Notes under the pieces: model-generated
What the model was told of the DNA's origin: nothing
Databases searched by the model: none
Seen by the model: only the letters and a program-made list of their open reading frames with translations
DNA from: a virus
Virus record (IMG/VR): IMGVR_UViG_3300032308_000833
Location: 16,763-80,762 of that record
Length of the DNA stretch: 64,000 bases
Direction: 5' to 3' (one strand)
Translations under genes and position numbers: made by a program
Part shown: positions 1 through 64,000 of the stretch, piece after piece
Numbering within the stretch: the stretch's first letter is position 1
Layout: every line of letters begins with the position of its first letter

Positions 1-276
1 GATTTAACATTAAGTGATATTGGTCAAAGTATAACTTTTGATTCTACAGGAGCATGGACAGTAACTATTCCACCTAATTCAAGTATTGCTTTTCCAATAG
101 GATCAGAAATAGATGTTTTTAGAATGAATACTGGATCTGTTACATTTGTTCCAGGTGCAGGAGTTACTTTAAATAGTAAAAATACAAATAGATCAATTGC
201 AGCAAGGTATTCAGGTGCATCCTTGTTTAAGTTTGATACAAACACTTGGCTTCTAGTCGGCGACTTGATCGCATAA
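1..276 (+). CDS. 3' end of a fibre-like virion protein (partial, not in ORF track)
   Basis: Frame +1 is open from base 1 to TAA 274-276: DLTLSDIGQSITFDSTGAWTVTIPPNSSIAFPIGSEIDVFRMNTGSVTFVPGAGVTLNS...ASLFKFDTNTWLLVGDLIA. It is clearly homologous to the C-terminus of 6414..8138. Confidence 0.85.
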   Translation, partial: DLTLSDIGQSITFDSTGAWTVTIPPNSSIAFPIGSEIDVFRMNTGSVTFVPGAGVTLNSKNTNRSIAARYSGASLFKFDTNTWLLVGDLIA

Positions 277-285
277 GGGTTTGCT

Positions 286-1200
286 ATGGCATTATTTGGA
301 AAACTAGTTAAATACGTTGTAAAAAAAGGAATGAAACTGGTTCCTAATTTTATTGGAAGAACAAGTGCACAGGCTCAAGCAGATGTTGTATCTGAAGGTT
401 TTGTTTTAGGTAATGTAACCACTACAGTTTCTGGAGAACCTGCTGAATTAGCAAACGATGGATTAATTGTTGAGCAGATTCCCGCAGTTACAACACCAGC
501 AGATTATGAAGCACCTGTTGATTTAACCGTAAGACAGTTTAGTTTTACACCATTTGGTGTATTTGGATTTTCACCTTTCAACGTTTTTGGATTCTCACCT
601 TTCAACGTTTTTGGATTCTCACCTTTTAACGTTTTTGGATTTTCACCTTTTAGAGTTTTTGGATTCTCACCAACTACCTATACTTTTTCATTTTCACCAG
701 TTCCATATTGCATAGATGAAAATACACCAGTATTAACTAAAGAAGGATATAAGTTAGCAAAAGATATAGTTGTTAACGATATATTAATGACTAAAACTTT
801 TGATGGTTTACCTATAACAAACCATGAAGGTTTAAAATCTTGGTCAGATACTATAGATAAAGAATATCATTCTGTAGAGTCTAAAGTAACAAACATTAAA
901 AAAACTAATGTTCTTGAAACTATTATAATTAATGATGATAAGTATAAAAGATTTTCTACTCAAGAAGATATTTTAATAATAAGAGAAGAAAAATTAATGT
1001 TTTGTGTTGCTTCTGAATTAAAAATAAATGATCAAATAGTAAAAAGTCCAACCGAAATGATTGGCGATCAAATAGCATGTATTGTTTATAAAATAGAAAC
1101 AGTAAAAGAAGATAGAAATGTTTATGATTTTATGAGAGAACCATTTGGCTTGATTGTGGCAGATTCTTTACTTGTATATAATGCTTATCCAGTAGATTAA
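286..1200 (+). CDS. PASTA-like domain + (FGFSPFxV)n repeat + Hint (intein-like) domain protein
   Basis: VPNFIGRTSAQAQADVVSEGFVLG...IVEQIPAVTT...VDLTV resembles PASTA; 8-aa repeats follow; the Hint domain starts at C142 (CIDENTPVLT) and ends VYDF...IVADSLLVYN. Confidence 0.8.
   Translation: MALFGKLVKYVVKKGMKLVPNFIGRTSAQAQADVVSEGFVLGNVTTTVSGEPAELANDGLIVEQIPAVTTPADYEAPVDLTVRQFSFTPFGVFGFSPFNVFGFSPFNVFGFSPFNVFGFSPFRVFGFSPTTYTFSFSPVPYCIDENTPVLTKEGYKLAKDIVVNDILMTKTFDGLPITNHEGLKSWSDTIDKEYHSVESKVTNIKKTNVLETIIINDDKYKRFSTQEDILIIREEKLMFCVASELKINDQIVKSPTEMIGDQIACIVYKIETVKEDRNVYDFMREPFGLIVADSLLVYNAYPVD
538..672 (+). repeat. 24-nt in-frame tandem repeat encoding FGFSPFxV (5 units + partial)
   Basis: FSFTPFGV FGFSPFNV FGFSPFNV FGFSPFNV FGFSPFRV FGFSP, read directly from the sequence. 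Confidence 0.97.
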
Positions 1201-1772
1201 TCTTTAGGAAACTGATACATAAATTCTCTAGTTTTTGAAGTTATGCCTTTCCAAGGTCCCCAATTTTTTCCACCATCACTCATTATGTAAGCAACTTGAC
1301 AGTTAATTGATGGGTTTAAAAGTTGACTTGTGTAGTCTAGATTATATTTTTCTTTTCTATCAGCATTAAGGTCACCAATCATATTTATTTGAAATAATCC
1401 GTATGATTTGTCTCCAGTGCTTTTATTGCCATTAAAGGCCAATGAGTTCCCCATTGATTCTTTTTTAACAATAGCCCAAGCCTCTACCAAATGCTTATTT
1501 TCAAAACCACAAGCAGATAACAAAGTTTTTAGTTCAATGTCAGTAAGTTGTCCTTTATCCTGATATTCAGCAAGGGTTCTTACATTATCTCTAGATGGTT
1601 TATTTAAATGATCTGGTCTAGAAAGCAAAAAAACCGCCTCAGCGGTAAATGTTGCATATTTATCGTTTTTCAGGTTAGTTTCAACACCTTGAGCATTAGA
1701 AATGTTCAAAAATACTGAAGATAATCCAAGACTTGCGAGCAATCCTATTAAAAATTTTTTATCTTTTTTCAT
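1197..1772 (-). CDS. Secreted lytic transglycosylase / lysozyme-fold muralytic enzyme
   Basis: Signal peptide (MKKDKKFLIGLLASLGLSSVFLNISNAQG); AWAIVKKES catalytic Glu motif; SYGLFQIN; NP..N..VAY; W.PW; AGGAG RBS. Confidence 0.8.
   Translation of the reverse strand: MKKDKKFLIGLLASLGLSSVFLNISNAQGVETNLKNDKYATFTAEAVFLLSRPDHLNKPSRDNVRTLAEYQDKGQLTDIELKTLLSACGFENKHLVEAWAIVKKESMGNSLAFNGNKSTGDKSYGLFQINMIGDLNADRKEKYNLDYTSQLLNPSINCQVAYIMSDGGKNWGPWKGITSKTREFMYQFPKD
1627..1646 (-). terminator. Intrinsic terminator-like hairpin inside the transglycosylase CDS
   Basis: Minus strand reads ACCGC-TGAG-GCGGT followed by TTTTTT. Confidence 0.55.
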
Positions 1773-1791
1773 AGTTCTCTCCTAAGAAAAC

Positions 1792-1814
1792 ATGACACCC
1801 TTGGTAGGTGTCAT
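1792..1814 (-). promoter_or_regulatory. Perfect 8-bp hairpin in the 5' leader of the transglycosylase gene
   Basis: ATGACACC-N7-GGTGTCAT just downstream of the minus-strand promoter TGTTATACT (1821-1829). Confidence 0.5.
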
Positions 1815-1895
1815 ATATCAAGTATAACATCTATTTGCCAGTAAGTCAAATCAAAAATGTCATATTAGTAAGATAATACAAAAAATTATTTAAAA

Positions 1896-1904
1896 TGATA
1901 TAAT
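1896..1904 (+). promoter_or_regulatory. Extended -10 promoter, leaderless transcript
   Basis: TGATATAAT, then 6 nt, then ATG 1911; no SD. Confidence 0.7.
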
Positions 1905-1910
1905 ATTTGT

Positions 1911-2438
1911 ATGGCAACAGGTCAATCAAGCATATATAATTTACCATACCCACAAGTTGATGATAGTGTAAACGTACATGGAGATATTGCTTCTTTAGCA
2001 ACTTCATTAGATAATACACTTGCTGGACTTGGCTTATCTTACATGAAATTAGATGTAATTAATACATCTGGAGCATCAATTGCAGCAGGATCTCCTGTAT
2101 TTATTAATGGTCATAATTCAGGACAAGATTTAACAACAGTAGGAAAAGCAATTCCTACAACAACATCACCAATATTAGGATTATTAAAATCTACAACAGC
2201 AAATAATGCACAAGGAATATGTGTAGTCTCTGGAGTATTACCAGATGTTAATACATCTGAATTTGTTGCAGGTGATATTTTGTATGTAAAGACTGGTGGA
2301 GGTTTAACAAATGTTAGACCATCAGGTGGTGCAGGTGCAGTAGCAGTTTGTGCCTATGCAGATGCATCTAATGGAGTTCTTGTAGTTACCGCCAAAGGTA
2401 ACGGTACTTGGGGAGCATTAAAGAACGGTCTTTCATAA
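1911..2438 (+). CDS. Putative virion/minor structural protein
   Basis: N-terminal LPYP...D..SLA..LD motif typical of fibre N-termini; Gly-rich beta region (GDILYV..GGGLT). Confidence 0.5.
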   Translation: MATGQSSIYNLPYPQVDDSVNVHGDIASLATSLDNTLAGLGLSYMKLDVINTSGASIAAGSPVFINGHNSGQDLTTVGKAIPTTTSPILGLLKSTTANNAQGICVVSGVLPDVNTSEFVAGDILYVKTGGGLTNVRPSGGAGAVAVCAYADASNGVLVVTAKGNGTWGALKNGLS

Positions 2439-2453
2439 TTATTTATCCAAACA

Positions 2454-2462
2454 TGATATAAT
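2454..2462 (+). promoter_or_regulatory. Extended -10 promoter, leaderless transcript
   Basis: TGATATAAT, then 6 nt, then ATG 2469. Confidence 0.7.
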
Positions 2463-2468
2463 TACAAT

Positions 2469-2876
2469 ATGGCCATTCTCAGAAACTCATCTCAAGATTT
2501 ATACAACGTAGGTGCTAAACCCCCAACCGTTAAATGGACAGTAGTTCGTGGTGACACCTCAGCATTTAAAGTTTACGTAACAGACGACGCCCAAGCCCCT
2601 TTAGTTATAGCAGATTGGGATATTGCTATGAAAATTAAAAGACCAAACCTTGCTAAAGATCTTGGAGTAATAACGGATAATGCAAATACAATTATGCTTT
2701 TGACTCCTGCAGCAGATGCAGATGATTTGGCTGGAGAATTTACAGTTAGACTTGCAGCAGAAGAATCACACAATCTTCAAACAGGAGATATTTTTGATAT
2801 CGAGTTATCTACAGCAGAAATTGTTTGGACAGTTGCACAAGGTAGCATGATTATACTTGAAGATGTAACTGACTAA
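2469..2876 (+). CDS. Putative virion structural protein (BppU-N-like beta sandwich)
   Basis: VRGDT..F.V ... FDIEL ... QG...I..DVT pattern common in phage baseplate/fibre adaptors. Confidence 0.45.
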   Translation: MAILRNSSQDLYNVGAKPPTVKWTVVRGDTSAFKVYVTDDAQAPLVIADWDIAMKIKRPNLAKDLGVITDNANTIMLLTPAADADDLAGEFTVRLAAEESHNLQTGDIFDIELSTAEIVWTVAQGSMIILEDVTD

Positions 2877-3100
2877 TGGCAACAGCAATTATTGTTGATG
2901 ACAATAAACAAAAATTAAGACGTATTGAAACCTCAGACTATTACCAAACCAAAATATCCTACAAGCCTAGCACGGTAGAGATAAATTACACTTTACCTTT
3001 TAGAATAAGATTTACAACAATAACAGTAGAAGGGTATGGTCCAGGTAATGTGCCCCCAATTCCTTTACAGGTTATTGGCTATAGCAACTATATACTGTAG
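2876..3100 (+). CDS. Hypothetical protein
   Basis: TAATG stop/start overlap with the upstream gene; 74 aa. Confidence 0.6.
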   Translation: MATAIIVDDNKQKLRRIETSDYYQTKISYKPSTVEINYTLPFRIRFTTITVEGYGPGNVPPIPLQVIGYSNYIL

Positions 3101-3109
3101 AATAGACAT

Positions 3110-3841
3110 ATGGCTAAAAAAGAAAAACCTAGCATATTTATAGCAACCCCAATGTACGGTGGGGTTTGTCATGGATACTTTATGAAAAGTGTCATGGGAC
3201 TAGTAATGAAACTAACCTACAAAGGATACAAAGTAACCTTTAACGACTTGTACAACGAATCTTTAATTAACAGGGCCAGAAACACCCTTACAGAACTATT
3301 CTTAAGATCTGATGCTGACTACCTATTGTTTATTGATGGTGACGAAGGTTTTAACGCTGATGGTGTTATAGATATGATTGATACAGATTTAGATATTATT
3401 GGGGCTGCCGTGCCAATGAAAGCAATTAACTGGGCTAACGTAGAAAAAGCAGCAGAATTAAAAAAACCTGATTTGAAAAGGTTTGGATCTTATGTAAACA
3501 TAAACTTTGTTGATAGACAAGACTTACATAAGGTAGCAGATAATCCTAAAAAACCATTAGAGGTAAAAAACATAGGAACTGGTTTGCTGTTAATTAAACG
3601 TAATGTTTTTGAAACAATGAAAGAGCATGTTGGAAAATATAAAAGTGATCAACTAGATTTGGGTGGTATTAAAAAAGGTGAATACATTTATGATTTTTGG
3701 AAAACACAGGTAGACCCAGAAGAAGAAAGACTTTTGTCAGAAGACTACTATTTCTGTACACTATGGCGTAAACTTGGCGGTTCTGTGTATGTAGCACCAC
3801 ACGTTAAGGTAGTGCACGTAGGAACCTATATATTTGTTTAA
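3110..3841 (+). CDS. GT-A fold glycosyltransferase-like protein
   Basis: IFIATPMYGG; ESLINRARN; LLFIDGD (DxD); GTGLLLIKR; LSEDYYFC; HVG. Confidence 0.8.
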   Translation: MAKKEKPSIFIATPMYGGVCHGYFMKSVMGLVMKLTYKGYKVTFNDLYNESLINRARNTLTELFLRSDADYLLFIDGDEGFNADGVIDMIDTDLDIIGAAVPMKAINWANVEKAAELKKPDLKRFGSYVNINFVDRQDLHKVADNPKKPLEVKNIGTGLLLIKRNVFETMKEHVGKYKSDQLDLGGIKKGEYIYDFWKTQVDPEEERLLSEDYYFCTLWRKLGGSVYVAPHVKVVHVGTYIFV

Positions 3842-3865
3842 TTTGCAATAATTTTGTAAAAATAA

Positions 3866-3874
3866 TGTTATAAT
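3866..3874 (+). promoter_or_regulatory. Extended -10 promoter, leaderless transcript
   Basis: TGTTATAAT, then 6 nt, then ATG 3881. Confidence 0.7.
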
Positions 3875-3880
3875 TTAGTC

Positions 3881-4327
3881 ATGGCACAACAATCAATTGC
3901 AACAGTAAAATCACGTTATGAGACTGGCGATAGGCCATCTCAGCAAGACTATGAAGATTTAATTGACACTACCGCGTCCCAAGCAACACGCCTTGGTACT
4001 TTTGGTAATAACGACAATACAATATCAGAAATTCAGAACACAACAATTGTTGATAGTTTTGATGCAACAGAGTGGAGAATGGTTAAGTACCTTGTTTCAA
4101 TTTCTAAAACAACACAAGGCGATAACTATTTTTACGCAACAGAATTGACCATATTGGTTGACGGAGCAGATGTTTCCGTAAGCGAATATGGGACAATAGA
4201 CAACGATGGGAATATTGGAACCATAAGCGTCTCAAGGGCTGGAAATACAGTGGCTTTAACAATCACTCCAGACTCAGTAATAAAGCCAGTCACCTTGCGT
4301 TACGCACGCATGGGACTTAAGGCATAA
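3881..4327 (+). CDS. Virion fibre-associated protein
   Basis: ETGDRPSQQDYEDLID N-terminal motif; C-terminal domain similar to the C-terminus of 4339..5871. Confidence 0.55.
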   Translation: MAQQSIATVKSRYETGDRPSQQDYEDLIDTTASQATRLGTFGNNDNTISEIQNTTIVDSFDATEWRMVKYLVSISKTTQGDNYFYATELTILVDGADVSVSEYGTIDNDGNIGTISVSRAGNTVALTITPDSVIKPVTLRYARMGLKA

Positions 4328-4338
4328 GGAGATAAAAT

Positions 4339-5871
4339 ATGGCAACATTAAATAAAAATTTCAAGATTAAACATGGTTTAATCGTTGAAGGAACAACAGG
4401 TACAATTAACAACTTTGACATCTTGACAAAAAGTACAGATGATCAAAACTACATTATAGACCTGGTTGGTGGAGACGCTTCATCAAACGCAGTAGCAAAC
4501 ACACTAGTACTTCGTGATGCAAATGCAAACTTTTTTGCAAATACAATCACAGCAGACTTAGTTGGAGATGTAACTGGTCAAGTATCAGACATTTCTAATC
4601 ATGATTCTGATGATGTAGCAGAAGGTACAACAAACCTTTACTTTACAAACGAAAGAGCAGCAAATGCAACTGCAGCATCCTATGATGCTATAGGCTCAGC
4701 AGCAAATGCTTATTCAAATGCAACTGCTTACACAGATCTAGAAGTAGGTAATGCAATTGCTGACTTAGAAGACTATGCAGATTTTGCAGCAGGAAATGCT
4801 TTAGCAAATGCAAACTCATACACTGACAACGCAATTTCTAATGCAGTCTCTGACTTAGAAGAATACACTGACTTTGCAGTAGGCAATGCAGTGGCTGACT
4901 TAGAAGATTATGCAGACTTTGCAGTAGGTAATGCAATTGCTGATTTAACAAACAATGCACCAGCGTTATTAGATACACTTAACGAAATCGCAGAAGCAAT
5001 TGGTGACGATGCAAACTTTGTTGGAACAATAACCAACTTAGTTGCAGAAAAACAAAATGCTTTGATTGCAGGAACTGACATTGATATCGTAGGAAACACA
5101 ATTTCCTTTACTGGAAGTTACGATCCTTCAGGCTCAGCAGCAAATGCTTATTCAAATGCAACTGCTTACACAGATCTAGAAATAGGAAATGCATATGCAG
5201 ATTTAGAACTGTTTGCTAACAACGCAGCAGGTAATGCTTTAGCAAATGCAAATTCTTACACAGATAATGCAATTGGTCTTTTGTCAACAACTGATATCGA
5301 AGAAGGAACAAACGAATACTTCACAGATACAAGGGCTAAAGAGTCAGCAGCAAGTTTGTTAACAATGGCAACTCTAACAAATATCTCAATCACAGGTAAC
5401 TCTGAAGGATTGGTAATTACAGCAGAAAATGGTGTAGGAGACTCTAACACAGATGCGTTGGCTGAAGGTTCAACAAACCTTTATTTCACAGATCAACGTG
5501 CAGTAGATGCTCTTGAAGCAATAATACCTAATTTCACTGAAATTGATATTAACACAGTTGCTAGACAAGTTGCAGCAACAGTAAATGCTCCAACAGCAAG
5601 CACAGTTACAGCAATTGACTGGGCATTAGCAGAATATCGCTCAGCCGAATTCTTGGTAAAAGTTGCTTACGGTGCACACACAGAAGTTTCAAAAGTTATC
5701 TTAACTCTTGATACTTCAAACAACATCGCAATCACAGAATACGCAATTGTAGGAACAAATGGATCCGCATCCACAATTTCTGCAGACGTAAACGGAACAG
5801 ATGTAAGACTAAGAGTAGCAACAGCCAATAACAACTCAGATGTAACAGTTGTTGGAACATTGTTAGTCTAG
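4339..5871 (+). CDS. Tail fibre-like protein with coiled-coil repeats
   Basis: Repeated EG.TN.YFT..RA, A.AYTD and GNAIADLEDYADFA motifs; APALLDTLNEIAEAIGDD fibre motif. Confidence 0.7.
   Translation: MATLNKNFKIKHGLIVEGTTGTINNFDILTKSTDDQNYIIDLVGGDASSNAVANTLVLRDANANFFANTITADLVGDVTGQVSDISNHDSDDVAEGTTNLYFTNERAANATAASYDAIGSAANAYSNATAYTDLEVGNAIADLEDYADFAAGNALANANSYTDNAISNAVSDLEEYTDFAVGNAVADLEDYADFAVGNAIADLTNNAPALLDTLNEIAEAIGDDANFVGTITNLVAEKQNALIAGTDIDIVGNTISFTGSYDPSGSAANAYSNATAYTDLEIGNAYADLELFANNAAGNALANANSYTDNAIGLLSTTDIEEGTNEYFTDTRAKESAASLLTMATLTNISITGNSEGLVITAENGVGDSNTDALAEGSTNLYFTDQRAVDALEAIIPNFTEIDINTVARQVAATVNAPTASTVTAIDWALAEYRSAEFLVKVAYGAHTEVSKVILTLDTSNNIAITEYAIVGTNGSASTISADVNGTDVRLRVATANNNSDVTVVGTLLV
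4692..5181 (+). repeat. Identical 52-nt direct repeat (4692-4743 and 5130-5181) in the fibre gene
   Basis: aggctcagcagcaaatgcttattcaaatgcaactgcttacacagatctagaa occurs twice (GSAANAYSNATAYTDLE). Confidence 0.85.
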
Positions 5872-5892
5872 TAAAAAATTAGGGGGCAGTAA

Positions 5893-6345
5893 ATGACCAC
5901 AAATCTAAAAGATTTTAAAGTCAAGAATGGATTAGTCGTAACTAACGGCGGTTCATTTGGAAACGCGGTAGCAGTAGGAGAACCTACATTAGGAACTCAC
6001 GCTACTACTAAAGATTACGTAGATTCTGTAACTGGTACACCAGTATCAAATACTGCCCCTCTTTCCCCAGACAATGGGGATATGTGGTTTGATACCACGG
6101 TAGAAAGATTAAAAGTTTATTATGAAACTGATTGGTTTACAATTGCAACAAGCAATGATGTACAAAATATTCCAGATCACATTCATGATACAGCAATTGA
6201 TGGTAACGGAAGAATTGTTACAGTATTCTGGGATGCTGAACAATATGACGATCCACAAATTTCTACATTAAGTGGTGGAACACCGTTTTCAAATTCATGG
6301 GCAGCAGTATTTGATGGTGGAAATCCAGACAGTGAATTTAATTAA
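5893..6345 (+). CDS. Short fibre-like virion protein
   Basis: DFKVKNGL start shared with 4339 (NFKIKHGL); HATTKDYVD; GDMWFDT...LKVYY; FDGG.P. Confidence 0.6.
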   Translation: MTTNLKDFKVKNGLVVTNGGSFGNAVAVGEPTLGTHATTKDYVDSVTGTPVSNTAPLSPDNGDMWFDTTVERLKVYYETDWFTIATSNDVQNIPDHIHDTAIDGNGRIVTVFWDAEQYDDPQISTLSGGTPFSNSWAAVFDGGNPDSEFN

Positions 6346-6413
6346 AACATTTTAAAAAACTGTTATAATTAAAACAAAATCAAAAGTAGGTAAGACCTAC
6401 ACAGGGAGATAAA

Positions 6414-8138
6414 ATGGCAACAAGGATGCTACAACGTAGAGGAACTGCTACACAGTGGGCTAATGCTAACCCTACTCTGGGTTCTGGAGAAATTGGTTTT
6501 GAAACCGACACAGGACAATTTAAAATAGGTGACAACTCTACAGCATGGGATGATTTGCCATACTTTAAAAATATAGAAGATTTAGGCGGAAACCTAGACG
6601 ATTACATTTTATTAGAACAAAAAGGTGCAGCAAACGGTGTTGCCACATTAGATGGAAGCAATTTAATCCCTGTAGCACAAATTCCAAATACTATTGCTAG
6701 AATTACAGATGTAGGAAACGCAATTTCTAACGCTATATCAGATTTAACAAATAACGCACCAGCAATACTAGATACCCTTGCAGAACTAGCAAATGCCATC
6801 AATGATGATGGAGATTTTTTCTTAACTATTTCAAACAGCATTAATAACAGTTTAGATGCCGCTAATGAATACACAGATAATAACATAAATACTTTAGCAA
6901 ACAACGTTGCAGAAGAAGCAGAATTATTAGCAAACACTGTTGCAAATAATCTTTCTTGTGCTGTTGCAAGTTTACAAGAAGAAATTGGAAATGCTGTAAC
7001 TGAATCAGAAGCATATACCGATAACGTTGCTGCTCATACTTTAGGAAATGCACAATTTTATACTGATGGTGAAGTAGACATACTTGCAAACTCTATAACA
7101 GATGCACTATCAAATGCACATTCATACACAGATACTGAAGTTTCAGATCATAACCTAGAAACATTAAATGTGCACGGTATATCAAATACAGCAGTACTTG
7201 TAACATTAACAGATTTGAGCAATCACGAAACTGACACATCAAACGTACATGGTATCACAAATACACTAGCAATAGTGTTTACAGATGATGCAAGACTTTC
7301 TGATGCAAGAACACCACTTGCTAACTCTGTTACAAATAACTCTATATCAGGAACAATTGATCAAAATAAGATCACAAACCTTGCAACAACACTAGGAAAT
7401 CTAGCATCCCTTTCAGGTGCAGCGTTTACTGGTAACGTTTCAACAACTGGTAATTTGACAGTAGACGGAGATTTCACTGTAAGTGGATCTAATGTTCTTG
7501 TATCTGCAACACAAATTCAAATAGAGGACACCTTACTACAACTTGGTCACACAAATGCTAACAACGTAGCAGATCTAGGTTTAGTAGTTTCTTATAACGA
7601 TGGAACACAAAAACATGCTGGTATCGTCAAAGACGTTACAGATAGCAAATGGAAATTGTTTGATGGTGTTACATCAGAACCTGGAACAACAGTTAACTTT
7701 GGACAAGGTTCACTAGATGTTTTGGCACTTTTGACACTTGAGGCAAACTCAATCACTGCAACATCAGATATCACTGCAAACGGAATCGTATTTGCAGACG
7801 GTACACAAAGATTAGAAGGTGTACCTTCACGGACACCTATTATTCAAAAGACAGCAAGTTATACTTTGTCAGCATTGACTGAAAGAGATGATTTAATAGA
7901 AATGGATAGCGTTAGTGCAACAACGCTGACTATTCCTCTTAACTCAGCAGTAGCGTTTCCAGTTGGAACATCTATTGATATTCTTCAAACAAATACTGGT
8001 CAAGTAACAATCGCAGGAGACGCAGGAGTAACAGTAAATGCTACACCAGGTCTTAAACTACGCACACGGTGGTCATCTTGCACTCTATTTAAGAGAGCAA
8101 CTAACACCTGGGTTGTATACGGCGACTTAACTGCATAA
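6414..8138 (+). CDS. Tail fibre protein with Mtd/hyaluronidase-like N-terminus and conserved C-terminal GDLxA domain
   Basis: QRRGTATQW...NPTL..GEIGFETDT..FKIGD; GAANGVATLD; VHGI repeats; C-terminus FPVGT.IDILQ...TNTWVVYGDLTA. Confidence 0.75.
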   Translation: MATRMLQRRGTATQWANANPTLGSGEIGFETDTGQFKIGDNSTAWDDLPYFKNIEDLGGNLDDYILLEQKGAANGVATLDGSNLIPVAQIPNTIARITDVGNAISNAISDLTNNAPAILDTLAELANAINDDGDFFLTISNSINNSLDAANEYTDNNINTLANNVAEEAELLANTVANNLSCAVASLQEEIGNAVTESEAYTDNVAAHTLGNAQFYTDGEVDILANSITDALSNAHSYTDTEVSDHNLETLNVHGISNTAVLVTLTDLSNHETDTSNVHGITNTLAIVFTDDARLSDARTPLANSVTNNSISGTIDQNKITNLATTLGNLASLSGAAFTGNVSTTGNLTVDGDFTVSGSNVLVSATQIQIEDTLLQLGHTNANNVADLGLVVSYNDGTQKHAGIVKDVTDSKWKLFDGVTSEPGTTVNFGQGSLDVLALLTLEANSITATSDITANGIVFADGTQRLEGVPSRTPIIQKTASYTLSALTERDDLIEMDSVSATTLTIPLNSAVAFPVGTSIDILQTNTGQVTIAGDAGVTVNATPGLKLRTRWSSCTLFKRATNTWVVYGDLTA

Positions 8139-8142
8139 CATT

Positions 8143-8151
8143 TGATATAAT
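8143..8151 (+). promoter_or_regulatory. Extended -10 promoter for the FN3-repeat-Hint gene
   Basis: TGATATAAT followed by AAGGAG SD and ATG 8169. Confidence 0.65.
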
Positions 8152-8168
8152 AAGACTAAGGAGATAAC

Positions 8169-9428
8169 ATGGCAATAGGTAAAAAAGTAGGTAAGAAGTC
8201 TCAAGGTTCTAATGACTTTTTAATGCCAAGAACACCAACTATTGGAACAGCAACAAACGTTGGAACAGGGCGGGCATTTAACAATGGTGCAGCCACAGTA
8301 ACATTTACAGCAGATCCTACCTATGCAGCAGACTCTTTTACAGTTACATCAACTCCAGGTAGTTTTACAGCAACAGGAGCATCATCTCCAATTACAGTTA
8401 CAGGATTACAATCAGATACAGCATATACTTTTAAAGTAACTGCAACAAATACTTATGGAACATCAGGTGAATCAGAGGCATCTAACTCTATTACAGCAAC
8501 AACTGTTCCAGCAACACCAGCAGCACCAAGTGCATCATCACCAAACGCTGATCAAGATGTAATTTCATGGGATGCACCAGCAAACGGTGGATCAGTAATA
8601 ACAAATTATCATTGGCAATCAAATGAAGCCCCTGTTAAAGAAGGAGATACTGCGACTACGCTTAACGCAACAGTAGGGCAAGAAGCAGGAACAGCACAAC
8701 GGTACAAAGTTTATGCAACTAACGCTAACGGAAACTCAGAATATTCTGCATTATCAGCAGAAGTAACAACAACATTTTCTTTCGTACCTTTTGGTGTGTT
8801 TGGTTTTTCACCATTTACAGTGTTTGGTTTCTCTCCGTTTAACGTGTTTGGTTTTTCACCATTTAACGTATTTGGTTTCTCACCATTCAGAGTATTTGGT
8901 TTCTCACCATTCAGAGTATTTGGTTTCTCACCAACTACATACTGTGTAGATGAAGATGCACCAGTTCTTACAACAACTGGAAATAAAAAAGCAAAAGACA
9001 TTGAACTTGGAGATAAATTAATTGTAAAAGCATTTGAAGAAATGCCAGTTGGAGATCTTTACAAAATTGTACTTTGGAAAAAAAGAGGTAACCTAACAAA
9101 TTACAGAGAATTAGAAGCAGATGTAACTAAGATTACACCAACAGTAGTACATGAAACAGTTATGTTTAATAATGATCCAAACATGAGATTTTCATTACTA
9201 GAAGATATGTTTGTAATTAAAAATGGTTTATATGGTTTTGTTTCTTCAAGAGAAATTAAACCTGGAGATAAAATTATTACAAGAGATTCTTTGATGGTAG
9301 TAGAAACTGTTGAAATAGTTAACGAAACAAGAACTGTTTACAGTTTTGGAAGATATCCAATTGGATTAGTTATAGCAGGAGGATTAGTTCATTATAACGA
9401 CTACTCTCCTTCAGAAATACCAGATTAA
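8169..9428 (+). CDS. FN3x2 + (FGFSPFxV)n repeat + Hint (intein-like) domain protein
   Basis: SPITVTGLQSDTAYTFKVTATN..G and ISWDAPANGGS.ITNY...YKVYATNANG are FN3 signatures; Hint runs from C259 (CVDEDAPVLT) to TVYSF...IAGGLVHYN. Confidence 0.85.
   Translation: MAIGKKVGKKSQGSNDFLMPRTPTIGTATNVGTGRAFNNGAATVTFTADPTYAADSFTVTSTPGSFTATGASSPITVTGLQSDTAYTFKVTATNTYGTSGESEASNSITATTVPATPAAPSASSPNADQDVISWDAPANGGSVITNYHWQSNEAPVKEGDTATTLNATVGQEAGTAQRYKVYATNANGNSEYSALSAEVTTTFSFVPFGVFGFSPFTVFGFSPFNVFGFSPFNVFGFSPFRVFGFSPFRVFGFSPTTYCVDEDAPVLTTTGNKKAKDIELGDKLIVKAFEEMPVGDLYKIVLWKKRGNLTNYRELEADVTKITPTVVHETVMFNNDPNMRFSLLEDMFVIKNGLYGFVSSREIKPGDKIITRDSLMVVETVEIVNETRTVYSFGRYPIGLVIAGGLVHYNDYSPSEIPD
8775..8933 (+). repeat. 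24-nt in-frame tandem repeat encoding FGFSPFxV (6 units + partial)
   Basis: FSFVPFGV FGFSPFTV FGFSPFNV FGFSPFNV FGFSPFRV FGFSPFRV FGFSP. Confidence 0.97.
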
Positions 9429-9480
9429 TAACAATCTAATAACCTATATGCTACAATAGTTGTAAGTAGATAGGGAAATA

Positions 9481-10146
9481 ATGAGACAAGGGCCACCACC
9501 AGAATTACGTGGTATTCAGCAATCAATTAAACCACATAAGTTTTTTGAAAGACATCTAAACAATGATTTAGATTTATTAGCAAATGAATTAACTGACAGA
9601 TATCAAAGTATTGAAAAAGTAGAACTAGATGGTATTACTCCAGTTAACAGTAAAGATTATTGGCAAGAATCTGGTAGCGTTTCTACAGTTAAATGGAGAG
9701 AGTATAACGTATTTCAGTTTCACATTGATGGTATATATGAGTTATATAAAAATATTCAAGACATGACTAAAGAGGCTTGTGAATATTACGAGATAGATTT
9801 TGAAAAACAAAGATTTATGTTGCAAGGATGGTTTAATATTAATCATAAGAAAAAAGGAAAACTAGACTGGCATGATCATGGTCATACTGGTGCTCCAAAT
9901 AATTTTCATGGATATTACTGTGTAAAAGCAGAACCATCATCAACTTATTATAGAGTTTTTGGTAAAGATATGGAAAATAAAAATATTGATAATCGTGCTA
10001 TTTTTTCAGAAATGGGACATCCTCATGCACAAGGTGATTGGGATTGGGAAGGACCAAGAATTACAGTTGCATATGATGTTGTAACTTTGGAAGAGTTAAA
10101 ACATGCTGGTAAAGATCATGAGCAACACTGGATACCTTTGATATGA
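9481..10146 (+). CDS. Putative 2OG-Fe(II) oxygenase (HxH type)
   Basis: QGWFNI...WHDH...FHGYYCV...HPH...RITVAYD double-stranded beta-helix pattern. Confidence 0.7.
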   Translation: MRQGPPPELRGIQQSIKPHKFFERHLNNDLDLLANELTDRYQSIEKVELDGITPVNSKDYWQESGSVSTVKWREYNVFQFHIDGIYELYKNIQDMTKEACEYYEIDFEKQRFMLQGWFNINHKKKGKLDWHDHGHTGAPNNFHGYYCVKAEPSSTYYRVFGKDMENKNIDNRAIFSEMGHPHAQGDWDWEGPRITVAYDVVTLEELKHAGKDHEQHWIPLI

Positions 10147-10772
10147 TAAAGGAAAAACCAACACATAAATTTTTTGAAAGATATGTTGACAATGACCTAA
10201 CGCAACTTTCAAGATATTTGTTAAAACTTGAAAAAGATTTATTTGAAGGGGTCTATCCAAAAGTTTCTAAAGAGTTTGCTAATAATATTGGTGGTGTTCA
10301 TAATTTAGGAACAAAGTTTAATATTTTTCAGTGCTATAGTCCACAAATTCACAAATTGTTTTCTGCACTTAGAGAATTAACTATAGATGCTTGTGAGTAT
10401 TACGATATTGATTATAAAAAACAATCTTACATGGTTCAGGGTTGGTTTAACACAGACGGAATAGCAGAACCACCAGTTAATGAATCAACTCATTATCACG
10501 ATCATCTAGGTGGTACTGGTGCACCAAACTTTCATGGTTATTACTGTGTAGATGCTGAGCCATCTTTTACTTATTATAAAATTGGTGGTCAAGATAAAGA
10601 ATCAATTCAAAATATTAACAAGAACAATAGAGCCATATTGTCAGAAACTGGTCACCCACATGGAATAGGTCCTTGGCCTTTTGATAAACCAAGAATTACT
10701 ATTGCTTATGATATATCTCCAGTTACTCATATGAGTGGAAGTGAATTACAACATTGGGTTCCTTTACCTTAA
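10143..10772 (+). CDS. Putative 2OG-Fe(II) oxygenase (HxH type), paralog of 9481..10146
   Basis: HKFFER..NDL, QGWFN, YHDH, FHGYYCV, GHPH, PRITIAYD and QHW.PL are all shared with the upstream gene. Confidence 0.7.
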   Translation: MIKEKPTHKFFERYVDNDLTQLSRYLLKLEKDLFEGVYPKVSKEFANNIGGVHNLGTKFNIFQCYSPQIHKLFSALRELTIDACEYYDIDYKKQSYMVQGWFNTDGIAEPPVNESTHYHDHLGGTGAPNFHGYYCVDAEPSFTYYKIGGQDKESIQNINKNNRAILSETGHPHGIGPWPFDKPRITIAYDISPVTHMSGSELQHWVPLP

Positions 10773-10897
10773 ACAAGATTGTTTGTTTTATTGTTGGTCA
10801 TAAAATAAAAAGTACTACTTGTCCATATACTAAAAATACATACACGTTGTGTGAACGTTGTAGTCCAAAACAACATACAGCAATGTCGTTTCACTAA
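10754..10897 (+). CDS. Small Cys/His-rich (Zn-binding?) protein, not in ORF track
   Basis: TTG-start frame: MGSFTLNKIVCFIVGHKIKSTTCPYTKNTYTLCERCSPKQHTAMSFH, a C-x3-GH...CxRC pattern seen in small phage proteins; start uncertain. Confidence 0.45.
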   Translation: MGSFTLNKIVCFIVGHKIKSTTCPYTKNTYTLCERCSPKQHTAMSFH

Positions 10898-10941
10898 CGC
10901 ACAAATCAAACACATGCAGTGTTTTTAGTTTTAATAAACTC

Positions 10942-10950
10942 TGCTATACT
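10942..10950 (+). promoter_or_regulatory. Extended -10 promoter for nrdJ
   Basis: TGCTATACT upstream of AGGAG SD. Confidence 0.6.
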
Positions 10951-10987
10951 TAGTACTTATTCAATTTCATTTAATTAGGAGAAATCA

Positions 10988-13018
10988 ATGTCAGACTTTT
11001 TTAGTTTTAAACTTCCAGAGGATTTTATTACAAAATATGTAACTATGGATAGCCCATTTGGGTTTAGCGATGCTGGAAACAACTCTTTAGGTGAAATTAC
11101 TTTTATTAGAACTTATTCTCGTGTTAAAGAAGATGGAACCAAAGAAAGATGGTACGAGGTTTGTAAGCGTGTAATCGAGGGTATGTATTCAGTACAAAAG
11201 AATCATGCAAAAGAAAACAGATTACCATGGAATGACTACAAGGCTCAAAAGTCTGCTCAAGAAGCATTTGATCGTATGTTTAATCTTAAATGGACACCAC
11301 CAGGTCGTGGGATGTGGGCATTTGGAACCCCCATGACAATGGAAAAAAGGAACTCTGCAGCCCTTCAAAATTGTGCCATGGTATCTACTAAGGATCTAGA
11401 TAGAAACGACCCAGGAGCACTGTTTGCGTGGGTTATGGATGCCCTTATGCTAGGCATTGGAGTTGGTTTTGATACCGTTGGACAAGATAAAGAATTTTCT
11501 ATATATTCACCATTAGAAACTGAATCAGTTTATGAAATTCCAGATACTAGAGAAGGTTGGGTTGAGTCTGTTAGATTATTATTAAATTCATATTTAAGAC
11601 AAGGCCAAGCAAAACAAAAATTTAACTATGATTTAGTAAGACCATTTGGTGCCCCAATTAAAGGTTTTGGCGGTACAGCATCAGGACCAGAACCATTAAT
11701 AAAATTACATAATCAAATTGATACTGTTATTGGAGGCAGAGCAGGAGAAAAACTTGACTCTAGAGCCATAGTAGATGTTGTTAACTTAATTGGAACTTGT
11801 GTTGTTGCAGGAAATGTTCGTAGATCAGCAACACTAGCATTGGGTTCTGCTGAAGATAAAGATTTTATTAATTTAAAAAATCCAGATATATTTCCAGAAA
11901 GAAATTCATTTGATTCAAAGAATCCAGGTTGGGCTTGGATGTCAAACAATTCTATTTCAGCAACAGTGGGCACTAAGTATGAAGATTATGTAGATTTAAT
12001 AGTTAATAATGGAGAGCCAGGCTTTATATGGTTAGATGTTGCTAGAAATTATGGTAGATTAAAAGATCCAGCAGATTATAAAGATTATAGAGTTATGGGT
12101 TTTAATCCATGTGCAGAACAACCATTAGAATCTTATGAACTATGTACATTGGTTGAAGTTCATTTAAATAGACATAAAGATAAAGAAGATTTTTTAAGAA
12201 CATTAAAGTTTGCATACCTATATGGAAAAACAGTTACTTTGGTTCCAACTCATTGGCAACAAACAAATGGTATTATGCAACGTAATAGAAGAATTGGAAC
12301 TTCTTTAACAGGCATTGCTTCTTTTTCAGATAAACATGGTTTGCCAATAGTTCGTGAATGGATGGATGAAGGATATTTAAATATTAAAAAATATGATCAT
12401 CAATATTCAGAATGGTTATGTGTTCGTGAATCAATAAGAGTTACAACAGTTAAGCCATCTGGTAGCGTAAGTATTCTTTCTGGAGCAACTCCAGGAGTTC
12501 ATTGGGGTCCAGGTGGAAAGTTCTTTATGAGAGCAATTAGATTTGGTGAATCTGATCCTATGGTTTATTTATTTAAGGCTGCTGGATATAAAATAGAAGA
12601 TGATGTTGTTTCTGCAAATACAAAGGTTGTCTATTTTCCAATTGCTTCAGAACATGAAAGAGCAGAAAAAGATGTTAGTCTTTTTGAAAAAATTGCTCTT
12701 GCAGCAACTGCTCAAAAATATTGGTCAGACAATGGTGTGTCAGTAACTTTATCTTTTGATAAAGAAACAGAGGCTAAGTATGTTGCTCCAGCATTACACA
12801 TGTACGAAGGACAATTAAAGGCGGTATCATTCTTACCCATGGGAAACACGGTATATCCACAACAACCTTATACAGAAATTACTGAAGAAGAGTATAATAG
12901 TTATGTAGGAAAGATTGCTAAAATCAACTGGGATGCTATCTACGATGGAGTAGAAAATCTAGAAGCACAGGGTGAAGCATACTGTACTACAGATGTTTGT
13001 GAAATAAAGATAGGTTAA
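10988..13018 (+). CDS. nrdJ: Class II (adenosylcobalamin-dependent) ribonucleotide reductase, monomeric RTPR type
   Basis: RTYSR, PPGRG.W, NCA, GNVRRSA, NPCAEQ.L..YELC.LVE, TTVKPSG, C-terminal CxxxxC. Confidence 0.93.
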   Translation: MSDFFSFKLPEDFITKYVTMDSPFGFSDAGNNSLGEITFIRTYSRVKEDGTKERWYEVCKRVIEGMYSVQKNHAKENRLPWNDYKAQKSAQEAFDRMFNLKWTPPGRGMWAFGTPMTMEKRNSAALQNCAMVSTKDLDRNDPGALFAWVMDALMLGIGVGFDTVGQDKEFSIYSPLETESVYEIPDTREGWVESVRLLLNSYLRQGQAKQKFNYDLVRPFGAPIKGFGGTASGPEPLIKLHNQIDTVIGGRAGEKLDSRAIVDVVNLIGTCVVAGNVRRSATLALGSAEDKDFINLKNPDIFPERNSFDSKNPGWAWMSNNSISATVGTKYEDYVDLIVNNGEPGFIWLDVARNYGRLKDPADYKDYRVMGFNPCAEQPLESYELCTLVEVHLNRHKDKEDFLRTLKFAYLYGKTVTLVPTHWQQTNGIMQRNRRIGTSLTGIASFSDKHGLPIVREWMDEGYLNIKKYDHQYSEWLCVRESIRVTTVKPSGSVSILSGATPGVHWGPGGKFFMRAIRFGESDPMVYLFKAAGYKIEDDVVSANTKVVYFPIASEHERAEKDVSLFEKIALAATAQKYWSDNGVSVTLSFDKETEAKYVAPALHMYEGQLKAVSFLPMGNTVYPQQPYTEITEEEYNSYVGKIAKINWDAIYDGVENLEAQGEAYCTTDVCEIKIG

Positions 13019-13020
13019 AT

Positions 13021-13551
13021 ATGGAAGATTTTAAGTCTCAAATCAAGTATGTTAAGGGTTTTATGAACCCTCAAGAAGCAGGTTTGGTAACGGAATATGC
13101 AAAAAAACATCAAGAACTATTTTCTAATTATGGAAATAGTGAACAAGAGTTTACGGTTCATACCTATCATGAAATAAATGATCTAGATCCTGCTATTCTT
13201 AATATAATTCAAAATGTTGCATTGAAAGTTTATGATTTTGTTTTAAATAACTATGATTCTGAATTTGAAAATTTTATTGATGAAAAAACACATATTGCAA
13301 AATTTGTTGAAGGAAGAGGAATGCATGAACATTTTGATGCTTCTAGGCCAAAAGATATAGCAACTTTAGTTTATTTAAATGATGAATATCAAGGTGGAGA
13401 CATATACTTTCCAAAATATGAAATGTCTTTTAAGCCAGAACCTGGAGATCTATTATGTTTTCCAGACAATACAAACTTTATTCACGGTGTTAAGCCAATA
13501 GTTAAGGGAACAAGGTTTACATTACCTCGTTGGTTTACACGCATTGTGTGA
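13021..13551 (+). CDS. 2OG-Fe(II) oxygenase, prolyl-4-hydroxylase-like
   Basis: HFD...LVYLNDEYQGG.I.F...KP.PG.L..FP...HGV..I..GTR: HxD, H and R all present. Confidence 0.88.
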   Translation: MEDFKSQIKYVKGFMNPQEAGLVTEYAKKHQELFSNYGNSEQEFTVHTYHEINDLDPAILNIIQNVALKVYDFVLNNYDSEFENFIDEKTHIAKFVEGRGMHEHFDASRPKDIATLVYLNDEYQGGDIYFPKYEMSFKPEPGDLLCFPDNTNFIHGVKPIVKGTRFTLPRWFTRIV

Positions 13552-13572
13552 TAAAATAGACTAGGAGAACCT

Positions 13573-16500
13573 ATGTCTAACCCATCCAATCTTTATGCAG
13601 AAAAAATTTTTTCAGAGCATCCAATAGCACTCTGGGCATTAGACGATAAATCTGATTATGTAATGTTGTTAGATGCAGGACAAAAGGATATAAGTTCTTG
13701 GACAATATCTGATTGTACGATTTCAGAAGAAACCAGCATATCTACTCAACCATTTCTTACAGAGTCTTTATATAAAGTAACTGGTATACCCTCTACAACT
13801 ATAAACAAAGTTGCAGTTTTAACTAGTGGTACTTTATTTAATTTTCAAGATCTTAGTTCAGAGTTAGACACTTTTGCCATATCTTGTTATTTTTATTCAA
13901 ACAGTTTGCATCTTAATTCAGTAGCAATAGGATATAAGTATACTGATGTTGTTACAGGTAACCCAGTTGAGATTTTAAAAAATGTTCCAATATCTGTAAA
14001 TAATAAATGGTTTTTGTTGTCAGAAACATTTAAAGTTGTTAATCAAAATACAACAGTTCAAGCAATAGTAAAAATAGGATATTCTGCTAGTGTCAACGGA
14101 AGCGAAGCCTATGAGTTTTTTTTAAATGGTTTGTCAATAGGTCAATGGTCAGAAGAATTTCAAAACTATTCTATTGGGTCAGATGTTGTAAATGTTCCAT
14201 CTGATATATCGATAGAAACTTCTGAAGGAATTATAGCAAGATCATATGGATCAGATACAAACTATGGGTATTATCTTGTTAATAACAATAAGATATATGC
14301 ACAAAACTTTGGTGTTCCTTTAGTTTACGGTGCTTCAAACGTTACAAAACTATTTCCAAATATTAACGAAGATGAGACGGCAAAACCATCTATAATATTT
14401 CCAGGTTTTGGATTTTTAAATGATTCTGGAAGATACAATAATTATACTGTAGAAATGTGGATAAGGGTTGGGGTTGACACTTTAGAAAGCAAAAGAATAT
14501 TTGGTCCAATAAATTCTAATGACGGTTTATATGTAGATGATTGTTTTATTACTTTAGTTGTAGATAATAACTTTAAGTCTGTTTATGTTGGAGAGTGGTT
14601 TAGACCAATGTTAATTCAGATAGTGTATTTAGAAAATAAAGTGTTGTTATTTTTAAATGGTGAAAAAGTTGCAGATTTAAATATTGATAATTCTACATTA
14701 AATCTTTTATCAAAACTAGATGAAGCAGATAAAGATCAAGATTGGCTTGGATTTTATTCTTATGAAAATGTTTATCCATTTGAACTAGATTGTTTTGCTA
14801 TATATCCTTATGTTATACCAGAAATAATTTCAAAAAAGAGATGGGTGTATGGTCAAGCAGTACAAAGTCTTGAATCAGTAGACTCTTCTTATAGTGGTAA
14901 ATCTGCACATATAGATTATTCTTTTGCAGATTATGGTACAAATTATCACTATCCAAATATTGGAAAGTGGGAACAAGGAAAAGTAGACAATCTAAGTTAT
15001 AGTAATAGTTACTTGAGTACTCAGGATTATGAACTTCCTAACATAACAATAGGTAATAGTGTTGCAATTAATGATTGGTATACTGATTTATCAGAACTTC
15101 AAGATGAAGATAATCTTTGGGCTAGTTTTTTAACTTACACTGGTTCGTATACTTTTAATAATTTTAATATTTTAAATGAAGAAATTGCTTCTTTGCATGG
15201 TGTTTTTAAAACAACGTCATTATTAAATTCAACAATTGTGTTGATTAAAAATAAAAACAACTCAGATTTCTTTTCAATAGAAACAACAGGGGTTGGAGAT
15301 TTAGTATATAGGATTAACGTATCAGGAACAGAGACAATACTTTATGAAACTACATATCAGCAAAACGCATATCTTGAAATCGGTATATATTTAGAAGATT
15401 TAATTTCTACATTTGGAAATGATGTTGCAACGTTTTTTGGTAACAAAGATTCTTTAAAACTTACATTATTAAATAATGAAGATGGAGATTCTTGTTTTGA
15501 TCAAAAAATGTATAGATTTGGCTTATCAACAAAAAATAATCACAAACTTTTTTCTTCACAATTTCAAGCAAATGGAATAATTAAAGATGACAGCAATATA
15601 AATGTGCACCTTGCTCACGATTTGGCAAGTTATACTCTTCACCCAACAGTAAAATATAATAAATATTATCTTGACATAGGTATTGCTGGATATTGGGAAG
15701 ACTATGTTCCATTAAAATATTTTGCAAAATATACAACAAATTCATCTGGTAAAAAAGAATATAGTTTGGATTATATTCAGTATAATATCAACTTTCCGTC
15801 ACCATCTATTTTTAAAGTTGTTGAAGATGCAGGTGGGTGGACATATGGTCAGTTAGATGAAAAATTTGCAGTACCAGTACAGCAGTCTTATGAAGTTTTA
15901 GATAATTCTTTGTTTAGCGGGTATAATAATTATGAAGATTTACAGTATAATAGATCAGATCTAAGTTATGAGTATGATTCAGTTAACTCACTAGTTCAGT
16001 CTTATGTATCTTTTCAGTTTACAAAAACAGGCATAAATAAATCTTTTGAATCATTTACAACAATTGCTCCAGCCTTAAAAAGCGGTATATTAAACCTAGA
16101 CAATTACCCAGATTGGCAAAATACTATATTTTTAGTTGAAAACGATACAATCATTTATCCGCCTTCATCTGTTAGTTTTGAAAGTTTATCAATGTCTACA
16201 TACCTAAAGTTTAATGTAAGGTCAACTATCAACAGAAAAATAAAGATTAGATCGTTAGAGTTTTCATCTAGATCACTAGAAGAAAATGCGTCTACCCCAA
16301 TTAGTACAAAAACTGGAACTAAATTATATCCATATATAAAGAATGGAATTTATAATGACTATAGAGGAAAAAATCCAATAAGTATTTACAAACATTCTAA
16401 TCCATACCTATACCTAACTAGATACTCTGGAGTAAAATTAAAAGGTGATTTTAATTATTATCAGAACAAGGGTTTAAGTATGCCAATTAATGAAAACAAG

Positions 16501-17181
16501 GATACACTTTTTTCCGTATCAACTATACAGTTAGCAATTAAAAATGATAATTTTGAGTTTACTTATACTCCAGTTCAAATATTTCAAATAAATACGGTTG
16601 AGTCAACGGTTAATTTTTACGTAGTTTCAAATGGAGACTCTGGGCAAAGAGGCAAGATTTATGCTATTGATTCAAAGACTGGTCAGTTACAAAATGGAAT
16701 ATCTTACTACTTAAATGGAGTGTTAGTTGCAAATCCAGTAATAGATTCTAAAAACTGGTATTTTTTGAGCGTATCGTTTGCAACACCACTTAAATTTAAC
16801 TCATATACTGGATCTATAAACCTTAATGGCCCATTAATATATAATCACATATCTTACTATAAGTTAACTGGATTACAACAAAGACAGAGTTCTATAACTA
16901 GAATTTGGGATGAGGTAAAGCAGCAATATGTGCTTGGAGCAGAGGAACCATTTGATTTTGATTGGGAGTTTTGGAATGAAGGATATTTATGGTTTGGAGT
17001 ATTAATTAAGACATCTTCTTCAGATTTTGGTAATATTCCATCTAATATTTATAAAACTTATATGGGTACAAACAAAATTATAGTAGGAAATGATGGAGAA
17101 AAGCAATTAGTGGCAAAGAGTTATGAAAATCCTATCTATATTGGTTCCTCATGGCAACAGTATGTCCTCAATCCAACATAA
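13573..17181 (+). CDS. Large virion structural protein (LamG/ConA-like beta domains probable)
   Basis: 1202 aa; HPIALWALDD; YTVEMW, LFLNGE and YYLNGV..WYFLSV motifs; adjacent to the portal gene. Confidence 0.55.
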   Translation: MSNPSNLYAEKIFSEHPIALWALDDKSDYVMLLDAGQKDISSWTISDCTISEETSISTQPFLTESLYKVTGIPSTTINKVAVLTSGTLFNFQDLSSELDTFAISCYFYSNSLHLNSVAIGYKYTDVVTGNPVEILKNVPISVNNKWFLLSETFKVVNQNTTVQAIVKIGYSASVNGSEAYEFFLNGLSIGQWSEEFQNYSIGSDVVNVPSDISIETSEGIIARSYGSDTNYGYYLVNNNKIYAQNFGVPLVYGASNVTKLFPNINEDETAKPSIIFPGFGFLNDSGRYNNYTVEMWIRVGVDTLESKRIFGPINSNDGLYVDDCFITLVVDNNFKSVYVGEWFRPMLIQIVYLENKVLLFLNGEKVADLNIDNSTLNLLSKLDEADKDQDWLGFYSYENVYPFELDCFAIYPYVIPEIISKKRWVYGQAVQSLESVDSSYSGKSAHIDYSFADYGTNYHYPNIGKWEQGKVDNLSYSNSYLSTQDYELPNITIGNSVAINDWYTDLSELQDEDNLWASFLTYTGSYTFNNFNILNEEIASLHGVFKTTSLLNSTIVLIKNKNNSDFFSIETTGVGDLVYRINVSGTETILYETTYQQNAYLEIGIYLEDLISTFGNDVATFFGNKDSLKLTLLNNEDGDSCFDQKMYRFGLSTKNNHKLFSSQFQANGIIKDDSNINVHLAHDLASYTLHPTVKYNKYYLDIGIAGYWEDYVPLKYFAKYTTNSSGKKEYSLDYIQYNINFPSPSIFKVVEDAGGWTYGQLDEKFAVPVQQSYEVLDNSLFSGYNNYEDLQYNRSDLSYEYDSVNSLVQSYVSFQFTKTGINKSFESFTTIAPALKSGILNLDNYPDWQNTIFLVENDTIIYPPSSVSFESLSMSTYLKFNVRSTINRKIKIRSLEFSSRSLEENASTPISTKTGTKLYPYIKNGIYNDYRGKNPISIYKHSNPYLYLTRYSGVKLKGDFNYYQNKGLSMPINENKDTLFSVSTIQLAIKNDNFEFTYTPVQIFQINTVESTVNFYVVSNGDSGQRGKIYAIDSKTGQLQNGISYYLNGVLVANPVIDSKNWYFLSVSFATPLKFNSYTGSINLNGPLIYNHISYYKLTGLQQRQSSITRIWDEVKQQYVLGAEEPFDFDWEFWNEGYLWFGVLIKTSSSDFGNIPSNIYKTYMGTNKIIVGNDGEKQLVAKSYENPIYIGSSWQQYVLNPT

Positions 17182-17199
17182 TATGGTATACTAATGGTT

Positions 17200-17595
17200 A
17201 TGAATAACCAAAATCCAAACAAAAAAAGAAAACCTCGTATGAAAGGCCAAATTGGCGACTCTAAAATAACCTTTATTGAAAAGAACTATGATTGGGGCGT
17301 TTATGTTTGGAAAAGAGCCAATGGTAAGTGGTTCACTGATGGAGAGGGTAATATTTTAAATATACCAGCCGTAAAACACGATATTGCCGCTTTAGCCGAA
17401 ATAAAAAAGACAGCAGCATATTATGGAGAACCAGATGGAGAGGCTGTATTTTTTCCAGGTATGGGAAGAGTGTCAGACGAAGAGTATTCTGAACAAGTAG
17501 ATAGAATGAAAGCGGGATTAATCCCTAACCTTAATGATCTTGGTGCAGTAGCAGCAGCCAAAGCAACAATTGCAAAATATGGCGATGAAGAATAA
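17200..17595 (+). CDS. Hypothetical protein upstream of portal (likely leaderless)
   Basis: TGGTATACT at 17184-17192, then 7 nt, then ATG 17200, preferred over 17194. Confidence 0.6.
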   Translation: MNNQNPNKKRKPRMKGQIGDSKITFIEKNYDWGVYVWKRANGKWFTDGEGNILNIPAVKHDIAALAEIKKTAAYYGEPDGEAVFFPGMGRVSDEEYSEQVDRMKAGLIPNLNDLGAVAAAKATIAKYGDEE

Positions 17596-19190
17596 TGAGT
17601 GAAGAATTTAATTATGTTATTGGTGCTAGGATAGACGAAAACGAACAAGCAGTTAATGCATTTGCTAGTTCAGACCCATTTAGCAAAAACTGGGAAGAGT
17701 TAAAAAACTATTCTGGTTTGGATAATAACTTTAAACGTCGTGCAGCAAGAATGTCCAAGGCTCTAGTAGATACAACCCAACAATCTTATATTGACAGATC
17801 AATTGCAGTTCCACAAGGTATTGATGGTGCTCGCTCTAATCAGATAAATCCTGGTAACGTATTTAGAAATGGTTATGGACTATTTGACGTAATCACACCA
17901 CCATGGAATGTTTATGAACTTGCCAACTACTATGACACATCTTTTGCAAACCACGCTGCTATTGATGCTAAGGTTGAAAATATTGTAGGTTTGGGATATG
18001 ATTTTGATATATCAAAAAGAACAATGCTCAAATTAGAGAATTCCTCAAATGACGAATCAGTAAGTCGTGCAAGAAACAGAATTGAAAGAGCAAAAGTAGA
18101 GTTACGTGATTGGCTAGAAAGTTTAAACGCAGATGACTCTTTTACCACAACAATGGAAAAGATATACACAGATGTTCAAGCAATTGGTAATGGATATATG
18201 GAAATTGGTAGAACCACTCGTGGTGAAATTGGATACGTTGGTCATATTCCAGCAACCACAATGCGTTGTCGCAGATTAAGAGATGGATACGTACAGGTTA
18301 TTGCAAACAAGGTAGTTTACTTTAGAAACTTTGGTGCTACAAATTCAAACCCAGTAACTGAAGATCGTAGACCAAACGAAATTATTCATTTTAAACAATA
18401 CTCACCATTAAACACATTCTATGGTGTTCCAGACATTATTTCAGCAATATCATCTCTACATGGTGATCAACTGGCTTCACAATACAACATTGACTACTTT
18501 GGTAACAAAGCAGTTCCAAGATACGTAGTAACCATGAAAGGTGCCAAACTATCTGCAGACGCAGAAGACAAGATGTTTAGATTTTTACAAACTGGATTAA
18601 AGGGTCAAAACCATAGAACTTTGTACATACCTCTTCCTGGAGATACAGAAAATAACAAGGTAGAGTTTAAGATGGAGCCTATTGAATCTGGAGTACAAGA
18701 GGGGTCATTTAAGGAATATAGAAAACAAAACCGTGATGACATCTTGGTAGCACATCAAGTACCGCTTTCAAAACTAGGTGGATCAGACTCAGGAGCAATT
18801 GCAGCAGCATTGGCTCAAGATAGAACATTTAAAGAGCAGGTAGCCAGACCAGCACAGGCTCAACTAGAAAAACAAATTAATAAGATCATACGCGAGAAAC
18901 AAGACGTACTAGAGTTTAAGTTTAATGAACTTACTTTGACAGATGAAATAGCACAATCACAAATTCTTGAGAGATATGTAAAAACACAGATTATGATGCC
19001 TAATGAGGCAAGAGTGGCACTGGGTCTTCCACAAAGAGACGGTGGAGATGAACCATTTGTAGCCAAACCAGAGACTATGAATAATGATGCCAATCGTGCA
19101 AGAGATGGCGAAAGACTTAACAATCAGTCAGATGGATCTGCAACTGTAAGTGGTAGAAATCCAAAGGGCGAGGGTAGATCTTCAACCTAG
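17595..19190 (+). CDS. Portal protein
   Basis: GNGYMEI.R, HIPA.TMR, EIIHFK.Y.P...YGVPD, YF.N.AVP, I..AH.VP..., M.PNEAR..LGLP..GGD. Confidence 0.92.
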   Translation: MSEEFNYVIGARIDENEQAVNAFASSDPFSKNWEELKNYSGLDNNFKRRAARMSKALVDTTQQSYIDRSIAVPQGIDGARSNQINPGNVFRNGYGLFDVITPPWNVYELANYYDTSFANHAAIDAKVENIVGLGYDFDISKRTMLKLENSSNDESVSRARNRIERAKVELRDWLESLNADDSFTTTMEKIYTDVQAIGNGYMEIGRTTRGEIGYVGHIPATTMRCRRLRDGYVQVIANKVVYFRNFGATNSNPVTEDRRPNEIIHFKQYSPLNTFYGVPDIISAISSLHGDQLASQYNIDYFGNKAVPRYVVTMKGAKLSADAEDKMFRFLQTGLKGQNHRTLYIPLPGDTENNKVEFKMEPIESGVQEGSFKEYRKQNRDDILVAHQVPLSKLGGSDSGAIAAALAQDRTFKEQVARPAQAQLEKQINKIIREKQDVLEFKFNELTLTDEIAQSQILERYVKTQIMMPNEARVALGLPQRDGGDEPFVAKPETMNNDANRARDGERLNNQSDGSATVSGRNPKGEGRSST

Positions 19191-19196
19191 TTACAC

Positions 19197-19228
19197 TGTT
19201 TATAACATGTTTATAACTTGTGTATAAA
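19197..19228 (+). promoter_or_regulatory. Three 11-bp-phased direct repeats TGT(T/G)TATAA upstream of the protease/capsid operon
   Basis: tgtttataac-a-tgtttataac-t-tgtgtataaa, followed by TATAAT at 19236-19241. Confidence 0.5.
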
Positions 19229-19239
19229 AGGGCTCTATA

Positions 19240-20568
19240 ATGTATAGTACGATGTCTATATTAAAAGCCCAATGGAATACTGAAGGCGAGAATGTTCGCC
19301 TATCTATGCCTTTTAGTAAGGTAGATAAAGAACGCCGCATTGTTTCAGGCTTTGCCTCATTAGATAACTTAGATCGTCAAATGGACATTGTAACTACAGA
19401 AGCCAGCATGAAGGCATTTGAAAACTTTCGAGGTAACATAAGAGAAATGCATCAACCATTAGCAGTAGGCAAAATGGTTTCATTTAAGCAAGACAAGTAT
19501 TTTGATTCAGAGTCAAAGAAATTTTATAACGGTGTTTTTGTTTCCGCTTATGTTTCTAAAGGTGCTCAAAGCACATGGGAAAAGGTTTTGGATGGTACAC
19601 TAACAGGTTTTTCTATTGGTGGCAGAATGAACAAATGGGACGACGCTTTTGATGAGAAGTTAGATTCTCAAATTAGAATTATTAAAGATTACGATCTTGT
19701 TGAATTAAGTCTTGTAGACTCTCCAGCAAATGAATTTGCAAACATTATGTCTGTTGAAAAAGTAGACGGAGTTTCAGTAATTAAAGGTGATAATACAGCC
19801 TTAGAAAATGTTTTTTGGGATTCAGAAACTGGAATTGTTATGGTTTCAGAAAATGAAAAAGAGATCAGTCCAACAACTGGTAATGAAATGAAAAATATAG
19901 GATTCGTTGAAAAAACGGATAATGAAAAAATCAATATGATAAAGTTCTTAGTCGATAGTGCTAAAGGCATTACCACTTCTAAGATTACCAAGGAGGTAAG
20001 TCCTATGACAGAAACAACAGAAGTAGTAGCAGAGATTGTTGAAAAATCTGATATTGCAGTTGAAAATGTTGAGGTTGCTCCAGAGGCAGATGCCGTAGTT
20101 GATGCTCCTGTTACAGAAGTTGTTGCAGAAGATGCACCAGCAGCGGAAACAGTTGTGGAAGCAGAAAAAGCAGACACAGTTGAAGCAGTAGCAGAAGTTA
20201 TTGAAGAAGTTGCTACAGAAGTATCTAAAGCAGACGATGTTATTGTTGAGGCAGTAACAGAAGTTAAGAATACTCTTACATCAGCCTTTAGCGATCTACT
20301 TGCAACAGTAAAGTCTTTACAGACAGAAGTTGCAGATTTAAACAAACAAGTTGCTGACACAAAGTCACAAATTGTTAATACACAAAATGCACTAGTTGAA
20401 ACAAACGGTGCAGTTAACGAGTTTGGAAAGAGAATGGAATCAGTAGAATCTGATACCGCTTTCCGAAAGTCTGGCGATCTCGGCGAGGTCGTACAGTTAC
20501 AACCAGTAATGGTTGAGAAATCCCTATGGGGCGGACGTTTCCTCAAAACAGCCGATCTATTCAGATAG
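19240..20568 (+). CDS. Prohead protease (HK97-like) fused to an acidic coiled-coil scaffold
   Basis: RIVSGFAS...D.Q.D; IREMH; GFSIGG; ELSLVDSPAN; Glu/Val/Ala-rich C-terminal half. Start could be 19252. Confidence 0.88.
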   Translation: MYSTMSILKAQWNTEGENVRLSMPFSKVDKERRIVSGFASLDNLDRQMDIVTTEASMKAFENFRGNIREMHQPLAVGKMVSFKQDKYFDSESKKFYNGVFVSAYVSKGAQSTWEKVLDGTLTGFSIGGRMNKWDDAFDEKLDSQIRIIKDYDLVELSLVDSPANEFANIMSVEKVDGVSVIKGDNTALENVFWDSETGIVMVSENEKEISPTTGNEMKNIGFVEKTDNEKINMIKFLVDSAKGITTSKITKEVSPMTETTEVVAEIVEKSDIAVENVEVAPEADAVVDAPVTEVVAEDAPAAETVVEAEKADTVEAVAEVIEEVATEVSKADDVIVEAVTEVKNTLTSAFSDLLATVKSLQTEVADLNKQVADTKSQIVNTQNALVETNGAVNEFGKRMESVESDTAFRKSGDLGEVVQLQPVMVEKSLWGGRFLKTADLFR

Positions 20569-20592
20569 AAAAATCACGTGGAGGTGAAATAT

Positions 20593-21741
20593 ATGTCGGA
20601 AGAAATAATTAAAAATCAGCCAGGAACATCAGGCGATCTAGGTGGAACACAACCTGGAACGTTTCAAGCACAAGGTGCATTCGCATCTGGTTCTGATGCT
20701 GGTGAAAACGTAGCAGGCAACTATGCAAACGGTGGTGTTATAGGTAACATCGCAGAAGCATCATTTGGCTCTACATCAGGAGTTAACGCAGTAAATCCTT
20801 CAGGTGATACTGGAAGCGGTATCTTACGCCCTGAACAAGCACGTCGTTTTATAGACTATGTGTGGGACGCAACTGTATTGGCCAAAGATGGTCGCAGAGT
20901 GACCATGAAAGCAAACACAATGGAACTTGAAAAAGTTAACGTTGGAGAACGTGTAATCCGTGCAGCCTCACAAGGCTTAGGCGAATACACAAACGCTGGT
21001 GCAACATTCTCAAAAGTTGAATTAACTACAAAGAAAATTCGCTTAGACTGGGAAGTATCATCAGAAGCACTTGAAGACAATATTGAAGGTGCAGCATTGG
21101 AAGATCATATCGTAAGATTGATGACCAACGCATTCGGTAATGATATCGAAGACCTTGCAATTAACGGAACAGGTACAGGTTCAAATGCTTTCACTAGCAT
21201 CATGAACGGTTTCGTAAATCAAGTAACAGCGAACAACTCAGCATCTCACGAAGCAGTTGCCAACGTTGTATCAAATGCTTGGACAACAAACGTATTGCAA
21301 GACATAATTCTTGCAATGCCACGTAAGTACCGTGCACTTAAGAATAATCTTAAGTTCTACGCAGGTACAGACGTTTTCCAAGGTATTGTTAAAAACAATG
21401 GTACTCTTGCCGATGCTATTGCCGAAGCCTTTGTAAATAAAGGTCCAGGTACAGAAGCAAATCGTCAAGCATACCTTGATGGTAACGCACAAACATTCGG
21501 AGGAGCACGTACAACACGTGTACTCGGAATTGATGTTCAAGAAGTTCCTTACTACCCTGCAGGATATGTCGATTTGACATTCCCTGCTAACCGTGTATGG
21601 GGTTTCCAACGAGACATCACAGTTAACCGTGAATACAAACCTAAGAAAGATACTGTAGAATATACAGTTTTCGTTCGTTTTGGTATTCAATGGGAAGAAC
21701 TAGACGCAGTCGCATTTGCGGATGCAGCAGCAGAAGCATAA
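20593..21741 (+). CDS. Major capsid protein
   Basis: GILRPEQARRFID; ELTTKK.RLDWEVS.E.LEDNIEG; D.EDLAING; GAGGTG SD before ATG 20593; strong codon bias; follows the protease gene. Confidence 0.92.
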   Translation: MSEEIIKNQPGTSGDLGGTQPGTFQAQGAFASGSDAGENVAGNYANGGVIGNIAEASFGSTSGVNAVNPSGDTGSGILRPEQARRFIDYVWDATVLAKDGRRVTMKANTMELEKVNVGERVIRAASQGLGEYTNAGATFSKVELTTKKIRLDWEVSSEALEDNIEGAALEDHIVRLMTNAFGNDIEDLAINGTGTGSNAFTSIMNGFVNQVTANNSASHEAVANVVSNAWTTNVLQDIILAMPRKYRALKNNLKFYAGTDVFQGIVKNNGTLADAIAEAFVNKGPGTEANRQAYLDGNAQTFGGARTTRVLGIDVQEVPYYPAGYVDLTFPANRVWGFQRDITVNREYKPKKDTVEYTVFVRFGIQWEELDAVAFADAAAEA

Positions 21742-21757
21742 TCTGTAGCACAATTTT

Positions 21758-21796
21758 AAGGGGAGTAGGATTAATTTCTTACTCCCTTTAATATTT
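21758..21796 (+). terminator. Intrinsic terminator after MCP
   Basis: AAGGGGAGTAGGA-ttaatt-TCTTACTCCCTTT stem-loop followed by an AT-rich tail. Confidence 0.7.
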
Positions 21797-21829
21797 AATT
21801 AAATGATATAATAATACGAGGAGGAATAT

Positions 21830-22270
21830 ATGTCAGAATTAGACAACGATTTAAATTTACAAACACCAGAAACAGTTGAAGAAAATGTTATTCAAGACGC
21901 AATTGTTGAAGATGTTGTAGAAGAAGTTATAGAAGAAATCCAACCAGCATTGTTAGCCCCAGGCGAAGCATTAATTCCAGAAGACAAAAAAGAAGCAGTT
22001 GAAGACCTTGTTGAGGGACTTGCTCCATTATCAACTGGTGCTATTGGTGTTGGAAAGCAACCAAGAACTAAAAAAGAAAAACCTGCTGAACCTAAACAAG
22101 GTAAAGAAAAAGTTGCCATTAAGTCAACTAAGAACGTATCCTGGATGGGTGTAGGCCAAGTAAAAGTTGGTATCAACTACGTATCTGCAGAGCAAGCAAA
22201 AGAATGGTCAAAACGTAATCATATTACAATTTTGAAACCAGAAGACGTTGCAAAGGAATACGGCTTATAA
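21830..22270 (+). CDS. Hypothetical protein (head-associated?)
   Basis: GAGGAGG SD; promoter TGATATAAT at 21804-21812; acidic N-terminus. Confidence 0.6.
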   Translation: MSELDNDLNLQTPETVEENVIQDAIVEDVVEEVIEEIQPALLAPGEALIPEDKKEAVEDLVEGLAPLSTGAIGVGKQPRTKKEKPAEPKQGKEKVAIKSTKNVSWMGVGQVKVGINYVSAEQAKEWSKRNHITILKPEDVAKEYGL

Positions 22271-22273
22271 ACA

Positions 22274-23185
22274 ATGGAAGCATTAAGGGTTCCACCATAC
22301 CCACTAACACTAAAGTTTGATGTCCCAACAAGTGGAGATATCTACACTCTTAGATTACAGGATTTGGTGGAACACTTTGTTGAAGAATCAAATATAACTT
22401 CAGCAAACTTACAAATAACATATGTAATACCATTATCAAAAATAGAATTTGACAGAAAATATGAAGTTAAGATTTTAAATTCAGATGAAGAAGTAGTGTT
22501 TGAAGATAATTTAGACATAGTAAGACCATATACTGACCCTAATAAACTTGGAACTACCGCTTCAGAAATAACAGAAGCAAAATATAACGAACTTATTGCA
22601 AGATCAATTATTGACTCATTCGTTGTTGATGGTTTTTATAATCAAAAAGTTATTGTTCAAACAGTTGGAGAAGGATTAGATTATATACCTTTGTGGGTAA
22701 ATGCTTACAAGGTATTGAGAGTTTATGAAAACGATGTTTTAATTTTTGATGTTGATGAAGAAACAAACGATAGATATTTTAAATTATCATTAGATAACTC
22801 TGCTGTACAAGAATATATTCCCAATTCAACAGAATCATTAAATAGATTAGAAAAAACGCTACCAAATCTTCCAGTATCGTACGGTGATTTAGGTTATTAT
22901 GGTTGGGACACTGTTACTTTTCCTACAGGATATGACTATACATTAGTTCTAGATGCTGGATATAAAACAGTTCCATCAGATATTCAAGCAGCAACAGAAA
23001 TGTTAATTAATGATATTAAATGTGGAAGACTTGATCAATATAAAAGATATGTTGAAGAATATCAAACAGACCAGTACAAGGTTAAGTTTAATGCTAGTAA
23101 ATTATTTAGCGGTACAGGTAATATTATAGTTGATCAAATACTATCAAAATATACTAAGAACATTACTAGACTAGGAATACTATGA
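22274..23185 (+). CDS. Head-tail connector/adaptor
   Basis: ARSIIDS; AGYKTVPSDIQAATEMLI; VDQILSKY; synteny. Confidence 0.7.
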   Translation: MEALRVPPYPLTLKFDVPTSGDIYTLRLQDLVEHFVEESNITSANLQITYVIPLSKIEFDRKYEVKILNSDEEVVFEDNLDIVRPYTDPNKLGTTASEITEAKYNELIARSIIDSFVVDGFYNQKVIVQTVGEGLDYIPLWVNAYKVLRVYENDVLIFDVDEETNDRYFKLSLDNSAVQEYIPNSTESLNRLEKTLPNLPVSYGDLGYYGWDTVTFPTGYDYTLVLDAGYKTVPSDIQAATEMLINDIKCGRLDQYKRYVEEYQTDQYKVKFNASKLFSGTGNIIVDQILSKYTKNITRLGIL

Positions 23186-23631
23186 CATGTTTAGACGACA
23201 ACTTTTTATATCCTATGACAGCAGAAGTGTATTATTCATCAGTTGAGCAAGGTCAGTACGGTAATATTAAAAAGCAATGGTCAAAATTTAAAGATATAAA
23301 ATGTTACTTTGCATCTGGCAACCTTAGAAATAAAGAAGAGCAACAAGTACAAAATGTAGCAATTGTTTTTGACACAGTTTTGAGCGGTAGAGTTCCAACA
23401 GATATTAGATTTGATGATATGAATGGTGGAATTGCATTAACTAATCTTATTATAACAAATATATCAGATGGAGAAGGTAACCCTATATATGTTGAAACAG
23501 GTGGGGTTCGTGCTGGTAAATCAAGTCTTTTTGAAATTGCGACACTAAGCCCATACTCTGGTTTGTTTGGAAAAACAGAATACTATAAAATTGTAATTAA
23601 AAGGTCTGATAGTCAGGCGATAGATTTATGA
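23182..23631 (+). CDS. Head closure (stopper) protein, putative
   Basis: Synteny after the adaptor; size and GQYGN.KKQW motif. Confidence 0.55.
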   Translation: MTCLDDNFLYPMTAEVYYSSVEQGQYGNIKKQWSKFKDIKCYFASGNLRNKEEQQVQNVAIVFDTVLSGRVPTDIRFDDMNGGIALTNLIITNISDGEGNPIYVETGGVRAGKSSLFEIATLSPYSGLFGKTEYYKIVIKRSDSQAIDL

Positions 23632-24296
23632 TAAGATTTGATACAAGACAGTTTAAAAAAGATATGGACAATATTGTAAAATACTCTATGGGATTTTTAG
23701 AAGGAGTTGAGGGTGGCAAAAAGTTATTTTTAAATAATCTTGGAAAACAAACTATAGAGGTTTTAAAACAATTTGTTGACACAAACGCTAGGATAGATCC
23801 AGCAGCATTGCAACATGTTTATGAGTGGTATAAATCTGGAAGTCCAGAATCAAGATTATTTGATATACAATATACTGTTAGTGGATTAGGATTATCAGTA
23901 ATGTCAACATTTACACAATCATCTCAAGTAAGAAATGGATCCACAGAACCTTTTTATAACAAAGCAAGAATAATGGAAAAGGGTGTGCCAGTTGTAATCA
24001 AACCTAAAAAATCACCTGTGCTGGTTTTTGAACAAGATGGAGAAACAGTGTTTACTAGAAATGCAGTTACCGTAAACAGTCCTGGTGGAGAAGATGCACA
24101 AGGTAGTTTTGAGTCAATCATAGATATGTTTTTTCTACAATATTTTAAACAATCATTTTTAAAAGCATCTGGTCTATATGATTATATAAAAAGACCACAA
24201 GTATTTAAAACTAATATGGCAGCAGGAAAACGTAGTGGTAAAGGTGTCGGATATTCAACTGGATATAAATGGATTTCTAATGCGGTGATTGCATAA
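23628..24296 (+). CDS. Neck/tail completion protein, putative
   Basis: Synteny; IMEKG.PVVIKPK...LVFE motif. Confidence 0.5.
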   Translation: MIRFDTRQFKKDMDNIVKYSMGFLEGVEGGKKLFLNNLGKQTIEVLKQFVDTNARIDPAALQHVYEWYKSGSPESRLFDIQYTVSGLGLSVMSTFTQSSQVRNGSTEPFYNKARIMEKGVPVVIKPKKSPVLVFEQDGETVFTRNAVTVNSPGGEDAQGSFESIIDMFFLQYFKQSFLKASGLYDYIKRPQVFKTNMAAGKRSGKGVGYSTGYKWISNAVIA

Positions 24297-24829
24297 TGGC
24301 TGCCACAATACATCATCCACCTTCACTAATTAATGCTTATTTACAAAATAAGATTAGTGAGTTTTTTGGTCAAGATTTTACTATACCGTTTTTTCCTACT
24401 AGCCCAACAGACATTGCTGCTCTGACTGAATCATTTCCAAACTCTGAAGGAACATTTGCAGTATATGACAGAATGTTTAGAATGAATAGAAAGACATTTC
24501 CTCACATATATTGTGAACAAATAATGTACTATTTTTATAACTTTGGTGACGACGCAGTTGAAAGAACAATCATTATAAGTCAAAAAATTCAAGATCTCTT
24601 AAACGCACTGGATGAGTCTGCAGTTGATATAAATAAATGGATAAGGGATAACCAAGAAACAGAAATCCCTGGCCCAAACATAGCACTTAAGGATATGTCC
24701 CTTCCTCTATATTTTCACACCTTTAAAACCTACCAACTTCAAGAGACTAGAGACATCATAGACTTTGGAACAGCCAGAACCTTTGCGGGAAACAAGATTA
24801 TCTTAGATTATGACTGGCACAAGGGTTAA
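24296..24829 (+). CDS. Tail terminator protein, putative
   Basis: Position immediately before the tail tube gene; size. Confidence 0.5.
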   Translation: MAATIHHPPSLINAYLQNKISEFFGQDFTIPFFPTSPTDIAALTESFPNSEGTFAVYDRMFRMNRKTFPHIYCEQIMYYFYNFGDDAVERTIIISQKIQDLLNALDESAVDINKWIRDNQETEIPGPNIALKDMSLPLYFHTFKTYQLQETRDIIDFGTARTFAGNKIILDYDWHKG

Positions 24830-24911
24830 CAAAATGGTGTTATACTTGACCTTGAGGAAACATCGCTTTACAACTAAATAAGAAAACCCTTTACAAGGAG
24901 AGGTGAAATAA

Positions 24912-25562
24912 ATGGCATATTCTCGTGGATCGTCCAACAACATTATCGTTGGTGCAGCCGCACTGTTTACATATAATGACGGTGCTTTAGCACAAGCAAT
25001 CGGTACTGCAGGTGGACCACTACCAGCATTTGAAGCAGCAACATCATACAAAGATACTTTGGCTGATGACGTTGACTTCACAAACGTAGGTTATACCAGC
25101 AATGGTATCGAACTTACATTCCAACCGTCTTTCGGTGAAGTTCAAGTTGATCAAGTTCTTGACGTTGCTCGTCTTTTCAAAGACGGCATGCAAGTATCTT
25201 TGGCAACATCATTTGCAGAAGCAACACTAGAAAACCTTCTAGTGGCAGTAGCAGCAAACGTAAATGATTTGGACGACTTAGCAACATCAACAGGTATTGG
25301 ATCAGGAAGCCAAAGTTTCGACATCAACTCAGGTGAATTAGGCGACGTTCCTCTAGAACGTGGTATAGTAGCCGTTGGTCCAGGAACTGGTGACCCATCA
25401 GTAGATAAGGAACGTATCTATATTGGATACCGTGCTTTGTCAATCGAAAACGTAGTAGCATCAGCAAAACGTGATGCAGCATCTATGTTTGACGTAACTT
25501 TCCGTATGTTGCCGTTAGATGACGGTATGTATGGTAAGATTGTTGATCGTACAATTGCTTAG
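24912..25562 (+). CDS. Major tail (tube) protein
   Basis: NIIVGAA, VGYTSNGIEL, V.VDQ, EATLENL, F.VTFR; own promoter TGTTATACT (24838-24846), strong SD and terminator. Confidence 0.85.
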   Translation: MAYSRGSSNNIIVGAAALFTYNDGALAQAIGTAGGPLPAFEAATSYKDTLADDVDFTNVGYTSNGIELTFQPSFGEVQVDQVLDVARLFKDGMQVSLATSFAEATLENLLVAVAANVNDLDDLATSTGIGSGSQSFDINSGELGDVPLERGIVAVGPGTGDPSVDKERIYIGYRALSIENVVASAKRDAASMFDVTFRMLPLDDGMYGKIVDRTIA

Positions 25563-25581
25563 TAAGTAATTTTACAAGATT

Positions 25582-25613
25582 AGCCCACCCATAAAACGGT
25601 GGGCTTTTCTATT
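25582..25613 (+). terminator. Intrinsic terminator after the tail tube gene
   Basis: AGCCCACC-cataaaac-GGTGGGCT followed by TTTCTATT. Confidence 0.8.
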
Positions 25614-25628
25614 TGATATAATGGTTTA

Positions 25629-26312
25629 ATGGCCACAAAAGTTTATGAAGAAAATGTTATAGAATTAATCGACGGTACAGAAATAACAGTTGGCCCATCA
25701 AAAATAAAATATCTAAGAGGTATATTAGACAGTTTTAATAAAATAAATAAAGATAGCACAGAAGATGAAGCCATAGAGATGATGGTTGAGTCTGTTAGAA
25801 TTGCAATGCAAGAGTTTTATCCATCTATTTCTGATTCAGTAGAACTGATAGAAGATAACTTAGATATAAAAACAGTATATAAGGTTTTGGAATATTGTGC
25901 TGGAATAAAGATAAATATCGACCAAGAAGAGACTGTTGAGAATCAAGCAAAGTCTCAAAGCGATGGATCAAACTGGCAAGACCTAGATCTTGTAAAGTTA
26001 GAGTCTGAGGCTTTTTTAATAGGTGCTTGGAAGAACTTTGACGATTTAGAAAACTCTATATCAATGCCAGAATTAATATCTTTATTAGAAGTAAAAAGAG
26101 AATTAGATTATGGTGATAAAAAATTTGCGGCGGCAATGCAAGGAGTAGATCTTGATAAAGACAAAAATGATAATGCCTGGGAAGATATGAAAAAAAGAGT
26201 ATTATATAAAGGAAAAGATGCAAATGATATAACAAACCTTCGTGGAGCAAGAGCCCAGAAAGCAGGGTTTGGCATTGGAAATGGTTTGGGGTATGAAGAG
26301 GTTGTTGGTTAA
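25629..26312 (+). CDS. Tail assembly chaperone, long (G-T-like) form
   Basis: Lies between tube and tape measure genes; N-terminal ~95 aa are paralogous to 26363..26683; leaderless (TGATATAAT at 25614-25622, then 6 nt). Confidence 0.7.
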   Translation: MATKVYEENVIELIDGTEITVGPSKIKYLRGILDSFNKINKDSTEDEAIEMMVESVRIAMQEFYPSISDSVELIEDNLDIKTVYKVLEYCAGIKINIDQEETVENQAKSQSDGSNWQDLDLVKLESEAFLIGAWKNFDDLENSISMPELISLLEVKRELDYGDKKFAAAMQGVDLDKDKNDNAWEDMKKRVLYKGKDANDITNLRGARAQKAGFGIGNGLGYEEVVG

Positions 26313-26362
26313 AATATAGGTCCTCTGTGATATAATTAAGGTTAACCTTATAAGGAGGAAAA

Positions 26363-26683
26363 ATGGCAACTACTGTTAACGAAGAAAAAACAGTTACGCT
26401 TATTGACGGCACAAAAATCAAAGTAAGACCACTGAAAATTTCTCTCCTACGTCCTTTCATGAAGAAATTCGAAGGTGTAGCAGCGGTCGCAGAAGATAAC
26501 GAAAAATCAATGAACATATTAATGGAATGTATTCAAATTGCAATGAAACAATACAAACCAGAACTTGCAGAAGACTTAGCAGCGTTAGAAGAAAATATGG
26601 ATCTTCCAACGGTATATCAGATTATAGAAGAAGCATCTGGAGTTAAATTAGCAGATGCAGCACTTCTTAATAATCTACCATAA
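26363..26683 (+). CDS. Tail assembly chaperone, short (G-like) form
   Basis: MAT.V.EE..(L)IDGT.I.V.P.KI..LR...IAM...P...E.N.D..TVY...E...G.K shared with the upstream gene; own promoter (26328-26336) and AAGGAGG SD. Confidence 0.7.
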   Translation: MATTVNEEKTVTLIDGTKIKVRPLKISLLRPFMKKFEGVAAVAEDNEKSMNILMECIQIAMKQYKPELAEDLAALEENMDLPTVYQIIEEASGVKLADAALLNNLP

Positions 26684-26708
26684 AAACTAAATAAAGAGGT
26701 ACTAATGA

Positions 26709-29700
26709 ATGGCTGATGTAGAGTCCAATATAAAAATTGGTATTGACACTGGTGAAGCGTTAACGCAATTAAAAGCGTTACAACGCCAGATATCAGCCTT
26801 TCACACCTCAATGGCAAAAACAGGTGCTGCAGGTGTTGCAGTATCTAATAACCTTTCTCAAAACCTAGCAAATCAAATAAACGCTGGCGGCAAATTCTAT
26901 GCCGAAATGAAAAAGATTAGAACAACAACTGACGCATTTAATGCAGCACTAGAAAAAAATCAACTCTCAATGAGAGAGTATTTTAGGTATACTGGTGCTT
27001 CTACAAGAACTTTTGGAAAGTTATTTAAATCTGAATTTGATACTATTAATAAAGTTGCAAGAGAAAATGTAAAAACATTACAAACTCAATATATTAAAAT
27101 GGGTAGAGATGCAAGTGGTGCTCTTAGAGCAATGTCAGTTCGTCCATTAACTTTGGATATGAATGATTATGGTACTAAGGTGGCGATGGCTGCTCAAAGA
27201 CAGGCATTGTTAAATCAACTACTTAGACAGGGTTCTACAAACTTATTAAATTTTGGTAAGAATACACAATGGGCTGGTCGTCAACTTATGGTTGGTTTTA
27301 CAATTCCATTATTGTCTTTTGGCACAATTGCATCAAAAACATTTATGGATTTAGAAGAGCAAGCAATTAGATTTAGACGTGTTTATGGTGATCTTTTTAC
27401 AACAAATACAGAAACAACAAAAGCATTAAAAGATGTTCAAGCACTTGCTAATGAGTTTACTAAATATGGTGTAGCAGTAGCAGATACCATGAAGATGGCT
27501 GCAGATGTTGCAGCAACAGGTAAAATGGGAACAGACTTGCTAGAACAAATAAGTCAAGCAAACAAATTGGCTGTACTTGGTGGAATTGATCAACAAAAAT
27601 CTCTTGACACTATTATTTCTTTAACGTCTGCATTTGGAAAAGAAACTAAAGCATTATCAGAAGATATTAACTTCCTAAACGCAGTAGAAAACCAAACTAT
27701 TCTTAACATTGATGATTTAACAACTGCAATTCCTAAAGCAGCACCAGTAATTAAACAACTTGGTGGAGATGTTCAAGACTTAGCATTCTTTATGACTGCG
27801 ATGCGTGAAGGTGGTATTCAGGCTGGAGAAGGTGCTAACGCATTAAAGTCTGGTCTTGCATCTATGATTAACCCAACTGATAAGGCAGCAAAAGCACTTG
27901 GTGCAATGGGTATAAATATTAAAGGTATTGTTGAAGCAAACCAAGGTGATGTAAGAAATCTTGTTATTGGTATGGCTAAAGCATTTGATCAACTAGATCC
28001 ATTAAATCGTGCTAGAGCAATTGAACAGTTATTTGGTAAGTTTCAGTTTGCTCGTATTTCTACATTGTTTCAAAATGTTATTAAAGAGGGTAGTCAGGCT
28101 CAAACAGTCGCTAAATTAACACAAGCAACTACAGAAGAGTTGGCTATTTTATCTGAAAGAGAATTAAAAAAGGTAGAAGAGTCTCCTTTATACAAATTTA
28201 AAAAAGAAGTTCAAGATCTTAAAACAGCAATTGCTCCTGTTGGTGCAGAATTCTTAAAAGCCTTAACTCCAATTGTTAAATTTTTTGGTAACGTATTTGA
28301 AAACTTTAATAATTTTGGAGACGGTACAAAGAAAGTAATGGTCTTATTAACAGCAGTGTTAGCAGGTATAGGTCCATTAGCATTGATGTCATTTGGTTTG
28401 TTGGCTAACGGTATTGCAAATATAATTAAAGGCTTTACTGCAGTAAAATCATTATTTAATAAAACTGGAAGTTCTACCCAACATTTGGGCGAGCAAACCA
28501 ATTATTTAACACAAGAACAATTAAGAGCAGCATCTGTTGCCGCATCATTAGATCAAGCACATATGAGATTAACACAAAGGTTTACATCTGAAGCAGCGGC
28601 AGTTAGAAATCTATCAACAGCATATCAACAAGCAATAGCAACACAAAGCATGTTTGGTTTGGGTGCTGTTAGAGGTAAAGGTGGTACTGCTCAACAACCA
28701 AAGGGTTATGCAAAAGGTGTGGTAAGTGTTCCAGGAAGTGGCACTGGAGATAAAGTTCCAGCAATGCTTTCTCCAGGAGAAGCAATTATTCCTGCAGCAA
28801 ATGCAAAAGAAAATCCAGCATTAGTTAGTGCTTTGGTTAGTGGAAAGATAAAAGGTTATGAAGATGGACTAGACCCAGTTGGAAAAGGATACAAAAATGC
28901 TACCTTGTTTATGCCTCATCCTATGAATAAAGCACTAGATTCAGGTCAGGGTGTTTTAACTAAAGATTTGGTTAGATATTTTAAAGATGCAGGTAGTGCT
29001 GCAGCAGCACCATTGATAACAGTAATGGCTAAATCAATGGGTCTAGAAATAAACAATCCTAAAGTTAGAAGTGAATTTTCTGAAATTGGTAAAAAATTAA
29101 TTACAAGTGCAACAACTGCATTAGAAAAATCTGGTATGCAGTTTGTTAAAGATGAAGATTTAGAAAGAATAGTTGTTCCAGCAATGAAAAAAACTGCACA
29201 AGGACTTAATGTTGCAGGTCAAGAAGTTGCTACTGCTTTTAATAAGTCAGTTACAGAAATTCAAACTGTTGGAAGAATGGGTGATCCAGGAGGTACGGCA
29301 GGAGAAAAAACTAAAACCTCATATTCAGGACGAAGTGCTCTTTCACCTTTGTCATATATACGACGAAGAACAGAAGCACAAAATCTTGCAATTGAAGAAA
29401 ACCCAAATATGTTTAGAAGAGTAAAAAGGTTTAGTAAAAGTTTTGGTAAAGAACGTAATCAATTTCAAACATTTGATCCAAAAACACAAGCATGGGAGAC
29501 AGGTTCGGCATCACATATTACTAAGTCTCTTACTGCTAGTGCTTCAAAAATATCAAAAATGGTTGAACCTTATCTTGGAAATGTTTTAGGAAAAATTGAA
29601 AAAGGATTTCTTACTGGGCTAAGAAAAACACTAAAAATTAATTCACCAGCAAAGGAACCACAAATTGCTGGAACTCAAAGTGGAAAAGGTTATCTAATAG

Positions 29701-32700
29701 GATTAAATGAATCTGTTGACGACGCAGCAATGGCAGGAAGAAAAACAGGAAATGCTTATACAAGTAATTTAACAACATCACAATCAGCAAATGCTTTGTA
29801 TGGAAAATCGACTGGTATTACAGCAACAGATAAGTCAATTAGAAGACAACAAGAAAAATTAGCCAAACAAAATCAAATGATTATTGGTGGTGGTGGCGGC
29901 AATGGTGGTAAAGGTAAGGTTGCAGGTGATGCGAAAGGTCCACGTGCTGGAATGATTGGTATGGCAGCATCTACAGCAGTTATGGGAGCATCAATGATGG
30001 GCGGTAAAGTTGGAGATACAGCACAACAACTAATGGGACCAATAATGATGATTTCTATGTTGTTCGGATTGATGTCTGCACCACTTGCAGCAGTTGTATC
30101 CTTAATAGGTTTGCTTGCTTTTGGTATATTTAAATTAAATAAAGCAAAGAAAGATGAAATGAAGGCTACCTTAAAACTTATTGATTCAATGGGTACAGGT
30201 ATAAAGCCTATGCAAGAATTTTCTAAGTTCGCTGGTACTGTAACAGCAACAGAAATTATGAACAGAAGACGTGCTAACTTTGCATCTCCTTTTGCAATAA
30301 AAACAGGTAAAACAACGTTTGGTGAAAGTTTTGTTGCATCAGATGAAGGAAAAGCAAGGGTTGAGTCTATTCAAAAAACAATTTCTAAATCTGGTAAAGA
30401 GGGTGCTATTTCAGATCTGTCTAATCAACTTATTGGATCAGTTGTATCTGGAGCATTAGATTACAACCAAGCACGTAGCATAGCAGCAAACATTGGAGAT
30501 GCGATACAGGATTATGATTTCTCTATTGCTGTTAACACAAAACTTATTAGTATGTTGGGTCCAAATGGAGAAAATGTATTAAAAGATGGAATAACAATTC
30601 AAACTAAACTTATTGAAGAACAAAGAAATAGACTTGTTGGTGCAATTGGATCTGTTTCAAAAACTTATGATGCAAGAGGATACAAGAGTACATCTAGTGA
30701 AAGTGGTGCTGCTGTTTTTGCAAGAATGAAAGTTTTATTAGAAACACAACAACAAATGTTAGATGTAACAGAAGTAGAATATAGCAAAAAAATAGAGGCT
30801 GCAAAAATTGCTGGAGATCTTAATAAAGTTAATGAATTGATATTAGAAAGAGAAGAAAAGAAAGCAGCATTATTAAATGAAAGCAAGCAAAGTTATGATG
30901 TTATACAAAGTAGATTAGAAGGTGCAGATCCTTCAACTATTAAAGCAATGAGGACTGCTGCACAAGAATCAATCAAACAAGTTTATATGGACAGTCCAGA
31001 ATTAGCAACATTTGCTGCTGAAACAGGTTCAAAATTAAATAAAGCAAAGGTAAGCGAAGCAACAAAATTAAACATAGAATTGGGTATGGCTACTCAAGAT
31101 TTAAATCCAGTAACGGTAGCCAATATTTTAACTAAATTTACAGATGGAAAAGATATAGATAAGATTTTAAACATTATGCCAAAAGTTGGTGGCAAAGATG
31201 CAAACTTAATTTATGATTTAGCGGATAATTTTGCTAGTTCAGATAAGGCATTAGAGTTTATATATAGTTTTGAAACAAAGACTCCAGAAGAATCAAGAAA
31301 AGAGTTAGAGGCTTTTAATGCTATAAGACAACTGTCTATGGTTGGTGAAGGAGTAGAAGTTTCAGTATTGTTAGACTATGCACAAACTTCTGGTGCTTCT
31401 GCAAAAATTTCTACAATGTTAGAAGAAATAAATAACACTAGTGCTAAAGATTTAACATTAGAATTTGCAGTAAAAACAGTTGGACAGGAAGCACTTGACG
31501 AACTTGTAGCCAGGGGTCAAGATTGGAAAATGATGCCAGAAGATCAAAGAAGAAACTTCTTGGCTGCCTCAACAGCAATGTTAAATCTTAAAGGAGATCC
31601 TACATTTGTTAAGGCTTATAAAAATTGGTCATTGCAAGCAGGTAACATAGGAAAATCAATTGAAGATTTTATTGGTTATGGTGGATATAAAGTAACAGAA
31701 CAAAAGTTAGCAGACACATCCGTGGGAGCAGGTGCAGAACAAGAATCAGAAGGCGGCGGGGGACCAACAGGGTCACCATTAGACGACATAGTAAAGAAAC
31801 TAAGAGATGTAAGAAAAGCCACACAAGAAATGACAATAGGCTGGAACGACTCAGGAAACGCCTTAAAGAAACTTGCTAAAGAAACACTAGGGTTTGGTGG
31901 CTTAGCACAAAAACTTAGAGGAGAAGGTGCTGGACAAAATACTATTGACTTCATAACTGGACTATCCCCAGAAGACTATGATAAATACAAATCAATGTTT
32001 AAAGATATAAAGGTTTTGCAACAGTCTCTTAACAGTATTGCAATTGGTGATTATGTAGAAAATCAAAGAAAAATTGCTACAGATAGTAAAAATCAAGCAA
32101 TTGCATTTAATATATTAACTAAGTCTGGGATGTCTCTTGCAGGTGCCTATGATGCAATAAAAGATAGTTCGTTTGCAGCAACAGTGGCACAAGCAAAGGG
32201 AGCAGATGTTCTTAAATTAGTTAAAGAACAACAACTAAGCCTTAAAGCAATATTTGATTCAGGAATGGCAAGTAAACAATATTCTAGTCTTTTTGATCCT
32301 GGATTCGATGCTGCTATGAAACTTTTTGATATACAAGAAAAAATAATTCAACAAAAAAGAAAAGGCGAACTTAATGCACAACAGTTAATTATTGATAATA
32401 GTAATAAACAAATTAAGTTAGCAAGAAACATTCAAGATACTAATAATTATCAAATTTCTAAATATGAAGATGGATTAAAGAGTATTAGTGATCAAGCAGA
32501 AGTAATTACAGAAAAGTATGATAAACAATTTGCAGCACTTGATAAAATTTCTAAAATTAATGAAGTAATATCTAGACAAGAAAAAAGTAGAATATCACTT
32601 GCCGAAGCCTTGTCTCAAGGAGATATATACGCTGCAGCAAGAGCAGCACAAGAACTTCGTGCTCAAAATGCTCAAGATGCAATAGATCAACAAAGAACTG

Positions 32701-33686
32701 GAATGGAAGCATCTAGGGATGCACAAATAGGTAGACTAAGTGCTAATGGTTTAACTAGAGACCAACTAGAAGAAAAGGTAAAACTATTAAAGGAACAAAA
32801 TTATAGAATTGATCAAGACACTATTGCACCTTTGCAAGAACAGGCAAGATTAGCACAAGTTAAAGTTGATCTTATTAATGAAGAAATTAAAGCAGTAACT
32901 GAAGTATTTAGAGTTGCTAATATGACTAAGTCTGAATGGGAAGAGCAAAAACTTAGAATTGAAGGTGCCGAAGCAGCAACAGGTAAATATACAAATGCAT
33001 TAAACACATCTCTTGGTGTAGTTCAGGGGATAAGAGATACCTATGATGAAATTCTTAGAACAATGCAAGACATGTCTAAAATGACATTTACTCCATTTGT
33101 TGATCCAGGACCACCGCCACCACCAGTAGTAGATCCAAAAAAAGATCCAAAAAAAGATCCAAAAAAAGATCCAAAACCAACTGTGAGTATTGCAAAACCA
33201 TCAAATGTAATCAATTCAAAATTTCCAACAGTAACCTATTCAAATATTATGGGAAGCGGTAGTGGTGTTAATATTGGAACTTCAAGTAAAGCGGTTATGG
33301 GTGGAGGAAAAACTCTTGCACCACAAACATGGCAACAGGCTGTTGCAAAAGCAAATAATATAAATGTATTACCAAGCACTAAAAAGAAATATATGGGTGG
33401 CATGATTTCTAAGTTTGCTGCTGGTGGTTTTGCGGTTGGTACTGATACCGTGCCAGCAATGCTAACTCCTGGTGAATTTATTGTAAGTAAATATGGTGTT
33501 GATAAATTCGGGGTAGATAACTTAAAGGCAATTAACAAAGGTGATAACCCTTCATCATCTTCAGTGTATAATTATAACTTGAGTGTTAATGTTAAGTCTG
33601 ATGCAAACCCTAACGAGATTGCTAGAACGGTAATGATGCAGATTAAGCAAATAGATTCTCAAAGAATTAAGGGGAATAGAATATAA
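26709..33686 (+). CDS. Tape measure protein
   Basis: 2325 aa, helical and Ala/Lys/Gln-rich; TP901-like core (GANALKSGL...LGAMGI; IEQLFGK); hydrophobic segments; position after the chaperones. Confidence 0.93.
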   Translation: MADVESNIKIGIDTGEALTQLKALQRQISAFHTSMAKTGAAGVAVSNNLSQNLANQINAGGKFYAEMKKIRTTTDAFNAALEKNQLSMREYFRYTGASTRTFGKLFKSEFDTINKVARENVKTLQTQYIKMGRDASGALRAMSVRPLTLDMNDYGTKVAMAAQRQALLNQLLRQGSTNLLNFGKNTQWAGRQLMVGFTIPLLSFGTIASKTFMDLEEQAIRFRRVYGDLFTTNTETTKALKDVQALANEFTKYGVAVADTMKMAADVAATGKMGTDLLEQISQANKLAVLGGIDQQKSLDTIISLTSAFGKETKALSEDINFLNAVENQTILNIDDLTTAIPKAAPVIKQLGGDVQDLAFFMTAMREGGIQAGEGANALKSGLASMINPTDKAAKALGAMGINIKGIVEANQGDVRNLVIGMAKAFDQLDPLNRARAIEQLFGKFQFARISTLFQNVIKEGSQAQTVAKLTQATTEELAILSERELKKVEESPLYKFKKEVQDLKTAIAPVGAEFLKALTPIVKFFGNVFENFNNFGDGTKKVMVLLTAVLAGIGPLALMSFGLLANGIANIIKGFTAVKSLFNKTGSSTQHLGEQTNYLTQEQLRAASVAASLDQAHMRLTQRFTSEAAAVRNLSTAYQQAIATQSMFGLGAVRGKGGTAQQPKGYAKGVVSVPGSGTGDKVPAMLSPGEAIIPAANAKENPALVSALVSGKIKGYEDGLDPVGKGYKNATLFMPHPMNKALDSGQGVLTKDLVRYFKDAGSAAAAPLITVMAKSMGLEINNPKVRSEFSEIGKKLITSATTALEKSGMQFVKDEDLERIVVPAMKKTAQGLNVAGQEVATAFNKSVTEIQTVGRMGDPGGTAGEKTKTSYSGRSALSPLSYIRRRTEAQNLAIEENPNMFRRVKRFSKSFGKERNQFQTFDPKTQAWETGSASHITKSLTASASKISKMVEPYLGNVLGKIEKGFLTGLRKTLKINSPAKEPQIAGTQSGKGYLIGLNESVDDAAMAGRKTGNAYTSNLTTSQSANALYGKSTGITATDKSIRRQQEKLAKQNQMIIGGGGGNGGKGKVAGDAKGPRAGMIGMAASTAVMGASMMGGKVGDTAQQLMGPIMMISMLFGLMSAPLAAVVSLIGLLAFGIFKLNKAKKDEMKATLKLIDSMGTGIKPMQEFSKFAGTVTATEIMNRRRANFASPFAIKTGKTTFGESFVASDEGKARVESIQKTISKSGKEGAISDLSNQLIGSVVSGALDYNQARSIAANIGDAIQDYDFSIAVNTKLISMLGPNGENVLKDGITIQTKLIEEQRNRLVGAIGSVSKTYDARGYKSTSSESGAAVFARMKVLLETQQQMLDVTEVEYSKKIEAAKIAGDLNKVNELILEREEKKAALLNESKQSYDVIQSRLEGADPSTIKAMRTAAQESIKQVYMDSPELATFAAETGSKLNKAKVSEATKLNIELGMATQDLNPVTVANILTKFTDGKDIDKILNIMPKVGGKDANLIYDLADNFASSDKALEFIYSFETKTPEESRKELEAFNAIRQLSMVGEGVEVSVLLDYAQTSGASAKISTMLEEINNTSAKDLTLEFAVKTVGQEALDELVARGQDWKMMPEDQRRNFLAASTAMLNLKGDPTFVKAYKNWSLQAGNIGKSIEDFIGYGGYKVTEQKLADTSVGAGAEQESEGGGGPTGSPLDDIVKKLRDVRKATQEMTIGWNDSGNALKKLAKETLGFGGLAQKLRGEGAGQNTIDFITGLSPEDYDKYKSMFKDIKVLQQSLNSIAIGDYVENQRKIATDSKNQAIAFNILTKSGMSLAGAYDAIKDSSFAATVAQAKGADVLKLVKEQQLSLKAIFDSGMASKQYSSLFDPGFDAAMKLFDIQEKIIQQKRKGELNAQQLIIDNSNKQIKLARNIQDTNNYQISKYEDGLKSISDQAEVITEKYDKQFAALDKISKINEVISRQEKSRISLAEALSQGDIYAAARAAQELRAQNAQDAIDQQRTGMEASRDAQIGRLSANGLTRDQLEEKVKLLKEQNYRIDQDTIAPLQEQARLAQVKVDLINEEIKAVTEVFRVANMTKSEWEEQKLRIEGAEAATGKYTNALNTSLGVVQGIRDTYDEILRTMQDMSKMTFTPFVDPGPPPPPVVDPKKDPKKDPKKDPKPTVSIAKPSNVINSKFPTVTYSNIMGSGSGVNIGTSSKAVMGGGKTLAPQTWQQAVAKANNINVLPSTKKKYMGGMISKFAAGGFAVGTDTVPAMLTPGEFIVSKYGVDKFGVDNLKAINKGDNPSSSSVYNYNLSVNVKSDANPNEIARTVMMQIKQIDSQRIKGNRI
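33132..33176 (+). repeat. 12-nt tandem repeat (DPKK)x3.75 after a poly-Pro run in the TMP
   Basis: gatccaaaaaaa x3 plus gatccaaaa. Confidence 0.9.
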
Positions 33687-34330
33687 TGGCAACTTTAAAT
33701 TACCTTGCTGGTAGAAAAAAATACGGTAGACCCCAAGCACTCTTGTTTGCAGATACCCCTGGAACCCTTATACAGAGTGCAAATGGAATGACTCACGTTC
33801 CAGATGGTTTTGAAATAAACGCAGACATAGATATTTCTGAACTTCAAAATAATTCATCTAGATTTATGATACTTTCAGATCACAACCGTGGTCCAATAGA
33901 TGTTAAAAATAATAGACTTGAGCAAAAAGAAAGAACTATTAATGGTAAAATGAGATCATTTTATATTGCAGATAAAAACACTTTTTCTGTAAGTTGGCAA
34001 AACTTACCATCTAGATCTTTTTCTAATTTATCAAATTTTAATACTAGTACTGGAAAAGAAGAGGTTGGTTTAGATAAATATACGGTAGATGGTGGAGCAG
34101 GAGGAAATGAGTTATTGGATTGGTACTTAAATCACAAAGGTTCTTTTTATCTATTTATTGCGTACGATAACTATATTAAATTAAAAGATCAAAATAATAC
34201 ATACAATAGACTTAGTGAGTATCAAGAAGTTGTAGAAGTATTATTTTCAGATTTTTCATACAGTGTAAATAAAAGAGGATATAGCAAACATGATTTGTGG
34301 GATATAAGTTTATCTTTGGAAGAAGTATAA
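33686..34330 (+). CDS. Distal tail protein, putative
   Basis: Directly after the TMP; ERTINGKMR...W..LP; WDISLSLEEV end. Confidence 0.6.
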   Translation: MATLNYLAGRKKYGRPQALLFADTPGTLIQSANGMTHVPDGFEINADIDISELQNNSSRFMILSDHNRGPIDVKNNRLEQKERTINGKMRSFYIADKNTFSVSWQNLPSRSFSNLSNFNTSTGKEEVGLDKYTVDGGAGGNELLDWYLNHKGSFYLFIAYDNYIKLKDQNNTYNRLSEYQEVVEVLFSDFSYSVNKRGYSKHDLWDISLSLEEV

Positions 34331-37300
34331 TGTTTGTAAAAGAAAACATAAAAGAAGTTTTTGAAACTTCAAATACTGTAGGTGTAAAAGGTTTAGTTTT
34401 AGCAGAATGGAATTTAAATAGTTCAGAAAATTTATTAAAAATAGGCAACTATAGATATAGACCATTAGAAAACTTATCTAAATATAAACAAATTTTTGAT
34501 TCATATGATTATAAGGATACTGGAAACTTTTATACTAATGCAACGGATGCAGATATTATTGTAGATGGTGGTGTTGATGATGATAACGAACCACAACTAT
34601 TTGTTTCAAATAGAGAAAAAGAATCTCAACTATTTTCATTAGAAGATTGTTTTGGTAAATTTAGACCACGATCTGGAATTAATAAAATAAGATATTTTAA
34701 TAACAAATATTTTCATAATCCTAATTCATATTTATCAGATAGACCAAGATATTATATGTCAGACAAAAGAGATTATTTTAAATATTGGAGTTCTTATAGA
34801 ACTGAAGATGGAATTGAAAGAGGTATAGCAAAAAATATATCAAATGGTAAAAATTATATAGATGATGTTGCACCATTTGTAGTATATAAAAATAGTATAC
34901 CAACTAACAGAATAGTTATCAAAATGCAAACTAACGTAGGAAGCACTGATCTTGGATCGTTTTCTACAGTTTCAGGAACTATAAGTGATCCCTTTTATGG
35001 ATATGAAAATCAAACAACACCTTTAGTATGGAAAGTACAAAAACTAAGAAATAACATTTGGACAGATTTAATTAGTTTTGATCAAAATTCTACAAGAAGT
35101 GATGGAAGTAAAGTAATCAAATCTGATGGACATGTTGAATTAAAGTATGGAGTTGTTACTCCATTAAAATATAAAGACAGTTTTAATTTTATAACAATTT
35201 TATTATCTAGTTCACAATTACCATTAACAGGAAATTATGGAGATGCATTTTTAGTAAGAGATAATTTTAGTGGAGAAGTAGGAACTTTGTATGTATACAA
35301 TGGACTAGGGTATGACGAATTTGCAGCAAATTATGGTTGGTCTTTATTAGAAAAAGAAGTAGATAAATCATCTTTAGTTACAGAGTTATCTTCACCTTTT
35401 TCTTATTTTGATAACAATGAAAAAAATATTAAATATAACCAATTTGAATATATAGATGGTTTAAGAGTTATTGTAACAACCATGAATAAATTTGATAGTG
35501 TTTTTGAGTTAATAGAGTTATCTCCTAGACTAGTAGCAGACATTACTGATAATGTTATTAACTACACATTAAATAAGTCTATATCTGATTTAAATTTAAA
35601 CGGCTTACCAGTTGGCCAATTATTGGCTTCTGGTGGAAACTTAGAAATTATTGATCCATCTTTAGCATTCAATAAAAATAATAACTTAAGCATAATTTCT
35701 CAATATTTAAATAATAATGTTAAGTTTAGTTTTTATGAAGAGGTATTCACTGGATCTAACGATAATAATTACATACCATTAAAAAAGTTTTATTCAGATA
35801 ACATACCACAAACAGACATAAAAAATGGAAAAACTTCTGTAGAGTTAAGAGATTTATATTTTTACTTAGAACAAATAAATGCCCCTAACCTATTTTTAAC
35901 TAACGTTTCTGTTAATTTTGCAATTTCTCTTTTATTAGATTATGCTGGATTTTCTAATTATAAATTTAAAAAAATTGACAATGAAAAAGAATTAGTAATT
36001 CCTTTCTTTTTTTGTAATGACGAAAAAAACATTGCACAAGTTTTAAATGATTTAGCAGTATCTTCTCAGTCTTCAATGTTCTTTAATGAGGAAAATGATT
36101 TAGTCGTAATGAGTAAAAACTATACTGTTCCAAAAATAAATGATAGATCAGTAGATATGGTTCTTTACGGTTCAAACAATGTCCTTGTTAATAAAAAAGA
36201 AAATATAATTAATGCATCTCTTGTAGATACAAAAGTTTTAAATTCAGGAAACATTAACTATACAACTAGATACATTCAAAAAACTTTGGGATCAATAAAG
36301 CAAGCAACTCTTTTAGATAAAGAAAAAACTTGGGTATACAAGCCAACACTTTTGTGGGAAGTGTCTGGAAAAAATAATACTAAAACTGTTAATGAATCAG
36401 CAAGCACCATGTCTTCTTATATTCTTTCAGCAATACCACTTGCGTCTTCATTAAATGATATTGCTCCAGTAATTGAAAACAATACTTTAATTAATAATAC
36501 AATAGATCTTGGAGAAAATGTATATTGGTTAGGAAACTATAATGGTTATTTTTATTCAAACGGAGAAGTTATAAGATACGATGCTGTTGAATATAATGTT
36601 TCAGGATTTGGTAATCTATGGATAACAAACGTTCAAGATTATGAAAATTATTTTTCACAACTTCCATTTAATGGAAAGATGTATCCAACTGGATTAATAA
36701 GAATTTACACAGAACTGGACTATGTAGAAAAAAATGGAATCAAGATTTTAAAAAATGGCAATGTTATTAAAAATGGAAGAGCACAGTTTGGTACAGAAAT
36801 TACCAATCATTATGCAGGACTAGATCCGTATTGGGTTAATAACGATAACGTTAGAGGATGCAATATGTATTCTGAGTACTTGTTTTCAGATAAAGTTTTA
36901 GATAAAACTGTTGTTGTTGGCCCTGCTGGAATAAGTAACAATATAGCAAAACAAACTACAAGAACAAGTAAGATTAAAAACTTTTTGTCAAGTTCTTATG
37001 TTTCAGAATATGATAATAAGAATTCAATAAATAACAAGTCTGGCAGTGTTCAGTCTTCTGCTTTAGTTATGACTGGCCCTTCATTTACTTTTGAACAGAA
37101 ACCTATTGATTACATTAACTATGTGTATAAGCCATTAAACAACAAGTTTAAACATTTTGGAACTAGACTAAGAATAATCGGTAATATTGAAAACAATGAA
37201 GTTAGAGGTCAATCACCTGTAGGAAGTATGACATATTACGTATCTCCAGGAAGTGAGCCATCTCAAAATATCAGTATTGGTGGTGGTTCTGGCGGGTTAG

Positions 37301-38589
37301 GAATTATGGTTAATCCATCAACCAACGTTGGATATTATTTTGAAATTGTTGCACTAACAGAAAACAATATAGAAAAGTATAGTAATGGATCTAACATTGC
37401 TAATTTATTGTTTTATAAAGTAGGAAAAGATAGCGAAGGAAACCTTGGAGTGCCAGTAAAACTTTGGTCTGGTTCAACAAATGTTTTAGTTGACGACGGT
37501 AACTTTACTGGTCAATATAGATTAACAGGTGAAGAAAATCCAACAGTATACGATATAGCAGTTGAATATCTAGATATAAACCAAACAAGAAAATTTTATT
37601 TGTATATAAATAATAACATAGTTGCCATTGTAGATGACGCAAGTCCACTTCCAATCTATAACAATATGTGTATTTTTACTAGAGGAACATCAAAGGTTAT
37701 GTTCGAAAACATATTTGCACTTGGCAGTAACTATGCAAAAAATATGGAAGAAAGTTTAGATGTCCCTTTTAATAAAATATTTGACAATCAAGAGTTAACC
37801 TCTAATGAAGCATTTAGAAAACATGCTCTTAGTTCAGTAGTTCAGTCTACACATCTATCTGGAATTAGTCCAGCAGAGCCACCATCTTACAATTTTTATT
37901 TTGATGAATTTGGATCAATAATGAGAGAGTGTGCATATTTTAATGTTAAGTTTGACAAAGCATATCCAGCATTATATTCAAAAATATCTCCAACCTTTAA
38001 TCAAATTAAGGGATATACTGTTTCAGGATTTGTACCAGATGCTTATGGAGCAGAGTTTTTAATTTTTAATGCTACGGATACGGCTTTGTCCTTGGATGAA
38101 ACATCTGGAAACTATTTAAGAATTCAGGGAGTTGCTTTTACTCAATCAACTAACAACACATTAACTGTGGATGACTATTATAAAGAAAATTCAAATAATA
38201 TTAAAACACAATACTTAGATGATGCAACTATACAATCAAATGTAATCTCAAAAAATAAATATGACAAATTAAAAAATAGTAAATCAAAGTATGGAACAAA
38301 AGAATTTACTATTGATGTTCCCTATGTACAATCACGTGATGAGGCAGAGTCCTTGCTTGGTTGGATTGTTGACAAAACAATAGACCCTAAGAGTGCAATT
38401 AGTCTAGACATTTTTGCTACACCAATAATTCAATTGGGAGATTTGATAAGTATATATTATAAAGATTTAAATGAAGAAAGTGTTATAGCAGCAGAAGATA
38501 AAAGATTTGTTGTATATAACATTACATATTCAAGATCTTCAATTGGACCAACAATGAAGATATTCTGTTATGAGGTTTCAGATGAGTGA
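34330..38589 (+). CDS. Large tail tip/hub protein
   Basis: ~1420 aa after the Dit-like gene; LNDLAVSSQSSMFFNEEN; C-terminal P.IQLGD.I.I; TAATG overlap favours start at 34330. Confidence 0.65.
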   Translation: MFVKENIKEVFETSNTVGVKGLVLAEWNLNSSENLLKIGNYRYRPLENLSKYKQIFDSYDYKDTGNFYTNATDADIIVDGGVDDDNEPQLFVSNREKESQLFSLEDCFGKFRPRSGINKIRYFNNKYFHNPNSYLSDRPRYYMSDKRDYFKYWSSYRTEDGIERGIAKNISNGKNYIDDVAPFVVYKNSIPTNRIVIKMQTNVGSTDLGSFSTVSGTISDPFYGYENQTTPLVWKVQKLRNNIWTDLISFDQNSTRSDGSKVIKSDGHVELKYGVVTPLKYKDSFNFITILLSSSQLPLTGNYGDAFLVRDNFSGEVGTLYVYNGLGYDEFAANYGWSLLEKEVDKSSLVTELSSPFSYFDNNEKNIKYNQFEYIDGLRVIVTTMNKFDSVFELIELSPRLVADITDNVINYTLNKSISDLNLNGLPVGQLLASGGNLEIIDPSLAFNKNNNLSIISQYLNNNVKFSFYEEVFTGSNDNNYIPLKKFYSDNIPQTDIKNGKTSVELRDLYFYLEQINAPNLFLTNVSVNFAISLLLDYAGFSNYKFKKIDNEKELVIPFFFCNDEKNIAQVLNDLAVSSQSSMFFNEENDLVVMSKNYTVPKINDRSVDMVLYGSNNVLVNKKENIINASLVDTKVLNSGNINYTTRYIQKTLGSIKQATLLDKEKTWVYKPTLLWEVSGKNNTKTVNESASTMSSYILSAIPLASSLNDIAPVIENNTLINNTIDLGENVYWLGNYNGYFYSNGEVIRYDAVEYNVSGFGNLWITNVQDYENYFSQLPFNGKMYPTGLIRIYTELDYVEKNGIKILKNGNVIKNGRAQFGTEITNHYAGLDPYWVNNDNVRGCNMYSEYLFSDKVLDKTVVVGPAGISNNIAKQTTRTSKIKNFLSSSYVSEYDNKNSINNKSGSVQSSALVMTGPSFTFEQKPIDYINYVYKPLNNKFKHFGTRLRIIGNIENNEVRGQSPVGSMTYYVSPGSEPSQNISIGGGSGGLGIMVNPSTNVGYYFEIVALTENNIEKYSNGSNIANLLFYKVGKDSEGNLGVPVKLWSGSTNVLVDDGNFTGQYRLTGEENPTVYDIAVEYLDINQTRKFYLYINNNIVAIVDDASPLPIYNNMCIFTRGTSKVMFENIFALGSNYAKNMEESLDVPFNKIFDNQELTSNEAFRKHALSSVVQSTHLSGISPAEPPSYNFYFDEFGSIMRECAYFNVKFDKAYPALYSKISPTFNQIKGYTVSGFVPDAYGAEFLIFNATDTALSLDETSGNYLRIQGVAFTQSTNNTLTVDDYYKENSNNIKTQYLDDATIQSNVISKNKYDKLKNSKSKYGTKEFTIDVPYVQSRDEAESLLGWIVDKTIDPKSAISLDIFATPIIQLGDLISIYYKDLNEESVIAAEDKRFVVYNITYSRSSIGPTMKIFCYEVSDE

Positions 38590-39064
38590 CGCAACCCCCA
38601 ATACACCACAGGTAATTTATGATTCTAAAAATAATAATTCATTAGTTAAGGTTGCAGATCCACAATATATAATTGTTGGAGATCAAGAAGTATCAATAGA
38701 CATAATGTCTAATATTATATTTGAAGAAATCGGTAGTCAAGAAATTATTAATATTGATAGAAATGATACTGTTTTTGGATCTACTCTTTTGCATGAAGGA
38801 ATTCAAAATAATAACAAAATATTACAAAACTATAACTCATATACTATGGCTCCTGTATCTGGAACCTCTTATGAGTATTTTAAAAACTTTACAATTGATC
38901 TAGGTAAAAAAGTACCTAATGTTGGTAATGGACCAAATGGAGAAAACATATATATAGATGCTTCTAATGAAAGTTTAGTTATAGAATTAGTAAACATAGA
39001 AAGTGATGAACAGGTAGAGATTAATATCTTAATTTCAGGAACTGGGTATTATGATACAATATAA
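38582..39064 (+). CDS. Minor tail protein, putative
   Basis: Tail module synteny; ATG 38582 with GAGG SD. Confidence 0.5.
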   Translation: MSDATPNTPQVIYDSKNNNSLVKVADPQYIIVGDQEVSIDIMSNIIFEEIGSQEIINIDRNDTVFGSTLLHEGIQNNNKILQNYNSYTMAPVSGTSYEYFKNFTIDLGKKVPNVGNGPNGENIYIDASNESLVIELVNIESDEQVEINILISGTGYYDTI

Positions 39065-39078
39065 CTTAGGAGATTTTA

Positions 39079-40242
39079 ATGATTACCGATAAAGGCAAAA
39101 GCATAATATCTAAATATTTGCTTGGACAAATTCCCTCTTATGGCTCTTACATAGCAGTTGGATGTGGAGCACGACCATTGGAACCATACGTAAGTGGTAC
39201 ATTACCAGATTATTCATCTAAGACTGAACTAGATTTTGAGATGTTGAGAGTTCCAGTTTCATCAAAGGGCATAGTAAATGAAGACGGTATATCAAAAATT
39301 GTTCTTACTGCAGAATTACCAACAGAAGAAAGATATGAAATAACAGAGGTTGGCCTTTACTCTGCAGGCTTTAATCCTATAACTGGATCATCAAATAGCA
39401 AATCGTTGCTATCTTTTACTCAATTTGAAAATTGGAAAGTTAATGGGTCTACTACACTAAACTTTGTTGCAGAGCCATTAGACGATCCTTTGATTTTAAA
39501 TATAATAAAAGATTTTTTTACTATAAATAGCCAATCCCTAGAATTAGATATTTTTCAAACAAACGCTGACAACCCTATATTTTTAAATGACTCTAGATAT
39601 CTTAGAAATGAAAGATCAAGATTTTTAAACAACATGGTTGTTATGAGAGGGGACTCTTCAACTTTTACTGGGTCAGCAGGATCTCTTGTTGGAGCGGGTA
39701 ACTTTATTCAATTGTCTGGTACATCAATAGACTTATCTAAATATTCTACATCTGATGAACTTAGATTGGCGTTCAGTGTATTAAATAAAGATGGAACTGA
39801 TGCAGATATTGATACTTCAAAAATTGCAGTAAGGATTTTAGTAGAGTTTTTAGCGTCAACTGTTCCTAGTGCTTATGCAAAAATGGAAGCAAGGGTTGAT
39901 CATGTTAACGATGACTCTGCTTTTGACTTTGATGTAAACAGATATTTTGTTGTAAATAAAGAACTTAAAGATATAAACATAACTCAGGGTTTTCCTTGGA
40001 AATCTGTTGATACAATTAAAGTTTATGCTCAAGTTCTCACTGGTGCATCAACTGCTAATACTGTAGATGATTCTTATTATGTAGCAATAGATGCTTTAAG
40101 AATAGAAAGCAAAAACAATTTAAATCCAGCGTACGGACTAACTGGATATTCAGTAATAAGAAATGCTGATTCTTTACCTATAATTAAAAGTCCCAATACT
40201 AGCAACTACATAGAGTTTAGATTTAGTGTGGATGTTGAGTAA
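39079..40242 (+). CDS. Minor tail/baseplate protein, putative
   Basis: MITDKGK..I..YL; YIAVGCG; ITEVGLY motif typical of baseplate/fibre-attachment proteins. Confidence 0.55.
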   Translation: MITDKGKSIISKYLLGQIPSYGSYIAVGCGARPLEPYVSGTLPDYSSKTELDFEMLRVPVSSKGIVNEDGISKIVLTAELPTEERYEITEVGLYSAGFNPITGSSNSKSLLSFTQFENWKVNGSTTLNFVAEPLDDPLILNIIKDFFTINSQSLELDIFQTNADNPIFLNDSRYLRNERSRFLNNMVVMRGDSSTFTGSAGSLVGAGNFIQLSGTSIDLSKYSTSDELRLAFSVLNKDGTDADIDTSKIAVRILVEFLASTVPSAYAKMEARVDHVNDDSAFDFDVNRYFVVNKELKDINITQGFPWKSVDTIKVYAQVLTGASTANTVDDSYYVAIDALRIESKNNLNPAYGLTGYSVIRNADSLPIIKSPNTSNYIEFRFSVDVE

Positions 40243-40787
40243 TGGTTGATAGTAATATTAAAAAAATAACAATTCTTAAAAAAGATCTTCCTGATTATAT
40301 AGGAGATAACGATAGTTTGTCTTATCAAATAAGATACAGGGTTGTGTCAGAAGATAAAAACAGAACCTCACACTGGTCACCAATTTATAAAGTTGGAGAA
40401 ACTAGTACCTTTGAAGAAGTTGGTTTTGACATTGAAGATATTGCAGGAACGAGTATTCCTCATAATGTTATTATAAATGATGTAGCACATCTTGCAGGAA
40501 TTTCTTGGACTATGCCAGCACTTTTAATAACTAATCCAACTAATGAAGAAAAAATATTACAAGAAAAGCAAGCGTCAATAAAAAACTTTGATATTTATGT
40601 TCAATGGAAAACAGGTGGAACATATGGAAATTGGACATGGGTTGGAGTTTCGCAGGGTACTCAATACTCTATGACATATCCATCTACAGGGCCAACACAT
40701 ATGAAGTTTAGAGTACAAAAGATTACACAAGTTAAACAGGCTTTTGATGCTGCTACATATCTAATTAGTAGTGAACAAACCCTTTAA
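40242..40787 (+). CDS. Minor tail protein (FN3-like), putative
   Basis: YQIRYRVVSEDKNRTSHWS. Confidence 0.45.
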   Translation: MVDSNIKKITILKKDLPDYIGDNDSLSYQIRYRVVSEDKNRTSHWSPIYKVGETSTFEEVGFDIEDIAGTSIPHNVIINDVAHLAGISWTMPALLITNPTNEEKILQEKQASIKNFDIYVQWKTGGTYGNWTWVGVSQGTQYSMTYPSTGPTHMKFRVQKITQVKQAFDAATYLISSEQTL

Positions 40788-40805
40788 TGGTATAATGGAA
40801 TAACT

Positions 40806-41246
40806 ATGGCTAGAATACCTCTCCCAAATCGTGGTCAACCACTTGATGTTGCCTATATGTATCAAATAGCAGATACTTTAAATACATTGTCTACTCAAGT
40901 TTCCCCTTCACTTAATAAATATTTAACAATAGATACTATATCTTCTGGAAAACAAGATGTGAAATCATCTGAAATGAGAATGGTTGGTGGATATGTAGAG
41001 GTTGCAAATAATAGTACAGTTAGTGCTGGAAACGAACTTCCATTTTCTTTAAGTTATTCTGGATTTAAGTATGCTCCAATTGTTACTGCTACCCCAATAA
41101 ATATTGATGGTACTTCTGCTGGATCTGACATTTCTGTAGTGTTAAAAAATGTTACAGTGTCAAAAGTGGATGGAGTTGTAAAGTTTAAAACAAGTGGCAA
41201 TGTTTCTATTGGTATCAATATAATTGCACTTGGAATTCCTAATTAA
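40806..41246 (+). CDS. Minor tail/fibre protein, putative
   Basis: FKYAPIVTAT...INIIALG pattern of H-type-lectin-like fibre termini. Confidence 0.45.
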   Translation: MARIPLPNRGQPLDVAYMYQIADTLNTLSTQVSPSLNKYLTIDTISSGKQDVKSSEMRMVGGYVEVANNSTVSAGNELPFSLSYSGFKYAPIVTATPINIDGTSAGSDISVVLKNVTVSKVDGVVKFKTSGNVSIGINIIALGIPN

Positions 41247-41437
41247 TGTTACAGTGTAAAAAATGTAAGGGAAGAATGTTTCTTGACAGACTTTATAGTT
41301 CACGTCTTCATCTAGAATTATATTGCATGTCTTGTGGGACAAGAGAGTTTATGAACCCACCACAGAGCGTCATAGGAGGATCATGGCTGTTAGAAAAGGA
41401 AATCTTGAGAGCGAAGCATACAATCTCGCCCCTGTAA
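41246..41437 (+). CDS. Small Zn-ribbon protein
   Basis: CKKCKG...YCMSCG. Confidence 0.6.
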   Translation: MLQCKKCKGRMFLDRLYSSRLHLELYCMSCGTREFMNPPQSVIGGSWLLEKEILRAKHTISPL

Positions 41438-41928
41438 TACCTGGCAATAAAAAGGTTTGGTTTTTAAACGGTGAGTTAGTAAGGATTCATCATTTTAATA
41501 AATCTAATGGAATCATGTCTGTATATAATATTAATAAAGATAGAATTGAAAGTTGTTTAATTTCTGATTTTAAAAATAAAAGAGAACGTGCATATACAGT
41601 TAGAGAAACGGCTGAACTAGTAAATAGACATAAAAAATATATGCCATCTTTAATGAGACGAGGGATTATACCATTCCCTACTGGATCACAAAAAGGCGGG
41701 GCACGAGGATGGCAAGTAAGATCATATTATTCAGAATCACAAGTAAAAGACATACGTGATATACTTGCTTCGTACCATATAGGTAGACCAAGGAAAGATA
41801 ATTTAATTACAAATGATATTACTCCTAGTACGCAAGAGTTGACTAGAAGAATGGGTGATGGTATACTTAAATATACGAAGACAGAAGACGGTAGATTTAT
41901 TCCAATTTGGAACGAATCGATTAACTAG
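41383..41928 (+). CDS. HTH (MerR-like) DNA-binding protein
   Basis: AYTVRETAELVNRH...RRGIIP...RSYYSESQV; GGAGGA SD before ATG 41383. Confidence 0.65.
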   Translation: MAVRKGNLESEAYNLAPVIPGNKKVWFLNGELVRIHHFNKSNGIMSVYNINKDRIESCLISDFKNKRERAYTVRETAELVNRHKKYMPSLMRRGIIPFPTGSQKGGARGWQVRSYYSESQVKDIRDILASYHIGRPRKDNLITNDITPSTQELTRRMGDGILKYTKTEDGRFIPIWNESIN

Positions 41929-41943
41929 CAATAAGGAGTGGGT

Positions 41944-42153
41944 ATGCAAGAAAACGATAATACCAAGGTTTCTATTACTCTTGGTTATACATTAAATCTA
42001 GGTAATTTTCAATCACTAAGATTAGATCTTGGTGTGGTAGATTCTAAGAAAGATGGAGAAACTACTAGCGAAGCATTTGAAAGAGTTTATGGTTTTGTTG
42101 AAAGTAAACTTACTGAAAAAATTAACGAAGCAAAAGCAGAAATAATCGATTAG
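41944..42153 (+). CDS. Hypothetical conserved phage protein
   Basis: LGYTLNLGNFQSLRLD; AAGGAG SD. Confidence 0.6.
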   Translation: MQENDNTKVSITLGYTLNLGNFQSLRLDLGVVDSKKDGETTSEAFERVYGFVESKLTEKINEAKAEIID

Positions 42154-42461
42154 TGGCTGAACGCAAAGACCGAATGGCTTTGCTAGGAACATACGCTAAA
42201 CACCATAAGGTTAAGTATGGGCAACAGCCATCAATAAATAAATGGACAGAGCAGTGGTCTGCTGATGCTCTTATAGAATCATACGGTTTAGGTACATGCT
42301 ATGATTTGCTTGAATATTATTTCAAGGTAGCACAAAGTCCTAGTTGGAACTATTTTTCATACAATGCTGAAAAAATTTGGAATGCTAAAATAGATAAAGA
42401 AAAAGATAACTTTGAAAGATTAGAAAGACGAAAAAAAGCAAAGGAGTGGTTAAGTGAATAA
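42153..42461 (+). CDS. Hypothetical protein (helicase-adjacent)
   Basis: Coupled to neighbours; 102 aa. Confidence 0.6.
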   Translation: MAERKDRMALLGTYAKHHKVKYGQQPSINKWTEQWSADALIESYGLGTCYDLLEYYFKVAQSPSWNYFSYNAEKIWNAKIDKEKDNFERLERRKKAKEWLSE

Positions 42462-43680
42462 TGTTGAAGCAAAAGTAATTTCTGCAGTATTACAAGACAA
42501 GCAATTACATGTTCTGCTTCAAAACAATGTTGACAATCTATTAAAAACCCATAATGATATTTGGAACTTTATTAGAATATACTTTGAACAAAACTCCTCA
42601 GTTCCACCAGTATCCCTTGTCGTAGAAAAATTTAGAGACTTTAAGCCAGTAGAAAATGTAGGATCAACAAAACATCATTTAGAAGAATTACAAATTGAAT
42701 ATTTAAACGATAGTCTTAAAGATATATTAAGATCTGCTGCATCTGATGTTTCAGATAACAAAGGTACAGAAGCCTTAAATAATCTTATTACAAAAACTTC
42801 AGAATTAAAAAAGAACACTTCTGCAATACGTGATATTGATGTCACTGACTTACAGTCTGCTATTGCATATTTTGAAAATCTTAAAAAACAACAAGAACTT
42901 GGTTTGGTAGGAATTACCACTGGGCTTCCAGGGTTTGATAACTACTTACCGTCAGGAATCATGCCAGGGCAACTGGGAGTGTTTCTTGCATACCCAGGTA
43001 TAGGTAAGTCTTGGTTAGCCCTTTATTTTGCCGTACAGGCCTGGAAACAAGGCAAATCTCCACTGATCATATCTTTAGAAATGGGTGAAGCAGAAGTCAG
43101 AAATCGTGTCTACACGATCATGGGAGAAGGACTTTGGTCACACAGAAAATTAAGCAAGGGTGAGATTGAACTTGACATGTTTAACAAGTGGCATGCAAAT
43201 AAAATTTCAGGGAAACCAGAATTTCATATTATCTCAAATGACAATGGTGGAGAGATTAATCCATCAGTACTTCGTGGAAAAATAGATCAGTATAAACCAG
43301 ACTTTGTTATTGTTGATTATTTACAACTTATGAGTCCAAACCAAAGGTCTGACAACGAAACGGTACGAATGAAAAACCTTTCAAGAGAACTTAAACTTAT
43401 GGCTATTGGTGAAGAGATTCCTATTATTGCAATATCTTCTGCAACTCCAGACGATGTAAACGATTTGAGCAGTGTCCCAACATTGGGTCAAACTGCATGG
43501 TCTAGACAGATTGCATATGATGCTGATTGGGTAATGGCACTTGGTCGTGCATCCAATAGTGACATTATCGAATGTGCTTTCAGAAAGAACAGAAATGGAT
43601 TTATGGGTGAGTTCCTTGTTCAGGTAGACTTTGATAAAGGGTATTACAGATACAAAGATTATGAAGATAAGCAGTTATAA
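42454..43680 (+). CDS. dnaB: Replicative DNA helicase (DnaB family)
   Basis: GITTG...D; AYPGIGKS Walker A; ISLEM; VIVDYLQL; SRELKLMA; YDAD; KNRNG. Confidence 0.93.
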   Translation: MNNVEAKVISAVLQDKQLHVLLQNNVDNLLKTHNDIWNFIRIYFEQNSSVPPVSLVVEKFRDFKPVENVGSTKHHLEELQIEYLNDSLKDILRSAASDVSDNKGTEALNNLITKTSELKKNTSAIRDIDVTDLQSAIAYFENLKKQQELGLVGITTGLPGFDNYLPSGIMPGQLGVFLAYPGIGKSWLALYFAVQAWKQGKSPLIISLEMGEAEVRNRVYTIMGEGLWSHRKLSKGEIELDMFNKWHANKISGKPEFHIISNDNGGEINPSVLRGKIDQYKPDFVIVDYLQLMSPNQRSDNETVRMKNLSRELKLMAIGEEIPIIAISSATPDDVNDLSSVPTLGQTAWSRQIAYDADWVMALGRASNSDIIECAFRKNRNGFMGEFLVQVDFDKGYYRYKDYEDKQL

Positions 43681-43686
43681 TAGTAT

Positions 43687-44013
43687 GTGGACAATTATCA
43701 TCATAAACCTATCAAGAACTTTAACCTCAGTGGAACCATACACGATGATTCAGCCATTGAAAGGCTTAAATCTGAATATGTAAAACTGCTAGTATCAGAG
43801 ATGAGGCTATCTGGTTATGTGCCAAAATTTGACATAGAACCTGACTTTACGATAGACTATAATCTAAAGACAAAAAGTTTTGAGTTTGAAATAACAATAT
43901 ACGGAATATATGTAGGAAAGAGAAAGAGTGAATGGATAGACGGAATAAGTCAGGCAACACCAATATATACACTAAAGAACAAATCGAAAGAGTCATTGAA
44001 GGATCAGGTTTAA
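43687..44013 (+). CDS. Hypothetical protein
   Basis: ORF between helicase and primase. Confidence 0.55.
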   Translation: MDNYHHKPIKNFNLSGTIHDDSAIERLKSEYVKLLVSEMRLSGYVPKFDIEPDFTIDYNLKTKSFEFEITIYGIYVGKRKSEWIDGISQATPIYTLKNKSKESLKDQV

Positions 44014-44876
44014 ACATTGAGTCACAAGTAGGCTCTGAATTTATTGTATTTTGTCCGTTTCATAATAATCATAGAACTCCAGCAGGCGAAGTTAACATGA
44101 ACACTGGAATGTTTTTTTGTTTCTCTTGTAATAAAATAGCAGATTTAATTGAGTTTGTAATGCATATTACAGGTAGAACATATTTTGAATCCGTGAGATT
44201 TATTAAAGACAAAGAACAGAATATAGATATTGAAAAACAGATTAATAAAAAGTTATCTGTTAAACCAGATTTTGTTCAGTTTGACGAGTTAATAATTAAA
44301 AGATTAAATAATCAGGCTTTAGAGTCTTCAAGGGCAATAGAATATTATGCTAAAAGAAAAGTAACTAAAGAATCAATAGTTAAGTTTGGTTTAGGTTATT
44401 CTGAAAAACAAGATATGGTAACAATACCAGTTCACTCACCAGACGGAATGATGATAGGTTTTGTTGGAAGATCTATCGATGGAAAAGAATTTAAAAATAC
44501 TCCAGGTATGCCAAAATCTAAAACATTGTTTAATCTTAATAGAGTTAAGGCTGCTAATAAAGTTTATGTGGTAGAATCTTCTTTTGATGTTATAAGATTA
44601 GATCAAGTTGGATTTCCAGCAGTTGCAACACTTGGGGCAACAATATCTAGTCAACAGGTAGAGTTGCTTAAAAAATATTTTAATGATATTATTGTTATTG
44701 CAGACAATGATGAAGCAGGAAGTAACATGAAAGACAGGCTTATGGAAAAACTTGGCTCTCGTGTTGGTGTAATAAAGTTAGAAAAGCAGTACAAAGATAT
44801 TGGCGACATGGATGACGAATCTATAAAGAAACTTGAATTTAGATTTGACAACTCTATAATCGCTATGCTAAAATAG
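43932..44876 (+). CDS. dnaG: DNA primase (CHC2 zinc finger + Toprim)
   Basis: CPFH...CFSC; GFVGR; VVES.FD; ADNDEAG; KDIGD. Confidence 0.9.
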   Translation: MDRRNKSGNTNIYTKEQIERVIEGSGLNIESQVGSEFIVFCPFHNNHRTPAGEVNMNTGMFFCFSCNKIADLIEFVMHITGRTYFESVRFIKDKEQNIDIEKQINKKLSVKPDFVQFDELIIKRLNNQALESSRAIEYYAKRKVTKESIVKFGLGYSEKQDMVTIPVHSPDGMMIGFVGRSIDGKEFKNTPGMPKSKTLFNLNRVKAANKVYVVESSFDVIRLDQVGFPAVATLGATISSQQVELLKKYFNDIIVIADNDEAGSNMKDRLMEKLGSRVGVIKLEKQYKDIGDMDDESIKKLEFRFDNSIIAMLK

Positions 44877-44900
44877 AATAGAACAAACAAAGGAGAACGA

Positions 44901-45557
44901 ATGAGCGTAGTAAAGGGATTAAAAAATATCAACGCCCTGCTCGACAAACCAAAATATGAAGGTACAGGATCAAAAGTAAAGTGGTTAAAACTTGCAGATG
45001 GTCAATCAGCAAAAATCAGATTCATTGAAGAACTTGATGAAGATTCTGCTAACTATAATGAAAAACGTGGACTAGCACTAGTTGTTAGAGAACACGTAAA
45101 TCCAAAAGACTACAAGCGTCGTGCTGTAGATACAATGGAAACAGAAGGCCGCGATTGGGCTGAAGAAATGCATCGTAAAGATCCAAAGGCTGGCTGGAGA
45201 GGCCGTCTTCGTTTCTACTGCAACGTTCTTGTAGACGATGGCATTGAAGCACCATATGTTGCAATTTGGTCTATGGGACTAAGCAAGCAATCATCCTTCA
45301 ATACAATTCGTGAATATGCTTTAGAAACAGGAAGCATTTCAAATATTACATGGAAGTTAAAGCGTAACGGTCAGGGAACTGAAACTAGTTACACTCTTAT
45401 TCCATCTGCTCCAGATACAGAACCGTTTAATTGGGAAGGTATTGAACCTCATCCATTAGAATTGGCTCTTAAGAAAGTTCCTTATGCAGAACAAGAGGCT
45501 TTCTACTTGGGGTTTGATTCTCCATCTACTACTTCGTCAACAAACACTGACTGGTAA
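44901..45557 (+). CDS. Single-stranded DNA-binding protein (gp32-like), putative
   Basis: WLKL.DGQS.KIRF; KLKRNGQG.ET.Y; acidic/aromatic C-tail; replication cluster. Confidence 0.7.
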   Translation: MSVVKGLKNINALLDKPKYEGTGSKVKWLKLADGQSAKIRFIEELDEDSANYNEKRGLALVVREHVNPKDYKRRAVDTMETEGRDWAEEMHRKDPKAGWRGRLRFYCNVLVDDGIEAPYVAIWSMGLSKQSSFNTIREYALETGSISNITWKLKRNGQGTETSYTLIPSAPDTEPFNWEGIEPHPLELALKKVPYAEQEAFYLGFDSPSTTSSTNTDW

Positions 45558-45560
45558 TAG

Positions 45561-48500
45561 ATGAGTTATGTAGGCTTACACGTTCACACACACTATTCAT
45601 TATTTGATGGTGTTGCTACTCCAGAAGAATATATAGACCGTGCAGTTGATTTGGGTATGCAAGCAATTGCAATCACAGATCACGGAACCTTATCTGGGCA
45701 TAGAGAACTGTATCGAGGTGCAAAAGCAAAGAACGTTAAGCCTATTCTTGGCGTAGAGGGCTATATGTGTCAAGATAGATTTGATACAAGAGACAAGTCT
45801 GAGAGAGACGGTCAACTTGATTTAGTCTATAACCATATAGTCCTTCTCGCTAAAAATAAGGTTGGTTTAGAAAACTTAAATAAAATAAATGAAATCGCTT
45901 GGACTGAAGGATATTTTAAAAAACCAAGATTTGATTTTGAAATATTAAAACAATATTCAGAAGGTATTATAGTTACATCTGCTTGTCCAAGTAGTGTGCT
46001 TGTTAAAGCCTTGGAAGAAAATGCATTTGCAGTAGCAAAAAAATACATTGAATGGTTTAAAGATACTTTTAGAGATGATTATTATATTGAAGTAATGCCA
46101 CATAATGCTGCTGAGATAAACAAACAACTTATTGCTCTTGCTGACGAATTTGGTGTAAAAGTAGTTGTTACCCCAGACTGTCACCATAGTTGCAAAGAAC
46201 AAAGAGAAGTGCAAGAATTTAAACTGCTGTTAAACACACATGCTAAAGTAGAAAAAGATCATACATACGATAAGTCTAAAAAGCATAAAGATATGATGGA
46301 GCGTTTAGATTATCTGTACGGTAAGGATAGACAGATAACATTTAATAAATTTGACATACATTTGTTAAGTTACGAAGAAATTAAATCTGCCATGGAAAAG
46401 CAGGGCATATTCAGAGAAGACATATACTCTAATACTATAGAGATTGCTAATAAGGTAGAAGAATATGACCTACAAGAGGGCTTAGATTTATTGCCAGTTC
46501 AATACAGAAACCCAGATAAAGAACTTAAAGACATTGCAATGCAAGGTTTGAAAGATAAAGGTTTGTTAGATGACCCTGTATATGTAGAAAGACTTAATGA
46601 AGAGTTGGAAATAATTAAAGACAAAAAGTTTGGTCCATACTTTCTAGTTGTACAGAGCATGATTAACTGGGCTAAAAAAGAAGGAATTATGGTTGGTCCA
46701 GGTCGAGGATCTTCTGCTGGATCACTTTTGTGCTACGCTTTAAATATTACAGACATTGATCCAATTAAACATGGTTTGCTTTTCTTTAGATTTATTAATC
46801 CAGAACGTAATGACTTTCCAGATATTGATACAGATATTCAAGATTCACGTCGTGATGAAGTAAAAGATTATCTAGTTAGACAATATAGACACGTTGCATC
46901 TATTGCTACATTTTTACAATTTAAAGACAAAGGTGTTGTTAGAGACGTATCGAGAGTTTTAAATATTCCTTTGTCAGATGTTAACAAAGTTTTAAAGTTA
47001 GTAGATACTTGGGAAGAGTACTGCAGTTCAAGATCAACAGATTGGTTTAGAGAAAAATATCCAGAAGTAGAGATTTATGGAGAACAACTGCGTGGAAGAA
47101 TTCGTGGTACTGGTATTCATGCTGCTGGTGTTGTAACAAGCAAAAATCCAATCTTTAGATACGCACCATTAGAAACAAGATCATCACCTGGAAGTGACGA
47201 AAGAATTCCAGTAGTTGGTATTGATATGGAAGAAGCAGAAAGAATTGGTTTAATTAAAATAGACGCACTTGGATTAAAGACGCTAAGTGTTGTTAAAGAT
47301 GCTATAGATATGATTAAAGAAAATCATTATGTAGATATAGATCCATTAAAAATTAATATGGAAGATGCTAAAGTTTATGAAATGCTTTCTGATGGATATA
47401 CAAAAGGTGTGTTTCAATGTGAAGCGACACCATATACAAACTTGTTAGTTAAGATGGGTGTTAAGAATTTAAATGAACTTGCTGCATCTAACGCGTTGGT
47501 TAGACCAGGTGCTATGAATACTATTGGTAAAGATTACTTGGCTCGTAAACATGGAAAACAAAATGTATCATATGTTCATCAAGTAATGAAAGAGTTTACA
47601 TCTGACACATACGGATGTGTTTTATATCAAGAACAAGTTATGCAGGCTTGCGTACATCTTGGCGGTATGACAATGGCAGATGCAGACAAGGTTAGAAAGA
47701 TTATTGGTAAAAAGAAAGATGCAAGGGAGTTTGATGTTTTTAAAGAAAAGTTTGTTGAGGGTGCTTCTAAGTATGTTGCTCCTAACGTTGCTCGTGATCT
47801 TTGGCATGATTTTGAAGCACATGCGGGATATTCGTTCAACAAGTCTCATGCGGTTGCTTACTCTACGCTCTCGTATTGGACAGCGTGGTTAAAGTATTAT
47901 TATCCACTTGAGTTTATGTTTGCTTTGCTTAAAAATGAAAGCAACAAAGATACTCGTACTGAATATTTAATTGAAGCAAAAAGAATGGGCATTCCAGTTA
48001 AGTTACCACACATTAATGATTCTGATATAGATTTTAAGATTGAGGGTAAAGGAATTAGGTTTGGACTTTCTGCTATTAAATACATATCTGATAATATTGC
48101 TAAAAAGTATATTGATGCTAGACCGTTTAGTTCATATAAAGAATTAGAAGAGTTTACTTTTACTAAAGGCAATGGTGTAAATAGTAGAGCACTAAATGCA
48201 TTAAAACTTATTGGTGCTGCTACTTTTTCTGACAACCCTAGAAACGATGAAGACATTCGTCAAAACTTATACGAAGTTTTAAACTTACCAGAGTTTAACG
48301 TTACACTTCCAGCACATTATCACGCTTTTATAAAAGAAATAGAAGACTATGATGAAAAAGGTTCATTTGTAATTATGGGTATGGCAAAAAGTATTAAAAG
48401 AAGTAAGGGTTGGTCTAGGGTTGATTTCTTAGATAAAACTGGCAGTGTTGGAATATTTGATGAAGAGCAAACAACTATTGAAACTGGGCAAACATATTTG

Positions 48501-48833
48501 GTACTGGTTAATGATAATAGAATTCTTTCTGCAATACCAGTTGATCAAATTAAGGGATCATCAAATGCATTAGTTAAATTCTTAAACTATAAGCAGTTGC
48601 CATTTACAGACGAAGAAATGTATGTGGTATCATTTAAACCTAGAACAACAAAAGCAGGCAAAAAAATGGCATCACTAACTTTGGCAGATACATCAAGAGA
48701 TTTACATTCAGTTATGGTATTTCCAACATCATTTGCACAAGCATATATGAAGTTAGAAGAAGGACATGCATATAAATTTACTTTAGGTAAAACAAAAGAC
48801 GGAACCGTAATTTTGGAGGATATCAATGGTTAG
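45561..48833 (+). CDS. dnaE: DNA polymerase III alpha subunit (family C)
   Basis: PHP domain HVHTHYS/TDHG; GPGRGS.AGS; FPDIDTD; GIHAAG; KIDALGL; YSFNKSH. Confidence 0.96.
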   Translation: MSYVGLHVHTHYSLFDGVATPEEYIDRAVDLGMQAIAITDHGTLSGHRELYRGAKAKNVKPILGVEGYMCQDRFDTRDKSERDGQLDLVYNHIVLLAKNKVGLENLNKINEIAWTEGYFKKPRFDFEILKQYSEGIIVTSACPSSVLVKALEENAFAVAKKYIEWFKDTFRDDYYIEVMPHNAAEINKQLIALADEFGVKVVVTPDCHHSCKEQREVQEFKLLLNTHAKVEKDHTYDKSKKHKDMMERLDYLYGKDRQITFNKFDIHLLSYEEIKSAMEKQGIFREDIYSNTIEIANKVEEYDLQEGLDLLPVQYRNPDKELKDIAMQGLKDKGLLDDPVYVERLNEELEIIKDKKFGPYFLVVQSMINWAKKEGIMVGPGRGSSAGSLLCYALNITDIDPIKHGLLFFRFINPERNDFPDIDTDIQDSRRDEVKDYLVRQYRHVASIATFLQFKDKGVVRDVSRVLNIPLSDVNKVLKLVDTWEEYCSSRSTDWFREKYPEVEIYGEQLRGRIRGTGIHAAGVVTSKNPIFRYAPLETRSSPGSDERIPVVGIDMEEAERIGLIKIDALGLKTLSVVKDAIDMIKENHYVDIDPLKINMEDAKVYEMLSDGYTKGVFQCEATPYTNLLVKMGVKNLNELAASNALVRPGAMNTIGKDYLARKHGKQNVSYVHQVMKEFTSDTYGCVLYQEQVMQACVHLGGMTMADADKVRKIIGKKKDAREFDVFKEKFVEGASKYVAPNVARDLWHDFEAHAGYSFNKSHAVAYSTLSYWTAWLKYYYPLEFMFALLKNESNKDTRTEYLIEAKRMGIPVKLPHINDSDIDFKIEGKGIRFGLSAIKYISDNIAKKYIDARPFSSYKELEEFTFTKGNGVNSRALNALKLIGAATFSDNPRNDEDIRQNLYEVLNLPEFNVTLPAHYHAFIKEIEDYDEKGSFVIMGMAKSIKRSKGWSRVDFLDKTGSVGIFDEEQTTIETGQTYLVLVNDNRILSAIPVDQIKGSSNALVKFLNYKQLPFTDEEMYVVSFKPRTTKAGKKMASLTLADTSRDLHSVMVFPTSFAQAYMKLEEGHAYKFTLGKTKDGTVILEDING

Positions 48834-49833
48834 CGTAGAAGAAGTATTAGCACAGTTAGATCCTAAGTTACGTAAAAGACTTGGCAACGGAGTTGGGGTA
48901 AATTTTGAGTATCAGCCTACACCTAGTTTTGGTTTAAATCGTGCACTTGGTGGAGGACTTCCATACGGTAGACAGGTTTTAATTTGGGGAAGCAAGTCTT
49001 CTGCAAAATCTTCTATGTGTTTACAAATGATTGCTCTTGCACAAAAAGAAGGAAAGGTTTGTGCTTGGATTGATTCCGAAATGTCATACTCTGAAGATTG
49101 GGCTAAATCACTTGGCGTTGATCCAGAAAAACTTATTTATTCACAAGCAAGAACTATTAGCGATATGGTTGATGTTGGCGTTGGACTAATGAATGCTGGA
49201 GTTGACTTAATTGTTGTTGACTCAATAACATCCATGCTTCCTGCAATCTATTTTGAAAAAGATACTGATGAAATGAAAGCATTGGAAAACACAAAGCAAA
49301 TTGGTGCTGAATCTCGTGACTTTAGTAATGCTTGGAAAATGTTAAACTATGCAAATAATAAAGTAAAGCCAACATTGTTAGTTCTTATTTCTCAATCAAG
49401 AAATAACATTAATGCAATGTATACTAGCCAACAACCATCAGGTGGTCAGGCTACAAAGTTTTACTCTTCTTGTATCATTAAACTATTTTCTTCTGAATCA
49501 GATAATCAGGCACTTAAAGGAAAGATTCAGATTGGTGATAAGTTAATAGAAGAAAAAATTGGAAGAAAAATAAAATGGGAACTACAGTTTTCAAAAACAT
49601 CTCCAGGATTTCAATCAGGAGAATATGACTTTTACTTTAGAGGAGACAGCCTTGGTGTAGATGCCATAGGTGATCTTGTAGATACCGCAGAGTCTGTAGG
49701 CATAATTAATAGAACTGGTGCTTGGTATCAACTTGAAGACGGTACAAAAATTCAGGGTAGAGAAGGATTTATTGATAGAGTAAGAGAGGACCTTGATCTT
49801 CAAGATATGATTAAGAATAAACTTAGTGTCTAA
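48826..49833 (+). CDS. recA: RecA/UvsX-like recombinase
   Basis: LGGGLPYGR; WGSKSSAKS; IDSE; IVVDS; GG.ATKFYSS; GAWY. Confidence 0.9.
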   Translation: MVSVEEVLAQLDPKLRKRLGNGVGVNFEYQPTPSFGLNRALGGGLPYGRQVLIWGSKSSAKSSMCLQMIALAQKEGKVCAWIDSEMSYSEDWAKSLGVDPEKLIYSQARTISDMVDVGVGLMNAGVDLIVVDSITSMLPAIYFEKDTDEMKALENTKQIGAESRDFSNAWKMLNYANNKVKPTLLVLISQSRNNINAMYTSQQPSGGQATKFYSSCIIKLFSSESDNQALKGKIQIGDKLIEEKIGRKIKWELQFSKTSPGFQSGEYDFYFRGDSLGVDAIGDLVDTAESVGIINRTGAWYQLEDGTKIQGREGFIDRVREDLDLQDMIKNKLSV

Positions 49834-50008
49834 CTATACTCTTTATAATGGTAAATTTGTTTGCCATACCTGCAAGGCCATAGTATCAACCTTGAGGTCA
49901 TATGCAGAGACTAAAGAATTAACATGGATGTGTAAAGAAAAGCACTTGAGCAAAGTAACGCTGGTACATAAAAGAAAGAAGGATTATGAGCGAGAAGAGC
50001 GAAAGTAA
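49826..50008 (+). CDS. Small Zn-binding protein
   Basis: CHTC...WMC..KH. Confidence 0.5.
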   Translation: MSNYTLYNGKFVCHTCKAIVSTLRSYAETKELTWMCKEKHLSKVTLVHKRKKDYEREERK

Positions 50009-50270
50009 AAGAATAGGTGCCAAGCAGCACAAGAACTCAGGAAGAAACACCGTAAAGGGTGATGCTTCTTGGAATAACTTTGTAATTGATTTTAAGGAAG
50101 TGTCTAAGTCTTTTACTTTAAACAAAGAGGTTTGGGCTAAGGCTGTGACAGATGCTCTTAAGAAAAACATGGATCCAGCAATAGTTGTGGTTTTAGGACA
50201 GGGTAATAACAAAACAAGATTAGCCATTATTGAGATGGATATACTAGAACAATTAACGGATAGGGTATAA
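49986..50270 (+). CDS. Holliday junction resolvase-like PD-(D/E)XK nuclease (Hjc-like)
   Basis: E...GA....SG...KGD....VIDFKE....F.L....W.K. Confidence 0.6.
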   Translation: MSEKSESKRIGAKQHKNSGRNTVKGDASWNNFVIDFKEVSKSFTLNKEVWAKAVTDALKKNMDPAIVVVLGQGNNKTRLAIIEMDILEQLTDRV

Positions 50271-50277
50271 TAGTAAT

Positions 50278-50817
50278 ATGGAAAATATAGTATTTAATGA
50301 TTTATTTACAAGAAAAGAACGTGAAGATCTTGCTCTTATGGTTCAACACGAAATGGAGACTAGACCACACGTTTCAATTTTAGTAGATGAAAATGGTTCT
50401 TTAATAAATCAAGATAATGTAGTAATGATCGACAGAGATAATGGCAGATTGATGGCTGAAATACTTCCAACACCAGAATACATTATTGAAAAATTAAAAA
50501 CAATAATTAAAGAACAATATGGAGATTGTGAATATATAAGTACAGTCTATGCAGAATATTCTTCAAACACAGGAAATCCAAAACTTAATGGTCACTTTGA
50601 TTCAAAACTTGACACAACTTTAATTGATTACCAATTGGCGTCCACTACAAAATGGCCAATTACAATAGATGGAACAAACTATGAACTAGTAGATAATCAG
50701 GGAGTTCTTCTTAGACCATTCAAGCAGTATCATGGAAGACCACCAAAAACTTTTCAAAAAGATGATTATGTAAACATGTTATTCTTTTTCTTTCAAAAAC
50801 CAACAAACAGAGAATAG
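50278..50817 (+). CDS. 2OG-Fe(II) oxygenase-like protein 1 of tandem array
   Basis: PKLNGHFD...DYQL...WPI.IDG...L.DN...HGR; leaderless promoter (TATAAT at 50266-50271, then 6 nt). Confidence 0.7.
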   Translation: MENIVFNDLFTRKEREDLALMVQHEMETRPHVSILVDENGSLINQDNVVMIDRDNGRLMAEILPTPEYIIEKLKTIIKEQYGDCEYISTVYAEYSSNTGNPKLNGHFDSKLDTTLIDYQLASTTKWPITIDGTNYELVDNQGVLLRPFKQYHGRPPKTFQKDDYVNMLFFFFQKPTNRE

Positions 50818-50830
50818 GATTATATAAAAA

Positions 50831-51547
50831 ATGTTTGATCCAGCAGTATATAGTGAAGAGTTAGAAAATGCTTTTGTAGATAATAAAGATTTTAAAGTGT
50901 TTTCAATTAAAGATGTTTTTCTTGAAGAACATATTAACACATTAAAGCATCATTATAAAAGGTTTGAGCATTACTATATAACAGTTGGGTATGCTGGTCA
51001 AAGAAAATGGGTTGTTCGTTATCCAGAAATAACTAAAAGACTTGAAGAAGTGGTCAGCAAAGGTCTTGGAGAAAAGGTAATATTAGTTGATGTAGAATTA
51101 TGTGTATATTCTCCAGAGTTTGGGTATGAGCCAAAACTTTATCCACATTTTGATAATCATGCTAAAGATGGACAAAGAGTAACAGTGTCAGTTGAAATTG
51201 ATTCAAATATTGATTGGAACCTAGTTATTGAAAATAAAAAATATAAAACAAACTTAAATGAAGGAGTGGTTTTCTCTGGTACCCAACAGATACACTGGAG
51301 AGAAAAATATAATTTTAACAAATCAGATTATTGTGCTGCTATTTTTGCACATTTTAAATATGAAAATAATAGACCACTAAGCCCTAATCAAGAAAATATT
51401 ATGCGTTACTGGGAATTAAAATATCAAAAAGAATCAGGAATTGCTTTGGATCCTATTGGTTTATCAGAACACACATTGAATAATTGGGGCGGCAAAGATA
51501 GTTGGGAAGCAAAAGTAAATGAAGTTTTTCAGGAAGGAAAACAATAA
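50831..51547 (+). CDS. 2OG-Fe(II) oxygenase-like protein 2 of tandem array
   Basis: PKLYPHFD...W.LVIE...FSGTQQIHWRE...FAHF. Confidence 0.75.
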   Translation: MFDPAVYSEELENAFVDNKDFKVFSIKDVFLEEHINTLKHHYKRFEHYYITVGYAGQRKWVVRYPEITKRLEEVVSKGLGEKVILVDVELCVYSPEFGYEPKLYPHFDNHAKDGQRVTVSVEIDSNIDWNLVIENKKYKTNLNEGVVFSGTQQIHWREKYNFNKSDYCAAIFAHFKYENNRPLSPNQENIMRYWELKYQKESGIALDPIGLSEHTLNNWGGKDSWEAKVNEVFQEGKQ

Positions 51548-52194
51548 TGCCATTTGATCCAGCAATATATAATGAAGAGTTAGAAAAAGGAATTGTACCA
51601 AATAGAGATTTTGAAGTATTTGTTTACAAAAATATGATTACTGAAGAACATAATAAAATTATCTATCAGGAAGTTGAAAGAGTAAAGAATAACTTTATTA
51701 CTCAAGATTTTGTTGGACACAGGGCTTGGAATTTTTATAATGAAGAGTTACAAAAATATTTAACTACCTGGATAAGCAATCTTTTGGGTGAACAAATGAT
51801 TTTAAGTGAATTATCTTTTGCAAGATATTCTCGCGAGTATGGTTATGAACCAAAACTATTTCCACATTTTGATACTCATGAAAAAGATGGACAAAGAATA
51901 ACCCTTGACATACAATTAAATGCTACTACACCTTGGGCAGTTGTAGTAGAAGGTGAGTCTTTTAATTTAGAAAATAACGATGGTTTAGTTTTTGCTGGAA
52001 CTCAGCAAGTACATTGGAGAGAAAATAAAACATTGTCAGATACAGATAAAGTAGATATGTTATTTGTTCATTTTAAATATGCTGATCATAGACCTTGGAG
52101 CAAAGATCAAAAGTTAATTTTAGAATATTGGTCTCACAGGTTTAGAGAAAAAACTGGCATAGAAAGACAACCAGTACCAGTAGAGATAAAGTAA
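51547..52194 (+). CDS. 2OG-Fe(II) oxygenase-like protein 3 of tandem array
   Basis: PKLFPHFD...DIQL...W.VVVEG...FAGTQQVHWRE...FVHF. Confidence 0.75.
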   Translation: MPFDPAIYNEELEKGIVPNRDFEVFVYKNMITEEHNKIIYQEVERVKNNFITQDFVGHRAWNFYNEELQKYLTTWISNLLGEQMILSELSFARYSREYGYEPKLFPHFDTHEKDGQRITLDIQLNATTPWAVVVEGESFNLENNDGLVFAGTQQVHWRENKTLSDTDKVDMLFVHFKYADHRPWSKDQKLILEYWSHRFREKTGIERQPVPVEIK

Positions 52195-52198
52195 GCAA

Positions 52199-52906
52199 AT
52201 GAATTATAAAGATGCTCCTAACGTAGTTGTAGAAAACTTTTTTACAGAAGATCAAATAAAAAGATTATATGATATTGTAGAAAATACAAATCATACAACT
52301 TTTCAACAATACCTAAGTTATATAAGTTGGCACATACAATTACCACAAGACATTATAGATGAGGTTACTAAGACTGCAGAAAGTATTGTCGGAGAGGGCT
52401 TAGTCCTTTCTGAATATAACTTTTCTAGATATCAGAAAATCAAAATGTCAGAAGACATTTTAGAGAAAAATTTAATACTTGCTGAATACGATGTTTTAAA
52501 AGATCAAGTTACAGTTTCCGATGATAAGAAAATTTTGTTTAACCCACTTCTTTATCCACACATAGACGAAGCCTTTGCTGGTAAAAGATTTACAGTAGAC
52601 GTACAACTTAAGTCAAATGTTTCGTGGGACATAGTGGTTGACAACTGGAAGTCTGAACAATTATTTAATCTAAAGGATAATCAAGCCTTAACATTTTCTG
52701 GCACACATCAAGTTCATTGGAGACCAAAGAAAGAATTTAAAGATGAAGAATTTTTAGAAGCATTGTTCTTACATTTTGTACCAAAATATGACAACTTTAA
52801 GTCTGAAGAAGAGAAAAAAGAAATATTAAGTAGAAGAGATTACAAGTATGATATGTGGGATCTAACGCCAGGCAATAGTAAAAACCCAATGAAAGTATTA
52901 AACTAA
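52199..52906 (+). CDS. 2OG-Fe(II) oxygenase-like protein 4 of tandem array
   Basis: PLLYPHID...DVQL..N..W.IVV...FSGTHQVHWRP...FLHF. Confidence 0.75.
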   Translation: MNYKDAPNVVVENFFTEDQIKRLYDIVENTNHTTFQQYLSYISWHIQLPQDIIDEVTKTAESIVGEGLVLSEYNFSRYQKIKMSEDILEKNLILAEYDVLKDQVTVSDDKKILFNPLLYPHIDEAFAGKRFTVDVQLKSNVSWDIVVDNWKSEQLFNLKDNQALTFSGTHQVHWRPKKEFKDEEFLEALFLHFVPKYDNFKSEEEKKEILSRRDYKYDMWDLTPGNSKNPMKVLN

Positions 52907-53682
52907 TGACCAACATACATAATTTTTTAACAGACTTTAATAAATACAACACAAAACTTCCGTTTTATGTAGAAAAACCTTTTACTGAAAGTCAATCAAA
53001 ATTATTAAGAGATGTTATTGAAGCAAATAGAAGTATAGTTGTTGACGATCTTGTTGAATCAGAGTATGAAATAATATCTGCAATGAATAGATTTTATCCT
53101 AAAAAAATAAAAATAATGTCAAGAGAGTTGATAGAGTTTGAATGTCCAGAAGAAATAGAAGACGTAATGAACTCATATGCTAAGCCAGTTTATAAAGAAG
53201 AAATAAAATTATGTCATTATAATTATATTAAATATGATATGCAATATGGTGATAGAAAGTACGCACCATCTCTTCCACCTCACATTGATGCTGATGAAAA
53301 CTTAGTTACTTTTAATTATCAAATTGGCGGTAACGTAGATGACTGGCAACTAGTAATAGATGGTGAACATTATGATCTTAAAAATGGGGATGCTATGGTA
53401 TTTAGTGCAGTTAATCAAGTGCATTGGAGACCAAAAAGACATTGGAAGCCTGGAGAGTATGTTGAGATAGTTAGTTTTGATTACTGTCCTCCAGATAATT
53501 ATAGATTTACAGGAGATGAAAATCCACTGGACAATGAGCGTTATCCTGAAGTAAGAAATAAATATATTGATGATTTAAATCAACATCCAAGGTTTCAACA
53601 AAGTTGGATACAGTATCACGAAGAAGGCAAAAAAATAGGAATAATTGAAGATGACAATGGAGGCTTTGGTTTTGGAAACTGA
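52906..53682 (+). CDS. 2OG-Fe(II) oxygenase-like protein 5 of tandem array
   Basis: PSLPPHID...NYQ...W.LVIDG...FSAVNQVHWRP. Confidence 0.75.
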   Translation: MTNIHNFLTDFNKYNTKLPFYVEKPFTESQSKLLRDVIEANRSIVVDDLVESEYEIISAMNRFYPKKIKIMSRELIEFECPEEIEDVMNSYAKPVYKEEIKLCHYNYIKYDMQYGDRKYAPSLPPHIDADENLVTFNYQIGGNVDDWQLVIDGEHYDLKNGDAMVFSAVNQVHWRPKRHWKPGEYVEIVSFDYCPPDNYRFTGDENPLDNERYPEVRNKYIDDLNQHPRFQQSWIQYHEEGKKIGIIEDDNGGFGFGN

Positions 53683-53983
53683 AAATGGCAAAACAACAAT
53701 AGAAATGGTTAATGGTCTTGCTGAAATAGCAGAGTATATGCAAGATGAAGAACTAACTACAGCATTAACATTTATTGCAAAGGTTATCATTAAACCAGAT
53801 ATACCAATGAACGTTGCAACTATAGAAATTGTTAGACTGCAGGCAATTGCAGCAAAGATGTCCTTTAAAGCAACTTGGATGACCAATGTTGATAAAAACG
53901 ATAGAGCAAAAAAGAATATATATTATACTGCTGCAGAGTCAATTAATGATTTAGTTTCTGCACTTAAGTACATTACGCGATAG
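53672..53983 (+). CDS. Hypothetical conserved protein
   Basis: TTG 53672 preceded by GGAGG; helical, ~103 aa. Confidence 0.6.
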   Translation: METENGKTTIEMVNGLAEIAEYMQDEELTTALTFIAKVIIKPDIPMNVATIEIVRLQAIAAKMSFKATWMTNVDKNDRAKKNIYYTAAESINDLVSALKYITR

Positions 53984-54011
53984 TCTGCTATACTATATTA
54001 AAAGGACAAAC

Positions 54012-54851
54012 ATGAAAAATTTATTACAGCAAGTTATGATTAAAAAAGAAATACACAATGGCGATGTAGACTTTACTAAAGGTCTAATTGAATCAATTGA
54101 AAAAGGATATACTGCAAACTTAAAACCTAAGTATGCAAAAAAATATAGTTTCTCTCCATCAACAATAGTATGGAACCATGGTGAGTGTGCAAGATTTTGG
54201 TATTTAGCCTTTGAAGGAACTGTGTGGGAAGATAACGCAGATGCTTACGGTGTTGCTAATAGAACAGGTGGTAATCTAAGTCACGGTAGAATTCAAGATG
54301 CTTTATTAAAGTCTGGTGTTCTTGCTGAAGATTTAGAAATGGATCCAGAGCCAAGAAAGTATAATAAACAAATACATCCAGCAATGGAGTTGGCTGTAAG
54401 ATCTGAAGACCCTCCTATTAATGGATTTGCAGATGCTATGTTACATTACAATGGAACTGACATTGTTGGCGAAATTAAAACTGTGCCAAACGAAGGTTTT
54501 GAATATAGAAAAATGCATAGAAAACCAAAGATGGATCATCTAAAACAAGTTCTTATTTATATGAAAGTGTTTAAAAAAGATAAGGGTGTATTGATTTATG
54601 AAAATAAAAATAATCATGAATTGCTTACACTTCCTATTGAACTAAACGATCATTACCGCAGGTGGGTTAACCAGGCGTTTGATTGGATGAGGACAGTTCG
54701 CAAAGCATGGGTTGATCAAACTATTCCTAAAAGGAATTATAGATCTAACTCAAAAATTTGTGCAAGATGTCCAATTCAAAAAGCATGTTCTGAAGCAGAG
54801 GCGGGAACTATTAAAATAGATTCCTTGGAGAACCTTGGTGAAGAACTGTAA
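54012..54851 (+). CDS. Cas4/RecB-like PD-(D/E)XK exonuclease
   Basis: FSPS...C.R..Y; G...H.RIQ; GFAD...EIKT; Q..IYM; YENKN; C..CP....C. Confidence 0.85.
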   Translation: MKNLLQQVMIKKEIHNGDVDFTKGLIESIEKGYTANLKPKYAKKYSFSPSTIVWNHGECARFWYLAFEGTVWEDNADAYGVANRTGGNLSHGRIQDALLKSGVLAEDLEMDPEPRKYNKQIHPAMELAVRSEDPPINGFADAMLHYNGTDIVGEIKTVPNEGFEYRKMHRKPKMDHLKQVLIYMKVFKKDKGVLIYENKNNHELLTLPIELNDHYRRWVNQAFDWMRTVRKAWVDQTIPKRNYRSNSKICARCPIQKACSEAEAGTIKIDSLENLGEEL

Positions 54852-55122
54852 ATGGTGTGAAAATAAATTTAAAGCAAAAGTAACATATCAAATATATTGT
54901 TCTGAGGAATGCAGAGAGGCTGCAACTAAAGAAAAAATTGCTGAAAGATATGTTATTTCACGTAGACAAAAAAGAATTGGTAAGACTAGAAAGTGCAAAA
55001 ATTGTGGTAATGATTTGTCAATATATAATGATGAACCAATATGTACTTTTTGTTTAATTAATCCAGTAGAAGTTGTTAAGGCTTTAAAAAAAATGAGGAT
55101 TATTATTAATGACAAAGAATAA
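54835..55122 (+). CDS. Cys-rich Zn-binding protein
   Basis: CKWC, YCSEEC, CKNC, CTFC. Confidence 0.65.
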   Translation: MVKNCKWCENKFKAKVTYQIYCSEECREAATKEKIAERYVISRRQKRIGKTRKCKNCGNDLSIYNDEPICTFCLINPVEVVKALKKMRIIINDKE

Positions 55123-55696
55123 ATGGGGCATAGAGATTATGCCTAATAATATTTGTGCAATAGATGCAAGCACAAATAGTTTGGCTTTTTCTGTTTATAA
55201 TAATAAACAACTTGGTTTTTTTGGAAAGATCAATTTTACTGGTAACACAACATATGAAAAAGTTGGAGATGCTTGCATAAAAACTCAAGCCTTGTTTGAT
55301 CTTTATGATATAGATGCTGTAGTGATAGAGCATACAGTGTTTATGAACAGTCCAAAGACTGCAGCAGACCTAGCATTAGTTCAGGGTGCTATTATAGGTG
55401 CCCTTAAAATTTGCGGGGTATCAACAATAGGATCAGTATCACCAATCACATGGCAAAACTTTATAGGTAATAAGAAGATATCAAAAGAAGAAAGAGTATT
55501 AATAGCAACTCAAAACCCTGGTAAATCAGAGTCTTGGTATAAAACATATGAAAGAAATTTAAGGAAAGAAAGAACTATAAGGTTTGTTAATACCATATAT
55601 GATAAAAATATAAGTGACAATGATGTGGCTGATGCATGTGGCATAGGTCATTGGGCTATTAATAATTGGAATAAAGCCATGAGGATTGAGGAATAG
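55109..55696 (+). CDS. RuvC-like Holliday junction resolvase
   Basis: ICAIDAST; VVIE; L..VQGAI; P..W; D.DVADA.GIG. Confidence 0.8.
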   Translation: MTKNKWGIEIMPNNICAIDASTNSLAFSVYNNKQLGFFGKINFTGNTTYEKVGDACIKTQALFDLYDIDAVVIEHTVFMNSPKTAADLALVQGAIIGALKICGVSTIGSVSPITWQNFIGNKKISKEERVLIATQNPGKSESWYKTYERNLRKERTIRFVNTIYDKNISDNDVADACGIGHWAINNWNKAMRIEE

Positions 55697-56340
55697 TGCC
55701 AGAATTAAATGCAAACATTCCACCAATAGAATGTTATGTTAGAGGTAATTTTTTAAGAGATCAACAGGACTCTCATGATCAATATTTTCCTGTGGTAATT
55801 TTTGGTGTGTCAAGTGTAAAGTCAAGAAGTCCATTGTTTCATTTCTTGATGGAAGATGGCGGCCTTTGGTGGAGAATGCCAATTAACGCTTTTTGTACTA
55901 AACCAGATACCCCAGAGCAACCATTATATAATCTAGTTCTTTGGAATTCTTTTAGTTCACATATATCAGTAACTAAGTTTGAAAATTTAAGTAATATGAA
56001 GATGTCTTATTTAGACAGAACTAAACAAAATATATTTGGAAAGTACTTGTTTACTTTAGACTGGCACAATCCAGATAGCAATATATTAAATGACGGATAC
56101 TCTGAAAATCCAGGGCAGCATAAATGTGGGCATGTTATTCAACGCGATGATGGAAATTTTGCTATACAGCCAAATAATAGAGTTCGTTTATACGAACCAT
56201 CGTTTGTTACTAAAAAATCATTAGTAATAGATAGATTGATTAATACTAATGCTTGGGATGTTGAGGGGTACAATAAGTGGGTCACAGAAGACTCTAACTC
56301 CTATAACTATGATATTATTGATACAGAGGATAGTGAATAA
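55696..56340 (+). CDS. Conserved hypothetical phage protein
   Basis: LNANIPP; G.YLFTLDW; HKCGH; GNFAIQPNNR. Confidence 0.65.
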   Translation: MPELNANIPPIECYVRGNFLRDQQDSHDQYFPVVIFGVSSVKSRSPLFHFLMEDGGLWWRMPINAFCTKPDTPEQPLYNLVLWNSFSSHISVTKFENLSNMKMSYLDRTKQNIFGKYLFTLDWHNPDSNILNDGYSENPGQHKCGHVIQRDDGNFAIQPNNRVRLYEPSFVTKKSLVIDRLINTNAWDVEGYNKWVTEDSNSYNYDIIDTEDSE

Positions 56341-56341
56341 A

Positions 56342-56500
56342 ATGGCTTCTGGTAAAATGTATAGTAGCGAAGTTTTTATGCGTAAGAGATATCTTATGGA
56401 TAGAAAATCGCCAGAAGAAATTGCCAAGGAGTGTGGATGTAGTGTTGAAACAATATACGTTTACTTGGCTAAGTTTGGATTAAGGAAATCAAAAAGATGA
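56342..56500 (+). CDS. Small HTH protein
   Basis: SPEEIAKECGCSVETIYVYLAKFGL. Confidence 0.65.
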   Translation: MASGKMYSSEVFMRKRYLMDRKSPEEIAKECGCSVETIYVYLAKFGLRKSKR

Positions 56501-56790
56501 AGACTTCAACCCAACATACAATTGCTGATGTTTGCGATAATATAAAAAATATGCTTATTGAAAAAAATAAATCATATGGAGATTCTGCCCTTGATCCAAT
56601 TAGACTATTTTCTAAAGCAAGTTCAGATGAGCAAATAAAAATAAGAATTGATGATAAGTTGTCCAGAATTTCTAGAGGTTCTGAGTTTTATGGAGACAAT
56701 GATTTAGATGATTTGATAGGATATTTAATTTTATTAAAGGTTTCAAAAGTTTACAACAAGAAGGAGTTACAAAATGAAAGATCAGTTTGA
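56497..56790 (+). CDS. DUF1599-like (nucleotide-modification-associated) helical protein
   Basis: KN..YGDS...RIDDKLSRI...DLIGYLIL. Confidence 0.6.
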   Translation: MKTSTQHTIADVCDNIKNMLIEKNKSYGDSALDPIRLFSKASSDEQIKIRIDDKLSRISRGSEFYGDNDLDDLIGYLILLKVSKVYNKKELQNERSV

Positions 56791-57832
56791 CCCAAATTAC
56801 AAAAGAACAGAAGAAGATATGTACAATAACGCATTTCCTTCTGAAGAAGATTCTAGAGAGTACCATCCTTTACCAGTACAAGATGGTGTTAATTTGTATG
56901 AAACTCTTAATAGTGAATTTACAAAAACTGCAAAACAAAGTTATAAAACATTGTTGCAAAATGAAAAGGTAGAACTTCCATTTTCAAGACAGTTAACTGG
57001 ATGGAATAATTTAATTGCAGGATTGTATAGAGATTCTAAAAAATTAGATGATAGTCAGTTATGGGTTGATTTTCCAGAAGATGATTTTGTTCCCAATAAA
57101 CAAGGGTACAGATCAGATGAGTTTAAAAAAGATCATGACGGAAAGCATATTCTTTTTAACGGTTGTTCAGTAACTTATGGACAGGGGTTGTATACAAGTG
57201 AGACTTGGTCTTATTTATTACATAAGTTAATATCAGAAAAAGAAAACGTTTCTGGTTATTACAATATTGGTACTCCAGGAAAAAGCATATTTGATATTGT
57301 TGCAACTACTTTTAAGTATATAGATAAGTATGGTAATCCAGATGTAATATTTTTAGATTTACCAGATTTAAACAGGTTCTATGCATTAAATTCAGATAGT
57401 ACAGCAGAATTTGATAAACCTATGGGACCAATTGATACATTTTATGCAATTAATGATAACTATAGACACTCTATTGTAAAACAAGATACAACTTTGTCAG
57501 TATTTATTCACACATTATATATCTATATGTATCAATATTTAATGTTTTTGGAAATATACTGTAAATCACATAATATAGAATTGCATATATTTTCTTATGT
57601 CAGAGGAACAGATGCATTTCTTAGATTGTGCAATTTAGATAATTACAGTATTACTACTGATGTTGAGCAAATGCAAAGAATTGAAAAAGAAGTATTTGAA
57701 TATTCACAAAACCATAAGGATGATAAATACACAATGGTTGCTAGAGACGGCAGACATTACGGTACAGCGTTCCATCATGTTTGGGCAAATATGCTTTATG
57801 ACATGTATAAGGAAAAAAATAATGTCAACTGA
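56774..57832 (+). CDS. SGNH/GDSL hydrolase-like protein
   Basis: LFNGCSVTYGQG (block I); NIGTPGKS (block II); DGRHYG...H (DxxH). Confidence 0.7.
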   Translation: MKDQFDPNYKRTEEDMYNNAFPSEEDSREYHPLPVQDGVNLYETLNSEFTKTAKQSYKTLLQNEKVELPFSRQLTGWNNLIAGLYRDSKKLDDSQLWVDFPEDDFVPNKQGYRSDEFKKDHDGKHILFNGCSVTYGQGLYTSETWSYLLHKLISEKENVSGYYNIGTPGKSIFDIVATTFKYIDKYGNPDVIFLDLPDLNRFYALNSDSTAEFDKPMGPIDTFYAINDNYRHSIVKQDTTLSVFIHTLYIYMYQYLMFLEIYCKSHNIELHIFSYVRGTDAFLRLCNLDNYSITTDVEQMQRIEKEVFEYSQNHKDDKYTMVARDGRHYGTAFHHVWANMLYDMYKEKNNVN

Positions 57833-58355
57833 GCAAGATTTGGTACAACATTTAGATCAGGTAAACAAAGTTGTTGAAGAATATTTAAAGGGAAATGATC
57901 CTACAAGAATATCTAAACAACTTGCAATACCAAGACAACAGGTAGTTAGTTTAATTAATGAGTGGAAAGTGATGGCTTCCGCTAATGATGCAATTCGTGC
58001 ACGAGCAAAAGAGGCATTGGTTGCAGCAGATACTCATTACAGCAAGTTAATAACAAAGGCTTATGAGGTTATTGAAGATGCAACAACAACGGCTAACCTA
58101 AATGCAAAGAGTCAGGGAATTAAGTTAGTATTAGACATTGAGTCTAGAAGAATTGATATGTTACAAAAAGCAGGGCTTTTAGAAAATAAAGAACTGGCAG
58201 AAGAAATGGTACAAATAGAAAGAAAACAAGAAGTGCTTATGAACATATTAAAAGATGTTGCTTCTGAGTATCCACAGGTTCGTGATGAAATCATGAGACG
58301 ACTTTCAACTATTGCTAGAGAAAGCGAAGTGGTTACAGTTGTCCATGATGTTTGA
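57822..58355 (+). CDS. Terminase small subunit, putative
   Basis: N-terminal HTH followed by coiled coil; directly upstream of TerL; AAGGA SD before ATG 57822. Confidence 0.6.
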   Translation: MSTEQDLVQHLDQVNKVVEEYLKGNDPTRISKQLAIPRQQVVSLINEWKVMASANDAIRARAKEALVAADTHYSKLITKAYEVIEDATTTANLNAKSQGIKLVLDIESRRIDMLQKAGLLENKELAEEMVQIERKQEVLMNILKDVASEYPQVRDEIMRRLSTIARESEVVTVVHDV

Positions 58356-60129
58356 TGACTTTTTAGAAGTATTAAAAGATAATCCATTTGAAGAAATCCC
58401 AGTAGATGCTAAAACATTTATTGAACATGAAGATTACTTAGGACAACCCGCACTATCTAAAATTCAGTATGACATAGTTGAGGCTATGAGTCAGATTTAT
58501 AGAAAAGAAGATTTGATAGAATTATTGGGTGAAAAAGAAGGTACAGAATATTATAACAAGTACACTAAAAATGAAATCATTCTTCAGTTAGGTAAAGGTA
58601 GTGGTAAAGATTTTACTTCTACAGTTGCTTGTGCTTATATTGTTTATAAGTTACTTTGTTTAAAAGATCCTGCTAAATATTTTGGTAAACCATCAGGAGA
58701 TGCTATTGATTTAATTAACGTTGCTATTAACGCACAACAGGCTAAGAACGTTTTCTTTAAAGGTTTTAAAACTAAGATTGAAAAGTCTCCATGGTTTATA
58801 GGAAAGTTTTACGCAAAGGCAGATAGCGTAGAGTTTAATAAATCTATTACAGTTTATTCTGGACATTCAGAAAGAGAATCACATGAGGGTTTAAATCTTT
58901 TGCTTGCAGTGCTTGATGAGATTTCTGGTTTTGTTTCTGAAGTTGGTACAGGAAATGAGCAAGGAAAAACTGCAGAAAATATTTATAAAGCATTTCGCGG
59001 CTCAGTAGATTCTCGTTTTCCAGATTTAGGGAAAGTTGTATTGTTATCTTTTCCAAGGTATGTAGGAGATTTTATATCTCAAAGATATGATGATGTTGTT
59101 TTAGAAAAAGATGTTATTGAAAAAAATCATAAGTTTGTTTTAAATCCAGCATTACCAGAAGATGAAGTAGGAAATACATTTGAGATTTCGTGGGAAGAAG
59201 ATGAAATTGTTTCATATAAATATCCTGGGGTATTTGCATTAAAAAGACCAACATGGGAAGTTAACCCAACCAGGAAGATTGATGACTTTAAGTTAGCCTT
59301 CTATACAGATCTTGGGGATGCAATGATGCGTTTTGCATGCGTTCCAACCTATTCATCAGATGCGTTTTTCAAGCAGGTAGAAAAAGTTAGAGCCTGCATG
59401 ACTGGTAGAAACCCTATAGATAATTTTAAAAGATTTGATGAAGCCTTTAAACCTGATCCAGATAAGACCTATTATGTTCACGCTGACTTGGCACAAAAGC
59501 ATGACAAGTGTGCTGTAGCCATTGCTCACGTAGAAAAGTGGGTTAACGTTCAAGTAATCAAAGATTACGAACAGGTTGCTCCTATTGTTGTTGTGGATGC
59601 AGTGGTTTGGTGGGAACCTAAAGTAGAAGGTCCAGTAAACCTATCAGAAGTAAAGCAATGGATTCAAAACTTAAGAAGAACTGGTTTTAATATAGGTTTG
59701 GTAACATTTGATCGTTGGCAATCATTTGATATTCAAAATGAACTAAAGGCAGTTGGAATGAGAACGGATACTGTTTCAGTTGCTAAAAAGCATTATGAAG
59801 ATATGGCAATGCTTATTTATGAAGAAAGATTAGTAATGCCTTCAATTGAATTATTGTTTGAAGAGTTAACTGAGTTAAAAATTATGAAGAATGATAGAGT
59901 TGATCATCCTCGTAAAAAGTCTAAAGACTTAGCGGACGCAGTTTGTGGTGCTGTATTTGGTTCAATTGCCAATACTCCAAAAAGTATTGATTTAGAAGTT
60001 GAAGTTCATACGTTTGCAGATAGACCTAAATCAGATAGATCAAAAGAACTGTTTGTTAACAACAATGTTATTAGACCAGAACCACCAAAAGAAGCACTGG
60101 AATACCTAGATCAGTTTAAACTAATCTAA
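58345..60129 (+). CDS. terL: Terminase large subunit
   Basis: GKGSGKD Walker A; AVLDE Walker B; LLSFPR; nuclease domain HADLA, FDRWQS, DH....KDLADA. Confidence 0.92.
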   Translation: MMFDDFLEVLKDNPFEEIPVDAKTFIEHEDYLGQPALSKIQYDIVEAMSQIYRKEDLIELLGEKEGTEYYNKYTKNEIILQLGKGSGKDFTSTVACAYIVYKLLCLKDPAKYFGKPSGDAIDLINVAINAQQAKNVFFKGFKTKIEKSPWFIGKFYAKADSVEFNKSITVYSGHSERESHEGLNLLLAVLDEISGFVSEVGTGNEQGKTAENIYKAFRGSVDSRFPDLGKVVLLSFPRYVGDFISQRYDDVVLEKDVIEKNHKFVLNPALPEDEVGNTFEISWEEDEIVSYKYPGVFALKRPTWEVNPTRKIDDFKLAFYTDLGDAMMRFACVPTYSSDAFFKQVEKVRACMTGRNPIDNFKRFDEAFKPDPDKTYYVHADLAQKHDKCAVAIAHVEKWVNVQVIKDYEQVAPIVVVDAVVWWEPKVEGPVNLSEVKQWIQNLRRTGFNIGLVTFDRWQSFDIQNELKAVGMRTDTVSVAKKHYEDMAMLIYEERLVMPSIELLFEELTELKIMKNDRVDHPRKKSKDLADAVCGAVFGSIANTPKSIDLEVEVHTFADRPKSDRSKELFVNNNVIRPEPPKEALEYLDQFKLI

Positions 60130-60174
60130 TAAAATGTTATAATAGTACTATCTCACATTGGGGGTAGTTATTAA

Positions 60175-61587
60175 ATTAATAACTTTAGGACTCTTCGCAG
60201 AGCATTCTTTGTCTTTATAGTAGCATCAATACTATTTCTTTCTTGCACGCCACAACAGGCTCAGGCAAATGCAGCACCATGTGATACCTATCAGGTAAAC
60301 GGTGGAGACCAAGCCTTCTTAATGAATTTAAATACCCCTCTTAAATGGGGAGAAACAGTATATACAAATAATATTTATGTAAGTCCAAAAGGAACTATTA
60401 CATTTGGTGCAGGAGATTATACATTTTGGGACTATCCACCTACTCCGTCTATATCAATTGGATCTTTTGATTATCATGCATTTCCAAATAGTGCAGCAGG
60501 TGGATGGAGTCCAGGATGGGGTTATGGAAATAATTTATATGTTAGATATGGATCTACGGCAACCTCTATATGTGTAGATTGGAAGGTAATGGTATGGGGA
60601 CAATCATCAGGTAATCCTATTTATATAAGAATGTTAGCCGAAGTTAATCCAGTTGATTATTCTTGGCAACCTACATATCAAGTAAGTTCTAACGCACCAG
60701 GAAATGCTAGATATGGTGCAAGATATACTCAAAACGGTCCTATTCAACCTTTAAGTGTTCAAACTATAAGTGCTTTAACTCCACCGCCACCAAGTCCAAC
60801 TCCAACACCAACGATTACTCCTACACCCACACCTACACCAACACCTACACCCACACCTACACCAACACCTACTGAAACACCTTCAGAAAGCCCTACGCCT
60901 ACTCCTACGCCTACAGAAACACCTAGTCCTGATCCAACTCCAAGTCCAACTCCTGATCCAGTTCAACCAGACCCAAACCCTCAGCCAACATTCGAACCAG
61001 AGCCAGTAGTGATAGAGGAACCAGAACCAGAAGTGACAGAAGAGCCACAACCAGAACCTGTAATCGAACCTTCACCTGAACCAACTCCTTCAGAAGAAAT
61101 TATACCAGTAGAAGAAGAAATGGATAGTGCAATTGAAGAACTATTGGTTAATGAAGAAGAAATTACAGATGAACAACTAGAAAACATTGCAGAATTATTA
61201 ATTGAAAATTATGAAGTAGATGAAGCAATGCCAGTAGCAGATTTAATTGAAGGATTAAATGATGAGCAAACTTTAGAATTTTTAGAACAATTAGATGAAA
61301 ATCAAATAATTGAATACCGTGAAGGTGTTGAATTAGAAGCAGGTGTTGCAGTTGTATTTGAGCAACTGTCAGACCCTGGGGCCTTATTAGGAGAGTTTGT
61401 ATCAGATCCAGGACAAGTGTTAGAAGCACTTGGACAATTGGGTGCTGATATGACAGAAGAAGAAAGAGAGGACTCACAAACAGTTGTTGTTGCAACAGTT
61501 ATTGTGGGTCAATTAATAGGATCTGTAGCAATGTCTTCAAGCATAGTACAGATGAATGCAAGAGCAGAAATAAGGAGGATAACATGA
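60175..61587 (+). CDS. Exported, membrane-anchored protein with NIDO-like domain and Pro/Thr- and Glu/Pro-rich stalk (probable ATT start; ORF track starts at 60322)
   Basis: Frame is open from ATT 60175 and encodes a signal peptide ([31 protein letters not shown]); [12 protein letters not shown]; (PT)n; C-terminal hydrophobic [11 protein letters not shown]. Confidence 0.65.
60781..60960 (+). repeat. (Pro-Thr)n low-complexity repeat
   Basis: [60 protein letters not shown]. Confidence 0.9.
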
Positions 61588-62069
61588 TAAAGGCAATACT
61601 AAAACCTTTTAAATTTATCTTCAAAGCAGTTAAGTTTGTAGTTATGTTACCCATAAACCTAGTTAAGTTTATTCTAATTAAGGTTTGGGCGGTAATTAAA
61701 TATGTTCTTAATCTTGTTTGGAAGATACTTAAAGGTATATATAAAGTAATAGTTGGGGTAGTTAATGAAGGTACTCAAGTTATTACCTGGATTATTACAA
61801 GTATCTGGAATGCAATTAAATGGGTATTTGTTAGTATCTGGAAATTAATTGTGTGGATATTAAATAAAGTATGGACAGTAGTTAAATTTGTATGGGCATG
61901 GCTAGTAGAAGCATTTGTAGAAACATTAAACCAATTGTGGACATTACTAGGTATGTTCGCAGCATGGCTAGTACTCGAGGGTAGTGCAAAAACTATTGTA
62001 GGGTATGCAATTATAACTGTTTTGTTTGTATGGTTAATAACTATGCGAATAAGGGAAGGAGAAGAATAA
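61584..62069 (+). CDS. Membrane protein with amphipathic Trp/Lys helical repeats
   Basis: [37 protein letters not shown]; two C-terminal hydrophobic segments. Confidence 0.65.
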
Positions 62070-62353
62070 TGGCTAAAGAAACAAAATTAGATGACGAAAA
62101 GGCAATGGGAGCAATCAGTGGTATTAAAAATATTCTACTCAGAATAATTGCTGTATTTGCAGCCAACGGTCTTGGAGTTATCGGTGCTGGTGCAATCATT
62201 GGTATTGATACATTAAGTGCAATCATTCTTGCAGGAACACTAGGTGTTGCTACAGTAGTTGAAAAACTAGCAAGAGGATTTATTGATGACGGAAGATTAA
62301 GCATTGATGAAATCAATAATGCATTTAACTCAGTAGACAAAAAGTCTAAGTAG
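62069..62353 (+). CDS. Small membrane protein (holin-like candidate)
   Basis: TAATG coupling; two hydrophobic segments; charged C-terminus. Confidence 0.5.
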   Translation: MAKETKLDDEKAMGAISGIKNILLRIIAVFAANGLGVIGAGAIIGIDTLSAIILAGTLGVATVVEKLARGFIDDGRLSIDEINNAFNSVDKKSK

Positions 62354-63026
62354 GTCTACCTATTATAATAACGGATTCTTTATTGAGTTCGTTATTATGA
62401 TATTTTATAAGCATTTCTTTTACCGTGCATCTGAAAATTGTTTCAGTTGGCATTGTAAGATCTTGAGCATAAATACAGTGTTTGCTTTCACCAAAAACTT
62501 CCAGGGTATCGTTTAATACTTGCCCAATAATACTTGGAACACATAAGAATACTATTGGATAATCAATGTCTATAAACTTATTAAGAAATGCTTTATTCTC
62601 ATCGCTATCTTTAGGGTAACAACCATATATAAATCCACCATGTGCCATTCCTGATACAACTAGTGAGGTGATCACTGAATTAGGTCCAGGTATAGCAGTT
62701 ACCTGTATGTTGTGCATTAGTGCAACATTTGCATACCCACTACCTGGGTCATGGAAACCAGCATTGCCTTGGTCAGATAATATTAGTACGTTTTTATTAT
62801 TTAATAATATATCAACTATGTTGTTAATTGCATTTATTTCTTCACAACTTGGTATTTCTATGATACGTGCTTTTGTCTCAATTTCTAAATCAGACAACAG
62901 TTTGTTAAATTTTTCAAGGCTTTCTACAGCAATTACATCATGATCAATGATGCTTCTAATAGTCCTAAAAGATATGTCCGATATGTTACCAATATGTACA
63001 GATCCCAGGGTCAATAGTCCAGCCAT
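62346..63026 (-). CDS. rsmI: RsmI-like (16S rRNA C1402 2'-O-) methyltransferase, divergent
   Basis: IGNISDIS.R; LSDQG....DPG; V.AIPGPN.V..SLVVSG; DLT...E.I.R.T. Start set at MAGLL (63026), leaderless after TGCTATACT (63034-63042). Confidence 0.75.
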   Translation of the reverse strand: MAGLLTLGSVHIGNISDISFRTIRSIIDHDVIAVESLEKFNKLLSDLEIETKARIIEIPSCEEINAINNIVDILLNNKNVLILSDQGNAGFHDPGSGYANVALMHNIQVTAIPGPNSVITSLVVSGMAHGGFIYGCYPKDSDENKAFLNKFIDIDYPIVFLCVPSIIGQVLNDTLEVFGESKHCIYAQDLTMPTETIFRCTVKEMLIKYHNNELNKESVIIIGRPT

Positions 63027-63102
63027 ATATAGCAGTATAGCATGTTGACTATAAAAATGATAGATGGTATACTTTAATAACACTATACAAAAGAGGCTTA
63101 CT

Positions 63103-63624
63103 TTGACGTGCATAGCGGTAGTTAGACAAGAAAATAAAATGTTTATGGCTGGTGACAGAGGTGCATCAGATGAAAACAGCATGCTTACCTTAAAGGCACC
63201 AAAGGTTTGGAAAACTGGTCAATACCTAATAGGATACGCTGGCACCATGGATGGTGAAAGAATAAGATTAAATTTTAAGCCACCTTTACCAGAAGGTAAC
63301 TTAGATAGATTTATGTACACAAAATTTTTAATATCACTAAGAGATTTCTATGACAGATGGTGGGTTGACGTTTCTAAGGACTCAGACTTTGGAATGATAA
63401 TTTGTGTTAAAGGTAGAATCTTTGAACACAGTGCTGTAGATATGTCACTAACAGAATATGATTTAGATTATTTAGCAATGGGCTCAGCATCAGAGTTTGC
63501 ATTAGGATCACTTTATTCTACTCAAAAACAAAAGAATGGAAGAAACAGAGTTATTCAAGCAGTAGGTGCTGCCATTAATTTTTCAACATCTTGCACTGGT
63601 CCTATTGACACGGTAAGCATCTAG
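63103..63624 (+). CDS. Ntn-hydrolase peptidase (HslV/proteasome beta-like)
   Basis: TTG 63103 with GAGG SD gives M-TCIAVV...AGD (N-terminal Thr nucleophile); KV...LIG.AG; AMGSAS.FALGSL. Confidence 0.75.
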   Translation: MTCIAVVRQENKMFMAGDRGASDENSMLTLKAPKVWKTGQYLIGYAGTMDGERIRLNFKPPLPEGNLDRFMYTKFLISLRDFYDRWWVDVSKDSDFGMIICVKGRIFEHSAVDMSLTEYDLDYLAMGSASEFALGSLYSTQKQKNGRNRVIQAVGAAINFSTSCTGPIDTVSI

Positions 63625-63639
63625 GTCTATACTAGATAT

Positions 63640-63816
63640 ATGAATACAGAATTTGAGATTTGGCTGTTACAAGGCATTGACAAAGGCTGGATAACTGAGC
63701 CATTTTGTAGTACTCATGATGGTGGTTTTCAATACATGAGCGAAGAAGAGCAAGAAGAGTGGGACCAAGGTGGCGACCCATGTTGTTATGTAATTAGATT
63801 AATGGAGTTATCGTAA
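63640..63816 (+). CDS. Small hypothetical protein, not in ORF track
   Basis: MNTEFEIWLLQGIDKGWITEPFCSTHDGG...GGDPCCYVIRL; TATACT, then 6 nt, then ATG. Confidence 0.65.
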   Translation: MNTEFEIWLLQGIDKGWITEPFCSTHDGGFQYMSEEEQEEWDQGGDPCCYVIRLMELS

Positions 63817-64000
63817 TGAAAAAAATGTTTATTGTTTTATCTGTTTTATTTTCAGTACTAGCAGTTCCAGCAAATGCAGTTGAGAGTCCAACACCAGTTG
63901 TTGTTCCAACACCAGTTGTTACACCAACTCCAACACCTATAGTTGAGAGTCCAACACCAGTTGTTGTTCCAACACCAGTTGTTACACCAACTCCAACACC
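63816..64000 (+). CDS. Secreted Pro/Thr/Val-rich protein (5' part, truncated by window)
   Basis: MKKMFIVLSVLFSVLAVPANA signal peptide, then VESPTPVVVPTPVVTPTPTPI repeated with a 63-nt period (63879, 63942). Confidence 0.75.
   Translation, partial: MKKMFIVLSVLFSVLAVPANAVESPTPVVVPTPVVTPTPTPIVESPTPVVVPTPVVTPTPT

Follow-up and report, generated by a model that had tools for sequence, protein, structure and literature searches.

A tail-fibre-associated Phe/Pro array with a terminal Hint domain, a candidate self-removing cap, in uncultured phages

Results

Organization of the locus

The question raised by two genes of an uncultured lake phage is what a Cys-initiated domain does at the extreme C terminus of a protein, directly behind a run of Phe/Pro repeats. 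The window analyzed here (64,000 nucleotides, positions 16,763 to 80,762 of IMG/VR record IMGVR_UViG_3300032308_000833) contains two such genes, ORF A and ORF B, which are also the only array and Hint copies in the whole 80.7-kb virus record. ORF A (286..1200, 304 amino acids) is arranged as a PASTA domain, a 57-residue FGFSPFxV array and a domain starting at Cys-142 (base 709). ORF B (8169..9428, 419 amino acids) has two FN3 domains followed by a 56-residue array and a domain of the same kind starting at Cys-259 (base 8943). The ORFs, coordinates and motifs are those given in the original prediction, which described two proteins with unrelated N termini and a common array and Cys-initiated domain. 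The features of the locus are as follows.

1..276, plus strand: 3' end of a tail-fibre gene, with a C-terminal domain like that of 6414..8138 (BLASTP 48% identity, 81 aa, E = 6e-22, to residues 495-574)
286..537, plus strand: ORF A N-terminal PASTA domain, residues 1-84 (Pfam PASTA 25.5 bits; AF2 pLDDT ~88)
538..708, plus strand: ORF A Phe/Pro octapeptide array, residues 85-141, last residue Tyr(-1) (sequence, repeats, AF2)
709..1200, plus strand: ORF A C-terminal Hint domain (Cys-142 is Cys1; block B S-x-x-E; end V-Y-N, then 5 residues)
1197..1772, minus strand: lysozyme-like (SLT_3) protein with a hydrophobic N terminus, convergent with ORF A (Pfam SLT_3 2.7e-13)
3110..3841, plus strand: glycosyltransferase-like gene within the fibre module (phrog_1574 1.1e-39; weak Anp1/glycosyltransferase matches)
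4339..6345, plus strand: two fibre-like genes, 4339..5871 and 5893..6345 (PHROG tail-fibre families)
6414..8138, plus strand: tail fibre with an Mtd_N N terminus, its C-terminal domain directly upstream of ORF B (Mtd_N 8.6e-12; many PHROG tail-fibre families)
8169..8774, plus strand: ORF B N-terminal part, two FN3 domains (Pfam fn3 4.2e-8, two stretches)
8775..8942, plus strand: ORF B Phe/Pro octapeptide array, residues 203-258, last residue Tyr(-1) (sequence, repeats)
8943..9428, plus strand: ORF B C-terminal Hint domain (Cys-259 is Cys1; block B S-x-x-E; end H-Y-N, then 9 residues)
9481..10772, plus strand: paralogous gene pair (9481..10146; 10143..10772), predicted fold that of a 2OG-Fe(II) oxygenase (DSBH) (AF2, Foldseek)
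13021..13551, plus strand: P4H-type 2OG-Fe(II) oxygenase (Pfam 2OG-FeII_Oxy_3, PF13640, 1.4e-10)

ORF A and ORF B each lie directly downstream of a fibre gene, and the C-terminal domains of the two fibre genes are homologous. A natural fusion, P0016, found in at least 4 contigs, joins such a fibre C-terminal domain to the array and Hint, and the C-terminal domain of 6414..8138 is homologous to residues 127-226 of P0016 (E = 1e-16). Gene order and the fusion together support placing both proteins in the tail-fibre apparatus. As originally suggested, they may be tip or decoration proteins. In most loci the PASTA-type gene is accompanied by the SLT_3 lysozyme-like gene. As host markers, WhiB gave a sub-threshold match only and no tRNAs were found in the phage, and Actinobacteria and Flavobacterium are both candidate hosts.

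N-terminal domains and arrays

The N terminus of ORF A, previously described as PASTA-like, is by its profile matches a true PASTA domain. The isolated domain scores above the Pfam cut-off of 23.2 bits, PF03793 is matched by 11 of 11 orthologues, and the best 12 of 13 PDB matches of the profile belong to PASTA kinases of the PknB/PrkC/StkP type (best E = 1.9e-9), whereas the thirteenth, FAP143, lacks significance (E = 0.56). Residues 2-13 form a short amphipathic helix. The pair of FN3 domains proposed for ORF B is recovered by Pfam.

The two proteins have unrelated N termini and can be aligned only from the array onward, with 47% identity over the 231 amino acids of array and Hint (E = 1e-65) and 38% for the Hint domains alone. 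The array runs from FSF[TV]PFGV through FGFSPF[NTR]V (four copies in ORF A, five in ORF B) to FGFSPTTY, with 9 additional residues ahead of the Cys in ORF A, and Tandem Repeats Finder places 24-nt tandem arrays at 562..671 and 8799..8933. The array peptide is near-identical in both proteins, and the codons differ by fixed synonymous changes (3.57 synonymous versus 1.27 non-synonymous per 8 codons, paralogue against paralogue), which rules out recent gene conversion as the source of the likeness. At the codon level the array peptide is shown to be under selection as a functional element. The arrays are uncharged, and that of ORF A has AF2 pLDDT values below 40 and no secondary structure in a monomer model, which says nothing about array behavior once assembled. 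A triple β-helix like that of T4 gp5C (octapeptide V-x-G-x5) was considered for the array and rejected, as the units of relatives vary from 4 to 8 residues with no fixed period and the AF2 model is structureless.

Identity and catalytic positions of the Hint domain

The family profile compared with the PDB matches only inteins and bacterial intein-like (BIL) domains at E~2e-7, the best being the Clostridium thermocellum BIL 2lwy (E = 1.8e-7), and PF14890 is matched by 18 of 29 family members. Single-sequence Pfam and PDB searches with the Hint domain returned nothing better than E~0.1. The AF2 model of the ORF A C-terminal domain has a pLDDT of 93-96 and gives 57 Foldseek PDB matches at E<=1e-3, those listed all being inteins, BIL or Hedgehog domains with TMt up to 0.76. 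Its top matches are inteins, BIL2 (6y75/6tmm), BIL (2lwy, TMt 0.76) and Hedgehog (1at0). From profile and predicted fold, the C-terminal domains of ORF A and ORF B are genuine Hint domains, in agreement with the original assignment.

Cys1 is kept in 90/90 family members, the window clade included, and the block-B Ser/Thr in 125 of 126, being Ser in the window proteins. At the block-B His position the family varies (H 37, E 51, Q 36), with Glu in both window proteins. The domain ends in His-Asn in 82/121 members and in Tyr-Asn in both window proteins, and several orthologues within the window clade have exchanged the terminal Asn for Ser, His or Gly. With the block-B and penultimate His missing and the terminal Asn variable, activity in this clade could be weak or lost. 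Residue -1 is Tyr in both window proteins and aromatic in 70% of Glu-type members; a bulky residue at -1 can make up for a missing block-B His during the N-S shift (PMC6333167). The enrichment of aromatic -1 residues is missing in Gln-type members, an observation that counts against a self-removing cap.

The Hint domain forms the extreme C terminus throughout the family, with a tail of 0-19 residues. As predicted, the terminal Asn is followed by 5 residues in ORF A (AYPVD, +1 Ala) and 9 in ORF B (DYSPSEIPD, +1 Asp), and neither tail has a Lys. Among HN-type relatives, +1 is C/S/T in only 5 of 81, and Lys occupies +1/+2 in 76 of 81, a bias that a throw-away domain leaves unexplained and that hints at aminolysis chemistry. 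The C-flanks are conserved by clade, as Lys at +1/+2, as a 14-residue tail beginning KKGAFQG- or, in the window clade, as [AG]-[YC]-P; in 16 members a single Lys is the whole tail after Asn. The terminal position, the short tails and the rarity of C/S/T at +1 exclude canonical intein splicing, there being no real C-extein.

Distribution of the array and Hint

A search of 1.8 billion representatives found 94 relatives. Cys1 lies almost always directly behind an uncharged Phe/Pro array (median length 45 aa) built from units such as YSFTP, FGFTP, FFxPPG, FFPP, IIATP and PPVIQV, which supports a linkage of repeat to Cys1-Hint conserved across a large family. The predicted linkage is family-wide but not obligatory, since arrays also exist without Hint, the protein either stopping bare at the array or shortly behind it (L043, L084) or carrying a Cys-rich tail instead (L037-L042) that has no Pfam match. 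These Hint-less forms look as expected of a product from which the Hint has been processed away; an equally good reading of them is that the Hint serves some other purpose and can be dispensed with.

In three independent lineages both partner proteins of a genome have the same array type. Hint trees group by phage lineage and not by N-terminal type, and an AU test rejects (p = 3e-6) a history in which one ancient duplication was followed by vertical inheritance of the PASTA-type and the FN3-type cassette. The tree comparison shows that the cassette has been exchanged between the two genes, which bears out the idea of a portable cassette grafted onto different binding domains. No similar DNA or protein was found in cultured phages, save a Gly-run and Hint protein in phage NCTB, and no paper describing the family was found. 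The family is large, apparently undescribed and known from uncultured-virus sequences only.

Neighboring oxygenases

Neither 9481..10146 nor 10143..10772 has a Pfam match. The model of 9481..10146 (AF2 pLDDT 82, pTM 0.82) has Foldseek matches to 3bvc and 2rg4 (TM ~0.6), SnoN, PHD2 and P4H, and the protein is a 2OG-Fe(II) oxygenase by predicted fold only. In at least 4 lineages, one of them Hint-less, a paralogous DSBH pair lies downstream of the FN3-type gene, and P4H-type oxygenases occur near the cassette genes in 1-6 copies in most lineages. They do not always flank the cassette, none being present within the fetched flanks of L086 (YSFTP) or L091/L103 (FFPP). From this gene neighborhood the DSBH pair and the P4H-type oxygenase are possibly linked to the cassette. 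For the array and Hint genes, originally labeled a candidate new system, the term protein architecture, with enzymes that may be linked to it, is more fitting than that of a demonstrated system.

Discussion

The reading we favor, with a probability of roughly 0.55, is that ORF A and ORF B are fibre partners carrying a self-removing Hint cap over a sticky array at the fibre tip. Each would partner the tail fibre encoded just upstream and would consist of a head for cell-surface binding (PASTA in ORF A, two FN3 in ORF B), a ~55-residue Phe/Pro middle part that is uncharged and disordered on its own, and a C-terminal Hint of the bacterial-intein-like kind. On folding, Cys1 would attack the carbonyl of Tyr(-1) in an N-S acyl shift, and resolution of the thioester by water or a cellular thiol would let the Hint depart, leaving the aromatic array as the C terminus of the mature protein. 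The cap would hold the sticky array soluble or unassembled until mounting on the fibre. The conserved residues and modeled fold indicate that the Hint domain probably cleaves itself off both proteins, and type A BILs yield mostly cleavage products (PMC4031507). Among the uses listed in the original prediction, release of a cap or chaperone fits best; covalent coupling is less likely, and nothing supports the liberation of repeat peptides.

Capture of the Cys1 thioester by an amine or hydroxyl, joining the array to a virion-protein lysine, a cell-wall amine near the PASTA/FN3 ligand or a small molecule, is unlikely but has real precedents. The Hint fold and Cys1 chemistry are common to Hedgehog cholesterylation and Tetrahymena BIL2 isopeptide formation, BIL2 and Hedgehog are among the top structural matches, and BIL2 forms Lys isopeptide bonds with no need of ATP (PMC8616854). 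The retained Lys at +1/+2 of HN-type members also points this way, as do the reactive Cys-rich tails that occupy the same place in Hint-less variants and fit a shared role in covalent anchoring. Against it, an adduct-recognition region is absent from the few residues after the Hint, the tails of ORF A and ORF B offer no Lys, a thioester is unlikely to last in a thiol-rich cytoplasm until host contact, and the array ends bare in L043 and L084. A more specific form of this idea, in which the thioester is a one-shot coupler of the array C terminus to a fibre or virion lysine or to an amine of peptidoglycan or lipid II bound by PASTA/FN3, and so a self-installing anchor or covalent harpoon on the virus particle, is improbable; the Lys after His-Asn and the Cys-rich tails would then be alternative solutions to one covalent-anchoring task.

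The clade-wise conserved C-flanks and the frequent His-Asn end would suit splicing in the style of type A BILs, a known mechanism (PMC4031507) in which Asn cyclization frees the C-flank and its amino group attacks the thioester, giving the array plus a 1-19-residue tail. This is doubtful, as the window clade has no penultimate His and an unreliable Asn, cleavage predominates even among type A BILs, and in 16 members the flank would be a lone Lys. It is similarly improbable that the window-clade domain is non-processing and retained as a structural or binding end-domain. The changes of block-B His to Glu and of His-Asn to Tyr-Asn, with the variable Asn, would agree with this, but Cys1 is invariant, the block-B Ser is retained, the domain boundary falls almost always at the array end, and loss of the His can, as documented, be offset by a bulky -1 residue (PMC6333167). 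That the domain is a selfish intein-like element of no use to the phage is highly implausible. Mobility is common among Hint domains, and this cassette has passed from one gene to the other, but homing endonuclease and real C-extein are both absent, and the domain is always terminal, behind one kind of low-complexity array, and has persisted in two genes of each genome over deep lineages.

Comparison with known systems places the cap reading in context. Type A BILs are defined by Cys1, a C-terminal His-Asn and no +1 nucleophile (PMC4031507); the window proteins have the Cys1 and lack the +1 nucleophile but have Tyr-Asn for His-Asn and Glu for the block-B His. The C. thermocellum BIL shares with the phage family its fold, the best profile match and an occurrence in variable extracellular-type proteins, and most family members do end in His-Asn, whereas the phage-encoded domain is strictly C-terminal with a short flank and a preceding Phe/Pro array. 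In Hedgehog/Hog, as proposed for the phage proteins, a C-terminal Hint frees an N-terminal cargo through the Cys1 thioester and the new cargo C terminus is functional, but this is in eukaryotes and the phage domain has no sterol-recognition region behind it. The BIL2 of Tetrahymena BUBL, a close structural match whose amine-resolved thioester is the precedent for ligation, has ubiquitin-like domains on both sides, and nothing substantial follows the phage Hint. Pretoxin-HINT (PF07591), known from polymorphic toxins, is a self-cleaving Hint class of secreted or surface proteins with weak PT-HINT matches in 3/29 family members, but it frees a toxin domain located C-terminal to the Hint. Peptidase_S74, the self-cleaving intramolecular chaperone at the C terminus of tailspikes and fibres, is a functional analogue, not a homologue, if the phage Hint is indeed a self-removing C-terminal module. 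It has an unrelated fold with a Ser-Lys dyad and follows a triple β-helix, whereas the phage Hint follows a disordered array, and ORF A and ORF B have no Pfam or PDB match to Peptidase_S74.

Hint domains are known as selfish inteins, Hedgehog lipidation modules and toxin-releasing or ubiquitin-dispensing BILs. In the present family the Hint is terminal and follows a low-complexity array of extreme Phe/Pro content, on proteins that are associated with the fibre and predicted to bind the cell wall. Prolyl-hydroxylase-like orphan enzymes are common in aquatic phages, and the arrays are the most obvious candidate substrates for them. Should ligation prove true, phage appendages would have here their first device for covalent coupling. 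As a self-removing cap, the Hint would offer a compact C-terminal tag from nature that cleaves itself with non-canonical catalytic residues (Glu/Gln for the block-B His), and it would stand beside the Peptidase_S74 chaperone of tailspikes as a second answer, evolved independently, to the same problem.

Two Proteins with a Common C-terminal Cassette

The two proteins of the original prediction are both present in the window with the predicted make-up, each ending in a cassette composed of a Phe/Pro array and a C-terminal Hint (Hedgehog/intein-fold) domain. The source record, an IMG/VR virus of 80.7 kb with a completeness estimate of 69%, contains no third cassette copy. The genes considered here are as follows.

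286..1200, ORF A, 304 amino acids, PASTA domain, array and Hint domain
6414..8138, fibre ORF, Mtd_N domain and many tail-fibre PHROG matches
8169..9428, ORF B, 419 amino acids, two FN3 domains, array and Hint domain
9481..10146, first of a paralogous pair, DSBH oxygenase fold in the structure model
10143..10772, second of the pair, DSBH oxygenase fold in the structure model
13021..13551, P4H-type 2OG-Fe(II) oxygenase by Pfam

ORF A and ORF B can be aligned only from the array on (47% identity, 231 amino acids, E = 1e-65), in agreement with the predicted unrelated N termini and common C-terminal part. The array in both runs from FSF[TV]PFGV through FGFSPF[NTR]V (four times in ORF A, five in ORF B) to FGFSPTTY, with 24-nucleotide tandem arrays at 562..671 and 8799..8933 (Tandem Repeats Finder), and Cys1, the first Hint residue, follows directly in ORF B and after 9 extra residues in ORF A. 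The N terminus of ORF A, described beforehand as PASTA-like, proves to be PASTA, as its match is slightly under the Pfam cut-off at full length but scores 25.5 bits against a cut-off of 23.2 when the domain is taken alone, and PF03793 is matched by 11/11 orthologous N termini from related phages. A profile of these N termini has PASTA domains of the PknB/PrkC/StkP kinases as its top 12 of 13 PDB matches (best E = 1.9e-9), the last being FAP143 (E = 0.56, not significant). The two FN3 domains expected in ORF B were likewise found.

The gene at 1197-1772 (-) encodes a lysozyme-like protein (SLT_3) whose N terminus is hydrophobic; the stop of this gene overlaps that of ORF A, and in most lineages it lies beside the PASTA-type gene. 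Two very large ORFs lie downstream of the head genes (26709-33686, 2325 amino acids; 34297-38589, 1430 amino acids), and ORFs near the 3' edge of the window contain tandem repeats rich in Pro and Thr (60322-61587 and 63878-64000; PTPTPT... linkers), which have no relation to the Phe/Pro arrays.

The C-terminal Domain and Its Family

Single-sequence searches of the C-terminal domain give only traces of a relationship (Hint_2, E = 0.11; the bacterial intein-like (BIL) structure 2lwy, E = 0.1). Searching 1.84 billion representatives exhaustively yielded 94 relatives, and a profile of 29 family sequences (alignment A1) matches only Hint proteins significantly in the PDB (2lwy, 1.8e-7; Pho RadA intein, 2.1e-7; MJ0781 (KlbA) intein, 3.2e-7), with 18/29 members matching Pfam Intein_splicing. 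When ORF A is modelled at full length with AF2, pLDDT is ~88 for PASTA and 93-96 for the C-terminal domain, with array residues 90-138 below 40 and devoid of secondary structure. Foldseek matches comprise inteins, the BIL domains of Tetrahymena (BIL2) and C. thermocellum (TMt 0.76), and the autoprocessing domain of Hedgehog. Profile (E ~ 2e-7) and modelled fold together show the C-terminal domain of ORF A and ORF B to be a Hint domain, as predicted.

Among 126 non-redundant family members used for residue counts, Cys1 is present in 90/90 whose domain start is intact, and 125/126 have the Ser/Thr of block B (T/S-x-x-H), with the block-B His position occupied by Glu (51), His (37) or Gln (36). 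About two-thirds of the family end in His-Asn; the clade of the window combines block-B Glu with a terminal Tyr-Asn, the Asn becoming Ser, His or Gly in some orthologues. The Hint domain is the extreme C terminus without exception, and in the 81 His-Asn members, counted family-wide (P0011-P0094, loci L034-L105), the residue after the Asn (+1) is C/S/T in 5, whereas Lys occurs at +1 or +2 in 76; in 16 of them HNK forms the very C terminus. The flank in the Tyr-Asn clade is [A/G/D]-[Y/C]-[P/S] in place of Lys. Because they are always terminal and so seldom carry a +1 C/S/T, the family domains are classified by sequence as BIL-like and not as inteins; most resemble type A BILs as defined in PMC4031507, with the clade of the window a derived form.

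One subfamily keeps a 14-residue tail starting KKGAFQG. A divergent PASTA-type subfamily at loci L092-L102 (e.g. L092:9953-11032) has a polar NPGF/NEPAF array. Judged by eye, it shows S-x-x-H in block B, His-Asp at the end where His-Asn would be expected, and Ser at position 1, although the HMM aligns the first residues ambiguously. The sole member in the GenBank phage collection searched is a 1304-amino acid protein of phage NCTB (L108, LT598654.1 96419-100333), which is encoded beside a tail-fibre gene and bears no annotation other than 'large intein domain protein'. A Gly run near its C terminus is followed by Cys, Hint, His-Asn and 7 residues.

The Array as the Constant Element

An aromatic/Pro-rich tract directly precedes Cys1 in nearly all full-length relatives, and 28/28 unique Hint proteins with an intact N terminus in the fetched loci bear an array, confirming the predicted linkage of repeat and Hint. 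The units vary by lineage (FGFSPFxV, FGFSPTPPFxV, FGFSPVV, FGFTP, YSFTP, FFxPPG, FFPP[YF]FP, IIATP, PPVIQV), with a median array of 45 residues composed of F 32%, P 26%, S 9%, G 8% and 2% charged residues. Gly runs replace the array in a few distant members (P0048, P0092, phage NCTB). Arrays also occur without Hint, in PASTA-type proteins (L037-L041) and an FN3x3 protein (L042) ending in a 19-35-residue Cys-rich tail, in L043, where the array itself is the C terminus, and in L084, a 684-amino acid fibre-like protein that stops six residues past a PPYFPYF array. Since these proteins keep the array, it is the constant element and Hint is one among several possible ends. The Cys-rich tails (e.g. 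L038:5755-6303, L042:5095-6315) contain 6-9 cysteines and match nothing in Pfam. Contig 3300027769_000023 combines an FN3-type protein that retains Hint with a PASTA-type protein bearing such a tail.

Within each window gene the codons are uniform among units, with Gly GGA in all ORF A units versus GGT in all ORF B units, and the two arrays further contrast in Val (GTT versus GTR) and Pro (CCT versus CCA). The units of the two genes differ by 3.57 synonymous versus 1.27 non-synonymous differences per 8 codons, an excess indicating that the common array peptide is kept by selection, while the adjoining Hint domains drifted (38% identity, domain alone). The same excess rules out recent conversion as the cause of the like arrays.

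In three independent lineages the arrays of both partner proteins of one contig are of one type: FGFSPFxV in the window and five sister contigs, FGFSPTPPFxV in L036/L041, and YSFTP in L086. In the maximum-likelihood tree of 82 Hint domains the clusters follow phage lineage and array type, and several clades contain PASTA-type and FN3-type Hints as sisters. Constraining the PASTA-type Hints together, a group set by N-terminal homology but after the tree was seen, lowers the log-likelihood by 240 units (AU p = 3e-6). Tree and AU rejection thus indicate that the cassette is repeatedly swapped or homogenised between the two genes; with cargo elsewhere in the family including FN3, PASTA, Listeria-Bacteroides repeat and whole fibre domains, the suggestion of a portable cassette on different binding domains is upheld.

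Genomic Setting and Host

ORF A and ORF B each lie directly downstream of a fibre gene, the last ~100 residues of the two fibre proteins being homologous (E = 6e-22). In P0016, a 916-amino acid family representative, this fibre domain (E = 1e-16) continues in one reading frame into further domains, array and Hint, a fusion found full-length in at least 4 contigs. The domain order of the fusion is the gene order of the window, which argues that the N termini of ORF A and ORF B dock on the fibre end with the array presented distally.

The 4.1 kb that follow ORF B include three 2OG-Fe(II)-oxygenase-like genes (9481-10772, 13021-13551), and a ribonucleotide-reductase-like gene separates the tandem pair, neither member of which has a Pfam match, from the third. 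Oxygenase-like genes occur in the fetched flanks of 6/8 lineages in up to six copies, with none in those of L086 and L091/L103, and the 9481-type pair is also downstream of the Hint-less L042 gene. This association is a lead and not a finding, as it was counted without a background control among phages sharing much synteny. P0008 (283 amino acids), a recombinant or else a chimera created in assembly, consists of the N-terminal half of a 9481-type oxygenase-like protein followed by an FN3 end, array and Hint, which implies that the two genes are neighbours in another phage.

An actinobacterial host is favoured but not established. The phage portal shares 47% identity with the portals of Streptomyces phages of ~130 kb (127/202 matches are Streptomyces phages), and PASTA domains are a Gram-positive feature. 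Against such a host count the GC content of ~34%, a WhiB match that is only sub-threshold, and the placing of JBIPOM010000254.1 (L109/L110), a 74-kb contig, in a Flavobacterium MAG from Lake Mendota. Both cassette genes are borne by this contig, which is probably that of a sister phage and was binned there either through compositional mis-binning or as a true host signal.

Predicted Processing

In the Ssp DnaB intein bulky residues at -1, directly before Cys1, make up for an absent block-B His (PMC6333167), so its absence in the clade of the window is not disqualifying for activity. Tyr is at -1 in both window proteins, and aromatic residues occupy it in 70% of Glu-type, 43% of His-type and 28% of Gln-type members, counts that are not phylogenetically independent.

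The Hint thioester may be resolved by ligation, as in BIL2 (PMC8616854), a reading to which the conserved Lys at +1 or +2 (76/81 His-Asn members) also points, or BIL-A splicing of the short C-flank may occur instead. Self-cleavage with loss of Hint is the simplest reading, given that Cys1 is invariant, block-B Ser is retained, no C-extein is present and array-terminal forms occur naturally. Full-text literature searches returned no description of Hint-capped phage fibre proteins; tailspike self-cleaving chaperones resemble such a cap in function only. By self-cleavage, Hint would cut at its own N-terminal junction and depart, having served as a cap masking a 55-residue uncharged aromatic tail until assembly.
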